Shown here: piece by piece, positions 1 to 64,000 of the stretch | How the letters are laid out: each line of letters opens with the position of its first letter | How positions within the stretch are numbered: the first letter of the stretch is position 1 | Source of the DNA: Clostridia bacterium | GTDB lineage: Bacteria > Bacillota > Clostridia > Christensenellales > Aristaeellaceae | Direction: 5' to 3' | Length of the DNA stretch: 64,000 bases | NCBI GenBank assembly: GCA_017626895.1 | Contig: JAGAHV010000159.1 | Location: 36,567-100,566, forward strand | Notes under the pieces: model-generated | Told to the model about the DNA's origin: nothing | Databases searched by the model: none | The model's input: the letters and a program-made list of their open reading frames with translations, nothing else | Made by a program: the position numbers and the translations under genes

Positions 1-650
1 GGCTCTTTGGCCAGTGCAGCCTCAATCGTGGCCTTCTTGGCATCCGTCATGGTTTCAACAGACTGCAGGGCAGCATCCGGGGTGTTGTAAATGGCACCGC
101 AGACGAGGGTATCCCCGCCGACTGCACCGCACTTTTCGACGATCGCCACCGTCTCAGCGCCATTCTCAAGCGCGGAAATAGCCGCTGCCAGGCCGGCACC
201 GCCGCCGCCCAGGATGACCACATCGGCATCCACCGTCTTTGCCTCACCGGCCGCTTTCTCGGGGGCTGCCTTAAACGCATCCGCCTCTGCTCCGGCCTCT
301 GCCAGTGCATTCTTGACAGCCGTCTTGATGGCGTAGCTGGTAATCGTGGCACCGGCTACCGCGTCCACACCGTAGGACTGCGCATCCACAATGCGTCCGG
401 GAAGAACCGCAATCGGGGTGTCCCCCTCATACCCTTCCTCTGTCAGCGGAGCGCCGATTCCCGGTGTCTCCTGATGACCAAGAATTTCTACTTTTTCGAT
501 TTTGTCCTCTGAAACGGTCACCGCGACCTTGACAAGGTCGTTTTGTCCCTGCGCGGAGCCCTCATAGGTTCCCGGGGTCATTGCCATCGCGCTGGTGCTG
601 ACCAGCAGCAGACCCGCGGCCGCAAGAGACGCAATCATTTTACGATTCAT
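1..650 (-). CDS. Exported FMN_bind-domain / FAD-dependent reductase (flavocytochrome c, fumarate/urocanate-reductase-like). Only the N-terminal 216 codons are present; the gene continues past the window start.
   Basis: It is absent from the ORF track because it runs off the edge. My minus-strand translation from ATG 650-648 reads MNRKMIASLAAAGLLLVSTSAMAMTPGTYEGSAQGQNDLVKVAVTVSEDKIEKVEILGHQETPGIGAP...GVDAVAGATITSYAIKTAVKNAL...KTVDADVVILGGGGAGLAAA. This gives a hydrophobic signal-like N-terminus, an FMN_bind-type domain with a D-x-x-x-G-A-T flavinylation-type motif, then a GxGxxG FAD fold. A GGAAAGGAG RBS lies at 651-670 on the minus strand. Confidence 0.8.
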   Translation of the reverse strand, partial: MNRKMIASLAAAGLLLVSTSAMAMTPGTYEGSAQGQNDLVKVAVTVSEDKIEKVEILGHQETPGIGAPLTEEGYEGDTPIAVLPGRIVDAQSYGVDAVAGATITSYAIKTAVKNALAEAGAEADAFKAAPEKAAGEAKTVDADVVILGGGGAGLAAAISALENGAETVAIVEKCGAVGGDTLVCGAIYNTPDAALQSVETMTDAKKATIEAALAKE

Positions 651-819
651 ACTGGTAACTCCTTTCCTCAATTCCCTCTTGCGAGGTAAGGAAAGTATAA
701 CATGTCTCTGAGCATTTGCTCCGTTCCTTTTTCGAAAGTCTTCTTTCAAAACAGGAAATGGCGTTGGTCCCGTCAGCTGACTGAATGGATCTTCGGAGGA
801 TTGCTGTCACGGAACCGGT

Positions 820-2410
820 TTAACAGGTCGTATCCGACACTTTCCAGTCCTGGAGCTTTCTTGTCTGTGAATCGAATGAAACGCCTATTCTGATCACCTT
901 CCGGGAATCCGCAGCAAAAGCCAGCGCATAATCTTTCGTGTCAATCTGCTTAAGTGCTTCATTGGCCGACCCGTCCCGCTTGAATTCAAACAGATAAATA
1001 TACTTTTTGGTTTCGACCTTGCAGTCAATTCGTCCGGAATACGTATGCATCTCGCAGAGAGTGAACTTCCCCAGCAATGTAAAAACCAGATATATTACCG
1101 TCTGAAAAACATGTTCAGACGAATCTGTTTCAGGTGTACAGGTGATGTTTGCAAAAAGTGAAGTCAGCACATCTTTTATCCGATCCAGTTCACCCTGCTC
1201 AATGTACCTTCTCAGTGTGAAAATGTCATTTCCTGATCCTGCTCCGCAGTTCGCCACAAATTCGTGCATCAGGCATTCAACAAACCCATACTTAACCTCT
1301 TCATTCGGGAATGCCAGGGTATATGCACGTGCATCACGATCATAGTCTGTAATCGTCAGATAACCGGTCTGGTAGAGCAGCGGCACCGGTTCAAGACTGT
1401 ACCCCGTGTAATTCTTCAGCGTTCCTTCACCTGCATACAGCGTTCCTTCACCTGCATACAGCGTTCCATCTGTCAGCTTTCGAACATCAAAACCCGTATC
1501 CTTACATTTCCCTGTCAGAAAAGTCGGCGTGCCTGTTTCAAACCAGTACGAGCCGAAGTCTTTATCCAGCAGCGCGCCGAAAAGACTGTACGGATTATAG
1601 ACACTTTCGCTGTCCGGATGGAAATAGTATCCGTCATACTGTTTTCTTAAAGCCGCCTCACATTCCTCAGCGGTCATTTTTCTTCGCTCAGCCAAAGCAC
1701 CTGTCTCATCCTCAAAATACCAGTGCAGTTCTTCCCTGGTTATCCCGCACAGATTGGCGTAATCCGCTGACAGAGAAATGTCTCTCAGCTGGTCCACATC
1801 ACTGAAAAGACTGACTTCATTGAGCCTTGTGACGCCTGTAATAAAGATAAAACGGATGAAATCATCTGCTTTTTTCAGTCTGCTGAAAAAACCTTTGAGC
1901 ACCGCCTGCGTATGTGCGGCGCGATGCTGATCCTCCATCGTGTCAAGAAGCGGCTTATCATATTCATCTGCCAGGACGGCACAGCGCCGTCCGGTCATCT
2001 CTGCCGCCATTTCCAAAAGCCGCTCAAACCGGTATCCAAGAGTCTCATCTTTGTATTTGTCTCCGTAGATTTCCTCCCATTTCGAAAGATGCTGATTCAA
2101 CACTTTCTCGATAGACGTGTTTTCATAGTATTCTCCATTGAAATCAAAACTAAAACCGGGTAGGGTTTAAACGCGTCCGGATTATTCTTTTCAAGCTGCT
2201 CAATAGCAAGTCCGGAAAACAGTTCTCTTTTTCCTTCCCAATAGGCTTTCAATGTGGAAAGAAGAAGACTTTTCCCAAATCTTCTGGGACGGATCAGGAA
2301 ACATTTTCATGAACCAGCTGATAGATGAACGGCGTTTTATCCACGTACGCAAAGTTCTCTGTTCTCAGCTTTTCAAAGCTCTGAATGCCAATCGGCAGTT
2401 TTTTTCTCAT
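820..2410 (-). pseudogene. AAA-ATPase-like + PD-(D/E)xK (PDDEXK_9-type) family gene disrupted by at least two frameshifts
   Basis: Three minus-strand frames join into one full-length homolog of the intact paralog at 10397-12124. (i) ATG 2410 gives [38 protein letters not shown], then a stop at 2294. (ii) The shifted frame reads [48 protein letters not shown] (Walker-A-like RPRRFGKS). (iii) A further shift reads [28 protein letters not shown] and runs into ORF 820-2103, which ends with GRIDCKVETKKYIYLFEFK (PD-(D/E)xK-like). The frameshifts lie near 2293-2300 and 2150-2160. Confidence 0.75.
1417..1467. repeat. 21-bp perfect tandem duplication inside the pseudogene
   Basis: The unit CAGCGTTCCTTCACCTGCATA occurs at 1417-1437 and 1438-1458, followed by a partial third copy. 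It is in frame and encodes the duplicated GTLYAGE-GTLYAGE-GTL seen in ORF 820-2103. Confidence 0.9.
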
Positions 2411-2468
2411 TCCTTTGCCCACTTTTCTTTCGTATCTGCCGTCAGCTCCTTTGCAGGCCTCAATGTTG

Positions 2469-2535
2469 GTCGTTTGCCGGAGCTGCTTTTGTCTGAGGCC
2501 CGGATGTGATAAACTGTCGCTGCGCGACAGAGCCT
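2469..2535 (-). repeat. Intergenic hairpin-repeat family, copy A
   Basis: A perfect hairpin CTGTCGC-TGC-GCGACAG lies at 2514-2530. It is flanked by CCCGGAT and TTTGCCGG blocks that match the copies at 18257-18406 and (as reverse complement) 44724-44868. The copy sits between the LysR stop (2574) and the pseudogene start (2410). Confidence 0.6.
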
Positions 2536-2573
2536 CTCCCCTTTGCCAATGCACCGGGGAAACTGATGTCTCG

Positions 2574-3482
2574 TCACAGCATCACCTGAAAGTCCTTTTC
2601 ACCTGAATGGGTCTCACTCCATCTTTGAGCATACTCAATCAGTTTTTTCACCTCAGGCATCCCGGCACGTTTTCCAACCAGGATACTCTCCCATGCCCAC
2701 ATCGGTTCCTCATTCAGATCCAGCGGCACGAGATCATAGATTTCATCAAACTGTTCAAGGGCATTTTCTGGTGCTAGCGTCAGTGCATTCCCCGTCCCTG
2801 CCTCCCTGGTGACAAAGTGCATCCCGCCCAGAAACGTGATCTTCTTGAGCTTTACCTGACGCTTTTGAAGTTCAGGCATCAGCATCCGGACAAAACAGCA
2901 GCTGTCATGCGGATACACAAATTCCATTCCGCTCAGGTCCTCATAATGCAGCTTCGCCCGGTCAATCAGCGGATTCGTCCTGGATGCCACCAGATACGCC
3001 GGTTCCATGTACATCCGATGCGTTTCCAGTTCCCGGTGCTGTGGGCTGTGCCCAAAGAAAAAACCGATATCCACCTGCCCGGAACGAACCATGTCCGGCA
3101 CAGACGCGTTCGGCGAGGTGATCATGTTCAAATGGATGCCGGGGTTCGCCCTTGCAAATCCCGTAAACAGATCCGTCAGGCTGTATTCGACATTCAGTTC
3201 ACAGCCGCCCACCGTCAGCGAGGCAGCACTTCTCTCGTTTTTCTGAATGGAGGCCTTATATTCAGCCAGAATCGCCTGTGCATGCGGCAGAAAGTTCTTC
3301 CCTTCCTCCGTGATTTTCAGCATCCTGTTTTCATGAATCAGAAGCCTTGCTCCCAGTTCATTTTCAAGCGTCTGTACATGTTTGAAAATGGTGGAGGGGG
3401 CATATTGCAGCAGATCCGCCGCCTTCTGGTAATTTCTTGTTTCACAGACGGTGACAAATGTCTGGAGTTCTCTGGTATCCAT
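2574..3482 (-). CDS. LysR-family transcriptional regulator
   Basis: ORF track, 302 aa. The N-terminal wHTH reads MDTRELQTFVTVCETRNYQKAADLLQYAPSTIFKHVQTLENELGARLL and is followed by a LysR substrate-binding region. An AGGAGGG RBS lies upstream. The gene is divergent from the ABC operon. Confidence 0.9.
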   Translation of the reverse strand: MDTRELQTFVTVCETRNYQKAADLLQYAPSTIFKHVQTLENELGARLLIHENRMLKITEEGKNFLPHAQAILAEYKASIQKNERSAASLTVGGCELNVEYSLTDLFTGFARANPGIHLNMITSPNASVPDMVRSGQVDIGFFFGHSPQHRELETHRMYMEPAYLVASRTNPLIDRAKLHYEDLSGMEFVYPHDSCCFVRMLMPELQKRQVKLKKITFLGGMHFVTREAGTGNALTLAPENALEQFDEIYDLVPLDLNEEPMWAWESILVGKRAGMPEVKKLIEYAQRWSETHSGEKDFQVML

Positions 3483-3661
3483 TCCTGTCCCTCCTGTTGC
3501 TCCCTTGAATTTCTCAGAGAAAAGGTCACGGCTGACACGGATTCATCCTATTCCACTCCACACAAAAAGTCAAGAGGCGGATTTCCGTTTTTTAAGCGGC
3601 TGATCCATCTGCGCTTTCCTTAATATTTTGACATTCAATTGAGCACAATTGCAAAAAAGAA

Positions 3662-3690
3662 TTGACAGGACTCTGAAAGTTTCCTATAAT
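3662..3690 (+). promoter_or_regulatory. Sigma-A-type promoter of the ABC importer operon
   Basis: TTGACA (3662-3667), an exact 17-nt spacer, then TATAAT (3685-3690), about 40 nt upstream of the SBP start. Two CAATTG boxes at 3636-3641 and 3646-3651 just upstream are a possible LysR site (weak). Confidence 0.65.
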
Positions 3691-3729
3691 TTAACTGACT
3701 TTTTCAAGAAATAGTAAGGAGGATTGATT

Positions 3730-5070
3730 ATGAAAAAGTTATTTGCTCTTGTAATCGCACTGATCGTGGTCCTCTCCCTCAGCGTTCTGCCGGCAATGGC
3801 CGACGGGCTGGTTGTGGGAACCTTTGATCCTGCCTCTGCCGGCGAGTATGAACTCGGCTTTGGCTGGTGGGGCAACCAGGTACGTGACGAAGTGACCAAG
3901 GCTGCGGCCGACTTCTTCACCGAGAACTATCCCAACGTCAAATTCAACCTGAACACCCAGGTATGGAACAACTACTGGTCTCTGATGAGCACCTATGCTG
4001 CCAACAATGACCTTCCGGACATCATGCAGCAGGACTATGCGTTCATCGAGCAGTGGGTTGCTGCCGGCGATCTGCTGGACCTCACCCCCTACATCGAGAG
4101 CGGTGCTCTGGACCTGTCCAAGGTTCCCCAGAACATCATCGACACCGGTAAAGTCGGCGAAGGCATCTACGCTGTCTGCGCTGGCGTGAACGCTCCCGCT
4201 CTTCTCTACAACAAGACCCTGACCGATGAACTGGGCATCGAAGTGCCGCAGAACATCACCTGGGATCAGTTTGCCGAGATCTCCCGTAAAATCTTTGCCG
4301 AGAAAGGCATCGGCGCTGTATACGGCGAGGGCAACTCCGAGAACCAGCCGACCTACTACGCCCGTGGCCTTGGCTATCAGGCAATGTGGGGCGCTGAAGG
4401 CCTGAATCCGACCGCCGAAGAGATGACTGGTTACTATCAGCGCATCATGGACGGCGTTGCTGAGGGCTGGATGTTTGACACCGACAAGATGGCTGGCGTC
4501 AACCTCACCGACCTTGCTCAGAACCCGCTCGTATACGGCACCTCCAACGATGTCCGTTCCTGGGCCGCCTTCGCTTTCTCCAACCAGATCGCTGCCTATC
4601 AGAAGGCTGCTACCGCTGATGGCATCGAGCTTGGCATCACCAACTGGGCCAGCGACGATCCGGTGAAGTCCAACTACATGAAGCCCAGCCAGTTCTTCTC
4701 CATCACCACCGACACCAAGAATCCTGATCTGGCCGTTGCTTTCCTGAACTACCTCATCAACGATCCGCAGGCCAACACCATCATGCGTGCAGAGCGCGGC
4801 GTTCCGGCCAACAGCGAAGTCGCTGCTGCCATCGCTGAGGAAGTTACCAAGGTTGACCCGACCTATGGTCTCGTGGTTGATTACCTCGCATTCGTCGAGA
4901 AGAACTCCAGCCCGATCTTCCCGCCGCTCCCCGGCTACTCCGGAACCGTCAACCAGGATGTTCTCCTTCCTCTGACCGAAGAAGCTCACCTGGCCAAGCC
5001 GACCATGACCGCCGAGCAGTGTGCAAAGCAGCTGATCGAGGATACCGCCAACATCGCTGCCGACTATTAA
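3730..5070 (+). CDS. ABC transporter extracellular solute-binding protein (carbohydrate type)
   Basis: ORF 3724-5070. I prefer the ATG at 3730 (MKKLFALVIALIVVLSLSVLPAMADG, signal peptide), 7 nt after AAGGAGG. Length and composition are typical of family-1 sugar SBPs. Confidence 0.85.
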   Translation: MKKLFALVIALIVVLSLSVLPAMADGLVVGTFDPASAGEYELGFGWWGNQVRDEVTKAAADFFTENYPNVKFNLNTQVWNNYWSLMSTYAANNDLPDIMQQDYAFIEQWVAAGDLLDLTPYIESGALDLSKVPQNIIDTGKVGEGIYAVCAGVNAPALLYNKTLTDELGIEVPQNITWDQFAEISRKIFAEKGIGAVYGEGNSENQPTYYARGLGYQAMWGAEGLNPTAEEMTGYYQRIMDGVAEGWMFDTDKMAGVNLTDLAQNPLVYGTSNDVRSWAAFAFSNQIAAYQKAATADGIELGITNWASDDPVKSNYMKPSQFFSITTDTKNPDLAVAFLNYLINDPQANTIMRAERGVPANSEVAAAIAEEVTKVDPTYGLVVDYLAFVEKNSSPIFPPLPGYSGTVNQDVLLPLTEEAHLAKPTMTAEQCAKQLIEDTANIAADY

Positions 5071-5095
5071 TTGCTCAAATAGTCTTTAACACAGA

Positions 5096-5121
5096 GGAGG
5101 GCCTTGGTGCCCTCCTTTTTT
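5096..5121 (+). terminator. Intra-operon hairpin plus T-tract after the SBP gene (partial terminator or attenuator)
   Basis: GGAGGGC-cttggt-GCCCTCC followed by TTTTTT, located between the SBP stop (5070) and the permease start (5158). Confidence 0.6.
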
Positions 5122-5157
5122 AGAAGACTGTGTCACGTAGAAAAGGAGCCTCCGAGT

Positions 5158-6081
5158 ATGACTGCAAATCCGATTAAAAAACGTGCAAGGTCTGAATCCT
5201 GGCTCAATGAGGAATCCATCGCCGGCTATGTATTCAGCCTTCCTTTCATTATTGGTTTTCTGATGTTCATGTTGATTCCGATGGCGCTTTCTCTCTACTA
5301 TTCATTCTGTAAGTACGATATTCAGACGCCGCCGGAATTCGTTGGCCTCAACAACTATATCCGCATCTTCACAAACGATAAGGTCTTTACCAAGGCACTC
5401 ACCGTTACCTGTTACTATGCATTCATCGGCACACCGCTCAAAGTCATTTTCGCACTGATCGTCGCCCTGATTCTCAATCATGAGACGCGCGCCGTCGGAC
5501 TTTACCGTGCCGTCTATTACCTGCCTTCCATTATCGGCGGTTCCGTCGCCGTCGCCATTCTGTGGCGCCGCCTGTTCGAATCCACCGGTACCATCAATGC
5601 CATCTTCTCCAACGTCTTCCCTTCCCTGGCAGGTTTCAACTGGTTCAGTGAGGGCCCGGCCATCTGGGTTCTGATCATCCTGACGGTCTGGCAGTTCGGC
5701 TCTTCCATGCTGATCTTCCTCTCCGCCCTCAAGCAGATTCCCCGCGAGCTGTATGAGGCTTCCTGGGTGGATGGTGCCAACGGCATCCAGCAGTTCACCA
5801 ACGTGACCCTGCCCATGCTGACCCCCACCATCTTCTTCAACCTCGTTCAGCAGACCATCAACTCCTTCCTTGCCTTCACCCAGTGCAAACTGATCACCAA
5901 CGGACAGCCCAGAAACTCCACGCTGTTCTACACCGTGTATCAGTACAACAAGGCATTCCCGGCACAGGGCAAGAGCCAGATGGGCTATGCCTCCGCACTG
6001 GCCTGGATCATGCTGATCATCGTCTCCGTCGTCACCATGCTCCTGTTCAAGAGCAGAAGCAAATGGGTCTTTGATGCTTAA
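5158..6081 (+). CDS. ABC transporter permease (MalF/UgpA-like)
   Basis: ORF 5104-6081. I prefer the ATG at 5158 (MTANPIKKRARS...) after AAAGGAG. The protein is multi-TM and has an EAS-x-DGA motif (YEASWVDGANGIQQF). Confidence 0.85.
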   Translation: MTANPIKKRARSESWLNEESIAGYVFSLPFIIGFLMFMLIPMALSLYYSFCKYDIQTPPEFVGLNNYIRIFTNDKVFTKALTVTCYYAFIGTPLKVIFALIVALILNHETRAVGLYRAVYYLPSIIGGSVAVAILWRRLFESTGTINAIFSNVFPSLAGFNWFSEGPAIWVLIILTVWQFGSSMLIFLSALKQIPRELYEASWVDGANGIQQFTNVTLPMLTPTIFFNLVQQTINSFLAFTQCKLITNGQPRNSTLFYTVYQYNKAFPAQGKSQMGYASALAWIMLIIVSVVTMLLFKSRSKWVFDA

Positions 6082-6098
6082 GGAAAGGAGAGAAAACG

Positions 6099-6944
6099 AT
6101 GACTACTGAAAAACGGATCAAGAACATCATCTATCATGTTCTGGTCGCCCTCGGCGGCTTTATCATGATCTATCCGCTTCTGTGGATGGTTCTCTCCTCT
6201 TTCAAGCCGACGGACATGATTCTCCCCACCGCCTCCAGCCTCATCCCGAAAGAATTTACCTTGCGGAACTACATTCAGGGCTGGAAAGGATTCATGGGTT
6301 ACAGCTTCGGCACCTTCTTCATCAACTCCTTTATCATCTCCCTCGCGTCGACATTCGGAACCCTTTTCTCCTCATCACTGGTTGCTTTCGCGCTTCAGCG
6401 TCTGCAGTTCAAGGGCCGGAAAATCCTGTTTACCCTTGTTCTCTCAACCATGATGCTCCCTGCCCAGATCCTGATGATCCCGCAGTTCATGTGGTTCCGT
6501 CATCTGAACTGGGTCGGTACCTACTATCCGATGATCCTCCCCTACTTCTTCGCCATTCAGGGCTTCTTTGTCTACCTCATCATGAACTTCATCGGCGGTA
6601 TTCCAAAGTCCCTTGACGAAGCAGCCAAGATCGACGGATGCTCTTACTATCAGATCTTCTTCCAGATCATTCTCCCTCTGATCGTTCCGGCTCTGGTCAC
6701 CTCCGCCATCTTCTCGTTCATCTGGCGCTGGGATGACTACCTCTCCGCATTGCTCTACGTCAACCGCGCCAGCATGCGTCCGGTAGCTCTGGCCCTGCAG
6801 TTGTTCAACGATCCGTCATCCGGTTCGGATATCGGCTCCACACTGGCCATGTCCACACTGTCCATCGTGCCTGCAACCATCATCTTCCTGATCTTCCAGA
6901 AGTCTCTGGTTGAGGGCATTGCCTCTACCGGTATCAAGGGATAA
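6099..6944 (+). CDS. ABC transporter permease (MalG/UgpE-like)
   Basis: ORF track, 281 aa. EAA loop LDEAAKIDGCSYYQIFFQIILPL. RBS GGAAAGGAG. Confidence 0.9.
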   Translation: MTTEKRIKNIIYHVLVALGGFIMIYPLLWMVLSSFKPTDMILPTASSLIPKEFTLRNYIQGWKGFMGYSFGTFFINSFIISLASTFGTLFSSSLVAFALQRLQFKGRKILFTLVLSTMMLPAQILMIPQFMWFRHLNWVGTYYPMILPYFFAIQGFFVYLIMNFIGGIPKSLDEAAKIDGCSYYQIFFQIILPLIVPALVTSAIFSFIWRWDDYLSALLYVNRASMRPVALALQLFNDPSSGSDIGSTLAMSTLSIVPATIIFLIFQKSLVEGIASTGIKG

Positions 6945-6955
6945 TAATTGAAAAA

Positions 6956-6982
6956 ACGCAGTCCCTTCAGACTGCGTTTTTC
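6956..6982 (+). terminator. Rho-independent terminator after the permease genes
   Basis: ACGCAGTC-ccttca-GACTGCGT followed by TTTTTCTC, preceded by an A-run. Confidence 0.7.
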
Positions 6983-7058
6983 TCTTAAATGCCAGATCTC
7001 AGCCGGAACAATGCTGCATCGGCTATTGACCACCCGCTGAGACCCAGAAAGGAGTCCC

Positions 7059-8240
7059 ATGAAAACATCCGCCTATCCAAACGGAACCATTGTCGGTGAT
7101 TCCCTGCCTGGTTCACCGGAACTCTCTGCCCGCGGAAACGTCACGGCAGGCTGCCGCACAGACTCATTCATTCGCCCCTCCGTCCCCTCTCTGGCCAACG
7201 GCCTCAAGGATCTGCCCCTTCCGCTGCACGACCGGGTCATTCCCTACACCGTCTTTTATCCGGTCTGCGCGGATGAGCCCGGCGAAAACTGTGTTTACAC
7301 GGATTATATGGGCCGGATTGACCTTGGAAACCTGCAGAGTTTTACGTTTCCCGGCCGTGCCCGCTCCGGCGGCACCCCGGACCGTTCCATGGGTCCGCGC
7401 CCTGTCGTGATCATCTCACACGGCTATCCCGGATCCATGATGCTCCTGGTCAATCTGGCTGAAAACCTGTCCAGCAAGGGCTATATCGTCTTTTCCCTTT
7501 CGCATACGGATAATGCCTACACGGATTTCCTCCCGGAAGGCTCGTTTGAAAGCGCCCTCATTCACCGTTCCCTGGACCAGCGTGCCATGCTGGATGAACT
7601 GACCAGGCTCAATGCCGCCGGTCCGCTGGCCGGTCTTCTGGATCTTGACCGGGTGGCGCTCATCGGGTTCAGCATGGGCGGTTATGGCCTGCTCCGGACA
7701 CTGGGAGCAAAAATCGGTGACAAGCTTCTCGAAGAACACCCTCAGATTGCCTCTCACCTGACCGAGCCGGACTGGCACGGCGATTCCCGCGTCAAGGCGG
7801 CTGTCCTTTTCGCCCCAGCCACCTTTCTGGTGGATGCCGCGCATCTTGAAGACATCCGCGTTCCAACGCTTTGGGGCTGCGGCACCATGGACCGGGTCGT
7901 CGGATACGATGCGGTTCATGCCGCCTTCCAAACCGCCAGAAACAGCCGCCGGACCATGATCAGTTACATCGGCTGCGGCCATAACGTGGCCAACAATCCG
8001 GCGCCGCCTTGTGCCCTCAGCGCTGACTGGAGCATTCTCAAGCGCTGGGCAGATCCGGTCTGGGATACCGCCAGGCTCAACACCATCAATCTGCATTTCA
8101 TCACGGCTTTCCTCAGACAGTCGCTCCTGGGTGAAAACGGCGAGGCCTATTATGCTGGTCTCAGGGAGGGCGAGCCTCTCCCCGGCTTCACCGCAGATAC
8201 CGATGTGGGCGTTCGTGTCGAGCACCTGCCGGAAAACTGA
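7059..8240 (+). CDS. Alpha/beta-fold serine hydrolase (dienelactone hydrolase / PAF-acetylhydrolase-like)
   Basis: ORF track, 393 aa. It has a GxSxG nucleophile elbow (IGFSMGGYG), VVIISHGYPG, and a late GCGHN that is a His candidate. There is no signal peptide. RBS GAAAGGAG. Confidence 0.65.
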   Translation: MKTSAYPNGTIVGDSLPGSPELSARGNVTAGCRTDSFIRPSVPSLANGLKDLPLPLHDRVIPYTVFYPVCADEPGENCVYTDYMGRIDLGNLQSFTFPGRARSGGTPDRSMGPRPVVIISHGYPGSMMLLVNLAENLSSKGYIVFSLSHTDNAYTDFLPEGSFESALIHRSLDQRAMLDELTRLNAAGPLAGLLDLDRVALIGFSMGGYGLLRTLGAKIGDKLLEEHPQIASHLTEPDWHGDSRVKAAVLFAPATFLVDAAHLEDIRVPTLWGCGTMDRVVGYDAVHAAFQTARNSRRTMISYIGCGHNVANNPAPPCALSADWSILKRWADPVWDTARLNTINLHFITAFLRQSLLGENGEAYYAGLREGEPLPGFTADTDVGVRVEHLPEN

Positions 8241-8263
8241 ATGCATCATAATCGGAGGATCTA

Positions 8264-9115
8264 ATGAAACAGCTGAACATTTTTGCATTTGCCGATGAAG
8301 CCAGCACGATGATCGACGGACAGATCACCGCCATGCTTCGCAATCAGCTTCAGGGCCTTGAAATCCGGGGCGTGGACGGGGTGAACATTTCGGACATTTC
8401 GCTTGCCAAGGCGAAAGAGGTCCACCGGAAGCTCAGTGACAACGGACTGCGTGTCTGGTCCATCGGCTCCCCCATCGGCAAGATCCCGGTGAACGGAGAT
8501 CACGCCACCCATACGGAAGCCTTCCGCCGCACGCTGGAGATTGCCTTCGTCCTCGAAGCGGAAAACATCCGTCTCTTCTCCTACTATATCGAAGAGGGAA
8601 AAGATCCCGCGGACTATCGTGATGCCGTCATCGATCACCTCGGTGCTCTTCTTGCCTTCGGCGAGGGATCCGGCATCCGTCTGTGTCACGAGAACGAAAA
8701 GGGCATTTACGGTGACAATGCCGTCCGCTGTCTGGACCTGCTCAATACGTTCCCGAACCTGTATGGCATTTTCGATCCGGCAAACTTCATTCAGTGCGGA
8801 CAGGATACCCTTGAGGCCTGGGAAATGCTGCACAGCCGGATCTGCTATCTGCACATCAAGGATGCCCTGAAAGACGGCACGGTCGTGCCTGCCGGATACG
8901 GAGAGGGCCACCTGCCTGAGATTCTTGCCGCTTATATCGCCCAGGGCGGTTCTGCGGTTACCGTTGAGCCCCACCTGCAGGCGTTCAGCGGCCTTGACCA
9001 TCTTGAGCGTCCCAAGGAAGACCGGAAGCTGGGCACCGGTTTCCATTTCAAGGATCACGATGAATCCTTTGACAAGGCCTGCAGTTCCCTCCGCGACATT
9101 CTGAATTCTCTGTAA
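8264..9115 (+). CDS. Sugar phosphate isomerase/epimerase (xylose-isomerase-like TIM barrel, AP_endonuc_2 type)
   Basis: ORF track, 283 aa (MKQLNIFAFADEAS...LEIRGVDG...IRLCHENEKGIYGD...LHIKDA). The layout is typical for this fold. RBS GGAGGA. Confidence 0.8.
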   Translation: MKQLNIFAFADEASTMIDGQITAMLRNQLQGLEIRGVDGVNISDISLAKAKEVHRKLSDNGLRVWSIGSPIGKIPVNGDHATHTEAFRRTLEIAFVLEAENIRLFSYYIEEGKDPADYRDAVIDHLGALLAFGEGSGIRLCHENEKGIYGDNAVRCLDLLNTFPNLYGIFDPANFIQCGQDTLEAWEMLHSRICYLHIKDALKDGTVVPAGYGEGHLPEILAAYIAQGGSAVTVEPHLQAFSGLDHLERPKEDRKLGTGFHFKDHDESFDKACSSLRDILNSL

Positions 9116-9151
9116 CCTTCCAAATTCTCTTCCAATGAAAGGAGTTTTCTC

Positions 9152-10330
9152 ATGGCTGACTTTATCCGGCTTGGAATCATTGGCATTGGCAATCAGGGCT
9201 CCATGTATGCCCGCCGCATCGTAAAGGAAAACTGGTGTCCGGAGATCCGTCTGACCGCCATTGCGGACAAGAATCCCGACCGCATTGAATGGGCCAAATC
9301 CGCCATTTCGCCTGATCTTCAGTACTTTGATGATGCCATTGCCATGCTGGACAGCGGCGTCATTGACTCCTGTATCGTCGCTGTTCCCCATTATGATCAT
9401 CCCCACCTTGTCATTGAATGCATGAAGCGCGGCATTCATGTCATGTGCGAAAAGCCTGCCGGCGTCTACACCCTTCAGGTTCGTGAGATGATGGCCGAAG
9501 CGGACAAACATCCCGAGGTTGTCTTTGGCATGATGTTCAATCAGCGCACCAACTGCCTCTACCGCAAAATGCGGGAGCTGATTCAGAGCGGCAAATACGG
9601 CCGTGTGCGCCGCGCCAACTGGCTGATCACCAACTGGTATCGTCCGCAGTTCTACTATGACAGCGGCGACTGGCGTGCCACCTGGTCTGGCGAGGGCGGC
9701 GGCGTATTGCTCAATCAGTGCCCGCACCAGCTGGACCTGTGGCAGTGGATTCTGGGAATGCCTGTAAAGGTTCAGTCCTTCATGCGCTTTGGTCAGTGGC
9801 ATGACATTGAAGTGGAAGACGATGTCACCACGTACATGGAGTATGCGGACGGACATACCGGCGTCTTTACCACCTCTACCGGCGATCCTCACGGAACCAA
9901 CCGTTTTGAGGTTCAGATGGACGGCGCGCAGCTGATTGCTGAAGGGGAAACCCTGATGCTGGCTGAACTGGATCAGCTGGAACAGGACTGGACAAAGACC
10001 AACAAGGAGGCCTTTGGATCTGTTCCCTGCAAAGTCATTAATGTTGAAATGGATGGACTCAATCCGCAGCACCAGGGCGTTCTCAATGCCTGGGCTGGTG
10101 CCATTCTGCGCGGCGAGCCGCTGGTTGCGGATGGACATGAGGGCATTAACGGGCTCATGCTCTCCAATGCCATGCATCTCTCCTCTTTCCTCGGAAAGCC
10201 CGTTGAGCTGCCCTTTGATGAAAAGCTCTACTACGATGAGCTCATGAAACGTGTGGCCACCTCCAAGCGCAAGAGCGGCGGCCCCGCCGTTTTCGCCGAC
10301 ACCGCCAATTCATTCGCCGGAACCAAGTAA
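9152..10330 (+). CDS. Gfo/Idh/MocA-family NAD(P)-dependent oxidoreductase
   Basis: ORF track, 392 aa. N-terminal Rossmann motif IRLGIIGIGNQGSMYARRI, then the EKP motif (VMCEKPAG). RBS AAAGGAG. Confidence 0.85.
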   Translation: MADFIRLGIIGIGNQGSMYARRIVKENWCPEIRLTAIADKNPDRIEWAKSAISPDLQYFDDAIAMLDSGVIDSCIVAVPHYDHPHLVIECMKRGIHVMCEKPAGVYTLQVREMMAEADKHPEVVFGMMFNQRTNCLYRKMRELIQSGKYGRVRRANWLITNWYRPQFYYDSGDWRATWSGEGGGVLLNQCPHQLDLWQWILGMPVKVQSFMRFGQWHDIEVEDDVTTYMEYADGHTGVFTTSTGDPHGTNRFEVQMDGAQLIAEGETLMLAELDQLEQDWTKTNKEAFGSVPCKVINVEMDGLNPQHQGVLNAWAGAILRGEPLVADGHEGINGLMLSNAMHLSSFLGKPVELPFDEKLYYDELMKRVATSKRKSGGPAVFADTANSFAGTK

Positions 10331-10338
10331 ACAACAAA

Positions 10339-10362
10339 AGCAGGAGCGAGCTCCTGCTTTTT
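10339..10362. terminator. Hairpin terminator between convergent genes
   Basis: AGCAGGAGC..GCTCCTGCT followed by TTTTT and preceded by AAAA. It lies between the Gfo stop (10330) and the minus-strand stop at 10397. Confidence 0.65.
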
Positions 10363-10396
10363 CTATTTCTCAACCCAAGATGATGTATCCTGTTTT

Positions 10397-12124
10397 TCAA
10401 GCATTGTATCGTTTCACCATACAGCTTTTTTGGCAGAAGCAGATTCCATAGGCTTTGCATCCCACATATCCATCATCCAGAATCCCTTCCTCATATCTCT
10501 TGTCCCTGATCTGGGAAAAAGCCTCGTTAATTCCATCCTGCATTTCAATGAATTTCTTTCTTGCCTTCACTTCAAAGAGAATGGCCGGAAGATCATGTTT
10601 AATCGGATACAGGACAATATCCGGACGTCCATTTCCTTCTTCCCGATTCGACCGTGCCACATAATCTGGCACGGCATGGAGCAGTGACAGGAAGAAGCCG
10701 TGATAAAAGCTCTCCGTGCTGTCAAATGTGCTGATCATCATTTCCAGAAGATGATTGATGCAATCTTCCATTCCTTCCACATCATCATTCAGAACAGATC
10801 GAGCCAGTGGACTCAGGTCCTCTTTCTGAATCTGTTTATCAAACCATTTGCGTATCTGATTTCTATAAATACTCCTTATCTCTGCATTGGGAATTGCCAG
10901 CCGGCCATAAATATCTTCTCCGCCAAGTCTTTCAGAAACTTTTTTCAGATAACCGGTAAAGAACAGAAAATTCCATAAATTATCAGCCGATTCGCCGATT
11001 TCCTCATACGTGATATCCTCATGAATCTGCTTCTCAATCGTTCCGCCCTCGATAAGTCTGTTCAGTTCTTCTTTCATCGCCGCATCTGCTCCGGCTATCA
11101 GATCCCGAATAATTTGATTTGAGGATGTATTTGACCAATAGGGTTCAGGAAATTTTTTGTTTTCATTGACAATCCCATCCACATAATTGGTTATACTCCA
11201 GGGATTATAGATTTCCGTCTCGCCAAAGATATAACCATCATACCATTCCTTCACCTCAGGCGTTTTTGACTCAATTCCATAGTCTTCAAGCATCTGCATC
11301 GTTTCCTGTACCGTAAAACCAAAGGCTTCATCAAATGCCCCTGACCTGATAGAATTGATTTTCAAATTGTTCATACCTGTGAAAATGCTTTCTTTGCTGA
11401 TCCGAAGACAGCCGGTGATCACGGCAAGCTCAAGTGCATTATTCGTTTTGAGACATGACTCAAAAAGGGAGCGGATAAAACTGACCATTTCCTGATAGAA
11501 ACCCTCATGATACGCATTTTCAAGCGGGACATCGTATTCATCAATCAGAATCAGGACTTTTCTCCCATGATAGTGCATCAGGGCATCTGAGAGCAGTTTT
11601 AACGACGTCGAATACCTTGTAATTTCTGCGAGACCTGATTTTTCATCTTCAAACACACTGTCCTTTCCGGGAACGGACAGTTCTTCAATGATCTTCCTGT
11701 CAGCCAAAGGCAGTCTCCCCTGTGTCCAGAGATAGGAATGCCTTTTAATCTCGGAAATGATATTTTCCCTCAGTTTCTTAAATGAAGAAATAAAGTCAGG
11801 CTGTCTTGCAGACTTAATCGACAGACTAATCACCGGATATTTTCCCATCATGGATAGAATCTCTTTCGGTGCCCCCATGATTTTCTTTCCTTCAAAATAC
11901 CAGCTTTTATCTATCTCTTTCCCATCGTTGTCATATTCGAGTTCAAAAAAAGTCTGAAGCATGGAAAGTGCGAGCGTCTTGCCAAATCTTCTTGGCCGGG
12001 TGAATAAGGTTACCTTTCCGCCTTTTTCAACGAGACCCCGAACCAGCATGGTTTTATCAACGTAATACAGATTTCCCTCGACGAACTCCTTGTAATTCTC
12101 ATAGCCAATTCCTATTTTTTGCAT
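10397..12124 (-). CDS. AAA-ATPase-like + PD-(D/E)xK (PDDEXK_9-type) family protein, intact
   Basis: ORF track, 575 aa. The N-terminus is MQKIGIGYENYKEFVEGNLYYVDKT with a Walker-A-like FTRPRRFGKT. The C-terminal nuclease-like motif is GRPDIVLYP...ILFEVKARK. The gene is visibly AT-richer than its flanks. Confidence 0.8.
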   Translation of the reverse strand: MQKIGIGYENYKEFVEGNLYYVDKTMLVRGLVEKGGKVTLFTRPRRFGKTLALSMLQTFFELEYDNDGKEIDKSWYFEGKKIMGAPKEILSMMGKYPVISLSIKSARQPDFISSFKKLRENIISEIKRHSYLWTQGRLPLADRKIIEELSVPGKDSVFEDEKSGLAEITRYSTSLKLLSDALMHYHGRKVLILIDEYDVPLENAYHEGFYQEMVSFIRSLFESCLKTNNALELAVITGCLRISKESIFTGMNNLKINSIRSGAFDEAFGFTVQETMQMLEDYGIESKTPEVKEWYDGYIFGETEIYNPWSITNYVDGIVNENKKFPEPYWSNTSSNQIIRDLIAGADAAMKEELNRLIEGGTIEKQIHEDITYEEIGESADNLWNFLFFTGYLKKVSERLGGEDIYGRLAIPNAEIRSIYRNQIRKWFDKQIQKEDLSPLARSVLNDDVEGMEDCINHLLEMMISTFDSTESFYHGFFLSLLHAVPDYVARSNREEGNGRPDIVLYPIKHDLPAILFEVKARKKFIEMQDGINEAFSQIRDKRYEEGILDDGYVGCKAYGICFCQKSCMVKRYNA

Positions 12125-12191
12125 TTGATCACCCCCGGAGAAACTTGCTGTCTTGTTTTATCACAGATATCTGTCTATGGGAATCACGTGG

Positions 12192-13553
12192 TCACGGTTC
12201 ACCGGACAATTCCTCTATTCCCCGTTCCGCCTCAATATGCTCAAAGAAATCATTCTTTTTCTCATCCGGACCCACGGCCGTGTAGTAAAGGCCGAACAGG
12301 CGGTTATCGTGTTTTCCAGAGTCTCGGACGACATATTTCCCCGAATCCTGGGTACGATGACGTTTGAATGCCTCACAGGCCACATCAAAACCGGTTTTCC
12401 CGTCAAAGGCGGTCAGCGGCTGGCGCCAGTCCATGACAACGGGGTTCTTCTCATACAGATGGATGTACACTTTCTGAATCTGCCACGGATCCAACGCGGC
12501 ATCTTTTCCGGTCAGTTTATACGCCGGGTCTGCTGCTAGTTCCAGTGCCTGAACCAATCCCCAGGCACAGGCTTTATGCGCCCCATGACCATATTCCCCG
12601 TTAAAGTCATGTGTCACCGCCACCAGCGGCCGGTATCGCCGGATCAGCCCGGTAATAAACTGCAGAACGTTCTCCTCGCCCCACATTTTGATGATGTCCC
12701 TCGTCTGGGACGCATACCGGTCGATAAAGACATCTCCTCCGGTCATGATGGGATATTCCCGCACGCCGCAGGTCCAGAGGCAGTCAAGCAGCTCACACTT
12801 TCTGCTGGCAGGCTGTTTGGTGACATTGACCACAAGAACTTTTTTCCCGCGTTCCCCCCGGTAATAAGGAATGGTTCCGCCAAACCAGAGGACCTCGTCA
12901 TCCGGATGGGCGGAAAGGACCAGCAGATCCGCCTCCCCTTCAAAAGGCTTCCACCGCTCTACCCAGTCTGGAACACATCCGGCACCCAGGAGCTGGATCT
13001 CTGTCACGCAGAAATCCATGGAACCGCTGTTGTGAATCCGAAAATGACGCAGACCATCTACCGGAATGTACTCATTGTAATACAGAGCCTTCCGTGCTCT
13101 CCCCGTCGGCTGCCATGTGCCCTCACTGTCCTGCACCTCCAGCTGGTAGGCGGAGAGTTCTCCGCCCCACTTGACATACAGGCCGAAGCAGTCCTGCCCC
13201 TCCGGCAGTTCAAATTCCAACCAGCCGTTTGGTCCCCCGTTCCACGCGGTCTTATACCGGTCATCCGTGAGCCAGTCCCGGTCATTCCCGTTCCGGTTTA
13301 CATGAATCCGGGCAAGCCCGGTAATATCCGCCGCCGGTGTACTGCTCTGTTCCACTGCTTCAATGAAGCGTTCCGAAAAAGTGTCATCTGGCTGAAGCTC
13401 TTCATTTTGCGCCGTCCGGTCAAAAATGCCGCCCGGTGACTGAGAAAAATCCATCCGCACGCCGCCGGTGCCCGTGCCCTTCTCCGCCGCCGCCATCCAG
13501 GGCAGCAGCAACAGACACAGGCATACCATCCATCTATTCATCGTACCGAACAT
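12192..13553 (-). CDS. Secreted PIG-L/LmbE-family deacetylase with an N-terminal beta-sandwich (discoidin/CBM-like) region
   Basis: ORF 12192-13574. A likely start is the ATG at 13553 (MFGTMNRWMVCLCLLLLPWMAAA, signal peptide) after GAGGAGG; the ATG at 13541 is also possible. The zinc-deacetylase motifs are LSAHPDDEVLWFGG and HDFNGEYGHGAH. Confidence 0.75.
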   Translation of the reverse strand: MFGTMNRWMVCLCLLLLPWMAAAEKGTGTGGVRMDFSQSPGGIFDRTAQNEELQPDDTFSERFIEAVEQSSTPAADITGLARIHVNRNGNDRDWLTDDRYKTAWNGGPNGWLEFELPEGQDCFGLYVKWGGELSAYQLEVQDSEGTWQPTGRARKALYYNEYIPVDGLRHFRIHNSGSMDFCVTEIQLLGAGCVPDWVERWKPFEGEADLLVLSAHPDDEVLWFGGTIPYYRGERGKKVLVVNVTKQPASRKCELLDCLWTCGVREYPIMTGGDVFIDRYASQTRDIIKMWGEENVLQFITGLIRRYRPLVAVTHDFNGEYGHGAHKACAWGLVQALELAADPAYKLTGKDAALDPWQIQKVYIHLYEKNPVVMDWRQPLTAFDGKTGFDVACEAFKRHRTQDSGKYVVRDSGKHDNRLFGLYYTAVGPDEKKNDFFEHIEAERGIEELSGEP

Positions 13554-13815
13554 GAAAACCTGATTCCTCCTCACTCAGCGGCATTTCCCATTCCTGCCGA
13601 TCCGTTATCTGGACATAAGTTCCGGCAGCAATGCGCTGAATCATCCGCTCGATCTCATCTGCCGGGCCCTGCACTTCCATCTCCACTGCTCCATCCCAGC
13701 GATTCATGACCCAGCCCGTCAGCTCTGCAAGTGCCGCCGCATGAACGGCCCGATAACGGAAGCCAACTCCCTGAACATCGCCTGAAAAGACAAAGTGTTT
13801 ACGTATCCTGGACAT
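13534..13815 (-). CDS. acyP: Acylphosphatase
   Basis: ORF track, 93 aa. The signature is FVFSGDVQGVGFRYRAVHAA...GWVMNRWDGAVE. Confidence 0.9.
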   Translation of the reverse strand: MSRIRKHFVFSGDVQGVGFRYRAVHAAALAELTGWVMNRWDGAVEMEVQGPADEIERMIQRIAAGTYVQITDRQEWEMPLSEEESGFHVRYDE

Positions 13816-13901
13816 CGTTTTCTCCCTTTTGGAACTCCTTCATCTCCATTGCCGTGCAGCCGCCTGGCTGTTGTCCGGCTGAGCGAACAGACCCTTTCCG
13901 A

Positions 13902-14420
13902 TTAACGCCGGCCGAAATCCGTGAACATGGCCGCCAGTTCACTGACGATGTCCTCTGCGCTTTTTCCCTGTTCCTCGACCGTAACATCCGCATAGCGTTC
14001 GTAGAGCGGCACCCGTTCCTCATACAGCATCCGAAGGGTCTGTCCCTCCGAAAGCACAACGCCCCGCTGCCGGATATTCTGAAGGCGGGCTGCCAGCGTA
14101 TCATATGCCACCGACAGGTACACCACCGTACTCTGTTCGCAAAGACGGGCCATTGCCCGGTCTCCGTAGACGGCACTGCCGCCGGTCGCAATCACCGCAG
14201 GCGCCGGCAGATTCATCTCAAGAATCACCCGCTCCTCAAGCTGTTTAAACCCTTCCGGCCCGTACCGGTCGATCAGCTCGGAAAGCCGGGCGCCGGACTG
14301 TGTCTGAATCAGCAGATCCGTATCCAGAAACGCGGTTCCCAAAACCTTTGCCAGAATCACACCGACAGTGCTTTTCCCGGATGCCGGCATTCCGATCAGC
14401 GTGATGCAGTTTTTCTCCAT
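13902..14420 (-). CDS. aroK: Shikimate kinase
   Basis: ORF track, 172 aa. P-loop LIGMPASGKSTVG, then FLDTDLLI. Confidence 0.9.
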   Translation of the reverse strand: MEKNCITLIGMPASGKSTVGVILAKVLGTAFLDTDLLIQTQSGARLSELIDRYGPEGFKQLEERVILEMNLPAPAVIATGGSAVYGDRAMARLCEQSTVVYLSVAYDTLAARLQNIRQRGVVLSEGQTLRMLYEERVPLYERYADVTVEEQGKSAEDIVSELAAMFTDFGRR

Positions 14421-14484
14421 TTCAAGCCTTCTTTCCCTATCTGTCCGTTTCTGACCTCATTCCCCGGAACAGGCACCGTTTAAA

Positions 14485-14524
14485 GAGATAAACATGCCCT
14501 GTATTGGCAGGGCATGTTTATCTC
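14485..14524 (-). terminator. 17-bp perfect-stem hairpin downstream of the SLOG-HTH gene
   Basis: GAGATAAACATGCCCTG-tattgg-CAGGGCATGTTTATCTC. On the minus strand it is followed by TTTAAAC, a short U-run. Confidence 0.6.
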
Positions 14525-14537
14525 CGTTCCTGCGTTA

Positions 14538-15371
14538 TCATTTGGATTTGACTCCATGAATCCGGGCAAGCAGCCATTCCTTCTTCTTTTGCTGATCCGT
14601 CTCCGGCGGGTCGCCGCGAAGAAATGGGAGTGCCAGTTTCAGACGTTTTTTGGTTTTGGCAATCGTTTGTCTGGTCTGATCCTCTGTAAGTCCCGTCTCC
14701 TGTGCCACCTCTTCAAGCGGTTTTCCTTCCATAAACCGCTTTTCAATGACCTCCGCCTCCGTCAGGCTGCGGCCTGAAAAAAGCTCTATGGCAAGACGGA
14801 GCTCAATATCCTCCGGCCATTGTCGGTCCTCCTCAAGATGATGCAGAAGACATTCCGGATAGGGTTCCGTTACCGCTTTCACGCCATCCAGACAGACAAC
14901 CGTCTTAACCCCTTTCTCCCGGGCATAATCAACCGTTCTCTTTGTACTTCCGGCTTCTCCATTGTAGAAGGCGATCACCAGACTGGAATGATCCACGAGC
15001 CAGCGATTTCGGCGCTCCAGCGCATTTTCATCATAGCGGTCAGCCATCGTCACCCGATAGTCAGCCGCCTTCCACACCTCTGTATACCGCTTCTTCCACT
15101 CCTCTTTCCATCGCGCATCAAAAGAAAGATACGGTGTGACGGCAATGAGCCGGAGGGCATCATTGGTCTTTTTCCTGGCAAGGACAATCTCCGCTGCCCA
15201 GAGGTCGACCCCCATGCCCATGCCGGTAAGAAAGGTGGTTTTCCCATCTGCCACAGCCTCATCAATCCGGTCTTCCAGCCATTTCCGCACCTGCGTTTCG
15301 CTTTCATCCAGCTTGGATGCCCGGTGGCCGGTGAAACAGCAGCGACGCAAACGTTTTTCTTCCTCCGTCAT
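14538..15371 (-). CDS. SLOG-superfamily (DUF1273 / YpsA-like) domain fused to a C-terminal sigma-70 region-4-like HTH
   Basis: ORF 14538-15461. I prefer the ATG at 15371 (MTEEEKRLRRCCFTGHR...), 8 nt after AAGGAGG. The DUF1273-like core reads CCFTGHR...TFLTGMGMGVDLWAAEIVL...LIAVTPY...VIAFYNGEAGSTKRTVDYA. The tail SLTEAEVIEKRFMEGKPLEEVAQETGLTEDQTRQTIAKTKKRLK resembles sigma70_r4. Confidence 0.7.
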   Translation of the reverse strand: MTEEEKRLRRCCFTGHRASKLDESETQVRKWLEDRIDEAVADGKTTFLTGMGMGVDLWAAEIVLARKKTNDALRLIAVTPYLSFDARWKEEWKKRYTEVWKAADYRVTMADRYDENALERRNRWLVDHSSLVIAFYNGEAGSTKRTVDYAREKGVKTVVCLDGVKAVTEPYPECLLHHLEEDRQWPEDIELRLAIELFSGRSLTEAEVIEKRFMEGKPLEEVAQETGLTEDQTRQTIAKTKKRLKLALPFLRGDPPETDQQKKKEWLLARIHGVKSK

Positions 15372-15596
15372 TTTCCTGCCTCCTTCTCCGTTCAAAAAGG
15401 AGTTTGCCCAATCCCCGACAGCTTTTTTCAAATCCGGGTCAGCATCAGGCTGCTCCGACAAATGACCTCCCCTGCCTGCCTTTCCGTGACCTGGCCTGCC
15501 AAAATCGCGGCAGTTGAGAGCATCCGAACCCAGCGGTGCACAGGGCCAGACTGCGGCTAAAAGAGCTTTTTCAGAAAGAACCGCTTTCCTGCAGAT

Positions 15597-16826
15597 TTAC
15601 TCTGCCCAGCTGCCGTTTCTGAAAATGGGCACCGCTTTCCCATCCGGACGCACGCCGTCTATCGACAGATCCTCTGCGCCGATCATGAAATCGACGTGAA
15701 TAATGGAGTCATTGATTCCCATTTCCCGTGCCTCTTCCATCGTCAGATTATCGCCATCCGGCAGGACTTCCTTGAAACCCATGCCCAGTGCACAGTGGCA
15801 GCAGGCATTTTCATCAAACAGCGTCTCATAGAAAAGGCCGAACTGATTGACCGGACTCTCTTTCGGCACCAGAGCCACCTCACCCAGCATGGCGGCGCCC
15901 TCGTCCATATGGATCATCTTTTCCAGCAGTTCCTGTCCCTTTTCCGCCTTGCAGGAAACGGCGCGGCCATCCTTAAACGTGATGGAGAAGTTCTCGATCA
16001 GCTGACTGTTATAGGAAAGCGGCTTGACCGCCACCAGTGTTCCCTCACACTTTCCGGCATGCGGTGAGGTAAAGATTTCCTCTGTCGGCATATTGGGAAT
16101 ATAGGACGCGCCATTTTTTACATTAACGGCACTCGCACCTTCCCATTTTGCCCCCGGAATCAATTCAACCGTAAAGTCCGTTCCGTTGGCGCTCCGATAC
16201 TGAAGGGAGGCAAATCCCTGGTCATTGAGCCAGGCCGCCTTCTTTGATATGAAATCCGAATGTGCCTTCCATTCCTCTACCGGATTATTCTCCTCCGTCA
16301 CACGTACGGTGGTCAGAATCGCTTTCCAGAGCTGATCCACGGCGTTCTCTGCATCCGGATAGCACTTCTTTGCCCATTTTTCCGACGGATAGGCTGCAAT
16401 CACCCACTGATGCTTTCCTTCAATCGCATTCCGATACGGCTTTACCACTCTTCCGCGGCACTGAGCCACCTCCGAGAGCTTGGCAGGATCAATCCCGCTC
16501 ATGGCGTCCGGGTCATCCGATACGATAAAGATCCGGCACGGAAGATCCTCAACCATCTGGCTAAGTTTTTCCTTCTCCCACGGGAGAACCGTGGAAAGGG
16601 TTTCCGTGTCCGCATAAAGATAATTCAGTCTTGAATAGGCATCAAACGTCCAGTCAACATTGACCTTTTTTGCCCCGGCTTTATAACATTCCTCGATGAT
16701 CAGCGCAGCAAACGCATGCTGCTCCACAGAAACTGTCAGCAGGACCGTCTGTCCCGGCTGGACATTGGCGCCGGTCCTCACGATCAGCTCTGCGTATTTT
16801 CGCAGCAGGTTTTCTGAAATGCTCAT
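15597..16826 (-). CDS. M29-family aminopeptidase (AmpS/PepS-like)
   Basis: ORF track, 409 aa. The N-terminus LLRKYAELIVRTGANVQPGQTVLL and the C-terminal HVDFMIG are typical of peptidase M29. Confidence 0.85.
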   Translation of the reverse strand: MSISENLLRKYAELIVRTGANVQPGQTVLLTVSVEQHAFAALIIEECYKAGAKKVNVDWTFDAYSRLNYLYADTETLSTVLPWEKEKLSQMVEDLPCRIFIVSDDPDAMSGIDPAKLSEVAQCRGRVVKPYRNAIEGKHQWVIAAYPSEKWAKKCYPDAENAVDQLWKAILTTVRVTEENNPVEEWKAHSDFISKKAAWLNDQGFASLQYRSANGTDFTVELIPGAKWEGASAVNVKNGASYIPNMPTEEIFTSPHAGKCEGTLVAVKPLSYNSQLIENFSITFKDGRAVSCKAEKGQELLEKMIHMDEGAAMLGEVALVPKESPVNQFGLFYETLFDENACCHCALGMGFKEVLPDGDNLTMEEAREMGINDSIIHVDFMIGAEDLSIDGVRPDGKAVPIFRNGSWAE

Positions 16827-17027
16827 AACGAAGTTCCCCCTTTACCATTCACAAGGTGCGTTCCGGTGATCCTGACCGGTTCATTCCCGTCGCTCAGAAT
16901 CGTTTCCTCTGATCCCACCCAGGCTGCCCGGAGAATCGGCTGATTCTCCTCTCCCGCTCTGCATAGCGGTTTCTTTCCGGCCGTACCTCACACCTGTCAC
17001 TGTTATAACGCATCCCCTCCGTCCATG

Positions 17028-18230
17028 TCAAGTCATGATTTCCCGGCCCACGGGCGGCTCTGCAGATGCATTGTCCTGTTCATTGTCCGGATGCAGATAA
17101 TCCTTTATCCGGATGAAATACTCCCGTTCTGAATCCTCTGCAAAATCCCTTGCATCGCTTTCACATTGCTGATAATAGTAGGTATTGAAATCCCCGTCTG
17201 TACCGGTATAGTTCTGAAATTCTTCGGCATATTCCCTGATTTCCCGGAACATCATAAGACCTCTGTTTTCCTGACGGGTTTCTATCAGCAGATCGATCAG
17301 GCGATGCTGATATGCATGATAAGCCTCATGACAGACGGTATTGACCAGTTCCCACGGGGAATCGTATAACAGAGATGCCGTGCTGATCCGGATTTCATGT
17401 GTTTTGTCATGGTAGGTTCCCGCCTTGTCCCTGCTCATATCCTCAGCGCCCACATTCAGTTCATGCGGCAGGCCCAGATATCTCTGTTCAATATTGGCCA
17501 CGGTCTGAAGGACATTCAGCTTTTCCCGGGCAGTGTACTGTTCCCATCTTCCGTCAGCCAGCGCCGTCAGGGTTCCCATGTTGTTCTGGATGGTCTGTGC
17601 CTCGATATTCTGATCACTGGCCGGCGGGACCGCTGCCTTAACCAGTACCGAATTAAACGCGCGTGCCGATCCCGTTACCGCAATGATCACGGCAAAGCCG
17701 AACCCAATCATTCTCTGCAAGACCATCGCCATCCAGCGGCCCTCAGGCAGGACAGACTGCCCTGCCATAACCCGCCTGACAACCTGCCATGTAAGGAATG
17801 CCGAAACCGCAGAGGTGAGACACAGCAGCACTGTGCTGATCAGATCAGGACGGACAGGCATATAGGCAAGTACCGTATATATTCCGTATCCGATCAGCAG
17901 ATTAAAACAGACGCTGATGATATTTCTGTGATGCCGGATATTCAGGAGTGTTCCAAGACCTGTTCCGGTCAGGACAAGTCCCCACAGAACAGCCTTGGAA
18001 AGGACGAGTGTCTGATGCTCAAGGGATCTGAACAGAAAGAGCCGATACCAGACCATCCCGATCAACATCCAGAAAACGTTATTGAACAGATAATCAACGA
18101 TTCCATCCCGGTTTCCGGCAACACGGGAATGCCTTTCTTTCCGGACCGGACAGATGTATCCCTGATCAGGATGATAGCCCAGGATCACGCCGGCCTGTTC
18201 CCGCGTTGAAAAAGACTTGTTTCTTCTCAT
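17028..18230 (-). CDS. Polytopic membrane protein with a C-terminal HExxH (zinc-metalloprotease-like) domain
   Basis: ORF 17028-18278. I prefer the ATG at 18230 (MRRNKSFSTREQ...) after GAGGAGG, because the longer start would run into the repeat element. There are about 5-6 hydrophobic helices, then ...ELVNTVCHEAYHAYQHRLIDLL. I do not recognise a named family. Confidence 0.6.
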   Translation of the reverse strand: MRRNKSFSTREQAGVILGYHPDQGYICPVRKERHSRVAGNRDGIVDYLFNNVFWMLIGMVWYRLFLFRSLEHQTLVLSKAVLWGLVLTGTGLGTLLNIRHHRNIISVCFNLLIGYGIYTVLAYMPVRPDLISTVLLCLTSAVSAFLTWQVVRRVMAGQSVLPEGRWMAMVLQRMIGFGFAVIIAVTGSARAFNSVLVKAAVPPASDQNIEAQTIQNNMGTLTALADGRWEQYTAREKLNVLQTVANIEQRYLGLPHELNVGAEDMSRDKAGTYHDKTHEIRISTASLLYDSPWELVNTVCHEAYHAYQHRLIDLLIETRQENRGLMMFREIREYAEEFQNYTGTDGDFNTYYYQQCESDARDFAEDSEREYFIRIKDYLHPDNEQDNASAEPPVGREIMT

Positions 18231-18256
18231 GGCGTCATCCTCCTCTGCTCTGGTCA

Positions 18257-18406
18257 ATTGCCTGAGACACGTTGCCAATGGGTCAGATTTTCCTTACTGT
18301 CGCTGCGCGACAGAGCCACTTTGCAAGCCTCCACTCTGTTCATTTGCCTGAGACACTTTGCCAATGACCCGGATTTCCCTTACTGTCGCTGCGCGACAGG
18401 GCCACT
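18257..18406 (-). repeat. Intergenic hairpin-repeat family, tandem copies B and C (period 85 bp)
   Basis: Copies 18257-18320 and 18342-18406 share ATTTGCCTGAGACAC-TTGCCAATG-..GGATTT-CCTTA-CTGTCGCTGCGCGACAG-GCCACT. Perfect 7-bp/3-nt-loop hairpins lie at 18297-18313 and 18383-18399. A further palindrome GACAGAAAG-C-TTTCTGTC follows at 18411-18428. Confidence 0.8.
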
Positions 18407-18564
18407 GCCCTGACAGAAAGCTTTCTGTCTCCCCTCATTCGCCAGTTTCACGGAATCGTTATATCACAAAATCTCCTTTCCCTGCATTCAACTGATGGTT
18501 GAAACGGACAAAGCCTGATCAAAACCAGCCGGAGCAGAAGCTGCTCCGGCTGTATCTGGGCTGT

Positions 18565-20109
18565 TTACTTGTTCCAGGGATAGTTCTTGACGCTCTCTGC
18601 CTCCCAGTTCAGGCGGCCATAGCTGCGGGTCAGACCGAAAATCTTCTTCTCAACCTTTTTGGTCAGCATGCCCGGACGGAGACGCCAGAACCAGTTGTCC
18701 TCCTGATGGGCAGGATTGTTGATTCTCGCCTCGCTGCCCAGTCCGAGATGATCCTGAAGCTGAATGACACAGGTCTCAGCACGGCTGATCATGGCTGCGC
18801 GGACAAATACCTCATTCATATGCGGCGCATCGCTCATTCTGACGCCGAAGTAATCGCAGATCATCTGCTGGACTTCCGGCTTCAGGGAGGCAAACCAGCC
18901 GTTCACCGGATCATTGTCATGGGTTCCCGGATAAACCACGCAGTGCTCCGGAATGTTATGAATCAGATAATCATTCAGGGCATGGGTGTCATCGGGATCA
19001 AAGGCAAACTGCAGGACCTTCATGTTCGGAAAACCAGATTCGCGCACCATCTGCCGGACGGATTCGGTCATGTACCCCAGATCCTCCACGATGACCGGCT
19101 TGTATCCCATGTTCCGCGCCATCTGATGGAACAGAGCCATTCCGGGTCCCTTCTTCCATTCGCCGTCTTTTGCCCCTTTTCCTGCCGGGATGGAGAAATA
19201 CTCATCCAGGCCGCGGAAATGGTCGATTCTCAGCAGATCGCACTGTTCAAAATTGTACCAGAGGCGGGCCATCCACCAGCCGAACCCGTCCTCCATATGC
19301 TTATCCCAGCGGTACAGCGGCGTTCCCCAGATCTGACCATCCACCGCGAAATCATCCGGCGGGCAGCCCGCAACCGCAGTCTGATGATTGTCCTCATCCA
19401 GCTGGAACATGTCCGGATGCGCCCAGACATCCGCGCTGTCAAAGGAAACATAGATCGGAATATCGCCGATAATCTGAATCTTTTTGCCGTTGGCATAGGC
19501 TTTCAGTGCTCTCCACTGCTGATCGAATTCAAACTGCAGGAACTTGTGGAATTCAATGTCGAAATAAAGTTCCCGGTTGTAATAATCAATGGCATTCTGC
19601 CAGCGATGGCTGATGTCGTGCGGCCATTCAGGCCATTCTTTTCCACCGAAAAAGTCCTTGAGCGCCATGAACAGGGCGTAGTCATCCAGCCACCATCCAT
19701 TGTTCCGGGTAAATTCCTGATAGTCCTCCCGCTTGTAGATCTCGCTGCGCTCATAGGCTTTTCTCAGCAGCGGCAGCCGGCGGGCATTCAGTTTCTCGTA
19801 ATCAATCCTGTCCGGATCATTTCCGAAGTCCTCGGCATCAATTTCCTCGCGAGTCAAAAGGCCTTCCTTCTCCAGTGCATCCAGACTGATGTAAAACGGA
19901 TTTCCGGCAAACGCGGAGAAGCCCTGATAAGGTGAATCATACGCCAGAGGCATATGGTTCGGCGGGTTCAGGGGCAGGATCTGCCAGTAGGTCTGTCCGG
20001 ATCTCTCCAGAAAATCGACAAACTGATACGCCGCCTCATCAAAACAACCGATCCCGTATTTGCTGGGAAGACTGGAAACAGGCATAAGAATTCCCGCAGT
20101 GCGACTCAT
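18565..20109 (-). CDS. malQ: 4-alpha-glucanotransferase (amylomaltase, GH77)
   Basis: ORF 18565-20124. The ATG at 20109 (MSRTAGILMPVSSLPSKYGIGCF) follows GAGGAG. Also present are ILPLNP and SPYQGFSAFAGNPFYISL. Confidence 0.9.
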   Translation of the reverse strand: MSRTAGILMPVSSLPSKYGIGCFDEAAYQFVDFLERSGQTYWQILPLNPPNHMPLAYDSPYQGFSAFAGNPFYISLDALEKEGLLTREEIDAEDFGNDPDRIDYEKLNARRLPLLRKAYERSEIYKREDYQEFTRNNGWWLDDYALFMALKDFFGGKEWPEWPHDISHRWQNAIDYYNRELYFDIEFHKFLQFEFDQQWRALKAYANGKKIQIIGDIPIYVSFDSADVWAHPDMFQLDEDNHQTAVAGCPPDDFAVDGQIWGTPLYRWDKHMEDGFGWWMARLWYNFEQCDLLRIDHFRGLDEYFSIPAGKGAKDGEWKKGPGMALFHQMARNMGYKPVIVEDLGYMTESVRQMVRESGFPNMKVLQFAFDPDDTHALNDYLIHNIPEHCVVYPGTHDNDPVNGWFASLKPEVQQMICDYFGVRMSDAPHMNEVFVRAAMISRAETCVIQLQDHLGLGSEARINNPAHQEDNWFWRLRPGMLTKKVEKKIFGLTRSYGRLNWEAESVKNYPWNK

Positions 20110-20232
20110 GATAAATCTCCTCACTTATAAGTTCTCTGACGGTTTTTCATTTTGGGAACGGAAAAACCGGACACTATTTTAACAATTTCACCCTTCAAGT
20201 TCAATATCCATCTTAATCATCCGGACAAGAGA

Positions 20233-20373
20233 GGCCCAACCAGCGACAGATTGTCAGATCCGGACCATGACAAAGCCTCTCAGGCAAATGACCGGCCGTG
20301 AGACCCGCAAAAGAGTGCCCCATGCAGCGCCAGTTTGTCAGATTCCTGTCGGAACAAAGCCGTATGGCTGACA
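20233..20373 (+). repeat. Intergenic hairpin-repeat family, two decayed tandem copies H and I (period about 84 bp)
   Basis: Copy H (20233-20290) reads CAGCGACAGATTGTCAGATCCGGACCATGACAAAGCCTCTCAGGCAAATGA. It aligns with the reverse complement of copy C (CAGCGACAGTAAGGGAAATCCGGGTCATTGGCAAAGTGTCTCAGGCAAATGA). The left hairpin arm is degenerate. The second copy (20319-20373) is more decayed. Confidence 0.5.
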
Positions 20374-20401
20374 GCATTCATTCGCCTCCGGGCATTTTTC
20401 G

Positions 20402-22060
20402 TCAGTTCGGATCTCTCAGCGAACGGCTGACCTCTTTCCAGACCTTTTCCCAGATTGGACCGGTGGCACAGCCGACCCGAAGTCCCCATGGCTCATACCA
20501 GTTGAAAGTAGCCACATTTCCATCCAGCAGCCAGTCCTGCGGCAGTGCCGTGTTTTCCCAGTCCAGCGGCACCGCGGGTTCAGCGGCGGCCGCATTGCGC
20601 CGCAGCATCCCGGCAAGTTCCTCCTCCTGATCTCGTGGGAGCGTATCCGGTTTGACGGAATAGAACAGGGAGGTTCCGCTGCCGGCCAGCAGTCTGCCCC
20701 ACTGCCGGTTATATTGCCACGGAATCAGATCCGAAATCCCGATGCAGTCCGCGTCAATGTCAAAAAATGCCCTGTGCTGCGGCAGGCGGAACGCCAGGGT
20801 ATTGACCCCGATCCGCAATGTGCGTTCCCACATCAGTCCACTGGTATCATCCCCGGTACGGTGCATATGCATCAGCCCGGCCCCGAGATGCCCGATGGTA
20901 TTGCATCCAAGAACCAGCATGTCATGCTGTGAGGCACTTTCCAGAATCGCCTCATACAGTGCCACAATAATCTCGGCACTCGTCCGGCTCCGGTCCGCAA
21001 AGTGCCAGCCCTCATCCGCCATTTCATAGGGCATTTCGCTGCCCCAGCGGTTCATCAGGTCAAAGGTGGTAAAGTCATGCTTGAGCAGGCGGAATCCCCA
21101 TGCACCGATCTGTGAAACGATCCCTTTGACATGCTCCAGCGCCTCCGGAACGGAGGGATCCAGGGCACCGTTATGGGGCAGGCGCCAGGACGCCGGAATG
21201 TCCGGACTGTTGTCCTGCAGAAGGCGTACCCAGATACCGGGGATCACGCCCATATTCCGGATTTCACCGGCCAGTGTGCCCATATCGCCAAAATGCGCAT
21301 TGGACGTCCAGGGGCCGCCATTGTACGTCTCCTCAAAGGTCCCGTCCGCATGATAGCGATCCCGCTGCCAGCAGTCATCGATCACAAAATAAGGACGGTT
21401 CGGAATCCCCTCGGTCAGCCTGGCCAGATAGGCCGCATCCCTCAGAACATCCTCACGGGAACTGCGTCCATAGGCATAATACCAGTTGTTGGAACCATAT
21501 ACCGGTTTCTCCGGCAGAATTGGATCGCTGCACATGGCCCGGCAGAACTTCTGCGCTGCCTCAAACGTGCCAATCCCTTTATAGTTCCGGCAAACGACCT
21601 CCGCCGCCAGCAGACGGCGTCCCGCCAGCAGTACGCCCTCTCCGCCGCAGCGGACATCCAGCCAGAGGGTAATCCCCTCCGTATCAATCATCCAGCTGCA
21701 GATGGCCGCAGGGCGAACACGCACGCCGTATCCCGTCGTGCCATTCGCCTGTTTGACCAGGGCATACCAGGGCAATGTCTGATAAGGCAGGATATTGTGC
21801 CAGGCAAGATCCCCATAGGAACGCTCCCAGGCATCCCCCAGAACCTGGCCCCGAAGCCGTCCGGCAAAATGCCAGCGAAGCCGTACCTTGCAAAGAGGAG
21901 AATCCCCGGCCGTCACCCAGACAGCCAGCCGGTCATCCTCACATTTGGTCTCAACACACACATCCTTATACCGGAAACAGCCCGCTTTCATTTCATCCGG
22001 CTGAGCCGGATCATTTTCCACCATTACGACATCCGGGATCCGCTGAATATTCTCAAACAT
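20402..22060 (-). CDS. GH36-type alpha-galactosidase-like glycoside hydrolase (short form)
   Basis: ORF track, 552 aa. VIDDCWQ and FRLLKHDF correspond to the DDGW and KxD motifs of clan-D alpha-galactosidases. It lies directly downstream of the GH36 gene. The family call needs an HMM search. Confidence 0.6.
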   Translation of the reverse strand: MFENIQRIPDVVMVENDPAQPDEMKAGCFRYKDVCVETKCEDDRLAVWVTAGDSPLCKVRLRWHFAGRLRGQVLGDAWERSYGDLAWHNILPYQTLPWYALVKQANGTTGYGVRVRPAAICSWMIDTEGITLWLDVRCGGEGVLLAGRRLLAAEVVCRNYKGIGTFEAAQKFCRAMCSDPILPEKPVYGSNNWYYAYGRSSREDVLRDAAYLARLTEGIPNRPYFVIDDCWQRDRYHADGTFEETYNGGPWTSNAHFGDMGTLAGEIRNMGVIPGIWVRLLQDNSPDIPASWRLPHNGALDPSVPEALEHVKGIVSQIGAWGFRLLKHDFTTFDLMNRWGSEMPYEMADEGWHFADRSRTSAEIIVALYEAILESASQHDMLVLGCNTIGHLGAGLMHMHRTGDDTSGLMWERTLRIGVNTLAFRLPQHRAFFDIDADCIGISDLIPWQYNRQWGRLLAGSGTSLFYSVKPDTLPRDQEEELAGMLRRNAAAAEPAVPLDWENTALPQDWLLDGNVATFNWYEPWGLRVGCATGPIWEKVWKEVSRSLRDPN

Positions 22061-22065
22061 TTGCC

Positions 22066-24261
22066 TTATCCTTTCTTCCGAGTGCTCACAAAATGCAGCT
22101 GTACAGCCTCATAATCCTCCCTGGCCGGATCCACTGCCACACCGCCATGCATCAGGGCCGCGCCGGTAAAGCATCTGTCCGTCCCTTCCAGCTGATACGT
22201 TTCCCCGGGCAACAGCCCCTGAAGACGGATATACGGGAAGGGCGCATTGGCCCGCACATGGGTCATAACCAGACTGACCAGTGCCTCACTGCCATCCCGG
22301 GAGGTGATCATCCAGGCGACATAATCCCGGTTTTCATCCAGTTCCGTCAGGCGGTAATAGGTTCCATCGGCAATCAGTTCCTGATAGCGGTGATACGCCC
22401 GAACCTGCTCCCGGATGCTTTCCTTTTCTGTTTCCGACAGCTTTTCCGGATTCAGCTCAATGCCAAACGTGCCTGACTGAGCCACAATTCCTCTGGTATT
22501 CAGCGACACAATTCGGCCGGTCTGGTGATTGGGTGATGCCGACACGTGGGATCCCATGGCACTGACCGGATAGCCATACGAAGTGCCCCGCTGAATCTCC
22601 AGCCGCTCGACCGCGTCCGTATCATCCGAGCACCAGATCTGGGGACAGTAAAACAGCATTCCCGCGTCAAAACGTCCGCCTCCGCCGGAGCAGCCCTCAA
22701 TCATCAGGTCAGGATACCGCGCCTCAAGCCGCTCCAGAAGCCGGTAGGTTCCCAGCATAAACCGGTGTGCCACCTCTCCCTGACGATTGGCCGGCAGAGC
22801 ATGAGAATATACATTGGCGACAGACCGGTTAAAGTCCCACTTCACGTATTCGATTCTGGCCTCATCCAGCACGGCACACATGGCCTTATAGATGTAATCC
22901 ACCACGTCCTCTCTGGACATGTCCAGCACCATCTGATTCCGTGACATCACCGGTTTCCGGTCCGGATCCGTGAGTGCCCAGTCCGGATGTGCCCGGTAAA
23001 GATCCGAATCCTCACTGATCATCTCCGGTTCAAACCACAGGCCGAACTTCATTCCCATCTCATGCACCCGGTCAGAGAGCTCCCGCATGCTGCATCCGAG
23101 CTTGCGTTCATTGACCACCCAGTCGCCCAGGCCCGAACTGTCATCATCCCGTTTGCCGAACCATCCATCGTCCAGTACCAGCATTTCCATGCCCATCTCC
23201 CGGGCAGCACGGGCAAAATTCAGGATCTTCTCCGCGTCAAAATCAAAATAGGCTGCTTCCCAGCTGTTGATCAGAACAGGCCTGGGCTGCCTCCAGCGGG
23301 CGGCAATCACCTGCTGGCGGAGAATATCATGATACTGACGGCTCAGGCCGTTCAGGCCCTGTGCACTGAATGACAGAATGACCTCAGGCGTTTCAAAGGC
23401 CTCGCCCGGTGCCAGTGTCCAGGCAAATCCATCCGGGTGAATGCCCGACACAAGCCGGACACCACCGACCTGGTCCACCTCCATCTCCTCCAGATGATTT
23501 CCGGAATACACCATCATGGCGCCATAGCACTCACCGACATTTTCCGTCGCATGCCGCTCACAAAGGATCACGAAAGGATTGCTGTGATGACTGCTCATTC
23601 CCCGGCGGGAACCGAAAGAGACCACGCCCCTGGGCAGCGGCATGCGTTCCGGAATCCGCTCCATGCAGTGACGTCCGTGAAAATGCAGCACATCATACTC
23701 CCCGAACGGGAAATCCAGACACGCAGAGGCTGCCTTCCGGATCACCATCTCCTGCCCGCTCCGGTTCAGCAGACGTACGGAACGGACAAGGACATCCTGC
23801 GACGGAAAAACATGATACCGAAGCTCCGCTTCAAGACCAATCACCTTGTCCTGCAGGGTCACAATCAGGGTCTCCGTTTCATCGCTTTCCCTCACATAGG
23901 GCATCCCGGGAAGCGCTTTCCGTCCTTTCTCCGTCCGGGCCCCCGCAAACCGCAGGTCCACACTCCGGCTTCCGTTTGCACCGGTCACCTGGACCGCTGA
24001 AAGCCGGTAATCCCCCACTCCGCTTCCAGAATACTCCTGCGGCAGCTGGTCCAGGGAATAGGTGCGCTCATTCCGCATTTCATACGGGTTTCCGGAAAAG
24101 CCCCGGTCTGCCGTCCGAACCAGATAACTCATGTCCTCATCTGTTTTCTGCCCATAGTACAGATGCAGAAGCACACCGCTGCTGTCTGCCTTCATCTGGT
24201 ACAGTGTATGCGCCGTTGTCAGGGAAAAGACCCCGGTCCTTTCATTTACCTGGATGCTCAT
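22066..24261 (-). CDS. aga: Alpha-galactosidase, GH36
   Basis: ORF 22066-24273. I prefer the ATG at 24261 (MSIQVNERTGVFSL), 9 nt after GAGGAG. The motifs are LVLDDGWFGKRDDDSSGLGDW, YVKWDFNR and CSGGGGRFD. Confidence 0.9.
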   Translation of the reverse strand: MSIQVNERTGVFSLTTAHTLYQMKADSSGVLLHLYYGQKTDEDMSYLVRTADRGFSGNPYEMRNERTYSLDQLPQEYSGSGVGDYRLSAVQVTGANGSRSVDLRFAGARTEKGRKALPGMPYVRESDETETLIVTLQDKVIGLEAELRYHVFPSQDVLVRSVRLLNRSGQEMVIRKAASACLDFPFGEYDVLHFHGRHCMERIPERMPLPRGVVSFGSRRGMSSHHSNPFVILCERHATENVGECYGAMMVYSGNHLEEMEVDQVGGVRLVSGIHPDGFAWTLAPGEAFETPEVILSFSAQGLNGLSRQYHDILRQQVIAARWRQPRPVLINSWEAAYFDFDAEKILNFARAAREMGMEMLVLDDGWFGKRDDDSSGLGDWVVNERKLGCSMRELSDRVHEMGMKFGLWFEPEMISEDSDLYRAHPDWALTDPDRKPVMSRNQMVLDMSREDVVDYIYKAMCAVLDEARIEYVKWDFNRSVANVYSHALPANRQGEVAHRFMLGTYRLLERLEARYPDLMIEGCSGGGGRFDAGMLFYCPQIWCSDDTDAVERLEIQRGTSYGYPVSAMGSHVSASPNHQTGRIVSLNTRGIVAQSGTFGIELNPEKLSETEKESIREQVRAYHRYQELIADGTYYRLTELDENRDYVAWMITSRDGSEALVSLVMTHVRANAPFPYIRLQGLLPGETYQLEGTDRCFTGAALMHGGVAVDPAREDYEAVQLHFVSTRKKG

Positions 24262-24847
24262 TGTAAATCTCAACTCCTCAATTAATTTCGTTCATTAGAT
24301 CGTATCTATGATCACCATTTTCCCTGAAGGAACGCACATCATCATCCTGATGCCGGTCACAGGAAAACGGCCCTCTCTTTTTGCTCATCATCTTTCCATC
24401 ATCCGAAGCCGCGAATGACGCTTGCCCGTCATCCTCCGACTCTTCTGCCACATTCTTTTATCCAAATTTTATCAGAATTTCGACGCCTGCTCAACCTGTT
24501 TTTATTTCCCGGTTCCCTGCAGATTGACCGCTCTCCGGCTGTGCCCTGGGTCCGTCCAAATCTGTTTGAGAGCCTTTTTCGCGATTCCTTTCTGCAGACA
24601 CATTCACGGCTTGACAACTTCCCTGCTTCAGGGCATACTGTTCCGCAGCTTTGCAAACACCGCCAATGATCCCTGTCGCAGCCAGTGAATGTCGCGTTTC
24701 TGTCCGCCGTGGCATTTCCCGTCATTCGTCTGTTTTTCGCAGTGGCCGCGCCTGAGGAGCGGTCCTGTCCTGCAGCGACCGTTTGTCATACAGGGCCGGA
24801 ACAAATCTGCTCCGGGAAAAGATCCGCATTGAGAGGGAGGAAGATAC

Positions 24848-25504
24848 ATGCACCAACCTGTTACCGTTTATGCACTTCATACCGCTGACATTCAGCAGAT
24901 GGACTGGACACCGTTATATACGGCGATGCCGGAACGCATGAAGAAAGCGGAACGTTTCCGTTTTGAGAAAGATCGTCTTCTCTGTATCGGCGCAGGACTG
25001 CTCCTGCTGCATGCTCTCCCGCTTCGCAATGAATCTGAACTGCAGACCGGTCCATACGGAAAACTGTTTGTTCCGGGAAAACGCTTTTTCAATCTTTCCC
25101 ACAGCGGACACTGGTGCATTCTTGCAGCCGGCGATATGGAGATTGGCGCAGACATTGAAGAAATCCGTGAAAGCAATGTTTCCATCGCCTCATCCATTTA
25201 TTCTCCCCGGGAGATTGAATGGATGAATGAGCAGCCTCTGGACCGGTTTCATGTGCTCTGGACCTGGAAAGAAAGTGTCATGAAAGCGACCGGACTCGGT
25301 CTGAATCTTAACCCAAAATCCATTGATGTGCTTCCTTTCACCCAGGACAAACCGATTTTCCTGAATGGCCGTACCTGGTACGCAAAAAGCGGCAATATTC
25401 CCGGATACCGATACAGCCTCTGCACGGCTCACCCCATCGACAGCTGGAACTGGGTTGACGGTTCAGCCCTCATTCATCCGTCCGGTCAGGAGACGGCCAA
25501 TTAG
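24848..25504 (+). CDS. 4'-phosphopantetheinyl transferase, Sfp type
   Basis: ORF track, 218 aa. The motifs are FNLSHSGHW, IGADIEEI and WTWKESVMKATG. RBS GGGAGGAAG. Confidence 0.85.
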   Translation: MHQPVTVYALHTADIQQMDWTPLYTAMPERMKKAERFRFEKDRLLCIGAGLLLLHALPLRNESELQTGPYGKLFVPGKRFFNLSHSGHWCILAAGDMEIGADIEEIRESNVSIASSIYSPREIEWMNEQPLDRFHVLWTWKESVMKATGLGLNLNPKSIDVLPFTQDKPIFLNGRTWYAKSGNIPGYRYSLCTAHPIDSWNWVDGSALIHPSGQETAN

Positions 25505-25532
25505 CCGTAACCCGACCGCTTCACCGTACACA

Positions 25533-25558
25533 AAAAGCATGCCCGCGGGCATGCTTTT
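25533..25558. terminator. Rho-independent terminator after the PPTase gene
   Basis: AAAAGCATGCCCGCGGGCATGCTTTT, a GC-rich perfect palindrome with an A-run before it and a T-run after it. Confidence 0.75.
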
Positions 25559-25879
25559 CTCGTTAAAATTCCTATTCGTTCAGGGTGACATCTTCGCCAG
25601 TTTAAAACCTCCTGAATTTATTCGACGACTGCCGAATAAATCATTTCCATTATAAACCGGTCTCCGGCTGTATCCGGCAGACGTTACAGATACCCAGATC
25701 TGGCCATTCTTTCCTGCTTTGCCGGACTTTAAACCCCTGCTTAATTTAATCCCTGTTTCGACGAAATTTTCAAAAAGGGCAATATTTGTTTTTAAGTTTT
25801 TTTAATTCGGTCTGCCTGTCTCCCGGCAGATTCGGAGAAACGGCGTCATCTGAGAATGGATGTATACCGGGATGACTGT

Positions 25880-27964
25880 TCACTTTTCCGACCCGATGGT
25901 CATCGTGCCGGCATAGTCGTAAACAGCGGAATCCAGGTCGAGCACCAACGCCGGGATGATGGCCGCATCCGCGCAGGTCACCAGAATTCCACGGTTGAAC
26001 ATGCAGCCGTTTTCATCCACGTAAACCACATTGGAATGGGTATATCCGGTGGTGCGGGTGATCCAGAAACCGTTTCCCGCTACAGGCTCCTCCGAGGCGT
26101 TCCAGGCGCCGCTGTGCAGCGCATAATCCGTTGGCGTAAACTGTTTTGCCCGATCATGCACCTCATCCCGGGGGCTGAATCCATGGATCTTTGAACTGTC
26201 ATACATGAAAAGCTCCGATTCAGCGAGAATGAACACCCGGTCCTTCGTTTCCTTTCCGGAATCCATGCCAAAGTAATAGTTGCTTTCGTTTCGTACAGGG
26301 TTTTCAAGGATTGCCGCCTGTTCCTCCGCTGCAAATGCCCGGTCAAGGAAATTATCCGTTTCCGCCGAATAATCTGCTGCGGATTTGTTGGCCTCCGGAC
26401 CATATCCGTTCAGCCAGCTGCGAAGCGTGCAGTTTTCCCAGCTCACATCCTGCTGATCCTTCTGGAACGGCTGGCAGTCAAGGGCCTCATCTGCCAGCAA
26501 AAGTGCGGTCCCGTCCCTGATCTCAAGCACCCGCCACAGGATCGGTTCCCTGATGAAATAGCGGTAGTTTTTGTTTCCCGTCTCCTCCCCAAAACGGCTC
26601 ACGCGAAAATAGCAAACACCGTCCCGTTCCCATTCATCCGCCTCCCACGCAGCCTCTTCCAGTGCCGCATATAGCGCCGGATCCACAATCGGATCCCCGT
26701 CAGCTTCCTCCGCGGTTTTCACAATCTCCGTCTGGGGATAGTGTCCGAAACGGACAAGCGAATACGTTACCCGTTTTCCGTCCGGTTCATCCGGGTCTGC
26801 CTCCACCACCGGATTTCTGATCTGTTTTCTGAGGTTTTCCCCGGATTGTTCCGGCAGAGGCTTTTTGATGATATCCCGGGAGGTGGTCCATCCTGCCGGC
26901 TCTATATCCGCTGTATCCAACCGGATCCAGAGGGCCGGAAGAATCCCGGCATCGTTACAGGTGGCCATGGTGCCGCGCTGGTAGATGTATCCAAAATCAC
27001 AGATGTACGAGACGCTTTCAGGTGTATACCCGTTTGTGCGCATGAACCAGAAGCTGTTTCCTCTGTAATCCTTCACCGGAGACCACCAGGCACCCCTGCA
27101 TTTCGCGTACAGGGTCGAGCAAAAGCGCTTGGCCGGATCATCCTTCCCGCTGGCCGCGTAAAAACCATGTTCTGTCGCGGTTTCCGTTCCGAAAACCTCC
27201 TCATTGGAAAGCAGAAAAATCCGGTCTTCCGTTGTCTCTCCGCAGTCGGTATGATATGCCGCGTTGGCATGATTTACCACCTGCACCGGCAGCACTGATT
27301 CCTGCTGGGAGCGCGTAAACGCCCTGTCCAGGAATCCCTTTCCCTGATAATCAATACCGGCGGCATTTTCCGTTCCCGGCAGACCGTTCAGCCAGCTTCT
27401 GACCGTGGAACTGCCCCAGTTTACCGTACCGTCTTCCGCGTGATAGGGCTGACAGTCCAGCAGCCGGTCCGCCATCAGAAGGGCTCTGTCCGCCTCAATG
27501 TCAATGATCCGCCAGCGGATCGGATCGTAGCGGAAATAATGAAACTCCTCCGTCCCCCAGCGATAATGACCGGCACTGTCCATAGCACTGTTCACCGCAT
27601 CCCGGCGGCTCATCCGCAGATAGCGGATTCCGTCGATCGTCGTTTCATTCTCCGTCCAGGAGGCATTGAGCAGCCGCAGATACAGTTTTGGGTCCACCAA
27701 AACGTCCCCCTCCTGAACGGCATATTCATCCACCGCTGAAAAGTCCGAGGGAACGATTTCCGTCTGAGGATACTCGCCGAAAGTAATGCAGCACCATTTT
27801 GTGACCTGACCGGTCGAAAGACCGGCATCCGCTTGCACAACTGGCTCAGCCAAATGAAGCTCGGCTGGTTTCGCTATCGCTTCCGCATACGCCGCGGCAT
27901 GCAGAACCAACATGAGCAGGCAAAGTCCGAGCACCAGAAAACGGGAAGTTTTATCTTGCCTCAT
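25880..27964 (-). CDS. Secreted protein with two tandem DUF6273-like modules
   Basis: ORF track, 694 aa. The signal peptide is MRQDKTSRFLVLGLCLLMLVLHAAAYA. Two internal repeats each carry FG(E/H)YPQTEIV, (I/L)(R/L)WR(I/V)(I/L), (V/L)RSWLNG, FLDRAF, DR(I/V)F(L/I)L, FW(F/I)(M/T)RT and (L/I)PAL. The same module occurs twice in ORF 48673-50985. Confidence 0.7.
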   Translation of the reverse strand: MRQDKTSRFLVLGLCLLMLVLHAAAYAEAIAKPAELHLAEPVVQADAGLSTGQVTKWCCITFGEYPQTEIVPSDFSAVDEYAVQEGDVLVDPKLYLRLLNASWTENETTIDGIRYLRMSRRDAVNSAMDSAGHYRWGTEEFHYFRYDPIRWRIIDIEADRALLMADRLLDCQPYHAEDGTVNWGSSTVRSWLNGLPGTENAAGIDYQGKGFLDRAFTRSQQESVLPVQVVNHANAAYHTDCGETTEDRIFLLSNEEVFGTETATEHGFYAASGKDDPAKRFCSTLYAKCRGAWWSPVKDYRGNSFWFMRTNGYTPESVSYICDFGYIYQRGTMATCNDAGILPALWIRLDTADIEPAGWTTSRDIIKKPLPEQSGENLRKQIRNPVVEADPDEPDGKRVTYSLVRFGHYPQTEIVKTAEEADGDPIVDPALYAALEEAAWEADEWERDGVCYFRVSRFGEETGNKNYRYFIREPILWRVLEIRDGTALLLADEALDCQPFQKDQQDVSWENCTLRSWLNGYGPEANKSAADYSAETDNFLDRAFAAEEQAAILENPVRNESNYYFGMDSGKETKDRVFILAESELFMYDSSKIHGFSPRDEVHDRAKQFTPTDYALHSGAWNASEEPVAGNGFWITRTTGYTHSNVVYVDENGCMFNRGILVTCADAAIIPALVLDLDSAVYDYAGTMTIGSEK

Positions 27965-28002
27965 AGGTTTCCTCTCAATTCATCATTCACGGGAACAATC
28001 GC

Positions 28003-28046
28003 CCGAAAACAAGGAAGCAGCCCGGGACAATTCCCAGACTGCTTCC
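28003..28046 (-). terminator. Terminator downstream of the M13 peptidase gene
   Basis: GGAAGCAG...CTGCTTCC (28013-28046). On the minus strand it is followed by TTGTTTTC. Confidence 0.6.
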
Positions 28047-28097
28047 TCATGCAGAAACGAGCATTGCCCGAGGGAACTCAGCTGTACGAGATCCTGA

Positions 28098-30143
28098 TCA
28101 CCAGACCAGAACCCGATCCTCAGGATTCAGATACATGCCGTCACCCTCAACAATATCAAAGGTTTCAAGGAATTCATCAAACTGCTGCACCGTAACATTT
28201 GTCCGCAGATAGGACAGCGGATGCGGATCCTGCATCAGCTGGTAATATTCTGTTTCCCTTGTGTTGATTCGTGCCCAGACTTTCGCATAGGACTCAAAGA
28301 ACCGGCGATAATCCACATTCTCCTTTTGGGAAAGCAGGCCGAGCATGCACTTCATTCCCGCCATATCAGCGATTGCCTCTCCCTGAATGTTGGCCCCCTG
28401 AACCTTATATCCGCCAAATGCCGTCATGGAATTATAGTAGTCAATCAGTTTCTGCGCACGGCCAAGAAACGCCGCATAATCCTCTTTCGTCCACCAGTCA
28501 TTCAGGGCACCCGTGGCATCAAACTGCGCACCGCTGGTATCAAAAGCATGAGAGATTTCATGTCCTATCACGCACCCGATTCCGGCATACAATTCCTCTG
28601 TGGTCATATTCTCCCGATAAAACACACCGCCCAGAATCCCGCGGATGATGTTAATCGAGTTTTCCAGCGGCTCATAATAAGCATTGGTCTCCAGAATATC
28701 AAAGTTCCAGAGATCATGGTCCACCTTTGTGTTGAGCAGGCTTGCATTATATGCCTTTTCAAATTTACGGATGGCATTCACACTGTCATAGAATCCCAGT
28801 CCTTTCAGGGACAATCCGCTGTAGTCACGCCATTTTTCCGGATAGACCGCATTAATCCTGATCGCATCCAGCTTTTCAACTGCCTTTTTTCTTGTTTCAT
28901 CAGAAAGCCACTCCTCCGTACTCAGGAGCTCACGGTAATAGGCAATGCTCTCCTCACAGATACGGGTAACTTTCTCTTTCATCTTTGTCGAATCATACTT
29001 GGCAAGGAAAGCCCGGTTCATCGGCGTCGTCAGTGTGCTGCACACGATCGCATAGGCCGTTTCCTCATCCGGCCGTGAACCGGTGCTGCCGCTACGCATG
29101 TTGTTGGCTTCAGTCAACAGATCATAACATTCTTTGTCCAGCGTGCCCAAATGGTCCAGAGCCGCACAGGTAATCAGGTAGTTTTTAAACTTTTCCAGAT
29201 GGTCCTCCGTGTAGATCTCGTCGAGTTTCTGCACATACGCCGGTTCACTCACAAGGCAGCGCTTTGCATGTCCATATCCCTGGGCACTGACAATGTCAAA
29301 AATCGGATAGTTCCTGCAGAGTGCCCACGCCTCCTCCGCATTCATCTCATTATTGGTGCGCTTATCGTGATCCGGCGAAAGATGGTCAGCAGATGTCATG
29401 ATGGCACCGGCCAGTTCTGTCTCAAGTGCCAGGGCACTTTCCCAGATTTTCCCTGCTTCCTCCACGGTAACCCCCAGTTTCGGCATTACCTTTTCCAGCA
29501 GTTTCCGATAGGCGGCCTCATTTCGTTCACCCATCTCTGTACGGGTCTTATACTCCGCGGAATCCGCCAGCAACAGGCCCAGCGGGTCTATACTGAGCAG
29601 ATACGTCTCGGGATCATTCTTGCCAACCGTTGCCTCAACAGAAATGAATTGTTTCACAATTGAGTCTGTGTCGCAAAACAGGGCTGTCAGCTCATCCATA
29701 TTGGAAACCGCCTGAATGGACTCGATTGCCTTCCTGATTGGTTCGACACCAAGGGCATTTCGGGCATCCCAGTCAAGAATTGCCTCGTACATTCCCTGTA
29801 CAAGCTCTACGTCTTCACCCTGCAGCGTCTTATCTGTCAGCACGTCCATGCCCATTTTACGGATCTCATCCGAAACAGCCATGAAGGACGATTCAGTTCC
29901 GTATCCGGGACGAATCTTCACTGCTTTCGCCCAGTCATAGTTGACATACAGCTGCAGATCATCTATCGGATTTGCCGGTCTCTCTGTTACTTTGGCCACA
30001 TTTTCACTCAGATCATAGTCTACCCATGGACTTCCGTCGTCCAGTTTTCCCTCTGCGGCTACCACAGCAGTCAGCATTGTGAGTAATGCTGCCAGCAGCA
30101 GTACGCCTGCCCTTTCCCATTTATCCATGCGATGTGTTCTCAT
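28098..30143 (-). CDS. pepO: M13-family zinc metallopeptidase (PepO / neprilysin-like) with an N-terminal membrane anchor or signal
   Basis: ORF track, 681 aa. HExxH in GCVIGHEISHAFD; also NAYYEPLENSI and GEAIADMAG. The N-terminal hydrophobic segment is AGVLLLAALLTMLTAVVAA. RBS AGGAGG. Confidence 0.9.
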   Translation of the reverse strand: MRTHRMDKWERAGVLLLAALLTMLTAVVAAEGKLDDGSPWVDYDLSENVAKVTERPANPIDDLQLYVNYDWAKAVKIRPGYGTESSFMAVSDEIRKMGMDVLTDKTLQGEDVELVQGMYEAILDWDARNALGVEPIRKAIESIQAVSNMDELTALFCDTDSIVKQFISVEATVGKNDPETYLLSIDPLGLLLADSAEYKTRTEMGERNEAAYRKLLEKVMPKLGVTVEEAGKIWESALALETELAGAIMTSADHLSPDHDKRTNNEMNAEEAWALCRNYPIFDIVSAQGYGHAKRCLVSEPAYVQKLDEIYTEDHLEKFKNYLITCAALDHLGTLDKECYDLLTEANNMRSGSTGSRPDEETAYAIVCSTLTTPMNRAFLAKYDSTKMKEKVTRICEESIAYYRELLSTEEWLSDETRKKAVEKLDAIRINAVYPEKWRDYSGLSLKGLGFYDSVNAIRKFEKAYNASLLNTKVDHDLWNFDILETNAYYEPLENSINIIRGILGGVFYRENMTTEELYAGIGCVIGHEISHAFDTSGAQFDATGALNDWWTKEDYAAFLGRAQKLIDYYNSMTAFGGYKVQGANIQGEAIADMAGMKCMLGLLSQKENVDYRRFFESYAKVWARINTRETEYYQLMQDPHPLSYLRTNVTVQQFDEFLETFDIVEGDGMYLNPEDRVLVW

Positions 30144-30324
30144 ACATACCTCCTGAAAACGGTTTTATTGTCGATCAAATTATACCAAGTACCATCCGAT
30201 TCAGCAAGTAAAGAAACAACGCTCATAGCCTGCTCCAGGGATCATCCGCGTTCATCCCCGGCAGAATCGAAATCCGGCACTGACCGGCTGCCGATTTGGT
30301 CCCTGAACTTCTTCACAGACGATA

Positions 30325-30366
30325 AACCCCGACTGCGGATTTCCTCGGTCTGGCAGTCGGGGTTTT
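30325..30366. terminator. 12-bp-stem hairpin downstream of the TetR/methyltransferase/ATC-hydrolase operon
   Basis: AACCCCGACTGC...GCAGTCGGGGTT, flanked by an A-rich left side and a T-rich right side. It lies 8 nt from the stop at 30374. Confidence 0.65.
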
Positions 30367-30373
30367 GTCTATC

Positions 30374-31006
30374 CTATTCATTTTCTCCGGTGTCTCTCCG
30401 ATATCGAAAATCGCATCGGTCATGGCCTGTACACAGTGTCCCGTGACGCTTAAACCGGAGGCCCGGCAGATCAGCACTCTCTACCTCATCAAAATGACAG
30501 AAAATCGGTCCGAGCTCCGGACACCCGTTGACAGCAAAAAGGCGATGATACGGGCATTCTGTCACATCAAACCCAAAGCCATTTTTTCCGCAGTCCACCG
30601 GTCTGACGGCAAAGCCTTTTCCATTTCCCATCGCCATAACCCTTGGAGCAAGTGCACGCACCGCCCGAAATGCACCGGGGAAAGCCATCACGCGGCGCAT
30701 CATTTTATTTGCTTTCCTGCCAGCCTCAACAAGACACCTGTCCATTTCAGCAAGGAGTTTCCTCTGACCGCCCGGTGTTTCCGTCCTGTACAGGGCAATC
30801 GCCGTGTATAAATCGCTCATCAGGTAATGCATCAGGAAGTAGGCCGGCCCAGCCGACAGATTGGCACGCTGCCCGGGATTCTCCTCAATCAGGCGCCTGA
30901 CAGACTCATCAATTCGCTTCAGCCGGTCACCAGGCAATGTGCGCAGAATCGGAGTAAAATCATTATGCCTGAGCATATCACGGGAAATAAACCGCCGGCC
31001 CATCAC
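30374..31006 (-). CDS. ATC-hydrolase-family protein (L-2-amino-thiazoline-4-carboxylic acid hydrolase-like, PF14196 type)
   Basis: ORF track, 210 aa. The Cys-rich C-terminus is FDVTECPYHRLFAVNGCPELGPIFCHFDE...GTLCTGHDRCDFRY. Its start overlaps the upstream stop, indicating an operon. Confidence 0.75.
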   Translation of the reverse strand: MMGRRFISRDMLRHNDFTPILRTLPGDRLKRIDESVRRLIEENPGQRANLSAGPAYFLMHYLMSDLYTAIALYRTETPGGQRKLLAEMDRCLVEAGRKANKMMRRVMAFPGAFRAVRALAPRVMAMGNGKGFAVRPVDCGKNGFGFDVTECPYHRLFAVNGCPELGPIFCHFDEVESADLPGLRFKRHGTLCTGHDRCDFRYRRDTGENE

Positions 31007-31731
31007 TTTTTAAAATCGATCACATCGAGCTGTGACATGCCTGTTTTATCTGCCAAAGGTGCCATCAGCCTGTACAGGATTCCGAAGCGCCGGTCCGGTT
31101 TGATATACCCCGTTGACATTTTCTTCCACTGTACACGGGCAAAGCGATCACTCCAGCTTTTCAGTTCTTCCTCCGGTTTGTCCAGCGCAATATTCGTGCT
31201 GATGTCAATTCCGGAAGCCTTGAGCGCTTTCAGGTCCACATCCTTCCCTTTCTGATTCTGACCGTCAAAAGCAATCCGCCCGCCGGGAAACTGCTCAGCC
31301 ATTGCCACAAACAACCGCCTGACGTCCTCCTTTTTGAAATAAAGGAACACCCCGGAAGCGATAAACACCACTCCCTCTTCCGGACGGAACCCGATCTGTT
31401 CGAACCAGGAATAGTCATTCAGATCGGAGGCAATGTTCTTCTCCCTCTCCGTTGAGGGAATCAGCTGCTCCCTGAGCTCAATCACATTCGGGAAATCAAC
31501 GTTTGCAAACCGGCAGGTACCATTGTCCGCCTGATGCCCCGCGGTATCAAGGCCGCATCCCAGATTGACCACCAGCGCTTTCGGATGATCCTTCAGATAA
31601 TCCCGGATCTCCCATACCAGCGCTGCCTGACGGGTCGCAGCCGCCAGCGAGGCAATCTTCCCTTTAACTCCACCGGCCGCTTTTTCAAGGGGAGAGAAAT
31701 CGTAGTCCACCCGATCCATAATCTGCTGCAC
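31003..31731 (-). CDS. Class I SAM-dependent methyltransferase (LCM / TcmP-like O-methyltransferase family)
   Basis: ORF track, 242 aa. The SAM motif is VVNLGCGLDT; FIASGVFLYFKKEDVRRLF is also present. Confidence 0.75.
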   Translation of the reverse strand: MQQIMDRVDYDFSPLEKAAGGVKGKIASLAAATRQAALVWEIRDYLKDHPKALVVNLGCGLDTAGHQADNGTCRFANVDFPNVIELREQLIPSTEREKNIASDLNDYSWFEQIGFRPEEGVVFIASGVFLYFKKEDVRRLFVAMAEQFPGGRIAFDGQNQKGKDVDLKALKASGIDISTNIALDKPEEELKSWSDRFARVQWKKMSTGYIKPDRRFGILYRLMAPLADKTGMSQLDVIDFKK

Positions 31732-31841
31732 GTCCTGGTCCTTGAAGATATCCGGATAATTTCTGACCGCTCAGGCTTTCCCAAAAAGAGGGAGCACCAG
31801 TGTTTCCTGAACGCTGTTTTTCTCTATTCTGATTTTTTGAC

Positions 31842-32465
31842 TCATGGCAATGAATTTCTTTCCTTTGCAGGGTCCTCCAGCAAAACATGTACGATTCCGT
31901 CCGTAAAAACAGACTGAATGTCTTTCATCGTTTTCAGGATCTCCTCCCGGCTATCCCCTAACAGAACCGCCTGTCCGAGTAAGGAAAAGTAACTCTGAAC
32001 CAGCAGCTTCTGTGCAAGCGGTGTCAGCGGCAGCTCATGCCTTCCTGTCGCTTTCGCCATAAAGAGAAGATCCTTCTCCATCATTTCTGACAGAAAGTTC
32101 TCATACCGCGTCCCTTCCGCACATTCCAGAAGCAGGCGCGCTTCATCCTTGTTCTTAAGAAGAAAGTCCACAAGCCGCGACATTCCTTCAGAGAACACCT
32201 CACTGATTTCCGCAAGCTTCAGATCATCCGGGATGGCATTCAGTGTTGCTGCCATCTCCGACAGACACGAGAGAATCCCCTGTGCCGTCCGTTCCACCAG
32301 TGCATGGAACAGTTCTTCCTTCGTGCTGTAGTATCCATAGAATGCACCCAGCGTAAAACCGGCATCTGCGACAATCCTGCGAAGGGATGCCCGCTGAAAC
32401 CCGTTTGCCAGAAAATGCTTCTTCGCACTCTCATGGATTTTCTGCAGCGTATCCGTATTTTCCAT
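31842..32465 (-). CDS. TetR/AcrR-family transcriptional regulator
   Basis: ORF 31842-32573. I prefer the ATG at 32465 (MENTDTLQKIHESAKKHFLANGFQRASLRRIVADAGFTLGAFYGYYSTKEELF) after GGAGGCGGG. Confidence 0.9.
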   Translation of the reverse strand: MENTDTLQKIHESAKKHFLANGFQRASLRRIVADAGFTLGAFYGYYSTKEELFHALVERTAQGILSCLSEMAATLNAIPDDLKLAEISEVFSEGMSRLVDFLLKNKDEARLLLECAEGTRYENFLSEMMEKDLLFMAKATGRHELPLTPLAQKLLVQSYFSLLGQAVLLGDSREEILKTMKDIQSVFTDGIVHVLLEDPAKERNSLP

Positions 32466-32476
32466 ATCCCGCCTCC

Positions 32477-32493
32477 ATATATCAGTGATATAT
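32477..32493. promoter_or_regulatory. Perfect 17-bp palindrome, candidate TetR operator
   Basis: ATATATCA-G-TGATATAT lies 12 nt upstream of the tetR start codon and overlaps -10-like TATAT sequences. Confidence 0.55.
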
Positions 32494-32872
32494 AGCACTG
32501 CTACAGTGTATTCAGCTGCCTTATTTCTGTCAAGATACCCTCCTCGTTTTTCCGTCATGGCCCCTCCAGGCACTGGCTAATAGTTAAAACTTCGGAGGGT
32601 TACAATCCGTTTCATTCAAACAGTCTCATTTTGCCTCTTGCACATTGCAGGCATTTTCAGTATATTAGGATCACCTGGTTTGCAAAGAATGCCGGGCCGG
32701 ACCCCAAGCCTCCCTGAATGCATTTCTTTTCTTTCCAGAAACGCAAAAAACGCCGGACCTGACAGGAATATTTCCTGCCAAATCCGACGGTGTTTTATCC
32801 AAATGTCTCTTCCCGACAGATATTTGAATGATCCGGGACTCACCAACATACGAATTATACGGAGGTGTCATA

Positions 32873-33661
32873 ATGAAAATACTTTCCCTAATGGTAATCT
32901 GTCTCATGATCATGCTCTCCGGCATTCTGCCCACCGGTTACGCTGAAAGTCAGCCTGTCTCCGAACACGCTGTTTTCGGTATCATCGGCGCAATGGATGA
33001 AGAGGTAGCGACTCTCAAGGCTACGCTTGAAAACCCGGAGATTACATCCATTGCAGGAATGGAATTCTGCAAAGGAAAGCTGGATGGTGCAGATGTCGTC
33101 GTCGTGCAGTGTGGTGTCGGCAAAGTCAATGCAGGGATCTGCGCAAATACACTGATAAACGAATTCGGCTGTACAAAGATCATCAACACAGGTGTTGCCG
33201 GATCCCTGGATGCGCGGATTAATATTCTGGATATTGTGGTTTCAACGGATGCCGTTCAGCATGACTTTACAGTCGAAGTCCTTGGTTTTGCCAAGGGAGA
33301 GATCCCCTATACAGGGATGTATGCGTTTCCGGCAGATGAGACAATGCGAAAAGCGGCCGTGGAGGCTGTTCATGCCACAGCACCTGATGCACAGGTTTTT
33401 GAGGGAAGGGTCTGCTCGGGCGATCAGTTTATTGCTTCACACGAGCAAAAGGAAAAAATCATCAACGATTTCAATGGGATGTGCTGTGAGATGGAAGGCG
33501 GTGCAATTGCCCAGGTTTGTTATCTGAACAACACGCCTTTTGTCATAGTCCGTGCAATCTCGGATAAAGCAGACGATTCCGAAGAAATGAATTATGAGCT
33601 GTTCGTGGAAAAAGCTTCTGTGCGCTGTGCTGAAATTGTACGGTATATGGTCACTCATTAG
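32873..33661 (+). CDS. mtnN: 5'-methylthioadenosine/S-adenosylhomocysteine nucleosidase with an N-terminal signal peptide
   Basis: ORF 32828-33661. The ATG at 32873 follows GGAGGTG. MKILSLMVICLMIMLSGILPTGYA-ESQPVSEH precedes the canonical MTAN start FGIIGAMDEEV, with VVVQCGVGKVNA and EMEGGAIAQV further on. Confidence 0.85.
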   Translation: MKILSLMVICLMIMLSGILPTGYAESQPVSEHAVFGIIGAMDEEVATLKATLENPEITSIAGMEFCKGKLDGADVVVVQCGVGKVNAGICANTLINEFGCTKIINTGVAGSLDARINILDIVVSTDAVQHDFTVEVLGFAKGEIPYTGMYAFPADETMRKAAVEAVHATAPDAQVFEGRVCSGDQFIASHEQKEKIINDFNGMCCEMEGGAIAQVCYLNNTPFVIVRAISDKADDSEEMNYELFVEKASVRCAEIVRYMVTH

Positions 33662-33896
33662 TTTCTGCGAAAACGGAAAGAATTATCCTCCCTGATGTTG
33701 TTTTCCATTCAAACAAGAAACTCCTCATGGATAATCCCCCACCATACAATCAATTTGAATCGCAAATGTCTCAAAAGCCGTTTCCGCATTGTTTTCAAAA
33801 AAGTCGAAACCAATCATTGAGATCTCAAGCCCTGATGAGTTTTTTGGCGAATGGTTTATGTGTATAATGCACAAAATCATTCGCCGACTTTTGTTA

Positions 33897-33925
33897 TTGA
33901 CAAAAAAACGCCACCGACATATAAT
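33897..33925 (+). promoter_or_regulatory. Consensus sigma-A promoter for the tRNA-Ser pair
   Basis: TTGACA (33897-33902), a 17-nt spacer, then TATAAT (33920-33925), 26 nt upstream of the first tRNA. Confidence 0.7.
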
Positions 33926-33951
33926 ACACAAGACCGCTAGGTCATAGCTTT

Positions 33952-34040
33952 GGAGAGATGGCCGAGGGGTTTAAGGCGCTGGTCTTGAAAACCAGTGATA
34001 CCGCAAGGTACCGGGGGTTCGAATCCCTCTCTCTCCGCCA
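33952..34040 (+). tRNA. tRNA-Ser (anticodon TGA)
   Basis: The acceptor stem is GGAGAGA/TCTCTCC. The anticodon stem-loop is CTGGT-CTTGAAA-ACCAG. It has a long variable arm, the T-loop GGTTCGAATCC and an encoded CCA. Confidence 0.9.
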
Positions 34041-34063
34041 ATTTCATATTTCACTGGCCATAC

Positions 34064-34152
34064 GCGGAAGTACCCAAGTGGCCAAAGGGGCTCCCCTGCT
34101 AAGGGAGTAGCACTCGTGAAGGGTGGCGTGGGTTCAAATCCCACCTTCCGCG
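34064..34152 (+). tRNA. tRNA-Ser (anticodon GCT)
   Basis: The acceptor stem is GCGGAAG/CTTCCGC. The anticodon stem-loop is CTCCC-CTGCTAA-GGGAG. It has a long variable arm and the T-loop GGTTCAAATCC. CCA is not encoded. Confidence 0.9.
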
Positions 34153-34157
34153 CTTTT

Positions 34158-34204
34158 AAAGGGTTGTAGATAAACCGAAAGGTTCAGCTACAGCCCTTTT
34201 TTTT
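34158..34204 (+). terminator. Terminator after the tRNA pair
   Basis: AAAGGGTTGTAG...CTACAGCCCTTT followed by a T-run (TTTTTTTT). Confidence 0.75.
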
Positions 34205-34303
34205 GCGTTTGAAGGAAAATGATATCCAGGATCGTAATCAAAAAAGCGCCCGGTGACGGACGCTTGAATGCACTCAGATGACGTTTCAGGAATCTCCCCT
34301 TTG

Positions 34304-35182
34304 TCATTTGGCAAAACCCTCTCCAAGGGCTTCGCGGACATCACAGACGGTCACAAATGCATTGGGGTCTTCCTCGGAGATGATCTTTTTCAGTCTCGGC
34401 ATTTCAAGGCGTGAACATACGCACATGAGGGCACCAACCGGATTTCCTGAATAGGTTCCCGTGGCCATAAACGCCGTGCAGCCGCGGCCAAGATCCCGGT
34501 GAATGCGCTCTACAATATCCTCCTGCCGGCTCGTGATAATCATCAGCTGAACGGCGGTATTGAATCCCTGCACGACCATGTCCATGGCCTTTGAGGAGAC
34601 AAAGCAGGCAATCAGTGCATAGCAGCCCGCCTGAAAGCCAAACTGGCGAATGGCAAGGAGGATAACCAGCGAGTCGATGGCCAGCAGAATCGCCGCAATG
34701 GAAAAGGCCGGAAAACGGTCATGCAAAAGCTTTGCCGCCATATCCGTTCCGCCGGTCGTCGCCCCTGCCCGGACAACCATTCCGAGACCTATGCCCATCA
34801 GCAGGCCGCCAAAGACAGAGGCAAGAAGACCGTCCCCCGTCAGATCCGTATGTGGGAGCAGGTCAATGAACAGAGACAGGAGCATCATGGCCACAAAGGA
34901 ACGAAGGACGAACCGCCATCCCGAATGGTGCCCGCCCAGGATGAACAGAGGCAGGTTGATGAGAAAGCTGATAAACCCGACGCCAAGCGGAAGATAGGCC
35001 GCGGCAACCGTAGCAACGCCCGTGACGCCGCCCGGGGCGATGTCATGCGGGAGAAAGAACATGGCAAATGACACGCCGGTGATCAGCGTCCCCAGCAGGA
35101 CATGCAGATATTCTGTGATCAGTTTCCGTCCTTCCTTTTTCCAGTCGATTCCGCCCGCCTGTTTCATACGCACTTCATTCAA
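34304..35182 (-). CDS. YitT-family membrane protein (DUF161 repeats + DUF2179)
   Basis: ORF track, 292 aa (GTLITGVSFAMFFLPHDIAPGGVTGVATV...). The C-terminal soluble domain ends VCDVREALGEGF. Confidence 0.85.
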   Translation of the reverse strand: MNEVRMKQAGGIDWKKEGRKLITEYLHVLLGTLITGVSFAMFFLPHDIAPGGVTGVATVAAAYLPLGVGFISFLINLPLFILGGHHSGWRFVLRSFVAMMLLSLFIDLLPHTDLTGDGLLASVFGGLLMGIGLGMVVRAGATTGGTDMAAKLLHDRFPAFSIAAILLAIDSLVILLAIRQFGFQAGCYALIACFVSSKAMDMVVQGFNTAVQLMIITSRQEDIVERIHRDLGRGCTAFMATGTYSGNPVGALMCVCSRLEMPRLKKIISEEDPNAFVTVCDVREALGEGFAK

Positions 35183-36662
35183 TCCTTATCCGTTCACATA
35201 TATCCATTGCCGTCACCGCGCGGCTTCCCAGATCGGCAGCTGCCTGTTCGCCCGCCAGTCCATGGTAATAGGCGCCAAGACGTGCCGCGTCGGAGATCGG
35301 GCAGCCCTGGGCCAGGAGACCGGCAATCATTCCTGTCAGGACATCCCCGGATCCGCCGGTCGCCATCGCGTCCGCTCCTGTAATGTTCATGTACAGTTCC
35401 TCACCCTGTGCAATCACCGTTGTCGCTCCCTTGAGCAGCACACAGCAGTTCATCTCGCCGGCCAGCTGCTGCGCCGATTCAACCGGGGCATCCAGAACAG
35501 ACTGCACATCGGTTCCGCAAAGTTTTGCCATCTCCCCCGCGTGCGGCGTAAGAACCGTATTCTGTCCGACCTTTCCGCCGTGTCTGGCCAGCAGGAACAG
35601 GGCATCCGCATCCACAACTTTGGGAATATCCGATTCAATCAGCGGCAAAAGAGCCTGCCAGGTATCCTCGTGACGCCCGATTCCCGGGCCTATGGCCAGG
35701 GCCGCTTTTCCGTTCATCAATTCCCGGAGCGCCTGTGCGGACGCTGCCTCAATATGATCGATATCGGATACCACCCGGGCCATAGCACAGGGTGCACCCG
35801 TCTGCAGAATGGAGAGCGACGGGAAGGTGCAGGCCGCTGTGACAAGTCCCGCACCGGAACGCATCGCTGCACGGATACAGAGAACCGCTGCGCCGCTCAT
35901 TCCCTCACTGCCGGCCACCACCAGCACATGCCCGAACGTCCCTTTATGACTGTTCCTTGGTCGGTCCGGAAGCAGCGCCGAGGCATCTTCCTTTTCAAGA
36001 ATATCAATGCCCTGCGCACCGTCCCATTCACTCAGAATGCCGATATCCGAGATGGTCAGTTTTCCGGTCAGTTCCCTGCCCGGATACAGAAAATGCCCGT
36101 GTTTCGCCCGATGGAACGTCACCGTTTCCGTGGCCTGTACGGCGAGACCCATTGCCTTTCCGGTGGCCCCATCCACACCGGAGGGAATATCGACCGAAAT
36201 GACCGGCAGGCCGCTGCTGTTGATCCGTTCCACAATCTCCAGTTCCGTTCCCTCAAGCGGTTTTGAAAGGCCGGTTCCAAAGAGTGCGTCCACGATTCCG
36301 GCGATTCCCTCAGGAATATCCGGCACATCCCCGTACACGATCCGCATTCTGGCCCCGCAGGCACTGAGCAAAAGCGCATTGGTTCCCGCATCCCCTTTCA
36401 TCTGGGACGGGCTCTTCAGGAGCCAGACCTCAGCCTGCCCTCCCTGCTGCATCCACAGACGGGCTGCTGCGCAGCCGTCTCCGCCGTTATTGCCTCCCCC
36501 GCAGACAAAGAGAACGCAGGCATTTTGCGGAACATTTTCGGCAAGCACGCGAACTACTGCCTGTGAGGCATGTTCCATCAGGAGAAGGGACGGATATCCT
36601 GTTCCATCCAGAAACGCATGCTCCATTTCCTGCATATCCTGGGGTGAAATCGTTTTAATCAT
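35175..36662 (-). CDS. nnr: Bifunctional NAD(P)H-hydrate repair enzyme (epimerase + ADP-dependent dehydratase)
   Basis: ORF track, 495 aa. The YjeF_N motif is FVCGGGNNGGDG; the C-terminal kinase-fold motif is GGSGDVLTGMIAGLLAQG. Confidence 0.9.
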   Translation of the reverse strand: MIKTISPQDMQEMEHAFLDGTGYPSLLLMEHASQAVVRVLAENVPQNACVLFVCGGGNNGGDGCAAARLWMQQGGQAEVWLLKSPSQMKGDAGTNALLLSACGARMRIVYGDVPDIPEGIAGIVDALFGTGLSKPLEGTELEIVERINSSGLPVISVDIPSGVDGATGKAMGLAVQATETVTFHRAKHGHFLYPGRELTGKLTISDIGILSEWDGAQGIDILEKEDASALLPDRPRNSHKGTFGHVLVVAGSEGMSGAAVLCIRAAMRSGAGLVTAACTFPSLSILQTGAPCAMARVVSDIDHIEAASAQALRELMNGKAALAIGPGIGRHEDTWQALLPLIESDIPKVVDADALFLLARHGGKVGQNTVLTPHAGEMAKLCGTDVQSVLDAPVESAQQLAGEMNCCVLLKGATTVIAQGEELYMNITGADAMATGGSGDVLTGMIAGLLAQGCPISDAARLGAYYHGLAGEQAAADLGSRAVTAMDICERIRIE

Positions 36663-36714
36663 GTTACCTCCTCCCGGAAATCCCGGATGATCTGTTTCTG
36701 CCTGTCAGGCATCA

Positions 36715-37101
36715 TTAGCCCGGTCGGTCAATCACGGCAAAGGCTGCCGCCATATTGTCCTCATGACTGAGACTGAGGTGGATTTTTCCGCCGCAAAGCT
36801 GTCTCAGCACCGCCTCAGCCGCGCCATGGAGGATCACCTCCGGTGCGCCGTTTTCGCGGTGCACGATCTCGATCTGCTCAGGCATGACGCCCCCGGAAAA
36901 ACCGGTTCCAAGTGCTTTTGAAACCGCTTCCTTTGCCGCATACATGGCGGCGGCGCTCTGCGCGGCCTGCCGCCCTTTTCCGCTGAAATAGGCGATTTCC
37001 TGTTCCGTATATACGCGCCGGTTAAAATGATCTTTCTGAATGGCTTTTTCAATCCGGTCTATCCGGCACAGATCCACACCGATGCCGACGGTATCAGACA
37101 T
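36715..37101 (-). CDS. acpS: Holo-[acyl-carrier-protein] synthase
   Basis: ORF track, 128 aa. The motifs are GIGVDLCRIDRI and YAAKEAVSKALGTG. Confidence 0.9.
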   Translation of the reverse strand: MSDTVGIGVDLCRIDRIEKAIQKDHFNRRVYTEQEIAYFSGKGRQAAQSAAAMYAAKEAVSKALGTGFSGGVMPEQIEIVHRENGAPEVILHGAAEAVLRQLCGGKIHLSLSHEDNMAAAFAVIDRPG

Positions 37102-38056
37102 AGCCCATCAGCCCCCGCACCGAAACATCGCCGGCCATGACCTCGCGCACAGCGCCGGATTCCGTTCTGACCATCAGCACGCCATCCTCCCGGATCTGTT
37201 CCGCCGTGCCGGTAAAGGTTTCCCCCACAGCCTGCACCGAGACCGGGTGTCCCAGTGTCACGGACAGTGACTCATATACAGACATGAACGATCCGTCTTT
37301 CAGGAGTTTCTCCGTTTCCTCAGTGGCACGCATGACCGTCTTTACAATCTCCACCCGTGAGCAGGGATGGCCCAATTCCAGATCCAGAGAGGTTGCCGTT
37401 GCGCGGATTTCCTCGGGAATGTCCATCAGATGGACATTGATCCCCACCCCCGCCACGATATAATGCACATTCTGCTCATCCGCATCCATTTCCAGCAGAA
37501 TACCGCAGACTTTTTTCCCGTTTACGACGATGTCATTGGGCCACTTGATTCCGGCCTCAAGACCCGTCACCTGACGGATTCCCTTTGCCACGGCAACAGA
37601 TGCCGCCAGGGAGAGCAGGGCAACCTTTGCCGGCGGGATCTCCGGCCGCAGGAGCAGCGACATGGCAATGGAGGTGTCTTTGGGCGTCAGCCAGCCTCTT
37701 CCTCTGCGGCCGCGCCCGCCGGTCTGTTCATTGGCCACGACCAGCGTTCCATGATCGGCCCCATCTGCCGCCATTGTTTTCAGCACCCGGTTGGTTGAAT
37801 CCACACTCTCATAGCAGAATACGTGTCTGCCGGCCCACTCTGTTTCAAATCCATAGGTAATCAGCGAGGACATCAGGACATCCGGTACATGAACAAGAAG
37901 GTATCCCTGCCGATCCAGGGATTCTATGACAAAGCCGCGTTCCCGCAGCGCGGTAATCCGTTTCCAGACGGCAGCTCTCGTGATGCCAAGCGCTTTGGAA
38001 ATCCGCTCCCCTGAGACGATTTCCCCCGGCAGCAGTGCTTTCAGAATATCATCCAT
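37094..38056 (-). CDS. birA: Bifunctional biotin-[acetyl-CoA-carboxylase] ligase / biotin operon repressor
   Basis: ORF track, 320 aa. The N-terminal HTH is GERISKALGITRAAVWKRITALRERG and the ligase motif is GGRGRRGRGW. It overlaps acpS by 8 nt. Confidence 0.9.
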   Translation of the reverse strand: MDDILKALLPGEIVSGERISKALGITRAAVWKRITALRERGFVIESLDRQGYLLVHVPDVLMSSLITYGFETEWAGRHVFCYESVDSTNRVLKTMAADGADHGTLVVANEQTGGRGRRGRGWLTPKDTSIAMSLLLRPEIPPAKVALLSLAASVAVAKGIRQVTGLEAGIKWPNDIVVNGKKVCGILLEMDADEQNVHYIVAGVGINVHLMDIPEEIRATATSLDLELGHPCSRVEIVKTVMRATEETEKLLKDGSFMSVYESLSVTLGHPVSVQAVGETFTGTAEQIREDGVLMVRTESGAVREVMAGDVSVRGLMGYV

Positions 38057-38282
38057 CGCTCACATACTCCGTTCTCTTTTTTGGGTCATTTTATCAAAAA
38101 GCACACCCCGATTCAATATATCCGCCCGATTTCATCCGTTTACCGGAAAAAGACCGGTAACGAATAAATTTACATGCCGATCCGGCCGTGTATTCCTCTC
38201 ATCCGCCTGGGAATGCGCGTTTCAATCTGTTTTCACCTGTCGAAGTGTCCTTCCGTCGGCCTCTTCCTGAAACAGTCCCCCC

Positions 38283-38311
38283 TTGAACAGCTTTTTAACC
38301 GGTGATATAAT
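38283..38311 (+). promoter_or_regulatory. Candidate promoter of the aquaporin gene
   Basis: TTGAAC (38283-38288), a 17-nt spacer, then TATAAT (38306-38311). This leaves a leader of about 125 nt before the ATG at 38439. Confidence 0.55.
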
Positions 38312-38438
38312 ACGATATGGATTTTCGTTGTCTGTCTGGCCCCTGTTTCGTCCGGTAGGAAAACGTTTTCGCTATCCAAACCGGGCCAGGCCATCGGTAA
38401 CGAAAGCCAAAAAATCATTTGTTGGGGGATTTTTACCT

Positions 38439-39125
38439 ATGAAAAAGAACATTGCTGAGGCAATCGGCACGGCCGTTCTGGTCATTGTCGGCTGCGGAAC
38501 TGCCATGCTCGTGGGCTGCAATGCCGCCAATGGCAGCGGGTACCTGCTCACCGCCCTGGCCTTCGGTCTGACCATCGTGGCCATGGCCTACTCCATCGGA
38601 AACATCTCCGGATGCCATATTAATCCGGCCGTTTCCCTGGCATTCCTGCTTCGCGGCGACATCACCGTCAGTGAATTCATTTCCTACTGTGTTTCCCAGT
38701 GTGTGGGCGCCCTCTGCGGCTCCTTTGTACTGGCAGGCATCTTTGGTGCCGGACATGTCACGGATGCCACCGGCGGATTTGGTTCAAACGGCCTTGCCGG
38801 TGTGAACGGCAGCGTTGTTGCCGGTCTTCTGGTTGAGATCGTGCTGACCTTTATCTTTGTCATGGCCATCATGGGCGTCACCTCCAAGAAAGCCAACCAC
38901 GGCTCCTTCGGCGGTCTGGTGATCGGCCTGTCGCTTGTTCTGGTGCATATTCTGGGCATCGGCCTGACCGGCACCAGCGTGAACCCCGCCCGCAGCGTTG
39001 GCCCTGCCATTGTGGCCGCCATTAATGGAAACGCTGCACCGCTTGCCTCCCTGTGGGTCTTCATCGTCGGGCCTCTGGTCGGCGCTGCTCTGGCCGCCCT
39101 GGCCTATAAGGCACTCGAAGAGTAA
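38439..39125 (+). CDS. aqpZ: MIP-family channel (aquaporin Z-like)
   Basis: ORF 38283-39125. I prefer the ATG at 38439 (MKKNIAEAIGTAVLV). Two NPA boxes are present (HINPAVS, SVNPARS). Confidence 0.9.
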   Translation: MKKNIAEAIGTAVLVIVGCGTAMLVGCNAANGSGYLLTALAFGLTIVAMAYSIGNISGCHINPAVSLAFLLRGDITVSEFISYCVSQCVGALCGSFVLAGIFGAGHVTDATGGFGSNGLAGVNGSVVAGLLVEIVLTFIFVMAIMGVTSKKANHGSFGGLVIGLSLVLVHILGIGLTGTSVNPARSVGPAIVAAINGNAAPLASLWVFIVGPLVGAALAALAYKALEE

Positions 39126-39138
39126 TCCGTACCTGCTT

Positions 39139-39170
39139 ACAGCCGTCCTGTGGACGGCTGTTTTTGTTTT
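39139..39170 (+). terminator. Rho-independent terminator after aqpZ
   Basis: ACAGCCGTCC-tgt-GGACGGCTGT followed by TTTTGTTTT. Confidence 0.8.
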
Positions 39171-39207
39171 GGCGCATCACCGGCCCTGTTCCCATTTTCC
39201 CCGTTTC

Positions 39208-39236
39208 TTGCCAAAGCTCCTGTTTTCTTTTATAAT
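39208..39236 (+). promoter_or_regulatory. Candidate promoter of the MoxR operon
   Basis: TTGCCA (39208-39213), a 17-nt spacer, then TATAAT (39231-39236). Confidence 0.55.
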
Positions 39237-39271
39237 ACACGTCGGATTCAGTTCCCACTATAGTTATTGAG

Positions 39272-40225
39272 GTGATTCAGTTGGCTGAAATCAGCCCGAT
39301 TGTGACCGCTTTAAAGCAGAATATTGCACAGGCCGTCGTTGGAAAAGACGACGTGGTCGAGCTCATGCTCACCACCTTGCTCTGCGAGGGCCATCTGCTG
39401 ATTGAGGATGTCCCCGGGGTCGGAAAAACCACCCTGGCCTCCGCGCTTGCCCGGTCCCTTTCCTGTACCTTCAGGCGCATTCAGTTTACCCCGGACATTA
39501 CCCCCTCCGACATTACCGGATTTACTATGCCCAACCTGAACGGGGAGATGCAGTACCGGCCCGGTGCCGTCATGAGTCAGATCGTCCTGGCGGATGAAAT
39601 TAACCGGACCTCCCCCAAGACACAGTCTGCCCTCCTTGAGGTCATGGAGGAACATCAGGTCACCGTCGATGGGGTCACCCATCGGATGGAACGGCCGTTC
39701 ATGGTCATGGCGACGCAGAACCCGGTGGATTTCGTCGGCACCTACCCGCTGCCGGAGGCACAGATGGACCGCTTCCTGATGCGCATTTCCATCGGCTACC
39801 CCAGCGAGGCGGATGAGGCGGATATTCTGGAGCGTTACAGCATGCCCACGCAGCCCATGCATCAGGTGGCGCCGGTCTGCACCGCTCAGGACATCATCAA
39901 CCTGCAGCAGCAGGTCAAGACGATTTACTGTTCCCGGGAGGTACGTTCGTATATCGTTTCGCTTTGTGCCGCCACCCGAAAGGTCAGCACCCTGACCCTT
40001 GGCGCCAGCACCCGGGCGGCAATCGCCCTTTGCCATGCCGCACAGGCCAATGCCCTGCTCTCCGGACGGGACTATATCATTCCGGAGGATGTTCAGCACC
40101 TTTACATGCATGTTCTGGCCCACCGCCTGGTTCCCTCCGCAGAGGCGCGGATGGCAAACCTGACCTCCGAACAGATCCTGGCCGGCATTATGAAGCAGGT
40201 GCGCATTCCGGTAAAAATGCGATGA
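39272..40225 (+). CDS. MoxR-family AAA+ ATPase
   Basis: ORF track, 317 aa. Walker A is VPGVGKTTLA and Walker B is VLADEINR. The start is ambiguous: GTG at 39272, or TTG at 39281, which has better spacing to GAGGTGA. Confidence 0.9.
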   Translation: MIQLAEISPIVTALKQNIAQAVVGKDDVVELMLTTLLCEGHLLIEDVPGVGKTTLASALARSLSCTFRRIQFTPDITPSDITGFTMPNLNGEMQYRPGAVMSQIVLADEINRTSPKTQSALLEVMEEHQVTVDGVTHRMERPFMVMATQNPVDFVGTYPLPEAQMDRFLMRISIGYPSEADEADILERYSMPTQPMHQVAPVCTAQDIINLQQQVKTIYCSREVRSYIVSLCAATRKVSTLTLGASTRAAIALCHAAQANALLSGRDYIIPEDVQHLYMHVLAHRLVPSAEARMANLTSEQILAGIMKQVRIPVKMR

Positions 40226-41361
40226 CTATTCGCGGCTTTCTGACCCTCATGGTCGGGGCGACGCTGATTCTGATCGGCCTCTCTACCGGAAACAGCGCCT
40301 GCATGCTAACCGGGGGAATTGCGGCCTCTGCCCTGAGTCTGATGTTTCTCAGCATCCTGATATCTGCCCTTTCCCTTCGGGTTACCCAGCAGATTTCCCC
40401 TCAGGAGGTACTGAGGCAGAACACGTGCCAGCTCAATACCCGCTTTTTCATGCTCTCTCTTTTGCCTCTGGCCCCGCTGGTCATGGATGTCCAGCTGCCC
40501 TCCGGCCGTCATTCTGCCTACCTGATCCATCCCCGGCCCTTTGGCCGTACAGATGCCACCAATGAATTTGTCTGTCCGCATGTCGGCGAGTTTTCCGTCG
40601 GCATCCAGACCATTACCCTGCACGACAGTCTGGGGATGTTCCGGTTCAGGCGCCGGGTGAAGGGACTGGAAAAGATTCGCATTCTCCCCCAGGCCGCCGC
40701 CGTCTCGCCTGTCCCCATCAAGCCGGGCAGCGAGGAAGGTCCCGCTTCGGCGTATGCCACCACGGACTATACCACGCCGGACAGCATCCGCGGCTGGGTG
40801 GAGGGAGATGAACTCAAGCGTGTTCACTGGAAGCTCTCTGCCAGCCGGCGCACGCTGCTGGTGCGAACCTATGAACAGCAGAACCGGCCGGATACCCTGA
40901 TTCTCCTTAACACCGGCGGCATTGATCCGGAAAATCTGCGCTCGGCCTTTGTGATAGACGCCCTCACGGAAAGCTGTGCCGGAACCGTGTCACACCTGCT
41001 GAGTGAAAACCGGCCGGTCTGCATTCCCATTACCCGGACCGGCGGCGAAATTCGGGGCGAAAGCATGCGGGCCTTTGACAGCATCCAGCGAATGCTCGCC
41101 CAGCTTGAATTCACGGCCCAGGATCACTTTCCCGAGACCCTTGAACTGGCTGCCCCGCGTCTGCAGCGCTCCGGCACGCTCCTGATCTTTTCCCCTGTCA
41201 TTACACCGCATATTACCGAAGCAGTTATCCGCCTGTCCCTGTTTGGTACAGGCATCCGCTTTACCCTTGCCTGCCGTGAGGAAATTCCCAAAAACGAAAT
41301 GAAACTGCTTCAAATGCTTGTTGCCGCCAATATTGAAACATTTCAGGTGTCGATATCATAA
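40222..41361 (+). CDS. DUF58-domain protein (MoxR partner, two N-terminal TM helices)
   Basis: This is the in-frame part of ORF 39964-41361. The ATG at 40222 overlaps the MoxR stop (ATGA). The N-terminus is MTIRGFLTLMVGATLILIGL... and the DUF58 signature is IRGWVEGDELKRVHWKLSASRRTLLVRTYE. Confidence 0.85.
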   Translation: MTIRGFLTLMVGATLILIGLSTGNSACMLTGGIAASALSLMFLSILISALSLRVTQQISPQEVLRQNTCQLNTRFFMLSLLPLAPLVMDVQLPSGRHSAYLIHPRPFGRTDATNEFVCPHVGEFSVGIQTITLHDSLGMFRFRRRVKGLEKIRILPQAAAVSPVPIKPGSEEGPASAYATTDYTTPDSIRGWVEGDELKRVHWKLSASRRTLLVRTYEQQNRPDTLILLNTGGIDPENLRSAFVIDALTESCAGTVSHLLSENRPVCIPITRTGGEIRGESMRAFDSIQRMLAQLEFTAQDHFPETLELAAPRLQRSGTLLIFSPVITPHITEAVIRLSLFGTGIRFTLACREEIPKNEMKLLQMLVAANIETFQVSIS

Positions 41362-43655
41362 TGAATGGTTCTGTATTTCAGTTTCGAAAGCATTCTTTCT
41401 ATGCCCTGCTGCTCTCGCTGTGCCTCGGTTTCGGGCTGGCCTGTCCGCTCCATCTGATTCTCGGACTGACCCCCCGGCCTTTGCTGGTGCTGGGAATTTC
41501 TCTGGGTGTTTCCCTTCTGTTTTTTCTCTCCCGGGGAATCCGGCACCTCAAACTGCTCCCCTATCCGGTGATTCTCGGCTTTTCGGCCTTTATCCTGTTC
41601 ATTCACAGAGGGGATGCCGTTCCTTTCTGGAACGCCCTGATTCTGACCCTGAACGGATCACCGGCGCCGCTTTCAGCCTGGTCCTATCCGCTGACCATTC
41701 TGCTGACACTGTTCCTTTCCACCGTCGCATGCGCCGTTGCTGCCGGAGAGGAACCCTACCTCTCCATCCTGCCTCTTTCCCTGCTCATTTTCATCCCCAT
41801 TGCCATGGGAAAGAGCGGCATCAGTCCGTTATGGCTTCTGCCCTGCATTCTCGCCATCCTGCTCTCTTTCCGCGAAAGCAGCACACGGTATCTTGCCTCC
41901 ATCCTCTCTGCCGCGGCAGCCATCGCACTGGCCATGCTCATTATGCCCCTGCTCCCTTCCGGCAATTCCGCTCTGGAATCGGTCGCCGGCAATGTTCGCA
42001 AGGCCATCGATGATTATCTGTTCTTTACCGATGCCAGAACGACCTTTTCTCTGTTCAGCACCGGCTGGCAGCCCTACGGGGCTAACCGTCTCGGCGGCAA
42101 GGTATCTCCCTCCGATTCGAAAGTCATGCAGGTTTTTGCCAGCGGACCCGTTCTGCTGAGAGGCACCGCGCTCAACGAGTATGATGGTTTTTCCTGGCAG
42201 GATACCATCGGCGGACGCCGTTACCTGTTTATCGATCCAAGGTTCATCACCCTGCGGCGGAATCTGTTCGATTCCAACCGTCCGGCGAAATCCATTTCCG
42301 CCCGTTTCCCCGCTGAGGAATCCATCCGCGTGTACATGGAATCGGACAGTACCAGCACGCTTTTCGTCACCCAGCGGTTCAGCAGCCTCAGCGGTCAGGG
42401 AATCGTTCCCTATTTTTCCCCGGCAAGCGAGCTGTTTGCCACCGATTCCCTGACCGCCGATACCCTGTATGATTTTAACGGTATCCGGTTGACGGCGCAG
42501 ACAGAAGGCATTCGTGATCTCGTCCTTGATGCCGCTGCCACCTCAGATTCCTGGCTGGAGGAAACCATTCGGGAACAGTACCTTTCCGTTCCGGAAATCG
42601 TGGAGGAGGACGTGTACCGTCTGGCGGGTGAGATCACATCAAATGCCCGGACAGATTTTGACCGGGCCCTGGCCCTTTCCACTTACCTTGCCACACATTA
42701 CCAATACACGCTGGATCAGGGAGAACCGCCCGCTTCCCGGGACTTCGTTTCCTGGTTTCTGCTTACGGAAAAGCGAGGCTACTGCACCTCTTTTGCCAGC
42801 AGCCTCGCCATCCTGGCCCGGACCATCGGCCTGCCGGCCAGATATATTGAGGGCTATTCAGCCCGGCCCGGTCAGGACGGAATTGCCTATGTGACGCAGG
42901 AAAATGCCCATGCCTGGTGTGAAATCTATTTTTCCGGCTTTGGCTGGCTCCCCTTTGACCCTACTCCCGGGCCCAATTCCGGAACGGACAACAGCGGACA
43001 AAGCCTGCCCGGTAATTCACCCAGTCCATCTCCCTCTCCTTCTCCGTCACAGTCACCCTCTCCCTCTCCGCCGCCGGATGCAACACCAACCCCCTCTCCG
43101 TCCCCGGCAAATTCCCAGGATCCATCCCCGACCCTTTCTCCTACTCCGACGCCCACGCCTACACCGGAACCGACTCCCACCGTTCCGCCGGAGGATCCGG
43201 AGAATGAGGACAATCCCCAGGACCGCCGGATCTTTTTCCTTCTTTTGATTTTCCTTCTTCTGTTGCTTCTGGTCGCCCTTGCAGCCCTGCGCCTGTACAC
43301 CTCAACACCTGCCTATCTCTGTCAGCGGCAGAAAGGACGCCGCAATGCACTGCTTGTTTATTATGCGGCTGTTCTGCAGGTTCTGCACTGCATGCGCATT
43401 CATCCGGACAATGGTGAGGCACCCGCCACTTTCCTTGCGCGCATTCCCGGGCTGCTGCCCGAACCCATCCGGACAGATGCGTTCAGTGATTCGGTCTGTC
43501 ATGCCGGTTACAGTCCCCGCAAACCTTCCCGTAAAGAGCTTGAGCAGGCAGAGGAATTCTATCGGTCACTGACCGGACAGATGTCGATTCCGGCACGTCT
43601 GCGTCTTCTCAAAGACCGGCTCCTTCATGGCCTTCCCATGAAATCACTTTCGTAA
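41361..43655 (+). CDS. Transglutaminase-like membrane protein (TgpA-like) with a Pro/Ser/Thr-rich linker and a C-terminal TM + DUF4129-like tail
   Basis: ORF track, 764 aa. It overlaps the DUF58 stop (TAATG). The N-terminus is multi-TM. The Cys-His-Asp core is EKRGYCTSFASSLAILARTIGLPARYIEGY...NAHAWCEIYFSGFGWLPFDPTP, followed by SPSPSPSPSPSQSPSPSPPP...TPTPTPTPEPTPT. Confidence 0.85.
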   Translation: MNGSVFQFRKHSFYALLLSLCLGFGLACPLHLILGLTPRPLLVLGISLGVSLLFFLSRGIRHLKLLPYPVILGFSAFILFIHRGDAVPFWNALILTLNGSPAPLSAWSYPLTILLTLFLSTVACAVAAGEEPYLSILPLSLLIFIPIAMGKSGISPLWLLPCILAILLSFRESSTRYLASILSAAAAIALAMLIMPLLPSGNSALESVAGNVRKAIDDYLFFTDARTTFSLFSTGWQPYGANRLGGKVSPSDSKVMQVFASGPVLLRGTALNEYDGFSWQDTIGGRRYLFIDPRFITLRRNLFDSNRPAKSISARFPAEESIRVYMESDSTSTLFVTQRFSSLSGQGIVPYFSPASELFATDSLTADTLYDFNGIRLTAQTEGIRDLVLDAAATSDSWLEETIREQYLSVPEIVEEDVYRLAGEITSNARTDFDRALALSTYLATHYQYTLDQGEPPASRDFVSWFLLTEKRGYCTSFASSLAILARTIGLPARYIEGYSARPGQDGIAYVTQENAHAWCEIYFSGFGWLPFDPTPGPNSGTDNSGQSLPGNSPSPSPSPSPSQSPSPSPPPDATPTPSPSPANSQDPSPTLSPTPTPTPTPEPTPTVPPEDPENEDNPQDRRIFFLLLIFLLLLLLVALAALRLYTSTPAYLCQRQKGRRNALLVYYAAVLQVLHCMRIHPDNGEAPATFLARIPGLLPEPIRTDAFSDSVCHAGYSPRKPSRKELEQAEEFYRSLTGQMSIPARLRLLKDRLLHGLPMKSLS
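43015..43190 (+). repeat. Low-complexity Pro/Ser/Thr-coding tract inside the transglutaminase gene
   Basis: Runs of CCNTCN/CCNACN codons encode SPSPSPSPSPSQSPSPSPPPDATPTPSPSPANSQDPSPTLSPTPTPTPTPEPTPT. Confidence 0.85.
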
Positions 43656-43662
43656 AACCAGC

Positions 43663-43691
43663 GGCAGAAAGTCAGTCTTTCTGCCGTTTTT
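43663..43691 (+). terminator. Rho-independent terminator after the MoxR/DUF58/TGase operon
   Basis: GGCAGAAAG-tcagt-CTTTCTGCC followed by GTTTTT. Confidence 0.8.
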
Positions 43692-43790
43692 CTGTTCGGC
43701 TGCCGCCCGGCTCAGCCGGAATATGGACCCTGTCGGGGCTTTAAAATCCGGCTCTGCCAGGGGCTCAGTCCGGAAAATCGAATTTATGCA

Positions 43791-43819
43791 TTGACAAGCT
43801 GTCTATATTCACCTATACT
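43791..43819 (+). promoter_or_regulatory. Candidate promoter of the first esterase gene
   Basis: TTGACA (43791-43796), a 17-nt spacer, then TATACT (43814-43819). Confidence 0.6.
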
Positions 43820-43899
43820 ACCATGGCACTTGATCCTGTTACAATTAACAACGTTCGACAGGATCTGGCAATTATTCACAGGTAGGAGTTTTATTTCTG

Positions 43900-44658
43900 A
43901 TGATCGAACAGTGGCATATGCCTGTTTCCGGTCTGCGCCCCGATTTCAATCGCCGCATCTATATCTGTCAACCGTTCGGGTATGACGAGCAGCCGGAAAA
44001 GTGTTACCCTGTATTTTACCTCTTTGACGGCCAGAATCTCTTTTTTGATGAAGATGCCTGTTTTGGTAAATCCTGGAACCTGGGAAGATTCATGGAGGAA
44101 TCCCGTGCGGAATGCATTCTTGTCGGGATTGAAAGCAGTCCTTTCGGAAATGACCGTCTATGTGAATACTCCCCGTTTTCCTATACAGAAGAAGAACTCG
44201 GAACCATCGACAAGCGCGGTGATAAGACCATCCGGTTTATCCTTGATGAACTCAAGCCCAGAATCGACAGCTGCTATCGGACAATTCCCGACCGGGAACA
44301 TACCTATATCGGCGGCTCTTCCATGGGCGGTCTGATCAGCCTGTACGCCGTTACTGCTTACAACGCGTTTTTCTCAAAAGCGCTGTGCCTTTCGCCCAGT
44401 CTCTGGGTACATCCGAAAAAGGTCCGCAAGATGCTTCGGAAGACCTCTCCGCAGCCTCATACCCAGATCTATATGGATTATGGTTCCGAGGAACTCGGCA
44501 ATCACGAGCACAATCGTGAAGCCCTTATTGAGACCGCTTCCCTTCTGCTCAATCTGGGCGTGGATCTGACTTTTCGCATCGAGCCGTACGGAACCCATTC
44601 GGAGGCATCCTGGGAACAGCGGATTCCCATATTCATGCGCTGCCTCGGCATTGCCTGA
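43900..44658 (+). CDS. Esterase-family alpha/beta hydrolase (PF00756 type, Fes/IroE/esterase D-like)
   Basis: ORF track, 252 aa. It has YPVFYLFDGQNLF and the nucleophile elbow YIGGSSMGGLISLY. RBS AGGAG. Confidence 0.75.
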   Translation: MIEQWHMPVSGLRPDFNRRIYICQPFGYDEQPEKCYPVFYLFDGQNLFFDEDACFGKSWNLGRFMEESRAECILVGIESSPFGNDRLCEYSPFSYTEEELGTIDKRGDKTIRFILDELKPRIDSCYRTIPDREHTYIGGSSMGGLISLYAVTAYNAFFSKALCLSPSLWVHPKKVRKMLRKTSPQPHTQIYMDYGSEELGNHEHNREALIETASLLLNLGVDLTFRIEPYGTHSEASWEQRIPIFMRCLGIA

Positions 44659-44723
44659 AACCTGTCAGCGATAAGCACCGGATGAGCAGCGGTGCCGGAG
44701 AGCTAGTCCCTGCTCATAAAGAA

Positions 44724-44868
44724 GCAGTCCTGTCGCACAGCGACAGTCTGTAAAAATCCAGGCTTCATGCACTCTTGCTCCGGCAAATGACAGCTGTGAG
44801 GCCTGCTGTCTCGCAGCGACAGTATGTCAAATTTGGGCCAGAACAAAGTCGCTCCGGCGAAAGACCAG
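44724..44868 (+). repeat. Intergenic hairpin-repeat family, tandem copies D and E (period 76 bp)
   Basis: Copy D has the hairpin CTGTCGC-ACA-GCGACAG (44730-44746), then TCTGTAAAAATCCAGG...GCTCCGGCAAATGACAG. Copy E has CTGTCTC-GCA-GCGACAG (44806-44822, one mismatch), then TATGTCAAATTTGGG...GCTCCGGCGAAAGAC. Both are the reverse complement of copies A-C. Confidence 0.7.
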
Positions 44869-44897
44869 CATAGAGGCCCACAAAGGAGACCCGAACC

Positions 44898-45656
44898 ATG
44901 GAAGTACGTTATTACAAAGAATATTCACCTGCGCTCGGCCGCGATATGGAGTTCAAGGTATATGGTCATCAGGGAAAACCCGTACTGTTCATTCCCTGTC
45001 AGGCCGGACGTTTCTATGATTTTGAGAATTTCCATATGACCGATGTCTTTGCGCCCTGGATTGACAGCGGAAAGATTACCGTCTATTCCATTGATACCAT
45101 TGACAATGAAACCTGGGCGAATAAAGACGGCGACCCACGCTGGCGCATTGAGCGGCATGAGGCGTGGTATCATTACATTGTCGACCAGATGGTTCCGCGT
45201 ATCGGAGACCTCTCCGGCGAACGGAATCACTCCTATACCCCCATCATGACCTTTGGCTGCTCGCTGGGCGCCATGCACGCCGCCAACCTGTTTTTCCGGC
45301 GTCCGGACCTTTTTGATTCCGTCCTGGCACTTTCCGGAATCTATGATTCACGCGAGAGTTTCGGGGATTACATGGATGATCTGGTTTACATGAATTCTCC
45401 CTGCGATTATCTTTCCGGCATGTCCCCCAACCATCCGTGGATTCATATGTACAACGAACGCCGGATTATCATCTGCGTGGGACAGGGTGCCTGGGAGGAT
45501 ATCCTGAAAGAAAGTACCGCCCGGCTGAAAGGCGTCCTTGAGAGCAAAGGCATTAATGCCTGGGTGGATTTCTGGGGATTTGATGTCAACCATGACTGGG
45601 ACTGGTGGTATAAGCAGACCGCCTATTACCTGCCTTTCCTGATGGGAGAAGCCTGA
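44898..45656 (+). CDS. Esterase-family alpha/beta hydrolase (PF00756 type), second paralog
   Basis: ORF track, 252 aa. The start is MEVRYYKEYSPALGRDMEFKVYGHQGKPVLFIP and the elbow is FGCSLGAMHAANL. RBS AAAGGAG. Confidence 0.75.
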   Translation: MEVRYYKEYSPALGRDMEFKVYGHQGKPVLFIPCQAGRFYDFENFHMTDVFAPWIDSGKITVYSIDTIDNETWANKDGDPRWRIERHEAWYHYIVDQMVPRIGDLSGERNHSYTPIMTFGCSLGAMHAANLFFRRPDLFDSVLALSGIYDSRESFGDYMDDLVYMNSPCDYLSGMSPNHPWIHMYNERRIIICVGQGAWEDILKESTARLKGVLESKGINAWVDFWGFDVNHDWDWWYKQTAYYLPFLMGEA

Positions 45657-45660
45657 AAAA

Positions 45661-45714
45661 GCAGCCCTGTTGCGCAGCGGCAGAGAAGCAAAATCCGTCA
45701 GAACCGGCAAATTA
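45661..45714 (+). repeat. Intergenic hairpin-repeat family, copy F
   Basis: CTGTTGC-GCA-GCGGCAG (45667-45683), then AGAAGCAAAATCCGTCAGAACCGGCAAATTAC. The two arm differences are G-U-compatible only when read on the plus strand. Confidence 0.6.
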
Positions 45715-45743
45715 CAACGTTAAGACCCGAAGGAGGTCCGATT

Positions 45744-46937
45744 ATGCAGAACTTTATCTTTATCTCGCCGAACTTTCCAACCAATTACTGGAAATTCTGC
45801 TCTGAACTGCAGAAAAACAACGTCCGCGTTCTCGGCATCGGGGATTGCCCGTATGATCAGCTCATGCCGGAACTGCGCGGCTCTCTGACCGAGTATTACA
45901 AGGTTTCCTCGCTCGAAAACTATGAGGAAGTTTACCGGGCAGTTGCCTTTCTGATTTTCAAGCACGGCAAAGTAGACTGGCTCGAAAGCAACAATGAATA
46001 CTGGCTTGAGCGGGACGCCGCCCTGCGCACCGCCTTCAATATCACCACCGGTTTTCATACGGAGGATATGCAGGCGGTCAAGCTGAAATCCGCCATGAAG
46101 GAATACTACGCAAAAGCCGGTATTCGCACTGCCCCGTGGCATCTGGTGGACAGCTATGATTCCTGCAGAAACTTTATCGAGCAGGTCGGTTATCCGGTCA
46201 TTGTTAAGCCGGACAACGGTGTCGGCGCCAATCATACGTATAAACTCAGCAACGATGCCGAACTCGCCGCCTTCCTGACCGAAAAACCGAATGTGCAGTT
46301 TATCATGGAAGAGTACGTGCGCGGCACTGTTCATTCCTATGATGCCATCATCGGACCGGACGGAAATCCGATGTTTGAAACTGGAAATGTCACCATGGAT
46401 TCCATCATGGACATCGTCAATACCAACGGAAACTCCTGCTATTATATTGAGAAACACCTGCCGGATGACATTCGCGATGCCGGCCGTCGCACCGTGGCTG
46501 CTTTTGGTGTACGCAGCCGTTTCATTCATTTCGAATTCTTCGTTCTGGATGAGGACCAGCCTCTGGGCAAAAAGGGCGATATTCTCGGTCTTGAGGTCAA
46601 TATGCGTCCCTCCGGCGGCTTCAGCGCAGACATGTTCAACTTTGCCAATTCAATCGATGTCTACAAAATCTGGGCAGACATGGTCGCCTATGGCAGCACC
46701 CTGATTTCCTCGGAAGGACGTGAGCATTTCTACTGCTGCTACTGCGGACGCCGTGACGGACTCAATTTCGTCATGGATCATGAGGCCATTATGCAGAAAT
46801 ACGGAAGCCGCATCAAAATGGTCCAGCGCATTCCGAAGGCCCTTTCCGGTGCCATGGCTGACATGATGTATCTGGTCAATGTCAACACCCCGGAGGAAAA
46901 GGCCGAATACTATCACGACCTTCTGGAAACCTACTGA
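45744..46937 (+). CDS. ATP-grasp-domain enzyme (carboxylate-amine ligase type), substrate unknown
   Basis: ORF track, 397 aa. It has KSAMKEYYAKAGIRTAPW and GYPVIVKPDNGVGANHTYKL, followed by LGLEVNMRPSGG. RBS GAAGGAGG. Confidence 0.8.
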   Translation: MQNFIFISPNFPTNYWKFCSELQKNNVRVLGIGDCPYDQLMPELRGSLTEYYKVSSLENYEEVYRAVAFLIFKHGKVDWLESNNEYWLERDAALRTAFNITTGFHTEDMQAVKLKSAMKEYYAKAGIRTAPWHLVDSYDSCRNFIEQVGYPVIVKPDNGVGANHTYKLSNDAELAAFLTEKPNVQFIMEEYVRGTVHSYDAIIGPDGNPMFETGNVTMDSIMDIVNTNGNSCYYIEKHLPDDIRDAGRRTVAAFGVRSRFIHFEFFVLDEDQPLGKKGDILGLEVNMRPSGGFSADMFNFANSIDVYKIWADMVAYGSTLISSEGREHFYCCYCGRRDGLNFVMDHEAIMQKYGSRIKMVQRIPKALSGAMADMMYLVNVNTPEEKAEYYHDLLETY

Positions 46938-47000
46938 GAAAGATCCAGCTGATGACAGCGTCATCCAAGAGCCATTTTCCTCTCTCCCCAATTGAAGCTG

Positions 47001-47033
47001 AAAAGCGGCGATGCCTGGCATCGCCGCTTTTTT
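47001..47033. terminator. Bidirectional terminator between the convergent ATP-grasp and AKR genes
   Basis: AAAAGCGGCGATGCC-tg-GCATCGCCGCTTTTTT. Confidence 0.8.
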
Positions 47034-47063
47034 AACACATTCCAATTCACTCACGCAGGCATG

Positions 47064-48167
47064 TCATCCCCGGGCCTGACTCATATACCGCTCGATTTCC
47101 CTCATCCTGTCGCTCTGCATGGCACCAAACGGACACCGCCGGTCACAATGCCCGCAATGGATGCAGTCACCGGCCGTTTTGGCCAGCGTCCGGTAATGCT
47201 CCACTGCCAGCTTGTCCCCTGCCCGAGCCAGATCATAATACTTGTTAATCAGGCCGATATCCAGTCCCTGTGGGCAGGGCTTACAATGATTGCAGTACAC
47301 ACATTTCCCGGTCGCCTCAACCGGCGCAAAGGAGGCAATCGCACTATAATCCGTCTCCTCCTCTGATGCCTGCTCATATGTCAGCAGTGTTTTCACCTCC
47401 GCCACGCTCTGCGCCCCGGGCAGCACGATCATCACCCCGGGCTTGTCCAGTGCGTACCGGATACACTGGTATGCTGTCAAGGCCTGTCCAAACGGCGACT
47501 GTGCCGCATCCAGAAGCTGCCCTCCTGAAAACGGTTTCATCACGGATATGCCGATTCCCTCCCTCTGGCATCTGGTATAGACCTCTGTCCGTTCGCTCAC
47601 GCCTCCATTGGCAAATTCTCCATGGCCGTAATCATACGCCGGATTGACGGAGAACATCAGCATATCCACCGATATCTCATCCAGAATCTGCCGGATCACT
47701 GCCGGCGTGTGCGAGGACAGCCCCAGATGACGCACCACGCTCTGCTCCTGCAGAGAACGGATATACCTGTAAATGCCGTTTTTCTGATACGTTTTCCAGT
47801 CCGCCGCCTCGTCCTGACAATGGATAAAGCCATAGTCAATATAATCCGTTTTCAGTTCCCGCAGCTGCCAGTCCACCGACCTCTTCACAGTCTCAAGATC
47901 CAGTGACCAGCCATAGGTCCCATTGGAATAGTCCGCGCCGAAGTGAATCTGATACAGTACCTGTTTCCGAACATCTGCCAGTGCCTCGCCCCACAGGGTA
48001 AACGCTTTTCCGTCCCCCGCCGCAAGGTCATAATAGTTGATCCCGCCCTCGTATGCGGCACGAAGCGTAGCTATCGCCTCATGATGATCCGCTTTGTACA
48101 GATAAGCAGATCCCAGGCCAATCTCACTGATCCGATCTCCGGTCTTTGCATGTTTTCTGTATCGCAT
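47064..48167 (-). CDS. Aldo/keto reductase fused to a C-terminal 2x[4Fe-4S]-type Cys-cluster domain
   Basis: ORF 47064-48254. I prefer the ATG at 48167 (MRYRKHAKTGDRISEIGLGSAY...). The C-terminus carries CVYCNHCKPCPQG and CIHCGHCDRRCPFG. Confidence 0.85.
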   Translation of the reverse strand: MRYRKHAKTGDRISEIGLGSAYLYKADHHEAIATLRAAYEGGINYYDLAAGDGKAFTLWGEALADVRKQVLYQIHFGADYSNGTYGWSLDLETVKRSVDWQLRELKTDYIDYGFIHCQDEAADWKTYQKNGIYRYIRSLQEQSVVRHLGLSSHTPAVIRQILDEISVDMLMFSVNPAYDYGHGEFANGGVSERTEVYTRCQREGIGISVMKPFSGGQLLDAAQSPFGQALTAYQCIRYALDKPGVMIVLPGAQSVAEVKTLLTYEQASEEETDYSAIASFAPVEATGKCVYCNHCKPCPQGLDIGLINKYYDLARAGDKLAVEHYRTLAKTAGDCIHCGHCDRRCPFGAMQSDRMREIERYMSQARG

Positions 48168-48554
48168 TTTCAAATCCTTTCCAGGCACAAGCCCGATCTT
48201 TTCTGCATTCAAAATCATCTGTCCGCTGCAGATATCCTGCATCCATGGGAACAACGACGAATAATGACTGTTCTATCATCGCAGGTACTTCCGTTCCGGA
48301 AAGTCAAAGAGATGCTGCGAATGATATTGTCCATTCGAAGCTTTGTCCGTTTCGCCCTGCCCGTTCCGGAGATCTGTCAGTTCTTCCTCCAGAAAACAGG
48401 AAATCATTGATATCGCTGACATCAACGTTTGAACTTTCAGAGGATGACGCCAGAAAAGCACTCGAATCTCATAGAAAAACGGCATGAGAATTGGTTTTAC
48501 ACCACAGCAGAACCAAAGGAACAGACATCAGCTGCCTGCTCTTTACAGATAATC

Positions 48555-48598
48555 ATCGAACCTGACGAGGGCGATCCCTGTCAGGTTCGATGTTTTTT
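48555..48598 (+). terminator. Strong plus-strand hairpin plus T-tract with no convincing upstream gene (orphan terminator)
   Basis: ATCGAACCTGAC-(g AGGG cgat CCCT)-GTCAGGTTCGAT followed by GTTTTTT. The flanking real genes are both on the minus strand. Confidence 0.65.
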
Positions 48599-48672
48599 CG
48601 TTATAACCACTTAAAGAAACGTTTTTGCGTGCCGTAAAACCATTTTCAATACGGTTCGATGAACTGCCTTTT

Positions 48673-50985
48673 TCACAGCTGAATAACAATCATCGGACGG
48701 ACCGAACGGTTGGTTCGGTAAACCTCTTCCCCATAGTAACCAACCGAGCCATCATATATAACATCCATCGCATGTCCGCGATTCGTTCCCGGTGTACGAA
48801 GCCACCAGTTGCAATATCCATCAAGGCTTACCCAGCCACCATGTATTTCAGCCGTTTTTGATGTCTGACACTTACGTTCTTCATCTGTTAAAAAGTATTT
48901 TTGAACATCCACTGCGGACGGTATGAAAACTCTGTCCTGCGAATCATTTCCTGGATCCGTGTGATATTCGGCATTTTCATCTGCCGTCACAGTTACCGTA
49001 ACCAGTTTATCCTGTTCTTCTGCCGAAAAAGCTGTATACAGAAAATCTTCATTCAGCCATTTCCGTAATGTGCAGGTATCCCACGAAACAGGCGTCATCT
49101 TTGTATTAAACGGCTTCGCCTCAAGGCCATACCTGCTGATACATGTTGCCTGGCCATCCTGAATATCCAGAATAATCCATTCAATACTTTCGTTTCCATT
49201 TCTTTTATTATTATCCAGTTCATAGTGACCAAACGAAATAATGTCACCAATCTTCGCAGATTCAGCCTTTTCCTCCTGTTTATTTTCCTGTTCTTTCTGA
49301 AAAACCAAATTCAGCATAATCGCAGGACGCACTGCATTGTATTCATAGTTCACTGTTTCACCTTTGCTGGTTACCTTCCCGCTTCCGTTGACAAAGGCAG
49401 CTTTGCGCTGATCACTTCCCGGTGTGCGCAGCCAATATCTGCATGCCCCCTCCTGGAATGTCTTAACGCCATTCTCCCTGGTCATACGGCTTGCAGCGCA
49501 GCGACTGTCATTGTCGTCACTCAGGTAAGTATTCACTTCGTTGACAGACAGCAGAAATACTTTATCCTGAGTATCCTTCCCTGTACCTGTTGGATGATCC
49601 GGATTTTTATCTGCCGAAACGGTAATTGTTTCCAGCTGCATCTGTTCAGCTTGTGTGAACGCTGTATTCAGAAACTCATCGTTCAGCCAGCGGCGCAATT
49701 CACACTTTTCCCAGGTAACTGCTTCAATTTTTGAGTGATAGGGTTTTGCATCCAGACCCAGCTTGCTGACACAAAGTGCCATGTCTCCCCTTACTTCGAG
49801 AACAATCCACTCAATCTCTTCCAAACCATTTCCAAGTTCATTATCCTGATTATAATGACCAAATGAAAGAACATCCCCTGCGCTGACATCCAGCCTCATT
49901 GTTTCAATGGATGCTTCAATTTCATTGGGGGCTTCTGTCGGTTCGATTGTGAGTGCCTCTGTTGGTTCTGGTGTCGGTGCTTTCGTCGGTTCCGGTGTTG
50001 GCGTCACCGTTGGTTCTGGTGTTGGTGTCTCCGTCGGTTCTGGTGTTGGCGTCACCGTCGGTTTCGGTGTGGGCGCTTCCGTCGGTTCCGGTGTGGGTGT
50101 GGGCGTCGCCGTCGGTTCCGGTGTTGGTGCCTCCGTCGGTTCCGGTGTTGGCGTCACCGTCGGTTTCGGTGTGGGTGCCTCCGTCGGTTCCGGTGTTGGC
50201 GTCACCGTCGGTTTCGGTGTGGGTGCCTCCGTCGGTTCCGGTGTTGGCACCTCGGTTGGAATCAATGCTGGAGTTGCTGTCGGTTCGACCATCGGAGCCT
50301 GTGTCGGTTCAGTTGTTTCAACTGTCAGTACAGGTGTTGGTTTCGTTTTTGAATGGAAGAAGATTGCTGAACCCAGGGCAACGAGTACCGCAGCAATTAA
50401 TCCACCAATAATCAGTGAAACCTTTTTCGTTTTCTTTGGAATTGAAATGCCCTTTTTTTCTGGTGCTGCCTCTGAACCTGTCACCGGATCAGCTTCTGTT
50501 TCTGATTCCGCCTTGTGTTTCCGTTCTAATCCGCTCTTTTCAAATGCCTCGCAGAACTTAAAAACGTATTCTTCCTCTGACATGTTGTACTTCATAATAG
50601 CCTGCAACGTTCCAATCTGGAGTTGCATGTCATCCGGAAGTTCTGTTTTTTCCAAATGAATCGCTATGAAACGCTTATGCTTCGTTATCGCAAAATTAAT
50701 TTCATTTTGGACATTCCTTCTTACTGCCGATGTCGGTGTGATCATCACTACGAACACTGTACAGTTGCTCAAAGCAGTTGCTATTTCCTTTGTCCATTCA
50801 TTGCCCGGAGAAATGCCCTCATCATACCAGACATTATAACCAGCTTCGTTGAACTTTTTGATTTCTTCGAAAACTTTGTCTGAATCCTTATGCGCATAAC
50901 TCACAAAGATATAGGGGCCTTTCCCCCTGTATGCAGGATATGGCATGCGTCCTACACCAGGAACCAGTCTGGTTTTATCACTCAT
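48673..50985 (-). CDS. Single-pass membrane protein: N-terminal TIR domain, TM helix, Pro/Thr-repeat linker, two DUF6273-like modules
   Basis: ORF track, 770 aa. The TIR_2-like region is GPYIFVSYAHKDSDKVFEEIKKFNEAGYNVWYDEGISPGNEW...CTVFVVMITPTSAVRRNVQNEINFAI. A KKGISIPKKTKK stretch precedes the TM helix VSLIIGGLIAAVLVALGSAIFF. The linker contains PTPEPTEAPTPKPTVT repeats. Two modules then carry FGHY, IEWI(V/I)L, LR(R/K)WLN, D(K/R)VF, WLRTPG and VRP. Confidence 0.8.
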   Translation of the reverse strand: MSDKTRLVPGVGRMPYPAYRGKGPYIFVSYAHKDSDKVFEEIKKFNEAGYNVWYDEGISPGNEWTKEIATALSNCTVFVVMITPTSAVRRNVQNEINFAITKHKRFIAIHLEKTELPDDMQLQIGTLQAIMKYNMSEEEYVFKFCEAFEKSGLERKHKAESETEADPVTGSEAAPEKKGISIPKKTKKVSLIIGGLIAAVLVALGSAIFFHSKTKPTPVLTVETTEPTQAPMVEPTATPALIPTEVPTPEPTEAPTPKPTVTPTPEPTEAPTPKPTVTPTPEPTEAPTPEPTATPTPTPEPTEAPTPKPTVTPTPEPTETPTPEPTVTPTPEPTKAPTPEPTEALTIEPTEAPNEIEASIETMRLDVSAGDVLSFGHYNQDNELGNGLEEIEWIVLEVRGDMALCVSKLGLDAKPYHSKIEAVTWEKCELRRWLNDEFLNTAFTQAEQMQLETITVSADKNPDHPTGTGKDTQDKVFLLSVNEVNTYLSDDNDSRCAASRMTRENGVKTFQEGACRYWLRTPGSDQRKAAFVNGSGKVTSKGETVNYEYNAVRPAIMLNLVFQKEQENKQEEKAESAKIGDIISFGHYELDNNKRNGNESIEWIILDIQDGQATCISRYGLEAKPFNTKMTPVSWDTCTLRKWLNEDFLYTAFSAEEQDKLVTVTVTADENAEYHTDPGNDSQDRVFIPSAVDVQKYFLTDEERKCQTSKTAEIHGGWVSLDGYCNWWLRTPGTNRGHAMDVIYDGSVGYYGEEVYRTNRSVRPMIVIQL
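49940..50262. repeat. Tandem coding repeats (Pro/Thr linker), including a perfect 48-bp unit present 2.6 times
   Basis: The units at 50130-50177 and 50178-50225 are identical (CCTCCGTCGGTTCCGGTGTTGGCGTCACCGTCGGTTTCGGTGTGGGTG), with a partial third copy. Diverged copies extend back to about 49940. Confidence 0.9.
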
Positions 50986-51061
50986 GTTTCAGTCCTTCTT
51001 CATTGGTTCATAGTCAGCTGTAAAGGCTTTCTATCTATTTCATATGAGCCAGTTCGGTCCA

Positions 51062-51802
51062 TCAGCAGCATCTCACATCTGCCAGTTCACGGATCACCTC
51101 GCCGGCCATAATCAGGCCGGCAGCCGACGGAACAAAGGCAATGCTTCCGGGTGCCGGATGATACCTGCCCGGATCGTCCGGCTGTTCCTGCTCAGAAACG
51201 GGTTTCAGCGATGTCCTCGGCGTCTCCCGGGAATACACGACCCTGAGATGCTCAATTCCCCTTTTGCGCAGCTGCTGGCGCATCACTCTGGCCAGCGGAT
51301 CCACGGATGTTTTGCTGATATCGCATACCTCAAACTGCGTGGGATCCAGTTTGTTTCCGGCTCCCATGGCCGCAATGATGGGCACGCCCAGCCGGGTGCA
51401 CCGCTCCGCCAGCATCAGTTTGGCTGCCACCGTATCAATGCAGTCAAGCACATAATCATACCGGGTAAGATCTATTTCATCCGCGTTTTCCGGAAGGTAA
51501 AACATCGGCCATGTCTCAATCCGGCAATCCGGATTGATGTCCAGAAGGCGCCGCCTGGCTGCATCCACCTTCAGCATGCCCAGCGTGCTGTTCAGGGCAA
51601 ACAGCTGGCGGTTCAGATTGGAGAGCACCACCCGATCATTGTCGATCAGATCGATTGCACCGATTCCCGACCGGACCAGAGCCTCCGCCGCATAAGAGCC
51701 AACTCCGCCGATTCCGAATACGGCTGCCCGCTTCTCTGCAAGCCGGTCAACGCCTTCTTTTCCAATAAGGCGCTCTGTCCGTGAAAGCTGTTCTCTGTTC
51801 AC
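51062..51802 (-). CDS. tcdA: tRNA threonylcarbamoyladenosine dehydratase (ThiF/E1-like, TcdA/CsdL)
   Basis: ORF track, 246 aa (RTERLIGKEGVDRLAEKRAAVFGIGGVGSYAAEALVRSGIGAIDLIDNDRVVLSNLNRQ). Size and layout are typical of TcdA. Confidence 0.85.
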   Translation of the reverse strand: MNREQLSRTERLIGKEGVDRLAEKRAAVFGIGGVGSYAAEALVRSGIGAIDLIDNDRVVLSNLNRQLFALNSTLGMLKVDAARRRLLDINPDCRIETWPMFYLPENADEIDLTRYDYVLDCIDTVAAKLMLAERCTRLGVPIIAAMGAGNKLDPTQFEVCDISKTSVDPLARVMRQQLRKRGIEHLRVVYSRETPRTSLKPVSEQEQPDDPGRYHPAPGSIAFVPSAAGLIMAGEVIRELADVRCC

Positions 51803-51820
51803 TCTCTTACTCCCCCGTCA

Positions 51821-52891
51821 TCAAATGATCAGTCTGAGCTCCGCCTCCCGCTTCTGGATCTCCTGCAGAAGGGCAATCTGATTCCGCGCTCTGACCAGGT
51901 TATGCTCAGGATACGCCGTCTTATAATACACATCCCCATTCAGATAGTCCGTCATGAAGCGCATCGCCTGTTCGAGGGTAATCACATAGATTCCATCCGG
52001 GAGGAGCTTCCGTTCATTCTCTGTGAGAATGCTGCCCGCCTCCTCCAGATATCCCTGCGCGAAAGCCGCTGCTTTTTCAAGAGACAATGCGACTTTCGAA
52101 AGATCCGGCTCATCCTCCGCCGCCTCACTGGCGCCGGACCGGATTCCGTCACCAAAATCGTATGCGACAAAGCCCGGCATCACGGTATCCAGATCACACA
52201 CACAGATCGCCCGGCCGCTGGCTGTGTCCAAAAGGGCATTACTGGTTTTTGTATCATTGTGCACCACACGCCTGGGCAGCCGTCCTGCTTCAAATTCCTT
52301 TTCAAACAGATCAGCCCGGTCCATACACTGCATCAGCGTGACAATTTCCAGAACCACCGTCTTTTTCCGTCCACAGGCATCCCTGTCCATAGCCAGCATA
52401 AACTGGGTGACCCGGTCGACTGTATCATGGAAGGCCGGAATGGTCTCATGGAGCGAATCGACCGGAAATCCGGACAACCGCCGTTCAAAGCGACCGAAAG
52501 CCAGACCGGTTTCATAAAGCTCGTTAAGCGACGCCGGCTGTCCGCAGGCGCTGGTGTGATCGATAAAGGCATACATGCGCCAGAACCGGTCCTGCTCATC
52601 CCGGTACCAGGTTTCCCCGCCTGCTGCCGGAATCAGCGTCAGCGTTTCCCTCATGGGGTCCCCGTTTTCGCGCACAATCTGTTCTTTCAGATAGGCGGTC
52701 ACACGTTCAATGTTATGCTGAACTTCCTCCGGCTTTTTAAACACTTCCGTATTCACCCGCTGAAGAAGGTATGCATTTCCTTCCCGCGTGTCAACCCGAT
52801 AAGTATCATTGATGATTCCTGTACCGAAAGGCTTTATATCGGAAACCTCACCGGAAACCTGAAAGTGTCCGGCAGTCGTCATTACGTTCAT
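51821..52891 (-). CDS. nahK: APH-fold sugar kinase, N-acetylhexosamine 1-kinase (NahK)-like
   Basis: ORF track, 356 aa. It carries HNDTKTSNALLD, DLDTVMPGFVAYDFGDGIRSGAS, EDEPDLSKV and YPEHNLVRARNQIALLQE. From memory these match the Bifidobacterium NahK layout. RBS GAGGAG. Confidence 0.65.
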   Translation of the reverse strand: MNVMTTAGHFQVSGEVSDIKPFGTGIINDTYRVDTREGNAYLLQRVNTEVFKKPEEVQHNIERVTAYLKEQIVRENGDPMRETLTLIPAAGGETWYRDEQDRFWRMYAFIDHTSACGQPASLNELYETGLAFGRFERRLSGFPVDSLHETIPAFHDTVDRVTQFMLAMDRDACGRKKTVVLEIVTLMQCMDRADLFEKEFEAGRLPRRVVHNDTKTSNALLDTASGRAICVCDLDTVMPGFVAYDFGDGIRSGASEAAEDEPDLSKVALSLEKAAAFAQGYLEEAGSILTENERKLLPDGIYVITLEQAMRFMTDYLNGDVYYKTAYPEHNLVRARNQIALLQEIQKREAELRLII

Positions 52892-53148
52892 GGCGGTTTC
52901 TCCTCGAGTTTCATTGCTGGTCTTATGTCCGGGCAGCCTGGCAGGGCTCCGGATTTATAGGCTTTCGCCTCGCGGCCGGGCCATTCCTTTTCGGGCTTCA
53001 ATGGCTGGCCGTATCCCTGGACTGCTTCGCAAGGCTCCGAAGCAGCTTGGCTGTCGACTTCTGACAGGACTATTTCTTTCCCTGTATTATAGCGGTCCGG
53101 CCAGATTATGACAACAGGTGAAAATAAATCAATCATTTTTGTCAGTCT

Positions 53149-53177
53149 TTACAATATCCCCTCAGATAAGTTATAAT
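53149..53177 (+). promoter_or_regulatory. Candidate promoter of the second ABC importer operon
   Basis: TTACAA (53149-53154), a 17-nt spacer, then TATAAT (53172-53177). Confidence 0.5.
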
Positions 53178-53227
53178 AGGTACACATGGAACAGACGTTC
53201 CAGAATAATTCAAGGAGGATCTGAAGA

Positions 53228-54487
53228 ATGAAAAAACTGGTTGCTCTTATTCTGGCCGTAACCGTGCTGCTCAGCGTTGCCGTTCTGGCAATGGCGGATG
53301 ACATTACACTTGATGTCATCATTGCACAGTATGGACCTAAGACACAGGACTGGTTCCTCGGAACCGCCATGGACGGCTCCAACTTCAAAGCCAAATTTGA
53401 AGAGGCCAACCCCGGCGTCAAGCTTAATCTTGAAGTCGTGTCCTGGAATGACCTTTACACGGTCGTCTCTACCCGCATCAGCAACAACAATGCTCCGGAC
53501 ATCCTGAACATTGACGTGTTTGCGGATTATGCCAATGAAGGCCTGCTCCTCCCGGTCAGCGACTACTGCCCGGAAGAGCTCTACAAGGACTTCTTCCCCA
53601 GCTTCATTCAGGAATCCGTGATTGACGGAACCGTATGGGCCGTTCCGGATCTCGCATCCGCCCGTGCGCTCTATTACAATGTGGATCTGCTGAAGGAAGC
53701 CGGCGTCGAAGCCGTTCCCACCACCTGGGCCGAACTCGAAGATGCCGCACAGGCCATCGTCGATTTCTACGGCGGCGAAGTGTATCCCTGGGGCATCGAC
53801 ATGACCACGGATGAAGGCCAGGCGGCTTTTGCTTACTACACCTGGGCCAACAACGGCGGTTTCGTTGATGAAAAGGGCGACTGGGCACTCAACAGCGACG
53901 CCAACGTCGAAGCGATTGAGTATGCGCTCAGCCTGGTTAAGAATGGCTACACCAACCCGAATCCGGCCACCCAGACCCGTTACGATCTGCAGGATATGTT
54001 CGGTGCCGGCAAGCTGGCCATGGTCATCGCGCCCAACTCCGTTCCTGCCTATATCGCTGAAAAAGGTTATACCGGCGTTAACTTTGCCACCGCTTCCATT
54101 CCTCACAACGAGGGTGCCAGCTCCAGCTCCGTCGGCGTCATGGACCGCATCATGGCCTTCCGTGATGACAGCGCTGATCAGGCTGCCCGCAACGAAGCCA
54201 TCGGCAAGTTCCTGACCTTCTTCTATGATCCCGCCAATTATGTCGGCTGGGTCTCCATGGAAGGCTTCCTGCCCGCCGTCAATTCCGCTGTGGGTGCACT
54301 GGTTGAATCCGATCCTTCCTTCGAAGCATGGCTGAGCGTTCTTGACAGCGCCAAGTTCTATCCGACCACCAAGGCGGAGTGGAACGACGTGAAGCAGGGT
54401 GTCATCGCTGTGGAGCAGAGTGCTCTTACCGGCGGCGACGTCCGTCAGCTGCTCAATGAACTCCAGGCAAAGGTCAGTGCCAAATAA
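53228..54487 (+). CDS. ABC transporter extracellular solute-binding protein (carbohydrate type)
   Basis: ORF track, 419 aa. The signal peptide is MKKLVALILAVTVLLSVAVLAMA. RBS AAGGAGGA. Confidence 0.85.
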   Translation: MKKLVALILAVTVLLSVAVLAMADDITLDVIIAQYGPKTQDWFLGTAMDGSNFKAKFEEANPGVKLNLEVVSWNDLYTVVSTRISNNNAPDILNIDVFADYANEGLLLPVSDYCPEELYKDFFPSFIQESVIDGTVWAVPDLASARALYYNVDLLKEAGVEAVPTTWAELEDAAQAIVDFYGGEVYPWGIDMTTDEGQAAFAYYTWANNGGFVDEKGDWALNSDANVEAIEYALSLVKNGYTNPNPATQTRYDLQDMFGAGKLAMVIAPNSVPAYIAEKGYTGVNFATASIPHNEGASSSSVGVMDRIMAFRDDSADQAARNEAIGKFLTFFYDPANYVGWVSMEGFLPAVNSAVGALVESDPSFEAWLSVLDSAKFYPTTKAEWNDVKQGVIAVEQSALTGGDVRQLLNELQAKVSAK

Positions 54488-54501
54488 CTTCTCCTCGTTT
54501 C

Positions 54502-54529
54502 GGGAGGTCGGGTTTCCCGGCCTCCCTTT
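54502..54529 (+). terminator. Intra-operon hairpin after the SBP gene (attenuator or processing site candidate)
   Basis: GGGAGG-T-CGGG-ttt-CCCG-G-CCTCCC followed by TTTC. It occupies the same position as the hairpin at 5096-5121 in the first ABC operon. Confidence 0.5.
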
Positions 54530-54544
54530 CTGCTGATTTGAGAG

Positions 54545-55441
54545 GTGAACGCTTTGAATAACATTTTCGTCCGGCACAAATGGGATCCCTATCTCTGGAT
54601 CCTCCCCAGTGTTCTTCTCATGCTGATTTTTGTCATTTTCCCCATCGGTATCGTTTTCCGTCTCGCATTCAGTGATATCAGCCGGGCCGGTGTCGTTGGC
54701 GAGTTTATCGGTCTTGGCAACTTTATCAGCGCCGTTTCCGCCCCTGTTTTCCCCACCGTCCTGATGAATACCTTCATCTGGGTTGTTTCGGTGGTCGGTC
54801 TTTCCACGCTTATCGGATTTACTGTCGCCATGGTTCTCAACCAGCCGTTTTACGGGCGTAAAATTGCCCGTTCCATCATCGTCTTTCCCTGGGCTGCCTC
54901 ACTGGTCATCCAGGCCTCGGTCTGGAACTACATCATCAAGATGGAATATGGCAACCTGAACAACATTCTGCTTAATTTCGGCGTCATCAAAAACGCCATT
55001 AACTGGCGTGCCACTTATCAGATTGAGTTTATCTGGGAATGTGTCATCGGCATCATTGTTACCATTCCTTTTGTCACTTTCACCGTGCTCTCCGGCCTGC
55101 AGTCCATTGATTCATCCTACTATGAGGCTGCAACGGTTGACGGAGCCTCCTTTGGTCAGAAGCTGTTCAACATCACCCTTCCCCTGGTCCGCCCCTCCCT
55201 GACCGTCAGTACGGTGCTTAATATAATCTACGTTTTCAACTCCTTCCCGATTATCTACACCATTACCAAGGGTGCCCCGGCCAACAAAACGGACACCATG
55301 GTTACCTATCTGTACATGCTGGCCTTTTATGACCAGAAAAAAGGGCCGGCAACCGCCCTCTCCGTCATTGGTTTTCTCATACTCTGCTTTGCCTCCAGCA
55401 TCTACATGATCGTCACCATGCGAAAGGAGGAGGCACTGTGA
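54545..55441 (+). CDS. ABC transporter permease (MalF/UgpA-like)
   Basis: ORF track, 298 aa. The start is GTG at 54545 or TTG at 54554, after GAGAGGTGA. The EAA-type loop is YYEAATVDGASFGQKLFNITLPL. Confidence 0.85.
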   Translation: MNALNNIFVRHKWDPYLWILPSVLLMLIFVIFPIGIVFRLAFSDISRAGVVGEFIGLGNFISAVSAPVFPTVLMNTFIWVVSVVGLSTLIGFTVAMVLNQPFYGRKIARSIIVFPWAASLVIQASVWNYIIKMEYGNLNNILLNFGVIKNAINWRATYQIEFIWECVIGIIVTIPFVTFTVLSGLQSIDSSYYEAATVDGASFGQKLFNITLPLVRPSLTVSTVLNIIYVFNSFPIIYTITKGAPANKTDTMVTYLYMLAFYDQKKGPATALSVIGFLILCFASSIYMIVTMRKEEAL

Positions 55442-57018
55442 TCAAAGAACGACGGCTCATTGCCTCTTTCTGCTTCGTCTCCTTTCTGTTCCTCCTGCTG
55501 ATCCTTTTCCTGCCGCTGTTCAGCTTTCAGAGCTCCCTTTACACCAAACGCTCCGCCAACACCTTTGTCGGAGATGAAAAGTACCTCGCGGTCCGTGCGG
55601 AAATCGAATCCGAGGCAGCCGCCTATCAGGAAAAAGGAATTGAGACCACCATTTCCGAACAGGTGACGGAGCGAACCAACAGCAAGGGAAAGAAAACCTC
55701 CATGGTCGCCTTTTCCCTGCTCTCAACGGATATCCGCAGCGGATGGCAGCTGCTGGCCTCTCCTTTTGCGTGCGGCCGCATTCTCTTTCTCTGCCTCATC
55801 CTTTTTGGCATCCTGCTTCTTTTTATCTGCCTGGGCCTGGCCGCTACCAGAGGAATCGCCATTCGCAAATTCAATACCTTCCATCATCTCCTTCTGGATA
55901 TCCCGATTGCCGCATCCGTGCTTCTGCTCTTCAGTGTTCCTGCCTTCGCCCTGTCACTCAATCTGAGCTTTGGCCGGAATGTAACGCTCGCGCTTTCGCA
56001 GAACCTGCCTGAAAGTGACATTGCCGCTCTGTTTTCGGGGCTAGATCAGTTCCTGTTTGGCGACGCAGCCGGTGACAAGCTGTCCGACATGCTGGGCACC
56101 TTTTCCTTCCGGCTGAATCCGGTTTACTGGTGCCTTCTGGCCGCCGTGGTGGTCACCCTTGTCTGTACGCTCAGACTCCGTTTCGGGCAGATCAGACAGC
56201 CTTTCCTCCGTCTTCTTCTTTACCTGGCGGTAGTTGCTTTCTCCATGTTTATCCTTTATCCGTTCTTTGTCATGTTCATCACCGCGTTCCGCAGCAATGC
56301 GGAAACCACCGACATGTACTTCCTGCACGTTCTGCCGACGAAGTGGATCTGGTCAAACCTTAAGGATACCCTCGAGCGGGGCGTCCTGCGTTACCTGATC
56401 AACTCCCTGCTGATTGCCGGCGGCGCCACGGCCATCGCCATGCTCTGCGGCATTCCTGCCGCCTACGCCATGGCCCGCATGAATTTCAGGGCAAAAAAAG
56501 CCTATCTGGGCTTTATCATCATGAGTCAGATGTTTTCCCCTGTCGTTCTCCTGGTCGGCATTTCCCGCCTGATGAACACCCTTCACCTGAACGATTCCCT
56601 CATTGGCCTGATGTTCATCAATGCGGCGTTTAACCAGGCGTTTGCCATCTGGCTGCTGCGCGGGACATTTGTTTCCATCTCCTCCGAAATGGAGCAGGCG
56701 GCCTGTATCGACGGCTGCAGCACCGTCTCCGCCCTGCTTCGAATTCTCATTCCCATCGCCAGTCCGGGCATCGTCACAACGCTCATTTTCGTCTTTATCA
56801 ATTCATGGAATGAATACACCATTTCCACGGTTTTGATCTCTACCCAGACCAACCGGCCGATTACGGTCGGCATCACCCAGTTTTCAAGCTTCAACATGAT
56901 TGAATGGCAGTACCTTTTCGCCGCAGCACTGCTGGCCACCGTTCCGGTCGTCATTCTCTTTATGCTGATAGAAAAGCATCTGGCAGCTGGTCTAACTGCC
57001 GGCGGCGTCAAAGGCTAA
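55438..57018 (+). CDS. ABC transporter permease (MalG-like core) with an N-terminal membrane extension of about 250 aa
   Basis: ORF track, 526 aa. The GTG start overlaps the upstream stop (GTGA). The core from about aa 255 reads LYLAVVAFSMFILYPFFVMFITAF...EMEQAACIDGCSTVSALLRILIPI. The first ~250 aa contain 4-5 additional hydrophobic helices and a charged loop. Confidence 0.8.
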   Translation: MIKERRLIASFCFVSFLFLLLILFLPLFSFQSSLYTKRSANTFVGDEKYLAVRAEIESEAAAYQEKGIETTISEQVTERTNSKGKKTSMVAFSLLSTDIRSGWQLLASPFACGRILFLCLILFGILLLFICLGLAATRGIAIRKFNTFHHLLLDIPIAASVLLLFSVPAFALSLNLSFGRNVTLALSQNLPESDIAALFSGLDQFLFGDAAGDKLSDMLGTFSFRLNPVYWCLLAAVVVTLVCTLRLRFGQIRQPFLRLLLYLAVVAFSMFILYPFFVMFITAFRSNAETTDMYFLHVLPTKWIWSNLKDTLERGVLRYLINSLLIAGGATAIAMLCGIPAAYAMARMNFRAKKAYLGFIIMSQMFSPVVLLVGISRLMNTLHLNDSLIGLMFINAAFNQAFAIWLLRGTFVSISSEMEQAACIDGCSTVSALLRILIPIASPGIVTTLIFVFINSWNEYTISTVLISTQTNRPITVGITQFSSFNMIEWQYLFAAALLATVPVVILFMLIEKHLAAGLTAGGVKG

Positions 57019-57023
57019 ATGCA

Positions 57024-57062
57024 AAGCGTCCGTTTCCCCATAAGGAAACGGACGCTTTTAAT
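57024..57062. terminator. Bidirectional terminator between the permease and the GGDEF-EAL gene
   Basis: AAAGCGTCCGTTTCC-ccataa-GGAAACGGACGCTTTT. Confidence 0.8.
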
Positions 57063-57097
57063 TGACGCGATCCGGAGATGGCTGTCTCCGGGCATGT

Positions 57098-58816
57098 TCA
57101 GATCTCTGCATATTCCATGTGGCTGAGCCGGCTTTCAAAGACCTTCACCGACAGCGGCCTGTCATAGTAGAATCCCTGCGCCAGATTGCAGGCATTCTCT
57201 CTCAGTGTTTTTACCTGTTCCTTCGTTTCCACGCCCTCTGCCACACACTCAAGGCCGAGTTCACGGGCCATGGCGATCACGTATTTGAAGAGGACACTGT
57301 TCCGGTTATCCACATCCGAATTGTCCCCGGGGAGGAAACTCTTATCTACCTTAAGCACATTCCACGGGATTTCCCTCAGCAGATTCAGCGAGGAATACCC
57401 GATTCCGAAATCATCCACTGATGCACTGATTCCGGCCCGCTGAAGTCCCCGGACGATGCTCTTCAGTTCACGGAATTCCACGTCTGTCGTCGTTTCCGTC
57501 AGCTCAATCTCAATATACTCGTGCGGAACCTGATGCCGGTCAATGATCTCAATAATATGATCGAACAGATCCGCATCCACCATGTGTTTCCGGGACAGAT
57601 TGACGGACACGCGAACCACATTCCGTCCCTCATCCAGCCAGCGGCGAATATCCCGGCACACATGGTCCAGCATGTAAAAATCCAGCTGACAGATGTCAAG
57701 ACTGCGTTCAAGCACGGGGATAAACTCGGTCGGCGGGATTATTGTCCCGTCATGACGCCAGCGGCAAAGGGCTTCCGCACCGGAAAGCCGGTTTCCGAAA
57801 ACGTCAATTTTCGGCTGATAGTACACCAGAAACTCTTCGTTTTCGAGTGCCTGCCGGAACATCTGCTGAATGCGAACGACCCTTTCTTTTTCCGAAAGAA
57901 TATCCTCGTTGCTGAATACAATTTCCGCTCCGCCGCCGTTTCTTGCTGTATCATAGGCAGCCATGATCCGATTCAGGATATCATCCACGTCCTTATAGCC
58001 ATCCGGAATGTTGAAAAAGCCCGCCGCACACATGACTCCCGTTCTTTTTCCCGTGTCTACATCATACACAACCGAGCTTGACTCAAGACACTTCAAAACA
58101 ACATCCATCTTTTCCGTTCTGCAGGCCAAAACGAAATTATCCCCGCCCAGGCGGCAGACAACACCCTCACTGCCAATCTGATCCTGCAGCAGTTTAACAT
58201 AGTTTTTCATCAGAATGTTGCAGGCCATCCGTCCCAGTTCCTGATTCAGTCTGGAAAAACGGCGGATATTGAAGCGCGCTGCGGTCATCCCCTTGAGGCC
58301 GTCCGGTTCTGACTTTTCCCGCAGGTAACGGAGAAAATAACGGACATTGCGGTACCCGTCATCATCATAAAAGGTGAGCCGATCAACCTCGCCGCTGAGA
58401 CGGTTCTTGGACAGAAACGTCAGCATCAGCTTCTGAATGCGCCGGATCCGCTCCATCTCCTGCGGCGTCCACGGTTCCTGTCCCTCTTCAATATACACAT
58501 CGCACTGACCGATCATCAGAGAAGGCAGCTCGGCTCGTTCACGGGAAACGAGCCTCGAGGGTTTTCCGTTGTCATAACCGATGAACTCCTCCACCTTTCC
58601 CAGCCGCTCATGCATCGGCGAACGGTAAAAAGAGGTGACACCTTTGGCTACCCGAAGCAGTTTGCACAGATCTGCCATCGCGTCATAGATTGCTTTCAGA
58701 TCAGAGATTTCCGGAAGGGTAATCCGATCCAGAAGCGTATCCATGTACGCGGAATACTCCGCCTGATGGGGATATACGACTTCCTTCGGCAATTGATTAT
58801 CTGAAGTATGATTCAT
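57098..58816 (-). CDS. GGDEF (degenerate) - EAL domain c-di-GMP signalling protein
   Basis: ORF 57098-58864. The ATG at 58816 (MNHTSDNQ...) is a likely start. It has RLGGDNFVLAC in place of GG(D/E)EF. The EAL domain carries GAEALCRW, YIEIELTE and DDFGIGYSSL. Confidence 0.85.
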   Translation of the reverse strand: MNHTSDNQLPKEVVYPHQAEYSAYMDTLLDRITLPEISDLKAIYDAMADLCKLLRVAKGVTSFYRSPMHERLGKVEEFIGYDNGKPSRLVSRERAELPSLMIGQCDVYIEEGQEPWTPQEMERIRRIQKLMLTFLSKNRLSGEVDRLTFYDDDGYRNVRYFLRYLREKSEPDGLKGMTAARFNIRRFSRLNQELGRMACNILMKNYVKLLQDQIGSEGVVCRLGGDNFVLACRTEKMDVVLKCLESSSVVYDVDTGKRTGVMCAAGFFNIPDGYKDVDDILNRIMAAYDTARNGGGAEIVFSNEDILSEKERVVRIQQMFRQALENEEFLVYYQPKIDVFGNRLSGAEALCRWRHDGTIIPPTEFIPVLERSLDICQLDFYMLDHVCRDIRRWLDEGRNVVRVSVNLSRKHMVDADLFDHIIEIIDRHQVPHEYIEIELTETTTDVEFRELKSIVRGLQRAGISASVDDFGIGYSSLNLLREIPWNVLKVDKSFLPGDNSDVDNRNSVLFKYVIAMARELGLECVAEGVETKEQVKTLRENACNLAQGFYYDRPLSVKVFESRLSHMEYAEI

Positions 58817-58924
58817 AGATTTTCCCTTCCCTGAAAACAGGCATTCATGGCCAATCCGCCTCAAAATGACCTGCCTGCCGGCAATATTGGCTGAGGCGTG
58901 ATGGTTCAGTATACCGAGACCCTT

Positions 58925-59356
58925 TCAGGCCTCTGCTTTATGTGCAATAAGAAATCCATTTTCACGAAAGAAACGTTCAAATCCACACCGTTTCATTCGC
59001 ACAATGGAACGCATCATGCCGAATTTGCAGCTGCACGGCATAATAAACCGTCCTTTTGGGGTAAGCACACGGTGAATCTCCCGGAAATCCTTCACCTCTT
59101 CCGATGACACAACGACATCAAAACGGCTGTCATGAAAATACAGCGAATGGTGCCCGCCAAGGAAAAATTCGGCTTTTCCAATCCCTTTTCCGCGCGCAGC
59201 AGCAAGATGGTCCCTGATTTCTGTAATCCCTGTAAATAAAGCATCATGCCGCTCTGCAAGTCCCCTGATCATTTCACCTTCTCCGCAGCTGATGTGCAGA
59301 AGATGTTTGAAATCCGGCGGAAGCATTGCAGCCATTTGATTCAGGCTGATGTTCAT
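58925..59356 (-). CDS. Small class I SAM-dependent methyltransferase
   Basis: ORF track, 143 aa. The SAM motif is LLHISCGEGEM and the tail is LTPKGRFIM. Confidence 0.7.
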   Translation of the reverse strand: MNISLNQMAAMLPPDFKHLLHISCGEGEMIRGLAERHDALFTGITEIRDHLAAARGKGIGKAEFFLGGHHSLYFHDSRFDVVVSSEEVKDFREIHRVLTPKGRFIMPCSCKFGMMRSIVRMKRCGFERFFRENGFLIAHKAEA

Positions 59357-59675
59357 GTGTTTGTCCTTTCATTCGGTCAACTGGTACTGACGTCCGTATT
59401 TCAAACTCTTATGCGTTCCAATCAGACAAATCCACCGGTTCCGGACAATCCGATTCCGAAATCCGTTTGGAGATTCTAACGGGTCATTTCAATCAAAATC
59501 CTCTTGCAATAACCTCATTCTATTTTGTTGCTAAATATCTGTCAATCCTCTCCGTCACATTTTTCCAGATTCTGTTCTAAAACTGTGTACGATTTTTTTT
59601 GCCGTTCCGCTTGTTTGGCCGTTCCCTGTTCCCGATCATTTTTCTGACCGTTTTCTCTCTGACAAACGGTTGTCC

Positions 59676-60014
59676 TTACTCGGTTTCATCCTCTTCCTCA
59701 TCCGGCCGTTCAAACATCAGCCAGGCATTGTATCTGGCCTGTGCCTCCTGGCTCTTTTTCCGTTCACGCCAGGCTTCCACATCCGAACAGATGGCCAGCA
59801 TTTCATCCACCAGCATCTCCTCACTGGTCGGGCGTACCCCTCTCACATAGGCATTCATCCGGTCTATGGCCCTGGGACTTCCCAGCTGCTGGGCAATCAC
59901 GGATCCCAGTTCCTCTGAAAAACCCAGTGCCCGAATCGACTGAACCAGCCGGTCTCTGGCCTCCTGCCAGATTCTCTGATTATCTGTCACTCCACTTTCC
60001 CCTTTCCCCTGCAT
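59676..60014 (-). CDS. Hypothetical small acidic-tailed protein
   Basis: ORF track, 112 aa. I recognise no family. Codon usage looks like the neighbours. The C-terminus is ERPDEEEDETE. Confidence 0.5.
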   Translation of the reverse strand: MQGKGESGVTDNQRIWQEARDRLVQSIRALGFSEELGSVIAQQLGSPRAIDRMNAYVRGVRPTSEEMLVDEMLAICSDVEAWRERKKSQEAQARYNAWLMFERPDEEEDETE

Positions 60015-60034
60015 TTGGCCGCACGGCCAAATGC
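60011..60034. promoter_or_regulatory. Perfect 11-bp-arm palindrome spanning the start codon of ORF 59676-60014
   Basis: GCATTTGGCCG-ca-CGGCCAAATGC. The ATG of the small ORF (60014-60012, minus strand) lies inside the left arm. Confidence 0.6.
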
Positions 60035-60189
60035 ACCTCTCTCTGTGCGATTATACGTTGCGGAAGGGATTTCATCAAGCCAAAGATCGCTTTACATTCT
60101 CCGGTTCCGGCTTTATAATGGCTGACGACCGAACCATTTGTTTCCTTTCATCATCACCTGAACAGGAACAGCAAGAATAGGAGACTTTC

Positions 60190-61056
60190 ATGTATCGTTA
60201 CGAAACGCATCTGCATACTGTCGAGTCCAGCGCCTGCGGTGTGACCCCCGGCAGCGAATATCCCGCCATTTTCAAATCCAGGGGCTATGACGGCATCTTC
60301 ATCACCGATCATTTCTTTCACGGAAATACAAGACCCTCGAGAGAGCTCCCCTGGCCGGAATATGTGGATGCCTATACAAAAGGCTATGAAAAGGCCAAAA
60401 AAGCCGGCGACGCCATTGGCTTTAAGGTTTTCTTCGGCATTGAGGAAAACTTTAGCGGCGATGAATACCTGATTTACGGCGTGGACAAAGCATTCCTCCT
60501 CGCCCATCCCGATATTCCTCACTGGACCCGCGAAGAGATGATCTCATGGGTCCATGCGGCCGGCGGTGCCGTCATTCAGGCCCACCCGTTCCGCGACCGG
60601 CCGTATATCAAGATGATTCATCTTCATCCCGAGGGGATTGAAGGCATCGAGGGGATTAACACCGCCAATACCGCCAACGACAATCTGGCCGCCCTGTGTT
60701 ACGCCCTCCGGCATCATCTCCTGATTCAGGCCGGTTCAGATACCCATGACAAAGCGAAAATTGGCGAGATGAACGGCGGCATTCTCTGTGAGCAGCCCAT
60801 CACCTCCTCCCGTGATTATGCCGCCCGCCTGCGGAGCGGTGAGAAGCCCCGCATCTTCTATCCCGAGGCTCTCTTTGCGGACATGCCGGGCGTCCAGGTG
60901 CACCTCCCCGCCGAAATCTGCCGGGATAATCGGTGGGAGCCCCTGCCGACGGAGGAAATCATGAGCTGGATTGCCGCAGCCGGTGCCCAGGCCGGTGAGG
61001 CCGGAAATCAGCCGGAGGGCATCGTCCGGCAGATCATCACCCGGCTGGGTGCCTGA
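60190..61056 (+). CDS. PHP-domain metal-dependent phosphoesterase
   Basis: ORF track, 288 aa. The motifs are YETHLHTVESSACG, IFITDHFF, QAHPFR and GSDTHD. RBS TAGGAGA. Confidence 0.8.
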   Translation: MYRYETHLHTVESSACGVTPGSEYPAIFKSRGYDGIFITDHFFHGNTRPSRELPWPEYVDAYTKGYEKAKKAGDAIGFKVFFGIEENFSGDEYLIYGVDKAFLLAHPDIPHWTREEMISWVHAAGGAVIQAHPFRDRPYIKMIHLHPEGIEGIEGINTANTANDNLAALCYALRHHLLIQAGSDTHDKAKIGEMNGGILCEQPITSSRDYAARLRSGEKPRIFYPEALFADMPGVQVHLPAEICRDNRWEPLPTEEIMSWIAAAGAQAGEAGNQPEGIVRQIITRLGA

Positions 61057-61070
61057 ATTCGGATAACCGC

Positions 61071-61104
61071 AAAAACAGCAGGAACTTTCGTTCCTGCTGT
61101 TTTT
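61071..61104. terminator. Bidirectional terminator between the PHP gene and the histidine kinase gene
   Basis: AAAAACAGCAGGAAC-tttc-GTTCCTGCTGTTTTT. Confidence 0.8.
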
Positions 61105-64000
61105 AATCGCGGATGAGCTTCTCAAGTGTTTTATACAGCACCTCCGGTTCCACCGGCTTTGTCAGATGTGCATTCAGTCCCGCCTGCATGCTGCGTTTCA
61201 CATCCTCGTCAAACGCATTGGCTGTCAGTGCGATGATGGGAATGGTTTCGGCATCCGGCCGTCCCGATGTGCGGATGGTTCGGGTGGCCTCAAGTCCGTC
61301 CATTTCCGGCATCCGCATGTCCATGAGGATGGCATCATAATATCCGGCCTCGTGCTGCTCATACAGTTCTACCGCAATCCGGCCGTTTTCTGCGCGATCT
61401 GCCTCCATGCCCCGCATGTTGAGCACCATGATCATGATTTCCGCATTGACCTCAACGTCCTCCGCCAGCAGGATCCGCCGTCCTTTCAGTTCAGCAGGTT
61501 TCCGGTTCATCATCTCCCGCTTTCGCATAAAGGCCCTTCGGAACTCCGTCAGAACCTTCCCAAGCGACAGCGGTTTGCTGATGACGGCATCTATCCCCGC
61601 CGGATTCGCCTGATCCCCCATTTCCTCCGGGCTTCGGGCTGTGAGCAGGATCAGGATCGACTCCTCTTCTGCTGCCTCATGGATCTTTCGGGCAAATATC
61701 ACGCTATCGCCGGACAGGTCATGGTCCACCAGAATCAGGCTGTAAGGCTCCCGTCTGGCATGACGCAGCCGGACCATTTCCATTCCTTCTGATGAGGAAC
61801 CCGCCTTTTCGCAGGTAATGCCTGCCTGACTCAGTATCTGCAGTGCCTGCTCGCAGGACTCGGGATCATCATCCACCAGCAGAACGTCCATCTCCTCCAG
61901 GCGGGGCAGTCCATGCCCGTCTGCGTCACTGTTCCGGTCCGAATCCCGCAGTGTCAGCGTCACGGTAAACGTGGTTCCGACATTCTTCTCGCTCTCCACG
62001 TCGATCTGACCGTCCATCAGCTCCACGATGTTTTTGGTAATCGGCATTCCAAGCCCCGTGCTGCCGGTTCTGTTGGTAAGGGAGGTTTCCTCCTGGGAGA
62101 ACGGCTCAAAGATTTTCGACAGGAATTCCCTGCTCATTCCGTGCCCCGTATCCCGCACCGTAAAGCGCAGTGTGGATCTTTCGTCCATTCGTGCCACACG
62201 CTCCACCGTGAACGTCACGGTCCCATCCCGGGGAGTAAACTTTACCGCGTTTCCGAGAATGTTGATCAGGACCTGCCGCAGTTTCATGGCATCGCCAATA
62301 TAGTACTCGTCGACCTCCCCGGAAATCAGGAAGTCATAAACAACTCCCTTCTCTCTGCACTGACCGCTGATAATGGTATTCACCTGCTCCAGTGTCTCCG
62401 CCAGGGAAAATTCTTCGCTGCGAACGGACATTCGCCCGGATTCGATCCGGCTCATATCCAAAATGTCATTGATAATGCCCAGCAGATGCCTGGCCGAACT
62501 CCCGATCTTTTCCAGATACGTCCGTGTCGTCTTTGAAATGCCTTTCTCATTGAGCGCCAGATTGTCAAGGCCGATGATGGCATTCATGGGTGTCCGGATC
62601 TCATGGCTCATATTGGAAAGGAAGATGGTTTTCGCCCGGTTGGCCTCCTCTGCCGCTGCAAGTGCTTCAGCCAGCACCTTCTGCCGGTCGATTTCCTTCC
62701 TCGTTTCCTCATCCACATCCAGAAAGCCCGCACTGACTGTATGAACGACCTGTTTCCCTGCTTCCTCCGAATACTGGATCCCCGCATAGCGCAGAATTTC
62801 ATACGCTTCCCGGTCCTGAACACGGATGATAAACCGATGCGAGATCACCGTTTCTTTTTCCAGTCTTGCCCTCAGATTGTCAATCCGGATAAAGTCCAGA
62901 AATGCCTGCTGGTCCTCCTCCTTCACGTGTCTACTCGCATACCGCTCCGATGCTTCTGAATAGACAAACCGCTCTCCGGTTTTGAGACTGGACATTCCGT
63001 CTTTGCCCTGATAGCAGATTCCCGAATCCCTGTCCAGATCAATATAAAAGATGGCATGATAATCAGATGCCAGCGCGTTGATCAGGCTGTCCTGCTCTTT
63101 TCGCTGCCTGTCCTGCTCCAGCAGCTGCTCCTTAAGGGCAAGCCGCCGCTCCATCTCCTCCTGTTTCGCCCGGTTTTCCGCCTCAGCCATCTCGCTCTTT
63201 CGTCTGCTTTCCCGGCTGCGGATCATGGAACATTCAATATAGGTCAGAACCGCCAGAAATACAGCGGTTCCAAGCACCCATGGAAGCATCCGCCGAAATC
63301 CACTCCATTGATCCTTTTCCTCAACCGTCAGATACCAGGTTTCATTCGGTGCATTGATTGCAATCTGGATGTCCCGGTTTCGTATTTCTCCATCGCTGAA
63401 AATAAAGCCGTTTTCATCCGTCAGGATCCCTTCCGTATTTTCCTTCCAGACCGCATAATGATATAAATTCCCGTGGTCTTCAGCCCTGATCGTCTGAACA
63501 AAGCGATCCCAGTCCATGACAAGGATTGCCAGACCAATAAACTGATCCTCTTTCGAATAAATCGGATACCGGACAATAAACCCCGTTCCCCCTTCAATCA
63601 GGGCGTGCGGGCCGGCAACAGTTGCCTTTTTTGACTCAATGGCCAGTCGAGTCGCCGGTCCCTGTTCAGGACTTTCCGCCGGTTTAAAGCCGATGGTCGC
63701 CTCATTCACGGACTGGGGATAGGCCATCTGGATAATACCGTTCGGTGCGATATACAGAGAGCCCACCGTACTGTCTCTTTCCATGATGTGCTGACAGATT
63801 CGTGGAAATGATGGTGCAAAGTCTTCCCCATATTCCACATACTGATCTCCCAGTGATTCAACAATGCTGACATACTGATTCAGGAGCAGTTCGATATTGG
63901 TGGCTATCGTTGCACCGTAATTTTCCGCCTCATACTTCCGGTTTTTCATTACCTCATTGGCAATCGTCATGAGTAAAACCACAGCAATAACCAGCTCAAT
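61103..64000 (-). CDS. Hybrid sensor histidine kinase with a periplasmic-type sensor domain, PAS-like region, HisKA, HATPase_c and two receiver domains. The N-terminus lies beyond the window end.
   Basis: This is ORF 61103-63982, but the frame stays open to 64000 (IELVIAVVLLMTIA, a TM helix). The H-box is FLSNMSHEIRTPMNAIIG. The kinase motifs are NAVKFT, VRDTGHGM and GSTGLGM. The two receiver domains are VLLVDDD...LILVDHDL and ILLAEDVEVN...ILMDMRMPEMDG. Confidence 0.85.
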   Translation of the reverse strand: MELVIAVVLLMTIANEVMKNRKYEAENYGATIATNIELLLNQYVSIVESLGDQYVEYGEDFAPSFPRICQHIMERDSTVGSLYIAPNGIIQMAYPQSVNEATIGFKPAESPEQGPATRLAIESKKATVAGPHALIEGGTGFIVRYPIYSKEDQFIGLAILVMDWDRFVQTIRAEDHGNLYHYAVWKENTEGILTDENGFIFSDGEIRNRDIQIAINAPNETWYLTVEEKDQWSGFRRMLPWVLGTAVFLAVLTYIECSMIRSRESRRKSEMAEAENRAKQEEMERRLALKEQLLEQDRQRKEQDSLINALASDYHAIFYIDLDRDSGICYQGKDGMSSLKTGERFVYSEASERYASRHVKEEDQQAFLDFIRIDNLRARLEKETVISHRFIIRVQDREAYEILRYAGIQYSEEAGKQVVHTVSAGFLDVDEETRKEIDRQKVLAEALAAAEEANRAKTIFLSNMSHEIRTPMNAIIGLDNLALNEKGISKTTRTYLEKIGSSARHLLGIINDILDMSRIESGRMSVRSEEFSLAETLEQVNTIISGQCREKGVVYDFLISGEVDEYYIGDAMKLRQVLINILGNAVKFTPRDGTVTFTVERVARMDERSTLRFTVRDTGHGMSREFLSKIFEPFSQEETSLTNRTGSTGLGMPITKNIVELMDGQIDVESEKNVGTTFTVTLTLRDSDRNSDADGHGLPRLEEMDVLLVDDDPESCEQALQILSQAGITCEKAGSSSEGMEMVRLRHARREPYSLILVDHDLSGDSVIFARKIHEAAEEESILILLTARSPEEMGDQANPAGIDAVISKPLSLGKVLTEFRRAFMRKREMMNRKPAELKGRRILLAEDVEVNAEIMIMVLNMRGMEADRAENGRIAVELYEQHEAGYYDAILMDMRMPEMDGLEATRTIRTSGRPDAETIPIIALTANAFDEDVKRSMQAGLNAHLTKPVEPEVLYKTLEKLIRD

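What the first reader, a model, noticed from the sequence alone, without database searches (positions are those of the whole stretch)
18257..18428. Unclassified ~65-nt intergenic hairpin-repeat family; best-preserved tandem pair
Two head-to-tail copies lie at 18257-18320 and 18342-18406, with a period of 85 bp. The shared unit is ATTTGCCTGAGACAC-TTGCCAATG-..GGATTT-CCTTA-CTGTCGC-TGC-GCGACAG-GCCACT. The core is a perfect hairpin with a 7-bp stem and a 3-nt loop. Related copies occur at 2469-2535, 20233-20373 (two, decayed), 44724-44868 (two) and 45661-45714. Possible remnants lie near 24658-24700 and 30257-30290. That gives at least nine copies in 64 kb. All are intergenic, and three times they occur as tandem pairs with periods of 76-85 bp. 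I see no ORF, no terminal inverted repeats and no target duplication. There is no U-tract after the hairpin, so this is neither a plain terminator nor an obvious MITE or IS. Six copies (A, B, C, D, E, F) lie just 3' of a gene and in that gene's sense orientation (LysR, malQ, and both esterases). This would fit a REP/BIME-like 3'-UTR element involved in mRNA stabilisation, a protein-binding site or a small-RNA source. The pair at 20233-20373 breaks that rule.
Basis: seen in the sequence. Interest (0 to 1): 0.6.

Follow-up and report, generated by a model that had tools for sequence, protein, structure and literature searches.

The report
Mobile repeat that supplies ribosome-binding sites
The hairpin repeat is real but far bigger than reported: about 470 copies of an ~88-nt, strand-specific element fill this rumen Christensenella-like genome, sitting just in front of genes and ending in the ribosome-binding site those genes use, which looks like a mobile element that lands on ribosome-binding sites and rebuilds them.

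Summary
The tandem pair at 18248-18406 is real: period 86, with a 7-bp/3-nt hairpin core. It belongs to a family of about 468 hits in 378 loci (about 1% of this 4.23-Mb genome), with 12-13 copies in the window.

GGAG | YGGCC-CTGTCGC-GCA-GCGACAG-TTTGTCAAATCC-[GGCCTCA...~30 nt...TGAGGCC]-TGCAAAGGAG | N3-12-ATG

- **Position.** In 87% of loci the downstream gene is on the same strand. In at least 61% of loci with an intact 3' end, the element's terminal GGAG lies 3-15 nt (mode 8) before a start codon. The element therefore forms 5' leaders or intercistronic spacers, not 3' UTRs.
- **Distribution.** It occurs in only three species of one genus and in none of about 190 other genomes of the family and order.
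- **Polymorphism.** Three clean empty sites show one pre-existing SD becoming SD-element-SD. Unit number varies within the species.
- **Other searches.** There are no terminal inverted repeats, no variable target duplication, no Rfam match and no linked transposase.

Best reading: a lineage-specific, non-autonomous mobile repeat that inserts at Shine-Dalgarno motifs and restores them. Its behaviour is closest to MIRUs and its anatomy to IS200/IS605-type or REP elements. The mobilising mechanism is unknown.

The parts
18317..18417 (-). Distal unit of the tandem pair. Hairpin 1 core lies at 18383-18399.
   Evidence: Covariance model R1 scores 79.6 bits, E=1.9e-19. nhmmer places it at 18319-18408. 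This unit is absent from the sister genome G008, which has a single unit here.
18235..18321 (-). Proximal unit of the tandem pair. Hairpin 1 core lies at 18297-18313. Its 3' end runs into the SD of the downstream gene.
   Evidence: R1 scores 42.8 bits. nhmmer places it at 18242-18321. It is orthologous to the single unit in G008.
18238..18246 (-). Shine-Dalgarno sequence AGAGGAGGA at the 3' end of the proximal unit, 7 nt before the ATG at 18230.
   Evidence: Read directly from the sequence.
17028..18230 (-). Downstream gene served by the pair. It is 400 aa with a weak SprT-like match.
   Evidence: ORF list and Pfam. It shares 89% aa identity with G008.
18526..18552 (-). Intrinsic terminator of the upstream malQ gene (18565-20124). 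It shows that the repeat pair lies in a separate 5' leader.
   Evidence: Terminator scan finds 12 pairs followed by GTTTTGATCA. Pfam identifies GH77.
2447..2548 (-). Best-preserved single copy in the window. It lies about 35 nt upstream of the ATG (about 2409) of a frameshifted AAA-ATPase/PDDEXK gene.
   Evidence: R1 scores 100.2 bits. The copy is absent at the orthologous G008 site. The Pfam match to the gene starts at profile position 102.
6946..7053 (+). Partial copy (3' half) whose AAAGGAG is the SD of the gene starting at 7059.
15390..15505 (+). Weak, decayed copy lying antisense to both neighbouring genes.
   Evidence: R1 scores 25 bits, E=7e-5. nhmmer places it at 15416-15467.
20219..20362 (+). 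Decayed tandem pair, antisense to both flanking minus-strand genes. It belongs to the roughly 13% minority class.
   Evidence: R1 scores 56.3 bits for the first unit. nhmmer finds 20241-20318 and 20323-20362. The pair is conserved in G008.
24747..24838 (+). Copy with a degenerate hairpin. Its GGGAGGA tail is the SD of the gene starting at 24848.
44712..44890 (+). Tandem pair between the two esterase genes. The last unit's AAAGGAG is the SD of the gene starting at 44898.
   Evidence: Conspecific metagenome contigs carry 1 or 2 units here.
45649..45745 (+). Shortened copy between the esterase 2 stop and the ATP-grasp gene. Its GAAGGAGG tail is the SD of the gene starting at 45744.
52898..53085 (-). 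Decayed tandem pair in the leader of the gene 51821-52891. A TATAAT box lies about 22 nt upstream of the first hairpin.

Best explanation
This is a lineage-specific, strand-oriented, non-autonomous mobile repeat of about 88 nt.

**Anatomy (sense strand).**
- The element is flanked 5' by a host (A)AGGAG.
- It then has a 5-nt linker (YGGCC) and hairpin 1 (CTGTCGC-GCA-GCGACAG).
- Next comes TTTGTCAAATCC.
- A second helix (GGCCTCA...TGAGGCC) encloses about 30 nt.
- A single-stranded tail follows, ending in AAAGGAG.

**How it most likely works.** The element integrates immediately 3' of a pre-existing Shine-Dalgarno motif, on the coding strand and in one orientation. Its own terminal AAAGGAG then takes over as the SD, at the original distance from the start codon. 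Insertion is therefore nearly neutral for the host. Because every insertion recreates a target, further units can be added head-to-tail, giving arrays of 2-4 units whose number varies between strains.

**Shown.**
- Copy number, polarity, the SD-to-start geometry and the two helices.
- Restriction to three species.
- Presence/absence and unit-number polymorphism.
- Empty sites that each hold one SD.

**Inferred.**
- Target specificity for the SD motif, as opposed to selection acting after insertion.
- Neutrality of insertion.

**Speculative.** The enzyme may be an HUH/Y1-type single-strand transposase acting in trans (IS200/IS605- or RAYT-like). It would recognise hairpin 1 and cleave after GGAG.
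For: **Abundance and layout**
- nhmmer finds 468 hits at E<0.01 in 378 loci: 308 singles, 54 doubles, 12 triples and 4 quadruples. The period is 86-90 nt. By a crude gene call, 362 hits are fully intergenic.

**Polarity**
- The downstream gene is co-oriented in 303 of 349 loci.
- In 182 of 296 loci with an intact 3' end, an ORF of at least 50 aa starts 3-15 nt after the terminal GGAG, with a mode of 8 nt.

**Flanks**
- The 5' flank of single copies is A-A/G-G-G/A-A-G in 60-96% of cases.
- It does not co-vary with the element's own 3' end, so there is no variable target duplication.

**Empty sites, G000 versus G008 (92-97% identical)**
- GGTAAAGGAG|TGCGG..ATG becomes GGTAAAGGAG[AGGCC...GCAAAGGAG]TGCGG..ATG (case 4).
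- TGTAAAGGAG|ATTTTTATG (case 39).
- ACAAGGGGAG|GACAGTCAGATG (case 38).
- Window copy 2447-2548 is absent in G008.
- The window tandem pair is a single unit in G008.

**Within-species variation**
- 8 of 45 comparable arrays differ by one unit between G000 and 97-99.6% identical metagenome contigs.

**Distribution**
- In 41 genomes, matches occur only in G000, G008 (at least 99) and G005 (51, diverged). One further hit, in G028, is marginal (E=8.8e-4).
- No match in 150 other genomes from the 72 genera sampled in the family.
- No match in plasmids, phages or viral contigs.

**Structure**
- The two helices are 83% paired, with 61 double-change cells against 23.8 in shuffles (0 of 500 shuffles as high).
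- The G005 subfamily has a fully compensated hairpin, CTGTTTGC/GCAAACAG, with the same GGAG...GAGGAG-N6-8-ATG layout.
- The SD tail is predicted to be open: P(unpaired) is 0.57 against 0.42 in ordinary leaders.

**Evolution and gene content**
- Whole elements evolve at least as fast as their flanks: 11.7% against 7-9% versus G008.
- The downstream genes are functionally unrelated.
Against: **No mobilising enzyme was found.**
- G000 holds only a truncated IS200 with unrelated ends.
- Y1 and IS110 transposases also occur in repeat-free species, or are missing from carriers.
- TnpB loci have no repeat next to them.
- No composite element with split ends was found.

**The family does not look recently active.**
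- Copies are old and diverged: the median nearest-neighbour identity is 0.82 and only 2 of 80 are at least 97% identical.
- No de novo insertion was seen at the strain level. Recent change is only gain or loss of units.

**Some signals point to in-situ constraint.** Between orthologues, hairpin 1 and the SD tail change about half as fast as the rest of the element. This hints at a host-level function or at palindrome self-correction.

**Exceptions to the geometry.**
- About 39% of intact arrays are not directly at a start codon.
- About 13% are antisense to their neighbours.

**Methodological limits.**
- Target specificity and post-insertion selection are not formally separated.
- Gene calls came from a home-made ORF caller.
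- All carrier genomes are fragmented MAGs.
Confidence: 0.62

Rival explanations
1. The element is a host-selected cis-acting 5'-leader RNA module. Hairpin 1 near the mRNA 5' end, plus a folded body and an exposed SD, would stabilise the mRNA or boost or standardise translation, or would bind a common protein. The family would have spread because it is useful.
For: - Between orthologues, the hairpin 1 stem changes at 2.2% against a 4.6% element mean (conspecific contigs) and at 8.7% against 11.7% (G008). The SD tail is also slow.
- Compensatory changes occur within and between subfamilies.
- A conserved G.U pair is tolerated only on the sense strand.
- The SD is kept unpaired.
- At 52898-53085 a TATAAT box lies about 22 nt upstream of the first hairpin. 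The scan showed several similar cases.
Against: - The family is present in only 3 of about 25 species of the genus and in no other genome of the family.
- The downstream genes are functionally unrelated.
- Presence/absence and unit number vary freely between close genomes.
- Whole elements evolve as fast as or faster than their flanks, and helix 2 is not constrained.
- SD accessibility equals that of shuffled upstream sequence (0.57 against 0.54).
- G.U and A.C mismatches are equally frequent in the two main helices.
Confidence: 0.2
2. This is a REP/BIME-type or terminator-type 3'-UTR element. The hairpin would protect or terminate the upstream transcript.
For: - In 225 of 348 loci the upstream gene is also co-oriented, and 62 of 186 co-directional loci begin within 30 nt of the upstream stop codon.
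- On the sense strand the hairpin is followed by TTTGT.
Against: - The association with the downstream start is much tighter. 95 loci lie between divergent genes, where no upstream 3' end exists.
- The terminator scan does not flag the hairpin, although it does find the real malQ terminator.
- Units are head-to-tail, not alternating.
- No RAYT was found.
Confidence: 0.06
3. The palindrome is an operator for one transcription factor, and the copies form a large regulon. The wider similarity would reflect duplicated promoter regions.
For: A 7-bp inverted repeat with a 3-bp spacer is a typical dimer-binding site. It is the best-conserved part of the unit.
Against: - Conservation extends over about 88 nt with a fixed polarity and an SD tail.
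- Arrays reach 4 units.
- The subfamily in G005 changed the half-sites in a compensatory way, which fits pairing rather than protein read-out.
- One third of co-directional loci sit in short intercistronic spacers without room for a promoter.
Confidence: 0.05
4. This is a pure minisatellite generated only by local slippage or unequal crossing-over, with no transposition.
For: All 8 strain-level differences are gains or losses of one unit. 8 of 72 adjacent unit pairs are at least 95% identical.
Against: - There are 378 dispersed loci, of which 308 are single units.
- Clean filled and empty sites exist at unrelated loci.
- Adjacent units are on median only 73% identical, against 64% for random pairs.
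Confidence: 0.03

Closest known systems
MIRU (mycobacterial interspersed repetitive units; Supply et al. 1997, as summarised in PMC12548453)
   Same: - Short units of 40-100 bp.
- Head-to-tail arrays with strain-variable unit number.
- Placement in intercistronic or 5' positions, oriented with transcription.
- Apparently mobile.
- Inserted at translation-initiation signals in a way thought to leave expression of the target gene intact.
   Different: - MIRUs carry a short ORF that is translationally coupled to the target gene's start codon (-4 spacing). The present element has no ORF: its period is 86-90 nt and not a multiple of 3.
- It instead duplicates or restores the Shine-Dalgarno motif.
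- The sequences are unrelated and the phylum differs (Bacillota/Christensenellales).
- It has two conserved helices.
IS200/IS605-family ends and their non-autonomous derivatives (PATEs); IS608 model (PMC3201880, PMC5027513)
   Same: - No terminal inverted repeats and no target duplication.
- Hairpins near the ends.
- Strand-specific insertion directly 3' of a short specific motif.
- The orientation bias is what targeting of the lagging-strand template would give in a genome whose genes follow replication.
   Different: - No TnpA with matching ends was found. The IS200 copies in G000 and G008 have different hairpins.
- The left hairpin is only 5 nt from the junction. My recollection, not checked here, is that IS608 has about 19 nt.
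- The element is far shorter than known PATEs.
- The motif at the left flank equals the element's own 3' end.
REP/BIME elements with RAYT transposases (PMC2817692)
   Same: - High copy number (more than 100 per genome).
- Extragenic location.
- A short GC-rich palindrome.
- Species-restricted distribution.
   Different: - The unit is about 88 nt with a second helix and an SD tail, not a 20-40-nt palindrome.
- Arrays are head-to-tail rather than alternating.
- The position is 5' of genes rather than mostly 3'.
- No RAYT gene was detected.
Pneumococcal BOX/RUP/SPRITE and other bacterial MITE-like repeats (PMC3049150; review PMC10969869)
   Same: - Lineage-restricted.
- Folded when transcribed.
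- Slow turnover compared with IS elements.
- Likely parasitic but co-transcribed with genes.
   Different: - Those families have TIRs and TSDs and are enriched between convergent genes. This one has neither and is enriched directly upstream of start codons in sense orientation.
- A term search of the 2024 MITE review found no occurrence of 'ribosome binding', 'RBS' or 'Shine'.

Membership tests
REP/BIME (RAYT-associated) | Short imperfect palindrome present in high copy number in extragenic DNA | tested here: met
   A 7-bp/3-nt hairpin is the most conserved part of the unit. There are 468 copies, 362 of them fully intergenic.
REP/BIME (RAYT-associated) | Copies arranged in alternating (inverted) orientation as BIMEs or REPINs | tested here: not met
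   All 70 multi-unit arrays are head-to-tail with a period of 86-90 nt. Only one overlapping inverted pair was noticed (C317).
REP/BIME (RAYT-associated) | Cognate RAYT (Y1 transposase) gene flanked by the repeats | tested here: not met
   PF01797 finds only a truncated IS200 in G000. Full IS200 copies in G008 have unrelated ends, and Y1 genes also occur in repeat-free species. MAG incompleteness weakens this negative result.
MITE (classical, DDE-transposon derived) | Terminal inverted repeats | tested here: not met
   The ends GGAG-YGGCCCTG and GAGGCCTGCAAAGGAG share no inverted repeat beyond the palindromic GGCC.
MITE (classical, DDE-transposon derived) | Target-site duplication that varies with the insertion site | tested here: not met
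   The 5' flank and the 3' end match no better within an element than between elements (z between -1.9 and 1.6). Both are simply SD-like.
IS200/IS605-derived non-autonomous element (PATE) | No TIR or TSD, subterminal hairpins, and oriented insertion 3' of a specific short motif | tested here: met
   Three clean empty/filled pairs place the element directly after (A)AGGAG or GGGAG. Hairpin 1 lies 5 nt from the left junction, and helix 2 ends 10 nt from the right end.
IS200/IS605-derived non-autonomous element (PATE) | A full-length IS with the same ends encoding TnpA (and optionally TnpB) | tested here: not met
   No repeat lies next to any Y1 or TnpB locus, apart from one apparently coincidental array about 250 nt from an IS200 whose ends differ. 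No split-end composite was found.
MIRU-like intercistronic minisatellite | Units of 40-100 bp in head-to-tail arrays with strain-variable number, oriented with the flanking genes | tested here: met
   Period 86-90 nt, arrays of 1-4 units, 87% co-oriented with the downstream gene. 8 of 45 arrays differ by one unit within the species.
MIRU-like intercistronic minisatellite | Internal short ORF overlapping the stop and start codons of the flanking genes (translational coupling) | tested here: not met
   The period is not a multiple of 3: 88 (17 cases), 87 (14), 89 (10), 86 (9). The junction to the gene is SD-N3-12-ATG rather than an overlapping stop/start.
Described RNA family (Rfam 15) | Match at or near a family's gathering score | tested here: not met
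   Only two tRNAs were found in the window. The best sub-threshold hit on the pair scores 12.7 bits against a 56-bit cut-off.
Intrinsic terminator | GC-rich hairpin followed by a U-tract | tested here: not met
   The scan of 18150-18620 flags the malQ terminator but not the repeat hairpins. The tail is only TTTGT.

The most novel reading that the evidence does not exclude
This would be a selfish DNA element whose integration target is the Shine-Dalgarno motif itself. It would insert after GGAG on the coding strand and carry a replacement SD at its own 3' end, so that roughly 5-6% of the genes in this genome are now translated from a transposon-borne ribosome-binding site.

The conserved GTCA..TCC segment after hairpin 1 can pair with the GGA of the target and with the linker. 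It might act as the 'guide' for cleavage, in the manner of IS200/IS605. It might equally act in the mRNA to mask the displaced old SD.

This would be a second, mechanistically distinct example, after MIRUs, of mobile DNA that hides in translation-initiation signals.
Probability: 0.4. Interest if true: 0.75.

Novelty: new variant of a known kind. Interest (0 to 1): 0.6.

Why it matters
**Selfish DNA in a compact genome.** If the reading is right, the element avoids harm by landing on a universal, short, strand-specific signal (the ribosome-binding site) and rebuilding it. Only MIRUs are thought to do something comparable, and they use a different trick.

**Annotation and assembly.**
- About 1% of this genome consists of one repeat, and at least 182 gene starts depend on it.
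- The repeat probably contributes to MAG fragmentation: 21 hits lie within 200 nt of contig ends.
- It generates spurious ORFs.

**Practical uses.**
- The family gives a natural set of about 180 genes sharing near-identical 5' leaders. This is useful for studying leader effects on translation and mRNA decay in an uncultured rumen Christensenellaceae lineage.
- The strain-variable arrays could serve as VNTR-type strain markers.

Tried and rejected
1. **Anti-SD or riboswitch-like sequestration of the SD by the internal CTCC.** Rejected. The SD tail is more open than in ordinary leaders and as open as with shuffled upstream sequence.
2. **Coding potential or a leader peptide.** Rejected. The unit period is not a multiple of 3, and the internal TGA/ATG is not conserved.
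3. **Sigma-54 or sigma-70 promoter inside the unit.** No convincing match by eye. TATAAT-like boxes 5-80 nt upstream are only slightly commoner in sense than antisense (107 against 87 of 373). The scan of 18150-18620 found no canonical promoter.
4. **Strand assignment from G.U against A.C mismatches in the two main helices.** No asymmetry: about 51 against 52 and about 125 against 118.
5. **RNAalifold on 211 copies.** It returned an empty structure. I used the consensus fold plus pair counts instead.
6. **Linkage to Y1/IS200, TnpB or IS110 transposases.** None found.
7. **First genome-collection pattern.** The pattern was too degenerate and mostly returned chance hits in GC-rich genomes. Only Christensenella sp. 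UBA4263 had many hits.
9. **Literature searches.** I found no description of this family or of SD-targeting repeats.
Full report
**Observation.**
- Tandem Repeats Finder reports 1.8 copies of an 86-nt unit at 18248-18406, with 87% matches.
- The 17-nt core CTGTCGC-TGC-GCGACAG is perfect at 18297-18313, 18383-18399 and 2514-2530. With up to 3 mismatches it occurs 11 times in the window, against 0.27 expected.
They also find a tandem pair at 52898-53085 (-), a half-copy at 6946-7053 (+), a copy at 24747-24838 (+) and a weak one at 15390-15505 (+).
- The suggested remnants at 24658-24700 and 30257-30290 are not detected.
- Rfam holds nothing similar.

**Orientation and anatomy.** On that strand the consensus unit reads:

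(A)AGGAG | YGGCC CTGTCGC-GCA-GCGACAG TTTGTCAAATCC AGGCCTCA-N~30 (containing GCTCCGGCAAATGACC)-TGAGGCCT GCAAAGGAG

- Two helices are supported: hairpin 1 (94% of cells paired) and a long-range helix 2 (75% paired).
- Together they show 61 doubly changed cells against 23.8 in shuffles (0 of 500 shuffles as high). Pairing collapses to about 30% when the partner columns are slid.
- Clear compensatory pairs were also seen in 211 copies. Examples are T-A/C-G at 154:30, C-G/T-A at 102:38 and A-T/G-C at 85:56.
- These copies are related to one another, so these numbers overstate independent events.
- The consensus RNA folds to -33.3 kcal/mol (z = -2.1) with the 3' AAAGGAG unpaired. The 5' flank GGA plus YGGC pairs with the conserved GTCA..TCC, and this helix includes a conserved G.U.

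**Genome-wide picture.** The window lies in a 4.23-Mb, 329-contig, 53% GC assembly.
- nhmmer finds 468 hits at E<0.01, covering about 39 kb.
- They form 378 loci: 308 single units, 54 doubles, 12 triples and 4 quadruples, with periods of 86-90 nt.
- With a home-made ORF caller (3214 genes, 84% coding), 362 hits are fully intergenic.
- The gene downstream of the element is on the element's strand in 303 of 349 loci. The upstream gene is co-oriented in only 225 of 348.
- In 182 of 296 loci whose last unit has an intact 3' end, an ORF of at least 50 aa starts 3-15 nt after the element's terminal GGAG, with a mode of 8 nt. Several apparent misses are coordinate slips, so 61% is a lower bound.
- The element's tail is therefore the Shine-Dalgarno sequence of at least 180 genes.
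- In the window this holds for the genes starting at 18230 (-), 7059, 24848, 44898, 45744 and 52891 (-).
- These genes are unrelated in function: SprT-like, esterase, ATP-grasp and others.
- The pair at 18248-18406 lies in a separate leader, downstream of the malQ terminator at 18526-18552.

**Flanks and insertion sites.** Single copies and the first units of arrays are preceded by an SD-like A-R-G-R-A-G motif.
- Per-position frequencies are 0.60-0.96.
- This flank does not match the element's own 3' end better within an element than between elements. There is therefore no site-dependent target duplication.

The closest relative is G008. Its contig lengths identify it as the public MAG 'Christensenella sp. 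UBA4263'. It is 92-97% identical to G000 in the aligned regions I compared. Comparing about 740 kb of it with G000 gave three clean filled/empty pairs:
- ...TAA GGTAAAGGAG|TGCGGATTTATATG (empty, G000 C36) against GGTAAAGGAG[AGGCCCTGTCGC...GAGGCCTGCAAAGGAG]TGCGGGTTTACATG (filled).
- TGTAAAGGAG|ATTTTTATG.
- ACAAGGGGAG|GACAGTCAGATG.

In each case one pre-existing SD becomes SD-element-SD, with the spacing to the ATG unchanged. Further differences between the two genomes:
- Window copy 2447-2548 is absent in G008.
- The reported tandem pair is a single unit in G008.
- Many arrays differ by one or two units, internal deletions occur, and one site carries different subfamilies in the two genomes.

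Metagenome contigs 97-99.6% identical to G000 are presumably conspecific strains. I think they come from rumen samples, though the sample source was not verified here. They differ from G000 at 8 of 45 arrays, always by one unit. This includes the window array at 44712-44890.

**Distribution.**
- The covariance model finds the family in G000, in G008 (at least 99 hits) and, as a diverged subfamily, in G005 (51 hits).
- It finds nothing in 22 other species of the genus. In 16 other families of the order the only hit is one marginal match in G028 (E=8.8e-4).
- It finds nothing in 150 other genomes from the 72 genera sampled in the family.
- It finds nothing in viral contigs, plasmids or phages.
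- The three carriers have the largest genomes of the genus (4.2-5.0 Mb).
- The G005 subfamily keeps the layout GGAG|TTGGC-hairpin-...-GAGGAG-N6-8-ATG/GTG. Its hairpin is CTGTTTGC-GCA-GCAAACAG, which is fully compensated.

**Evolutionary rates.**
- Orthologous units differ by 11.7% (plus 4.5% gaps) between G000 and G008, against 9.2% and 7.2% in the 150-nt flanks.
- They differ by 4.6% against 5.7% and 3.2% within the species (a smaller sample agrees).
- Overall the element is thus not conserved.
- Within it, the hairpin 1 stem (8.7% and 2.2%) and the SD tail (7.5% and 1.8%) change about half as fast as the rest. Helix 2 does not.
- Random copies are about 64% identical and adjacent units 73%. 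The nearest neighbour of a copy is typically 82% identical.
- Most copies therefore predate the G000/G008 split, and current activity is low.

**Interpretation.** The best explanation is a non-autonomous mobile element that integrates next to Shine-Dalgarno motifs in one orientation and carries its own SD at its 3' end. The evidence combines as follows:
- Narrow phylogenetic range and hundreds of dispersed copies.
- Insertion polymorphism with an SD at every clean junction.
- No TIR or TSD, and strict polarity.
- Unrelated downstream genes.
- Near-neutral evolution.

Because each insertion regenerates the target, head-to-tail arrays follow naturally. Slippage or unequal exchange then modulates unit number.

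In its effect, the closest parallel is the MIRU family. A recent review describes MIRUs as mobile units that insert at start codons so that an internal ORF couples to the target gene, 'with minimal impact on expression' (PMC12548453, citing Supply et al. 1997). Here the same end is reached by restoring the SD instead of by translational coupling.

In anatomy, the element resembles IS200/IS605-type ends. These have subterminal hairpins, no TIR or TSD, and insert 3' of a specific tetranucleotide into single-stranded DNA of the lagging-strand template (PMC3201880, PMC5027513). Such a mechanism would also explain the co-orientation with genes. This remains speculation for the following reasons:
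- No Y1 transposase, TnpB or IS110 enzyme is linked to the repeat.
- None has matching ends.
- Their presence does not track the repeat.
- MAG assemblies often lose multi-copy IS elements, so the negative result is weak.

**Rivals.**
- **Host-selected leader module** (mRNA stabiliser or translation standardiser). This rival keeps some weight because hairpin 1 is mildly constrained in situ and because the SD is held open (0.57 against 0.42 in ordinary leaders). However, shuffled upstream sequence gives 0.54, and the family's patchy, polymorphic distribution argues against an essential role.
This fails on position, array geometry and the absence of a RAYT.
- **Operator/regulon reading.** This fails on unit length, arrays, intercistronic placement and the compensatory evolution of the half-sites.
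- **Pure minisatellite.** This fails on the 308 dispersed single units and the empty sites.

**Limits.**
- Gene calls were crude.
- All carrier genomes are MAGs.
- Only three clean empty sites were found.
- Target preference and post-insertion selection were not separated.

Noticed in passing
window 820-2409 (-): The AAA-ATPase_like/PDDEXK_9 gene seems truncated or frameshifted. The longest ORF (820-2103) matches the Pfam AAA-ATPase model only from profile position 102. The conserved start (AAAGGAATGAGAAA, about 2409) lies some 300 nt upstream and is shared with G008.
   Followed up: partly
G000 contig C234:12329-12463 (outside the window): A truncated IS200-type Y1 transposase of 56 aa, with the usual CCCCACATGATGTGGGG hairpin. 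A full copy in G008 (C60:73357-73716) has three or four diverged units of the repeat about 250 nt downstream. This adjacency looks coincidental.
   Followed up: partly
G000 C270:12977-13084 versus G008 C91 (L154:12473-12741): At one orthologous site G000 has one unit of one subfamily. G008 has three units of another subfamily, and the flanks are 97-100% identical. This suggests either repeated insertion at the same SD or gene conversion between copies.
   Followed up: partly
genus-level comparison: The three repeat-bearing species have genomes of 4.2-5.0 Mb. The other 22 sampled species of the genus have 1.7-3.3 Mb. The repeat accounts for only about 1% of the genome, so something else also expanded.
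   Followed up: no
window 48673-50985 (-), repeats at 49955-50253: A long ORF contains 24/48-nt tandem repeats (TRF rows). Earlier notes describe it as a membrane TIR-domain protein with a Pro/Thr stalk. I did not examine it here.
   Followed up: no
window 33952-34152 (+): Two adjacent tRNA genes are the only Rfam gathering-level hits in the window.
   Followed up: no
G000 contigs C59:42-248, C211:12-80, C329:7414-7647: TnpB-like (Cas12f1-like_TNB) fragments, two of them at contig starts. This suggests unassembled multi-copy IS605/IS1341-type elements in this MAG. No repeat unit lies next to them.
   Followed up: partly

Follow-up and report, generated by a model that had tools for sequence, protein, structure and literature searches.

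Can a bacterial TIR domain be wired to a sensor on the outside of the cell? To our knowledge, every characterized bacterial TIR system senses events within the cell. The gene considered here, which lies on the minus strand of a 64-kb stretch of DNA from gut or rumen Clostridia (the whole stretch analyzed, hereafter the window), would place a TIR domain on one side of the membrane and a pair of sensor-type modules on the other. The open reading frame listing of the window gives a 770-residue coding sequence with an ATG start (Table 1), and exact-sequence lookups returned no identical record for the protein or for its AKR neighbor. The first-pass annotation had read it, from N- to C-terminus, as a TIR domain with a glutamate (Glu95) at the catalytic position of TIR NADases, a Lys-rich segment, a single transmembrane (TM) helix, a tandem-repeat Pro/Thr linker, and two modules of a kind that recurs twice in a signal-peptide protein encoded at 25880-27964 (-), with the TIR domain inside the cell and the modules outside; this layout is upheld by the evidence that follows.

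Table 1. Features of the TIR gene and its flanks, in window positions and ordered 5' to 3' along the gene (aa, residues of the protein)
Feature	Position	Strand	Basis
Shine-Dalgarno-like GAAGGA, 7 nt 5' of ATG	50993..50998	(-)	Read off sequence
Complete CDS, 770 aa + stop codon 48673-48675	48673..50985	(-)	ORF listing; intact in 7 strain alleles
N-terminal extension, aa 1-24, TRLVPGVGRMPYPAYRG	50914..50985	(-)	Conserved in relatives' alignments A1, A4
TIR domain, aa 25-150	50536..50913	(-)	Pfam TIR_2 E=7e-18, ThsB_TIR E=9e-7; AF2; Foldseek
Glu95 codon, catalytic-Glu position of TIR NADases	50701..50703	(-)	Alignments of relatives and known TIRs
Cytoplasmic juxtamembrane segment, aa 151-188, acidic then Lys-rich, KKGISIPKKTKK (predicted side)	50422..50535	(-)	Translation
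Predicted single transmembrane helix, aa 189-210	50356..50421	(-)	Kyte-Doolittle 19-residue maximum 2.61
Pro/Thr-rich stalk, aa 212-345	49951..50352	(-)	63% P+T; 24-nt tandem repeats, DNA array 49955-50253
DUF6273 module 1, aa 353-562	49300..49929	(-)	Pfam PF19789
Charged inter-module linker, aa 563-575, QKEQENKQEEKAE	49261..49299	(-)	Translation
DUF6273 module 2, aa 576-770	48676..49260	(-)	Pfam PF19789; AF2 pLDDT 97.6
Perfect 13-bp inverted repeat, CATCGAACCTGAC ... GTCAGGTTCGATG, 81 nt past stop	48554..48592	(-)	Read off sequence

Domains and membrane topology

The N-terminal domain matches Pfam TIR_2 (PF13676) over residues 26-130 with 65.7 bits against a cutoff of 28, and ThsB_TIR with 29.6 against 21.2; the PADLOC ThsB models reach E=1e-4 at best, and NCBIfam ThcB4 stays at 20.5, below its cutoff of 220. 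As modeled by AF2 (pLDDT 85.5), it adopts the flavodoxin-like alpha/beta fold of TIR domains. Its five strand-helix units follow the canonical TIR order; four of the strands are called as 3-residue strands and the fifth as a short bridge at residues 130-131. The best Foldseek matches of this model are SPARTA TIR-APAZ, the SARM1 TIR, AbTir and ThsB, with probability 1.00 and TM 0.6-0.72 to known TIRs when normalized to the query. The extension that precedes the domain, in which AF2 places two short strands (pLDDT about 46-72), appears from the alignments to be a hallmark of this TIR subfamily. Glu95, at the catalytic position of helix alpha-C, is invariant in two alignments of relatives (22/22 and 42/42). 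It lines up with the catalytic Glu of SARM1/TIR-1 (C. elegans TIR-1, 'VHKELKCA') and of BtTir (7uxr, 'YELNG'), and with the Glu of Cat1 ('WDELEQA'). Since a Glu is also present at this position in the non-catalytic TIR domains of Toll-like receptors (TLRs), Glu95 is necessary but not sufficient for the predicted catalysis. The BB-loop motif WYDEGIxPGNEW is likewise (nearly) invariant across phyla and changing ectodomains.

On which side of the membrane does each part reside? Hydropathy analysis of the whole protein gives one peak, at about residues 189-211, and no other that reaches 1.5 (Kyte-Doolittle); 6 Lys lie in the 15 residues before the helix and 2 after it. An equivalent helix was found in 42 relatives, in which K+R averages 4.1 on the TIR side versus 1.3 on the far side and is higher on the TIR side in 39 of the 42 (Wilcoxon p=4e-8). 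From the other end of the protein, a signal peptide or TM helix stands ahead of DUF6273 in 44 of 48 non-TIR homologs of these modules. Hydropathy and charge statistics thus make a type II single-pass topology (N-in, C-out) a well-supported prediction, with the TIR domain inside and the modules outside. Between helix and modules, the stalk of 134 residues, which matches the Pfam PT repeat at a sub-threshold level and is encoded by 12.2 copies of a 24-nt period (TRF), is long enough to span a Gram-positive wall.

Both C-terminal modules belong to DUF6273 by Pfam (175 bits against a cutoff of 23.5). Identity between the two is 41%, and it drops to 25-28% when they are compared with the module pair of the signal-peptide protein, itself DUF6273 x2 by Pfam and without a TIR domain. 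In the PDB, the module 2 model has one significant match, to the DUF6273 domain at the N-terminus of the IgA peptidase of T. ramosa (9qa6), a secreted, sortase-anchored protein; in BFVD it matches phage DUF6273 and tail-fibre-like proteins. A survey of DUF6273 proteins places the domain also behind Ser/Thr kinase-TM, FecR and zinc-ribbon heads, and in many surface proteins that pair it with SH3_3 and PG_binding domains. To those cytoplasmic signaling heads (kinase, FecR, zinc-ribbon) it is a sensor-type ectodomain, and the modules of the present protein are putatively lectin-like. Phage DUF6273 domains are receptor-binding modules diversified by DGRs, with DUF6273 a DGR target in gut phages (PMC10743442). 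The DGR link prompted a search for both of the elements that such a system needs nearby; the window holds no template-repeat-like repeat or reverse transcriptase motif, three TIR-TM-DUF6273 loci (L010, L038, L063) hold neither element, and the strain alleles are conserved, so that a DGR target was rejected for this gene.

Relatives, strain alleles and gene neighborhood

The architecture is shared by other proteins. Among the closest TIR cluster representatives, some 18% show a TIR-TM-ectodomain layout, and the TIR heads remain 60-72% identical despite swapped ectodomains, with the TM helix in between. LRR_5 is the commonest ectodomain among the 42 TIR-TM relatives (16/42), and these proteins with BspA-type LRRs are likewise TIR-first; LRR_8, DUF6273, Ig_3, PASTA, FGE-sulfatase and trypsin domains also occur, Ig being present in two relatives. 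One TIR head and TM helix joined to interchangeable ectodomains is what a modular family of receptors would be expected to show. The protein belongs to this broad TIR-TM-ectodomain family, which is large, spread over many phyla, and abundant in gut and rumen Clostridia. No description of a bacterial single-pass TIR receptor was found in the full-text literature, in keeping with the first-pass annotation, which had been aware of none; this is a weak negative, as most subscription journals lie outside that coverage.

Strain comparison yielded seven independent full-length alleles, all intact. Their pN/pS is 0.12-0.16 in the folded domains and 0.12 in the TIR domain, and the TIR and DUF6273 modules are under purifying selection; the juxtamembrane segment (pN/pS about 2) is the sole relaxed segment among strains. 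Stalk length varies, and the TIR proteins of the species-level contigs differ mainly in this linker (688-799 aa in total). It is next to impossible that the reading frame arose by chance, is decaying as a pseudogene or was created by chimeric assembly: its repeat-rich linker is difficult for assembly and one metagenome contig (L092) is frameshifted just past Glu95, but the intact alleles with purifying selection at both ends, the strong HMM and structure matches for all domains, and the identical flanks in independent assemblies in effect refute this reading.

The gene was initially suspected to be horizontally acquired on account of being AT-richer than both neighbors. The compositional hint stands: GC is 0.469 versus 0.544 and 0.579 in the neighbors, and among the 43 window ORFs of 150 aa or longer, which average a GC3 of 0.623 (sd 0.073), none has a lower GC3 than this gene (0.43). 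Recent acquisition does not, for all species-level contigs examined carry the gene at one and the same ThiF/AKR locus, and this constancy, together with purifying selection, implies that any acquisition was not recent. Two more specific candidates were rejected. A recent insertion finds no empty ThiF-AKR site, as all full-length species-level contexts include the TIR gene; and the phage and plasmid collections searched, to which the rejection of mobile-element cargo applies, gave only domain-level tblastn matches of at most 44% identity, none of them full-length. At the 3' end, the 13-bp inverted repeat is a possible terminator, though no T-run follows it and the consensus terminator scan did not call it; promoter and terminator consensus scans around the gene gave counts close to shuffle expectation.

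The surroundings of the gene in the 64-kb window are metabolic and not those of a defense island. A PADLOC scan of the 45 window ORFs found no ThsA, SIR2, STING or Argonaute, in agreement with the initial reading that no known partner lies nearby, and matched only the housekeeping ThiF/TcdA to generic E1 models. None of these ORFs is a neighboring effector gene that bears a signal-binding domain such as SLOG or Macro, and neither the protein nor the window contains a STING, SAVED, cNMP sensor or APAZ/Argonaute domain. Assignment to a known defense system was rejected, the PADLOC and NCBIfam matches being weak and at the level of the TIR domain only, with no defense genes in the window.

A proposed path from ligand binding to TIR output

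What, then, would the TIR domain do when the modules find a ligand? In SARM1, AbTir, SPARTA and TIR-STING, TIR-TIR assembly completes the NADase active site. We tentatively favor, at somewhat less than an even chance, a lone outside-in sensor with a built-in NAD+-cleaving effector. The DUF6273 modules would recognize a ligand outside the cell or on a cell surface, for instance wall material, a glycan or a phage receptor-binding structure; clustered by multivalent binding, the receptors would draw their cytoplasmic TIR domains together; and the assembled TIRs would cleave NAD+, whereupon NAD+ falls and the affected cell stops growing. A single protein would thus act alone, following a logic similar to that of TLRs with an enzymatic output. 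In favor of this reading stand the domain and fold matches, the invariant Glu95, the predicted topology, the interchangeable ectodomains, purifying selection at a constant locus and the lack of a known effector partner in the window, as does the amoeba Dictyostelium, in which a membrane tether restrains the otherwise auto-active TIR NADase TirC (PMC13142454). The metabolic surroundings of the gene and the candidate partner genes of some relatives speak against it.

Alternatively, the same sensor may operate in the manner of ThsB, its TIR domain turning NAD+ into a cyclic or linear ADPR-type signal that activates an effector encoded elsewhere. Besides the above-cutoff ThsB_TIR match, this reading draws on the gene pairs of the relatives. 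A SLOG-like and SLATT-like membrane protein (SLATT_4, E=7e-5) adjoins TIR-TM genes at two loci (L006, L024) and lies near soluble TIR relatives at two more (L003, L004), and in 28 of 80 loci the gene immediately upstream of a soluble TIR relative encodes a conserved HD-like protein of 580-690 aa, pairings which argue that the TIR family often signals to a separate effector. However, a tblastn search of the 64-kb window with either candidate partner came up empty, no PADLOC effector is present there, and the partners are themselves only candidates, with no PADLOC match and no NCBIfam match above cutoff. We consider this reading possible, if rather unlikely. It bears on the earlier proposal of a self-contained sensor-effector: the lack of a known partner within the window stands, but these neighbors of the relatives make an effector elsewhere in the genome possible, and the protein is self-contained only putatively. 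The trigger that the first-pass annotation gave as an example, at the envelope or at phage adsorption, is likewise putative.

Must the TIR domain be an enzyme at all? The protein could be a surface lectin or adhesin whose TIR domain is a non-catalytic anchor or oligomerization module, a scaffold of the TLR/MyD88 type without NAD+ chemistry. The paralog encoded at 25880-27964 is secreted and has this pair of modules but no TIR domain, DUF6273 is shared by the many SH3_3 and PG_binding surface proteins, and scaffold TIRs also keep the Glu. Yet the constancy of both Glu95 and the BB-loop motif across phyla and ectodomains, the strong constraint on the TIR domain among strains, and closest structural matches that are enzymatic TIRs (SPARTA and SARM1) render this alternative improbable, and we know of no bacterial TIR that is a pure membrane anchor.

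Finally, activation could proceed by release instead of clustering. Firmicute RsgI/anti-sigma receptors have the same layout, a cytoplasmic head, a single TM helix, a Pro/Thr stalk and an extracellular sensor; in a similar style, ligand binding or a pull on the stalk would lead to proteolysis of the tether, and the freed TIR would self-assemble in the cytosol. FecR-DUF6273 and sigma-factor-TM-PT relatives exist (P0042, P0114), and constraint along the protein is weakest in the juxtamembrane segment. In amoeba TirC, moreover, removal of the TM helix unleashes toxicity (PMC13142454). No linked protease gene and no cleavage motif were identified, however, and the scheme, which rests purely on analogy, strikes us as quite improbable.

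Parallels and implications

A TIR enzyme joined to an extracellular binding domain would couple surface recognition directly to NAD+ signaling or depletion, and the recognized target could be phage adsorption, neighboring cells, or host or dietary glycans. A broader and decidedly doubtful proposition is that TIR-TM-ectodomain proteins are bacterial surface immune receptors, sensing phage tail or receptor-binding proteins, or further extracellular threats, ahead of genome entry and responding by TIR NAD+ chemistry. Were it true, the family would be an independently built prokaryotic counterpart of TLR signaling and the first known defense pathway to sense outside the cytoplasm. The family also offers a test of induced-proximity TIR activation across a membrane and of whether TLR logic arose repeatedly, and the 770-residue protein is a compact single-gene candidate for engineered ligand-gated NAD+ depletion.

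How does the protein compare with known systems? With the bacterial TIR NADases (ThsB, AbTir, BtTir, SPARTA, TIR-STING, TIR-SAVED) it shares a TIR_2/ThsB_TIR-type domain, the Glu and the fold, and a need for TIR-TIR assembly is expected here too. Those systems are cytosolic and sense phage proteins, nucleic acids or cyclic nucleotides, whereas the present protein is predicted to span the membrane with a large extracytoplasmic domain, and is encoded outside a defense island in a window lacking a ThsA, STING, SAVED or APAZ/Ago partner. Toll-like and IL-1 receptors are also single-pass proteins that combine ligand binding outside the cell with a TIR domain in the cytoplasm, and the family ectodomains, prominently the LRRs and, in two cases, Ig, are of the same kinds as in animal TLRs and IL-1Rs. 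The order of parts is inverted, however: the TIR is N-terminal here (type II), whereas a TLR runs from an N-terminal LRR through the TM helix to a C-terminal TIR (type I). The ectodomain is DUF6273 and not LRR, and the TIR groups with enzymatic bacterial TIRs. Nothing points to a common origin of the architecture as a whole, and the likeness is therefore one of convergent domain shuffling.

DGR-diversified C-type-lectin targets fused to TIR or other effectors are known (Kaur et al. 2020, PMC7159879; Dore et al. 2024, PMC10907252) and resemble the present protein in combining a (putatively) lectin-like module with an immune-type effector domain. Most TIR-CLec proteins described so far, however, are predicted to be cytoplasmic components of STAND or vWA-MoxR systems. 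The phage DUF6273 receptor-binding proteins (PMC10743442) have the binding module in common with our protein. Unlike these DGR targets, the latter has neither reverse transcriptase nor template repeat in the window, the three related loci named above lack both as well, and its strain alleles are conserved, not hypervariable. TirC, a TIR NADase, is likewise held on the membrane by a single helix, but is eukaryotic, with an N-terminal TM helix and no ectodomain (PMC13142454). The Firmicute sensors (kinase-TM-DUF6273, PASTA kinases and RsgI/FecR-type anti-sigma proteins) share the N-in topology, the stalk and the interchangeable ectodomain, and differ in output, which is a kinase or anti-sigma head in their case and a TIR domain in ours.

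Architecture and membrane topology

The TIR-encoding ORF is a genuine gene, preceded 7 nt upstream of its ATG by a GAAGGA ribosome-binding site, and Pfam, hydropathy, repeat and GC analyses bear out all the factual statements of the first-pass annotation about it, namely a TIR domain and two DUF6273 modules separated by a single TM helix and a repeat-built Pro/Thr linker. Pfam ThsB_TIR also matches (29.6 bits), a PT-repeat match falls below threshold, the stalk-coding DNA holds a 24-nt unit repeated about 12 times (49955-50253), and the two modules share 41% identity.

Features of the window and of related loci (L numbers: GTDB genomes or metagenome contigs; aa: residues of the TIR protein)
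Feature	Location	Strand	Remarks
TIR-gene ORF	48673-50985	minus	770 aa, ATG start
TIR_2	aa 26-130	minus	Pfam 65.7 bits, cutoff 28
Glu95 codon	50701-50703	minus	within TIR domain
TM helix	aa 189-211	minus	sole membrane-helix-grade hydropathy peak
Pro/Thr stalk	aa 212-345 (49951-50352)	minus	63% Pro+Thr
DUF6273, two copies	C-terminal part	minus	Pfam 175 bits
Secreted paralog	25880-27964	minus	694 aa, signal peptide, DUF6273 x2, no TIR head
M13 peptidase gene	28098-30143		neighbour of paralog
AT-rich genes	823-2010; 10400-12124	minus	GC 0.47 and 0.42; AAA-ATPase_like plus PDDEXK_9
Palindromic repeats	2488-2542; 18242-18320; 18328-18411		55-79 nt, dispersed and tandem
MoxR-type region	39365-43652	plus	MoxR-type AAA_3 ATPase gene, Pfam-negative gene, 764-aa transglutaminase-core gene
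HD-like gene	L003:4886-6934; also L004, L007-L009, L012, L014-L018, L022-L026, L028, L029, L032, L033, L035, L036 and others		
SLOG/SLATT-like gene	L006:33-1688; L024:1-650; L003:10936-11880	minus in L024	

Glu95, earlier placed where TIR NADases carry their catalytic residue, does occupy that position: a PDB profile search aligns it with the SARM1-type catalytic Glu in C. elegans TIR-1 (VHKELKCA) and with the Glu residues of BtTir (7uxr, YELNG) and Cat1. Both Glu95 and the BB-loop motif W53-Y54...I58..G61..W64 are invariant when the N-terminal 160 residues are aligned with 21 relatives, and are equally kept among 42 membrane-anchored ones. Since non-enzymatic TLR TIRs also have this Glu, it is needed but insufficient for activity. 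The AF2 model of the domain (pLDDT 85.5) shows the canonical strand-helix order, and its best Foldseek matches, SPARTA TIR-APAZ, SARM1 TIR, AbTir and ThsB, support a predicted TIR fold. The subfamily is recognisable by a conserved N-terminal extension of 24 residues (LVPGVGRMPYPAYRG). Many of its best-scoring cluster representatives (P0121-P0128, P0183, P0232) bear 2-7 tandem TIR copies per polypeptide, consistent with TIR-TIR assembly being central to subfamily function.

Three independent computational lines agree with the proposed topology and put the TIR domain in the cytoplasm and the modules outside. The hydropathy scan reveals no N-terminal signal sequence and one TM helix, with six Lys in the 15 residues that precede it and two following. 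Across 42 TIR-TM proteins (TM helix right after the TIR, then >120 residues), the mean K+R count is 4.1 on the TIR side of the helix against 1.3 beyond it, and 39 of them have more on the TIR side (p=4e-8). A signal peptide, lipobox or TM helix lies ahead of DUF6273 in 44/48 non-TIR homologs, and two of the remaining four (P0012, P0055) are apparently N-terminally truncated. Proteins with Ser/Thr kinase, FecR or zinc-ribbon heads likewise carry DUF6273 on the C-terminal side of a TM helix, and SH3_3 and PG_binding domains accompany it in other proteins. Pro/Thr stalks are typical extracellular spacers of Firmicutes.

Ectodomains and the TIR-TM family

Module 2 is predicted with a pLDDT of 97.6, and in the PDB it significantly matches only the DUF6273 domain at the N-terminus of the Thomasclavelia ramosa IgA peptidase, a secreted, sortase-anchored enzyme capable of catalysis without that domain; viral structure matches are phage DUF6273 proteins and tail-fibre-like proteins. 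Phage DUF6273 domains are described as C-type-lectin-like receptor-binding modules and targets of diversity-generating retroelements (DGRs; PMC10743442), by analogy with which the modules here may adopt a lectin-like fold. DGR diversification was considered and rejected: neither template repeat nor reverse transcriptase was found within the 64-kb window or in three related TIR-TM-DUF6273 loci, and the modules are conserved across alleles from seven assemblies (pN/pS 0.14 and 0.16); the ectodomain is not hypermutated here. The secreted paralog carries the same module twice by Pfam, as had been noticed, at 25-28% identity to those of the TIR protein; its GC (0.553) is typical of the window.

At E<1e-30 the TIR head recovers 806 cluster representatives among 1.84 billion. 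GTDB species genomes contain it at 579 or more loci, mainly of gut and rumen Clostridia, with others in Opitutales, Spirochaetota, Chloroflexota, Myxococcota and even Methanobrevibacter MAGs. Most members are soluble, with varied C-terminal regions (LRR_5, LRR_4/8, TPR, STAND NTPase); the TIR-TM layout occurs in 25 of the best 140 representatives and about 16/65 ORFs extracted from GTDB. Counted non-exclusively, since one protein can match several Pfam families, the 42 TIR-TM ectodomains comprise LRR_5 (16), LRR_8 (10), DUF6273 (3), Ig_3 (2), and PASTA, FGE-sulfatase, trypsin, TPR and TPM (one each). The same head is thus reused before different sensors, and the window protein belongs to a modular TIR-TM-sensor family; members with LRR or Ig ectodomains combine the three parts found in TLRs and IL-1Rs, in reversed order. 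In L038, two tandem TIR genes have 81-nt 5′ ends (6958-7038 and 9850-9930) that are 98% identical, upstream region included, and differ downstream, which suggests recent duplication or a cassette-like swap of sensors behind a constant head. The rumen Methanobrevibacter MAG contigs L037 and L050 encode the same subfamily (47-51% identity; fused to a STAND/NACHT-type NTPase in L050), reflecting either inter-domain transfer or binning contamination.

Possible modes of action

Ligand binding outside would cluster the receptor, the clustered TIRs would then assemble a composite active site, and NAD+ would be cleaved. Composite TIR sites form on assembly in SARM1, AbTir filaments, SPARTA tetramers and TIR-STING. 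Self-contained NAD+ depletion following such clustering is the reading that we tentatively favor. Consistent with the earlier remark that no ThsA, SIR2, STING or Argonaute partner lies nearby, genes around the TIR gene are metabolic or transport, and PADLOC on the window returned nothing beyond generic E1 similarity of ThiF.

Alternatively, though this seems rather unlikely, the TIR may make a signal for a distant effector encoded elsewhere, a Thoeris-like reading kept because candidate partners adjoin relatives. An HD-like protein (580-690 aa, HDIGYPFE motif, weak Pfam RyR match at E=1e-4, no PADLOC or NCBIfam match) is encoded directly upstream of soluble TIR relatives in 28/80 GTDB loci, a candidate uncharacterised two-gene TIR system of gut/rumen Clostridia. 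In L006 and L024 the TIR-TM gene (with an LRR_5 ectodomain in L024) adjoins one for a membrane protein joining a SLOG-like N-terminal domain to a multi-TM region (weak SLATT_4 similarity, E=7e-5, below the NCBIfam cutoff; no PADLOC match), which may act as a nucleotide-gated pore effector in part of the family. However, neither partner has a homolog within the 64-kb window. A non-catalytic TIR serving as an adhesin anchor is improbable, and activation through proteolytic release slightly more so.

Published conflict systems of the DGR and STAND/vWA kinds include TIR and lectin-fold fusions (PMC7159879, PMC10907252), and amoebae have a TM-tethered TIR (PMC13142454). Full-text searches, with subscription journals mostly outside coverage, found no description of a bacterial single-pass TIR with an extracytoplasmic sensor, a weak negative in keeping with the first-pass remark that no characterised protein of this kind is known. 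The TIR-TM family might prove to be a cell-surface immune receptor system, an unlikely reading.

Alleles, locus and composition

An artefact or pseudogene is a negligible prospect. Every species-level contig covering the locus has the TIR gene between the tcdA/ThiF and AKR-ferredoxin genes, with flanks 100% identical between alleles in one case; pN/pS is 0.12 in the TIR domain and about 2 in the juxtamembrane segment, and selection is seen at both ends of the protein. Alleles of 688, 728, 752, 760, 768, 770 and 799 aa differ by stalk length (the window and L001, L082, L086-L090), which could partly be repeat mis-assembly, and their folded domains nevertheless retain 95-100% nucleotide identity. 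In L092 (6506-7184; same species, two samples), a 4-nt indel puts the ORF out of frame immediately past the Glu95 codon, so that the contig has either an assembly error here or a natural loss-of-function allele.

The TIR gene is, as reported, AT-richer than both neighbors (GC 0.469 vs 0.544 for AKR and 0.579 for ThiF), and its GC3 of 0.43 is the minimum of 43 window ORFs (mean 0.623, sd 0.073). Of the suggested horizontal acquisition, the composition is compatible with foreign origin, while the gene is now a fixed, selected part of the species. The other compositional outliers are the two AAA-ATPase_like/PDDEXK_9 genes. The MoxR-type genes look like an operon unrelated to the TIR gene, and the repeats listed, sharing the palindrome CTGTCGCTGCGCGACAG, are possibly a REP-like intergenic element.
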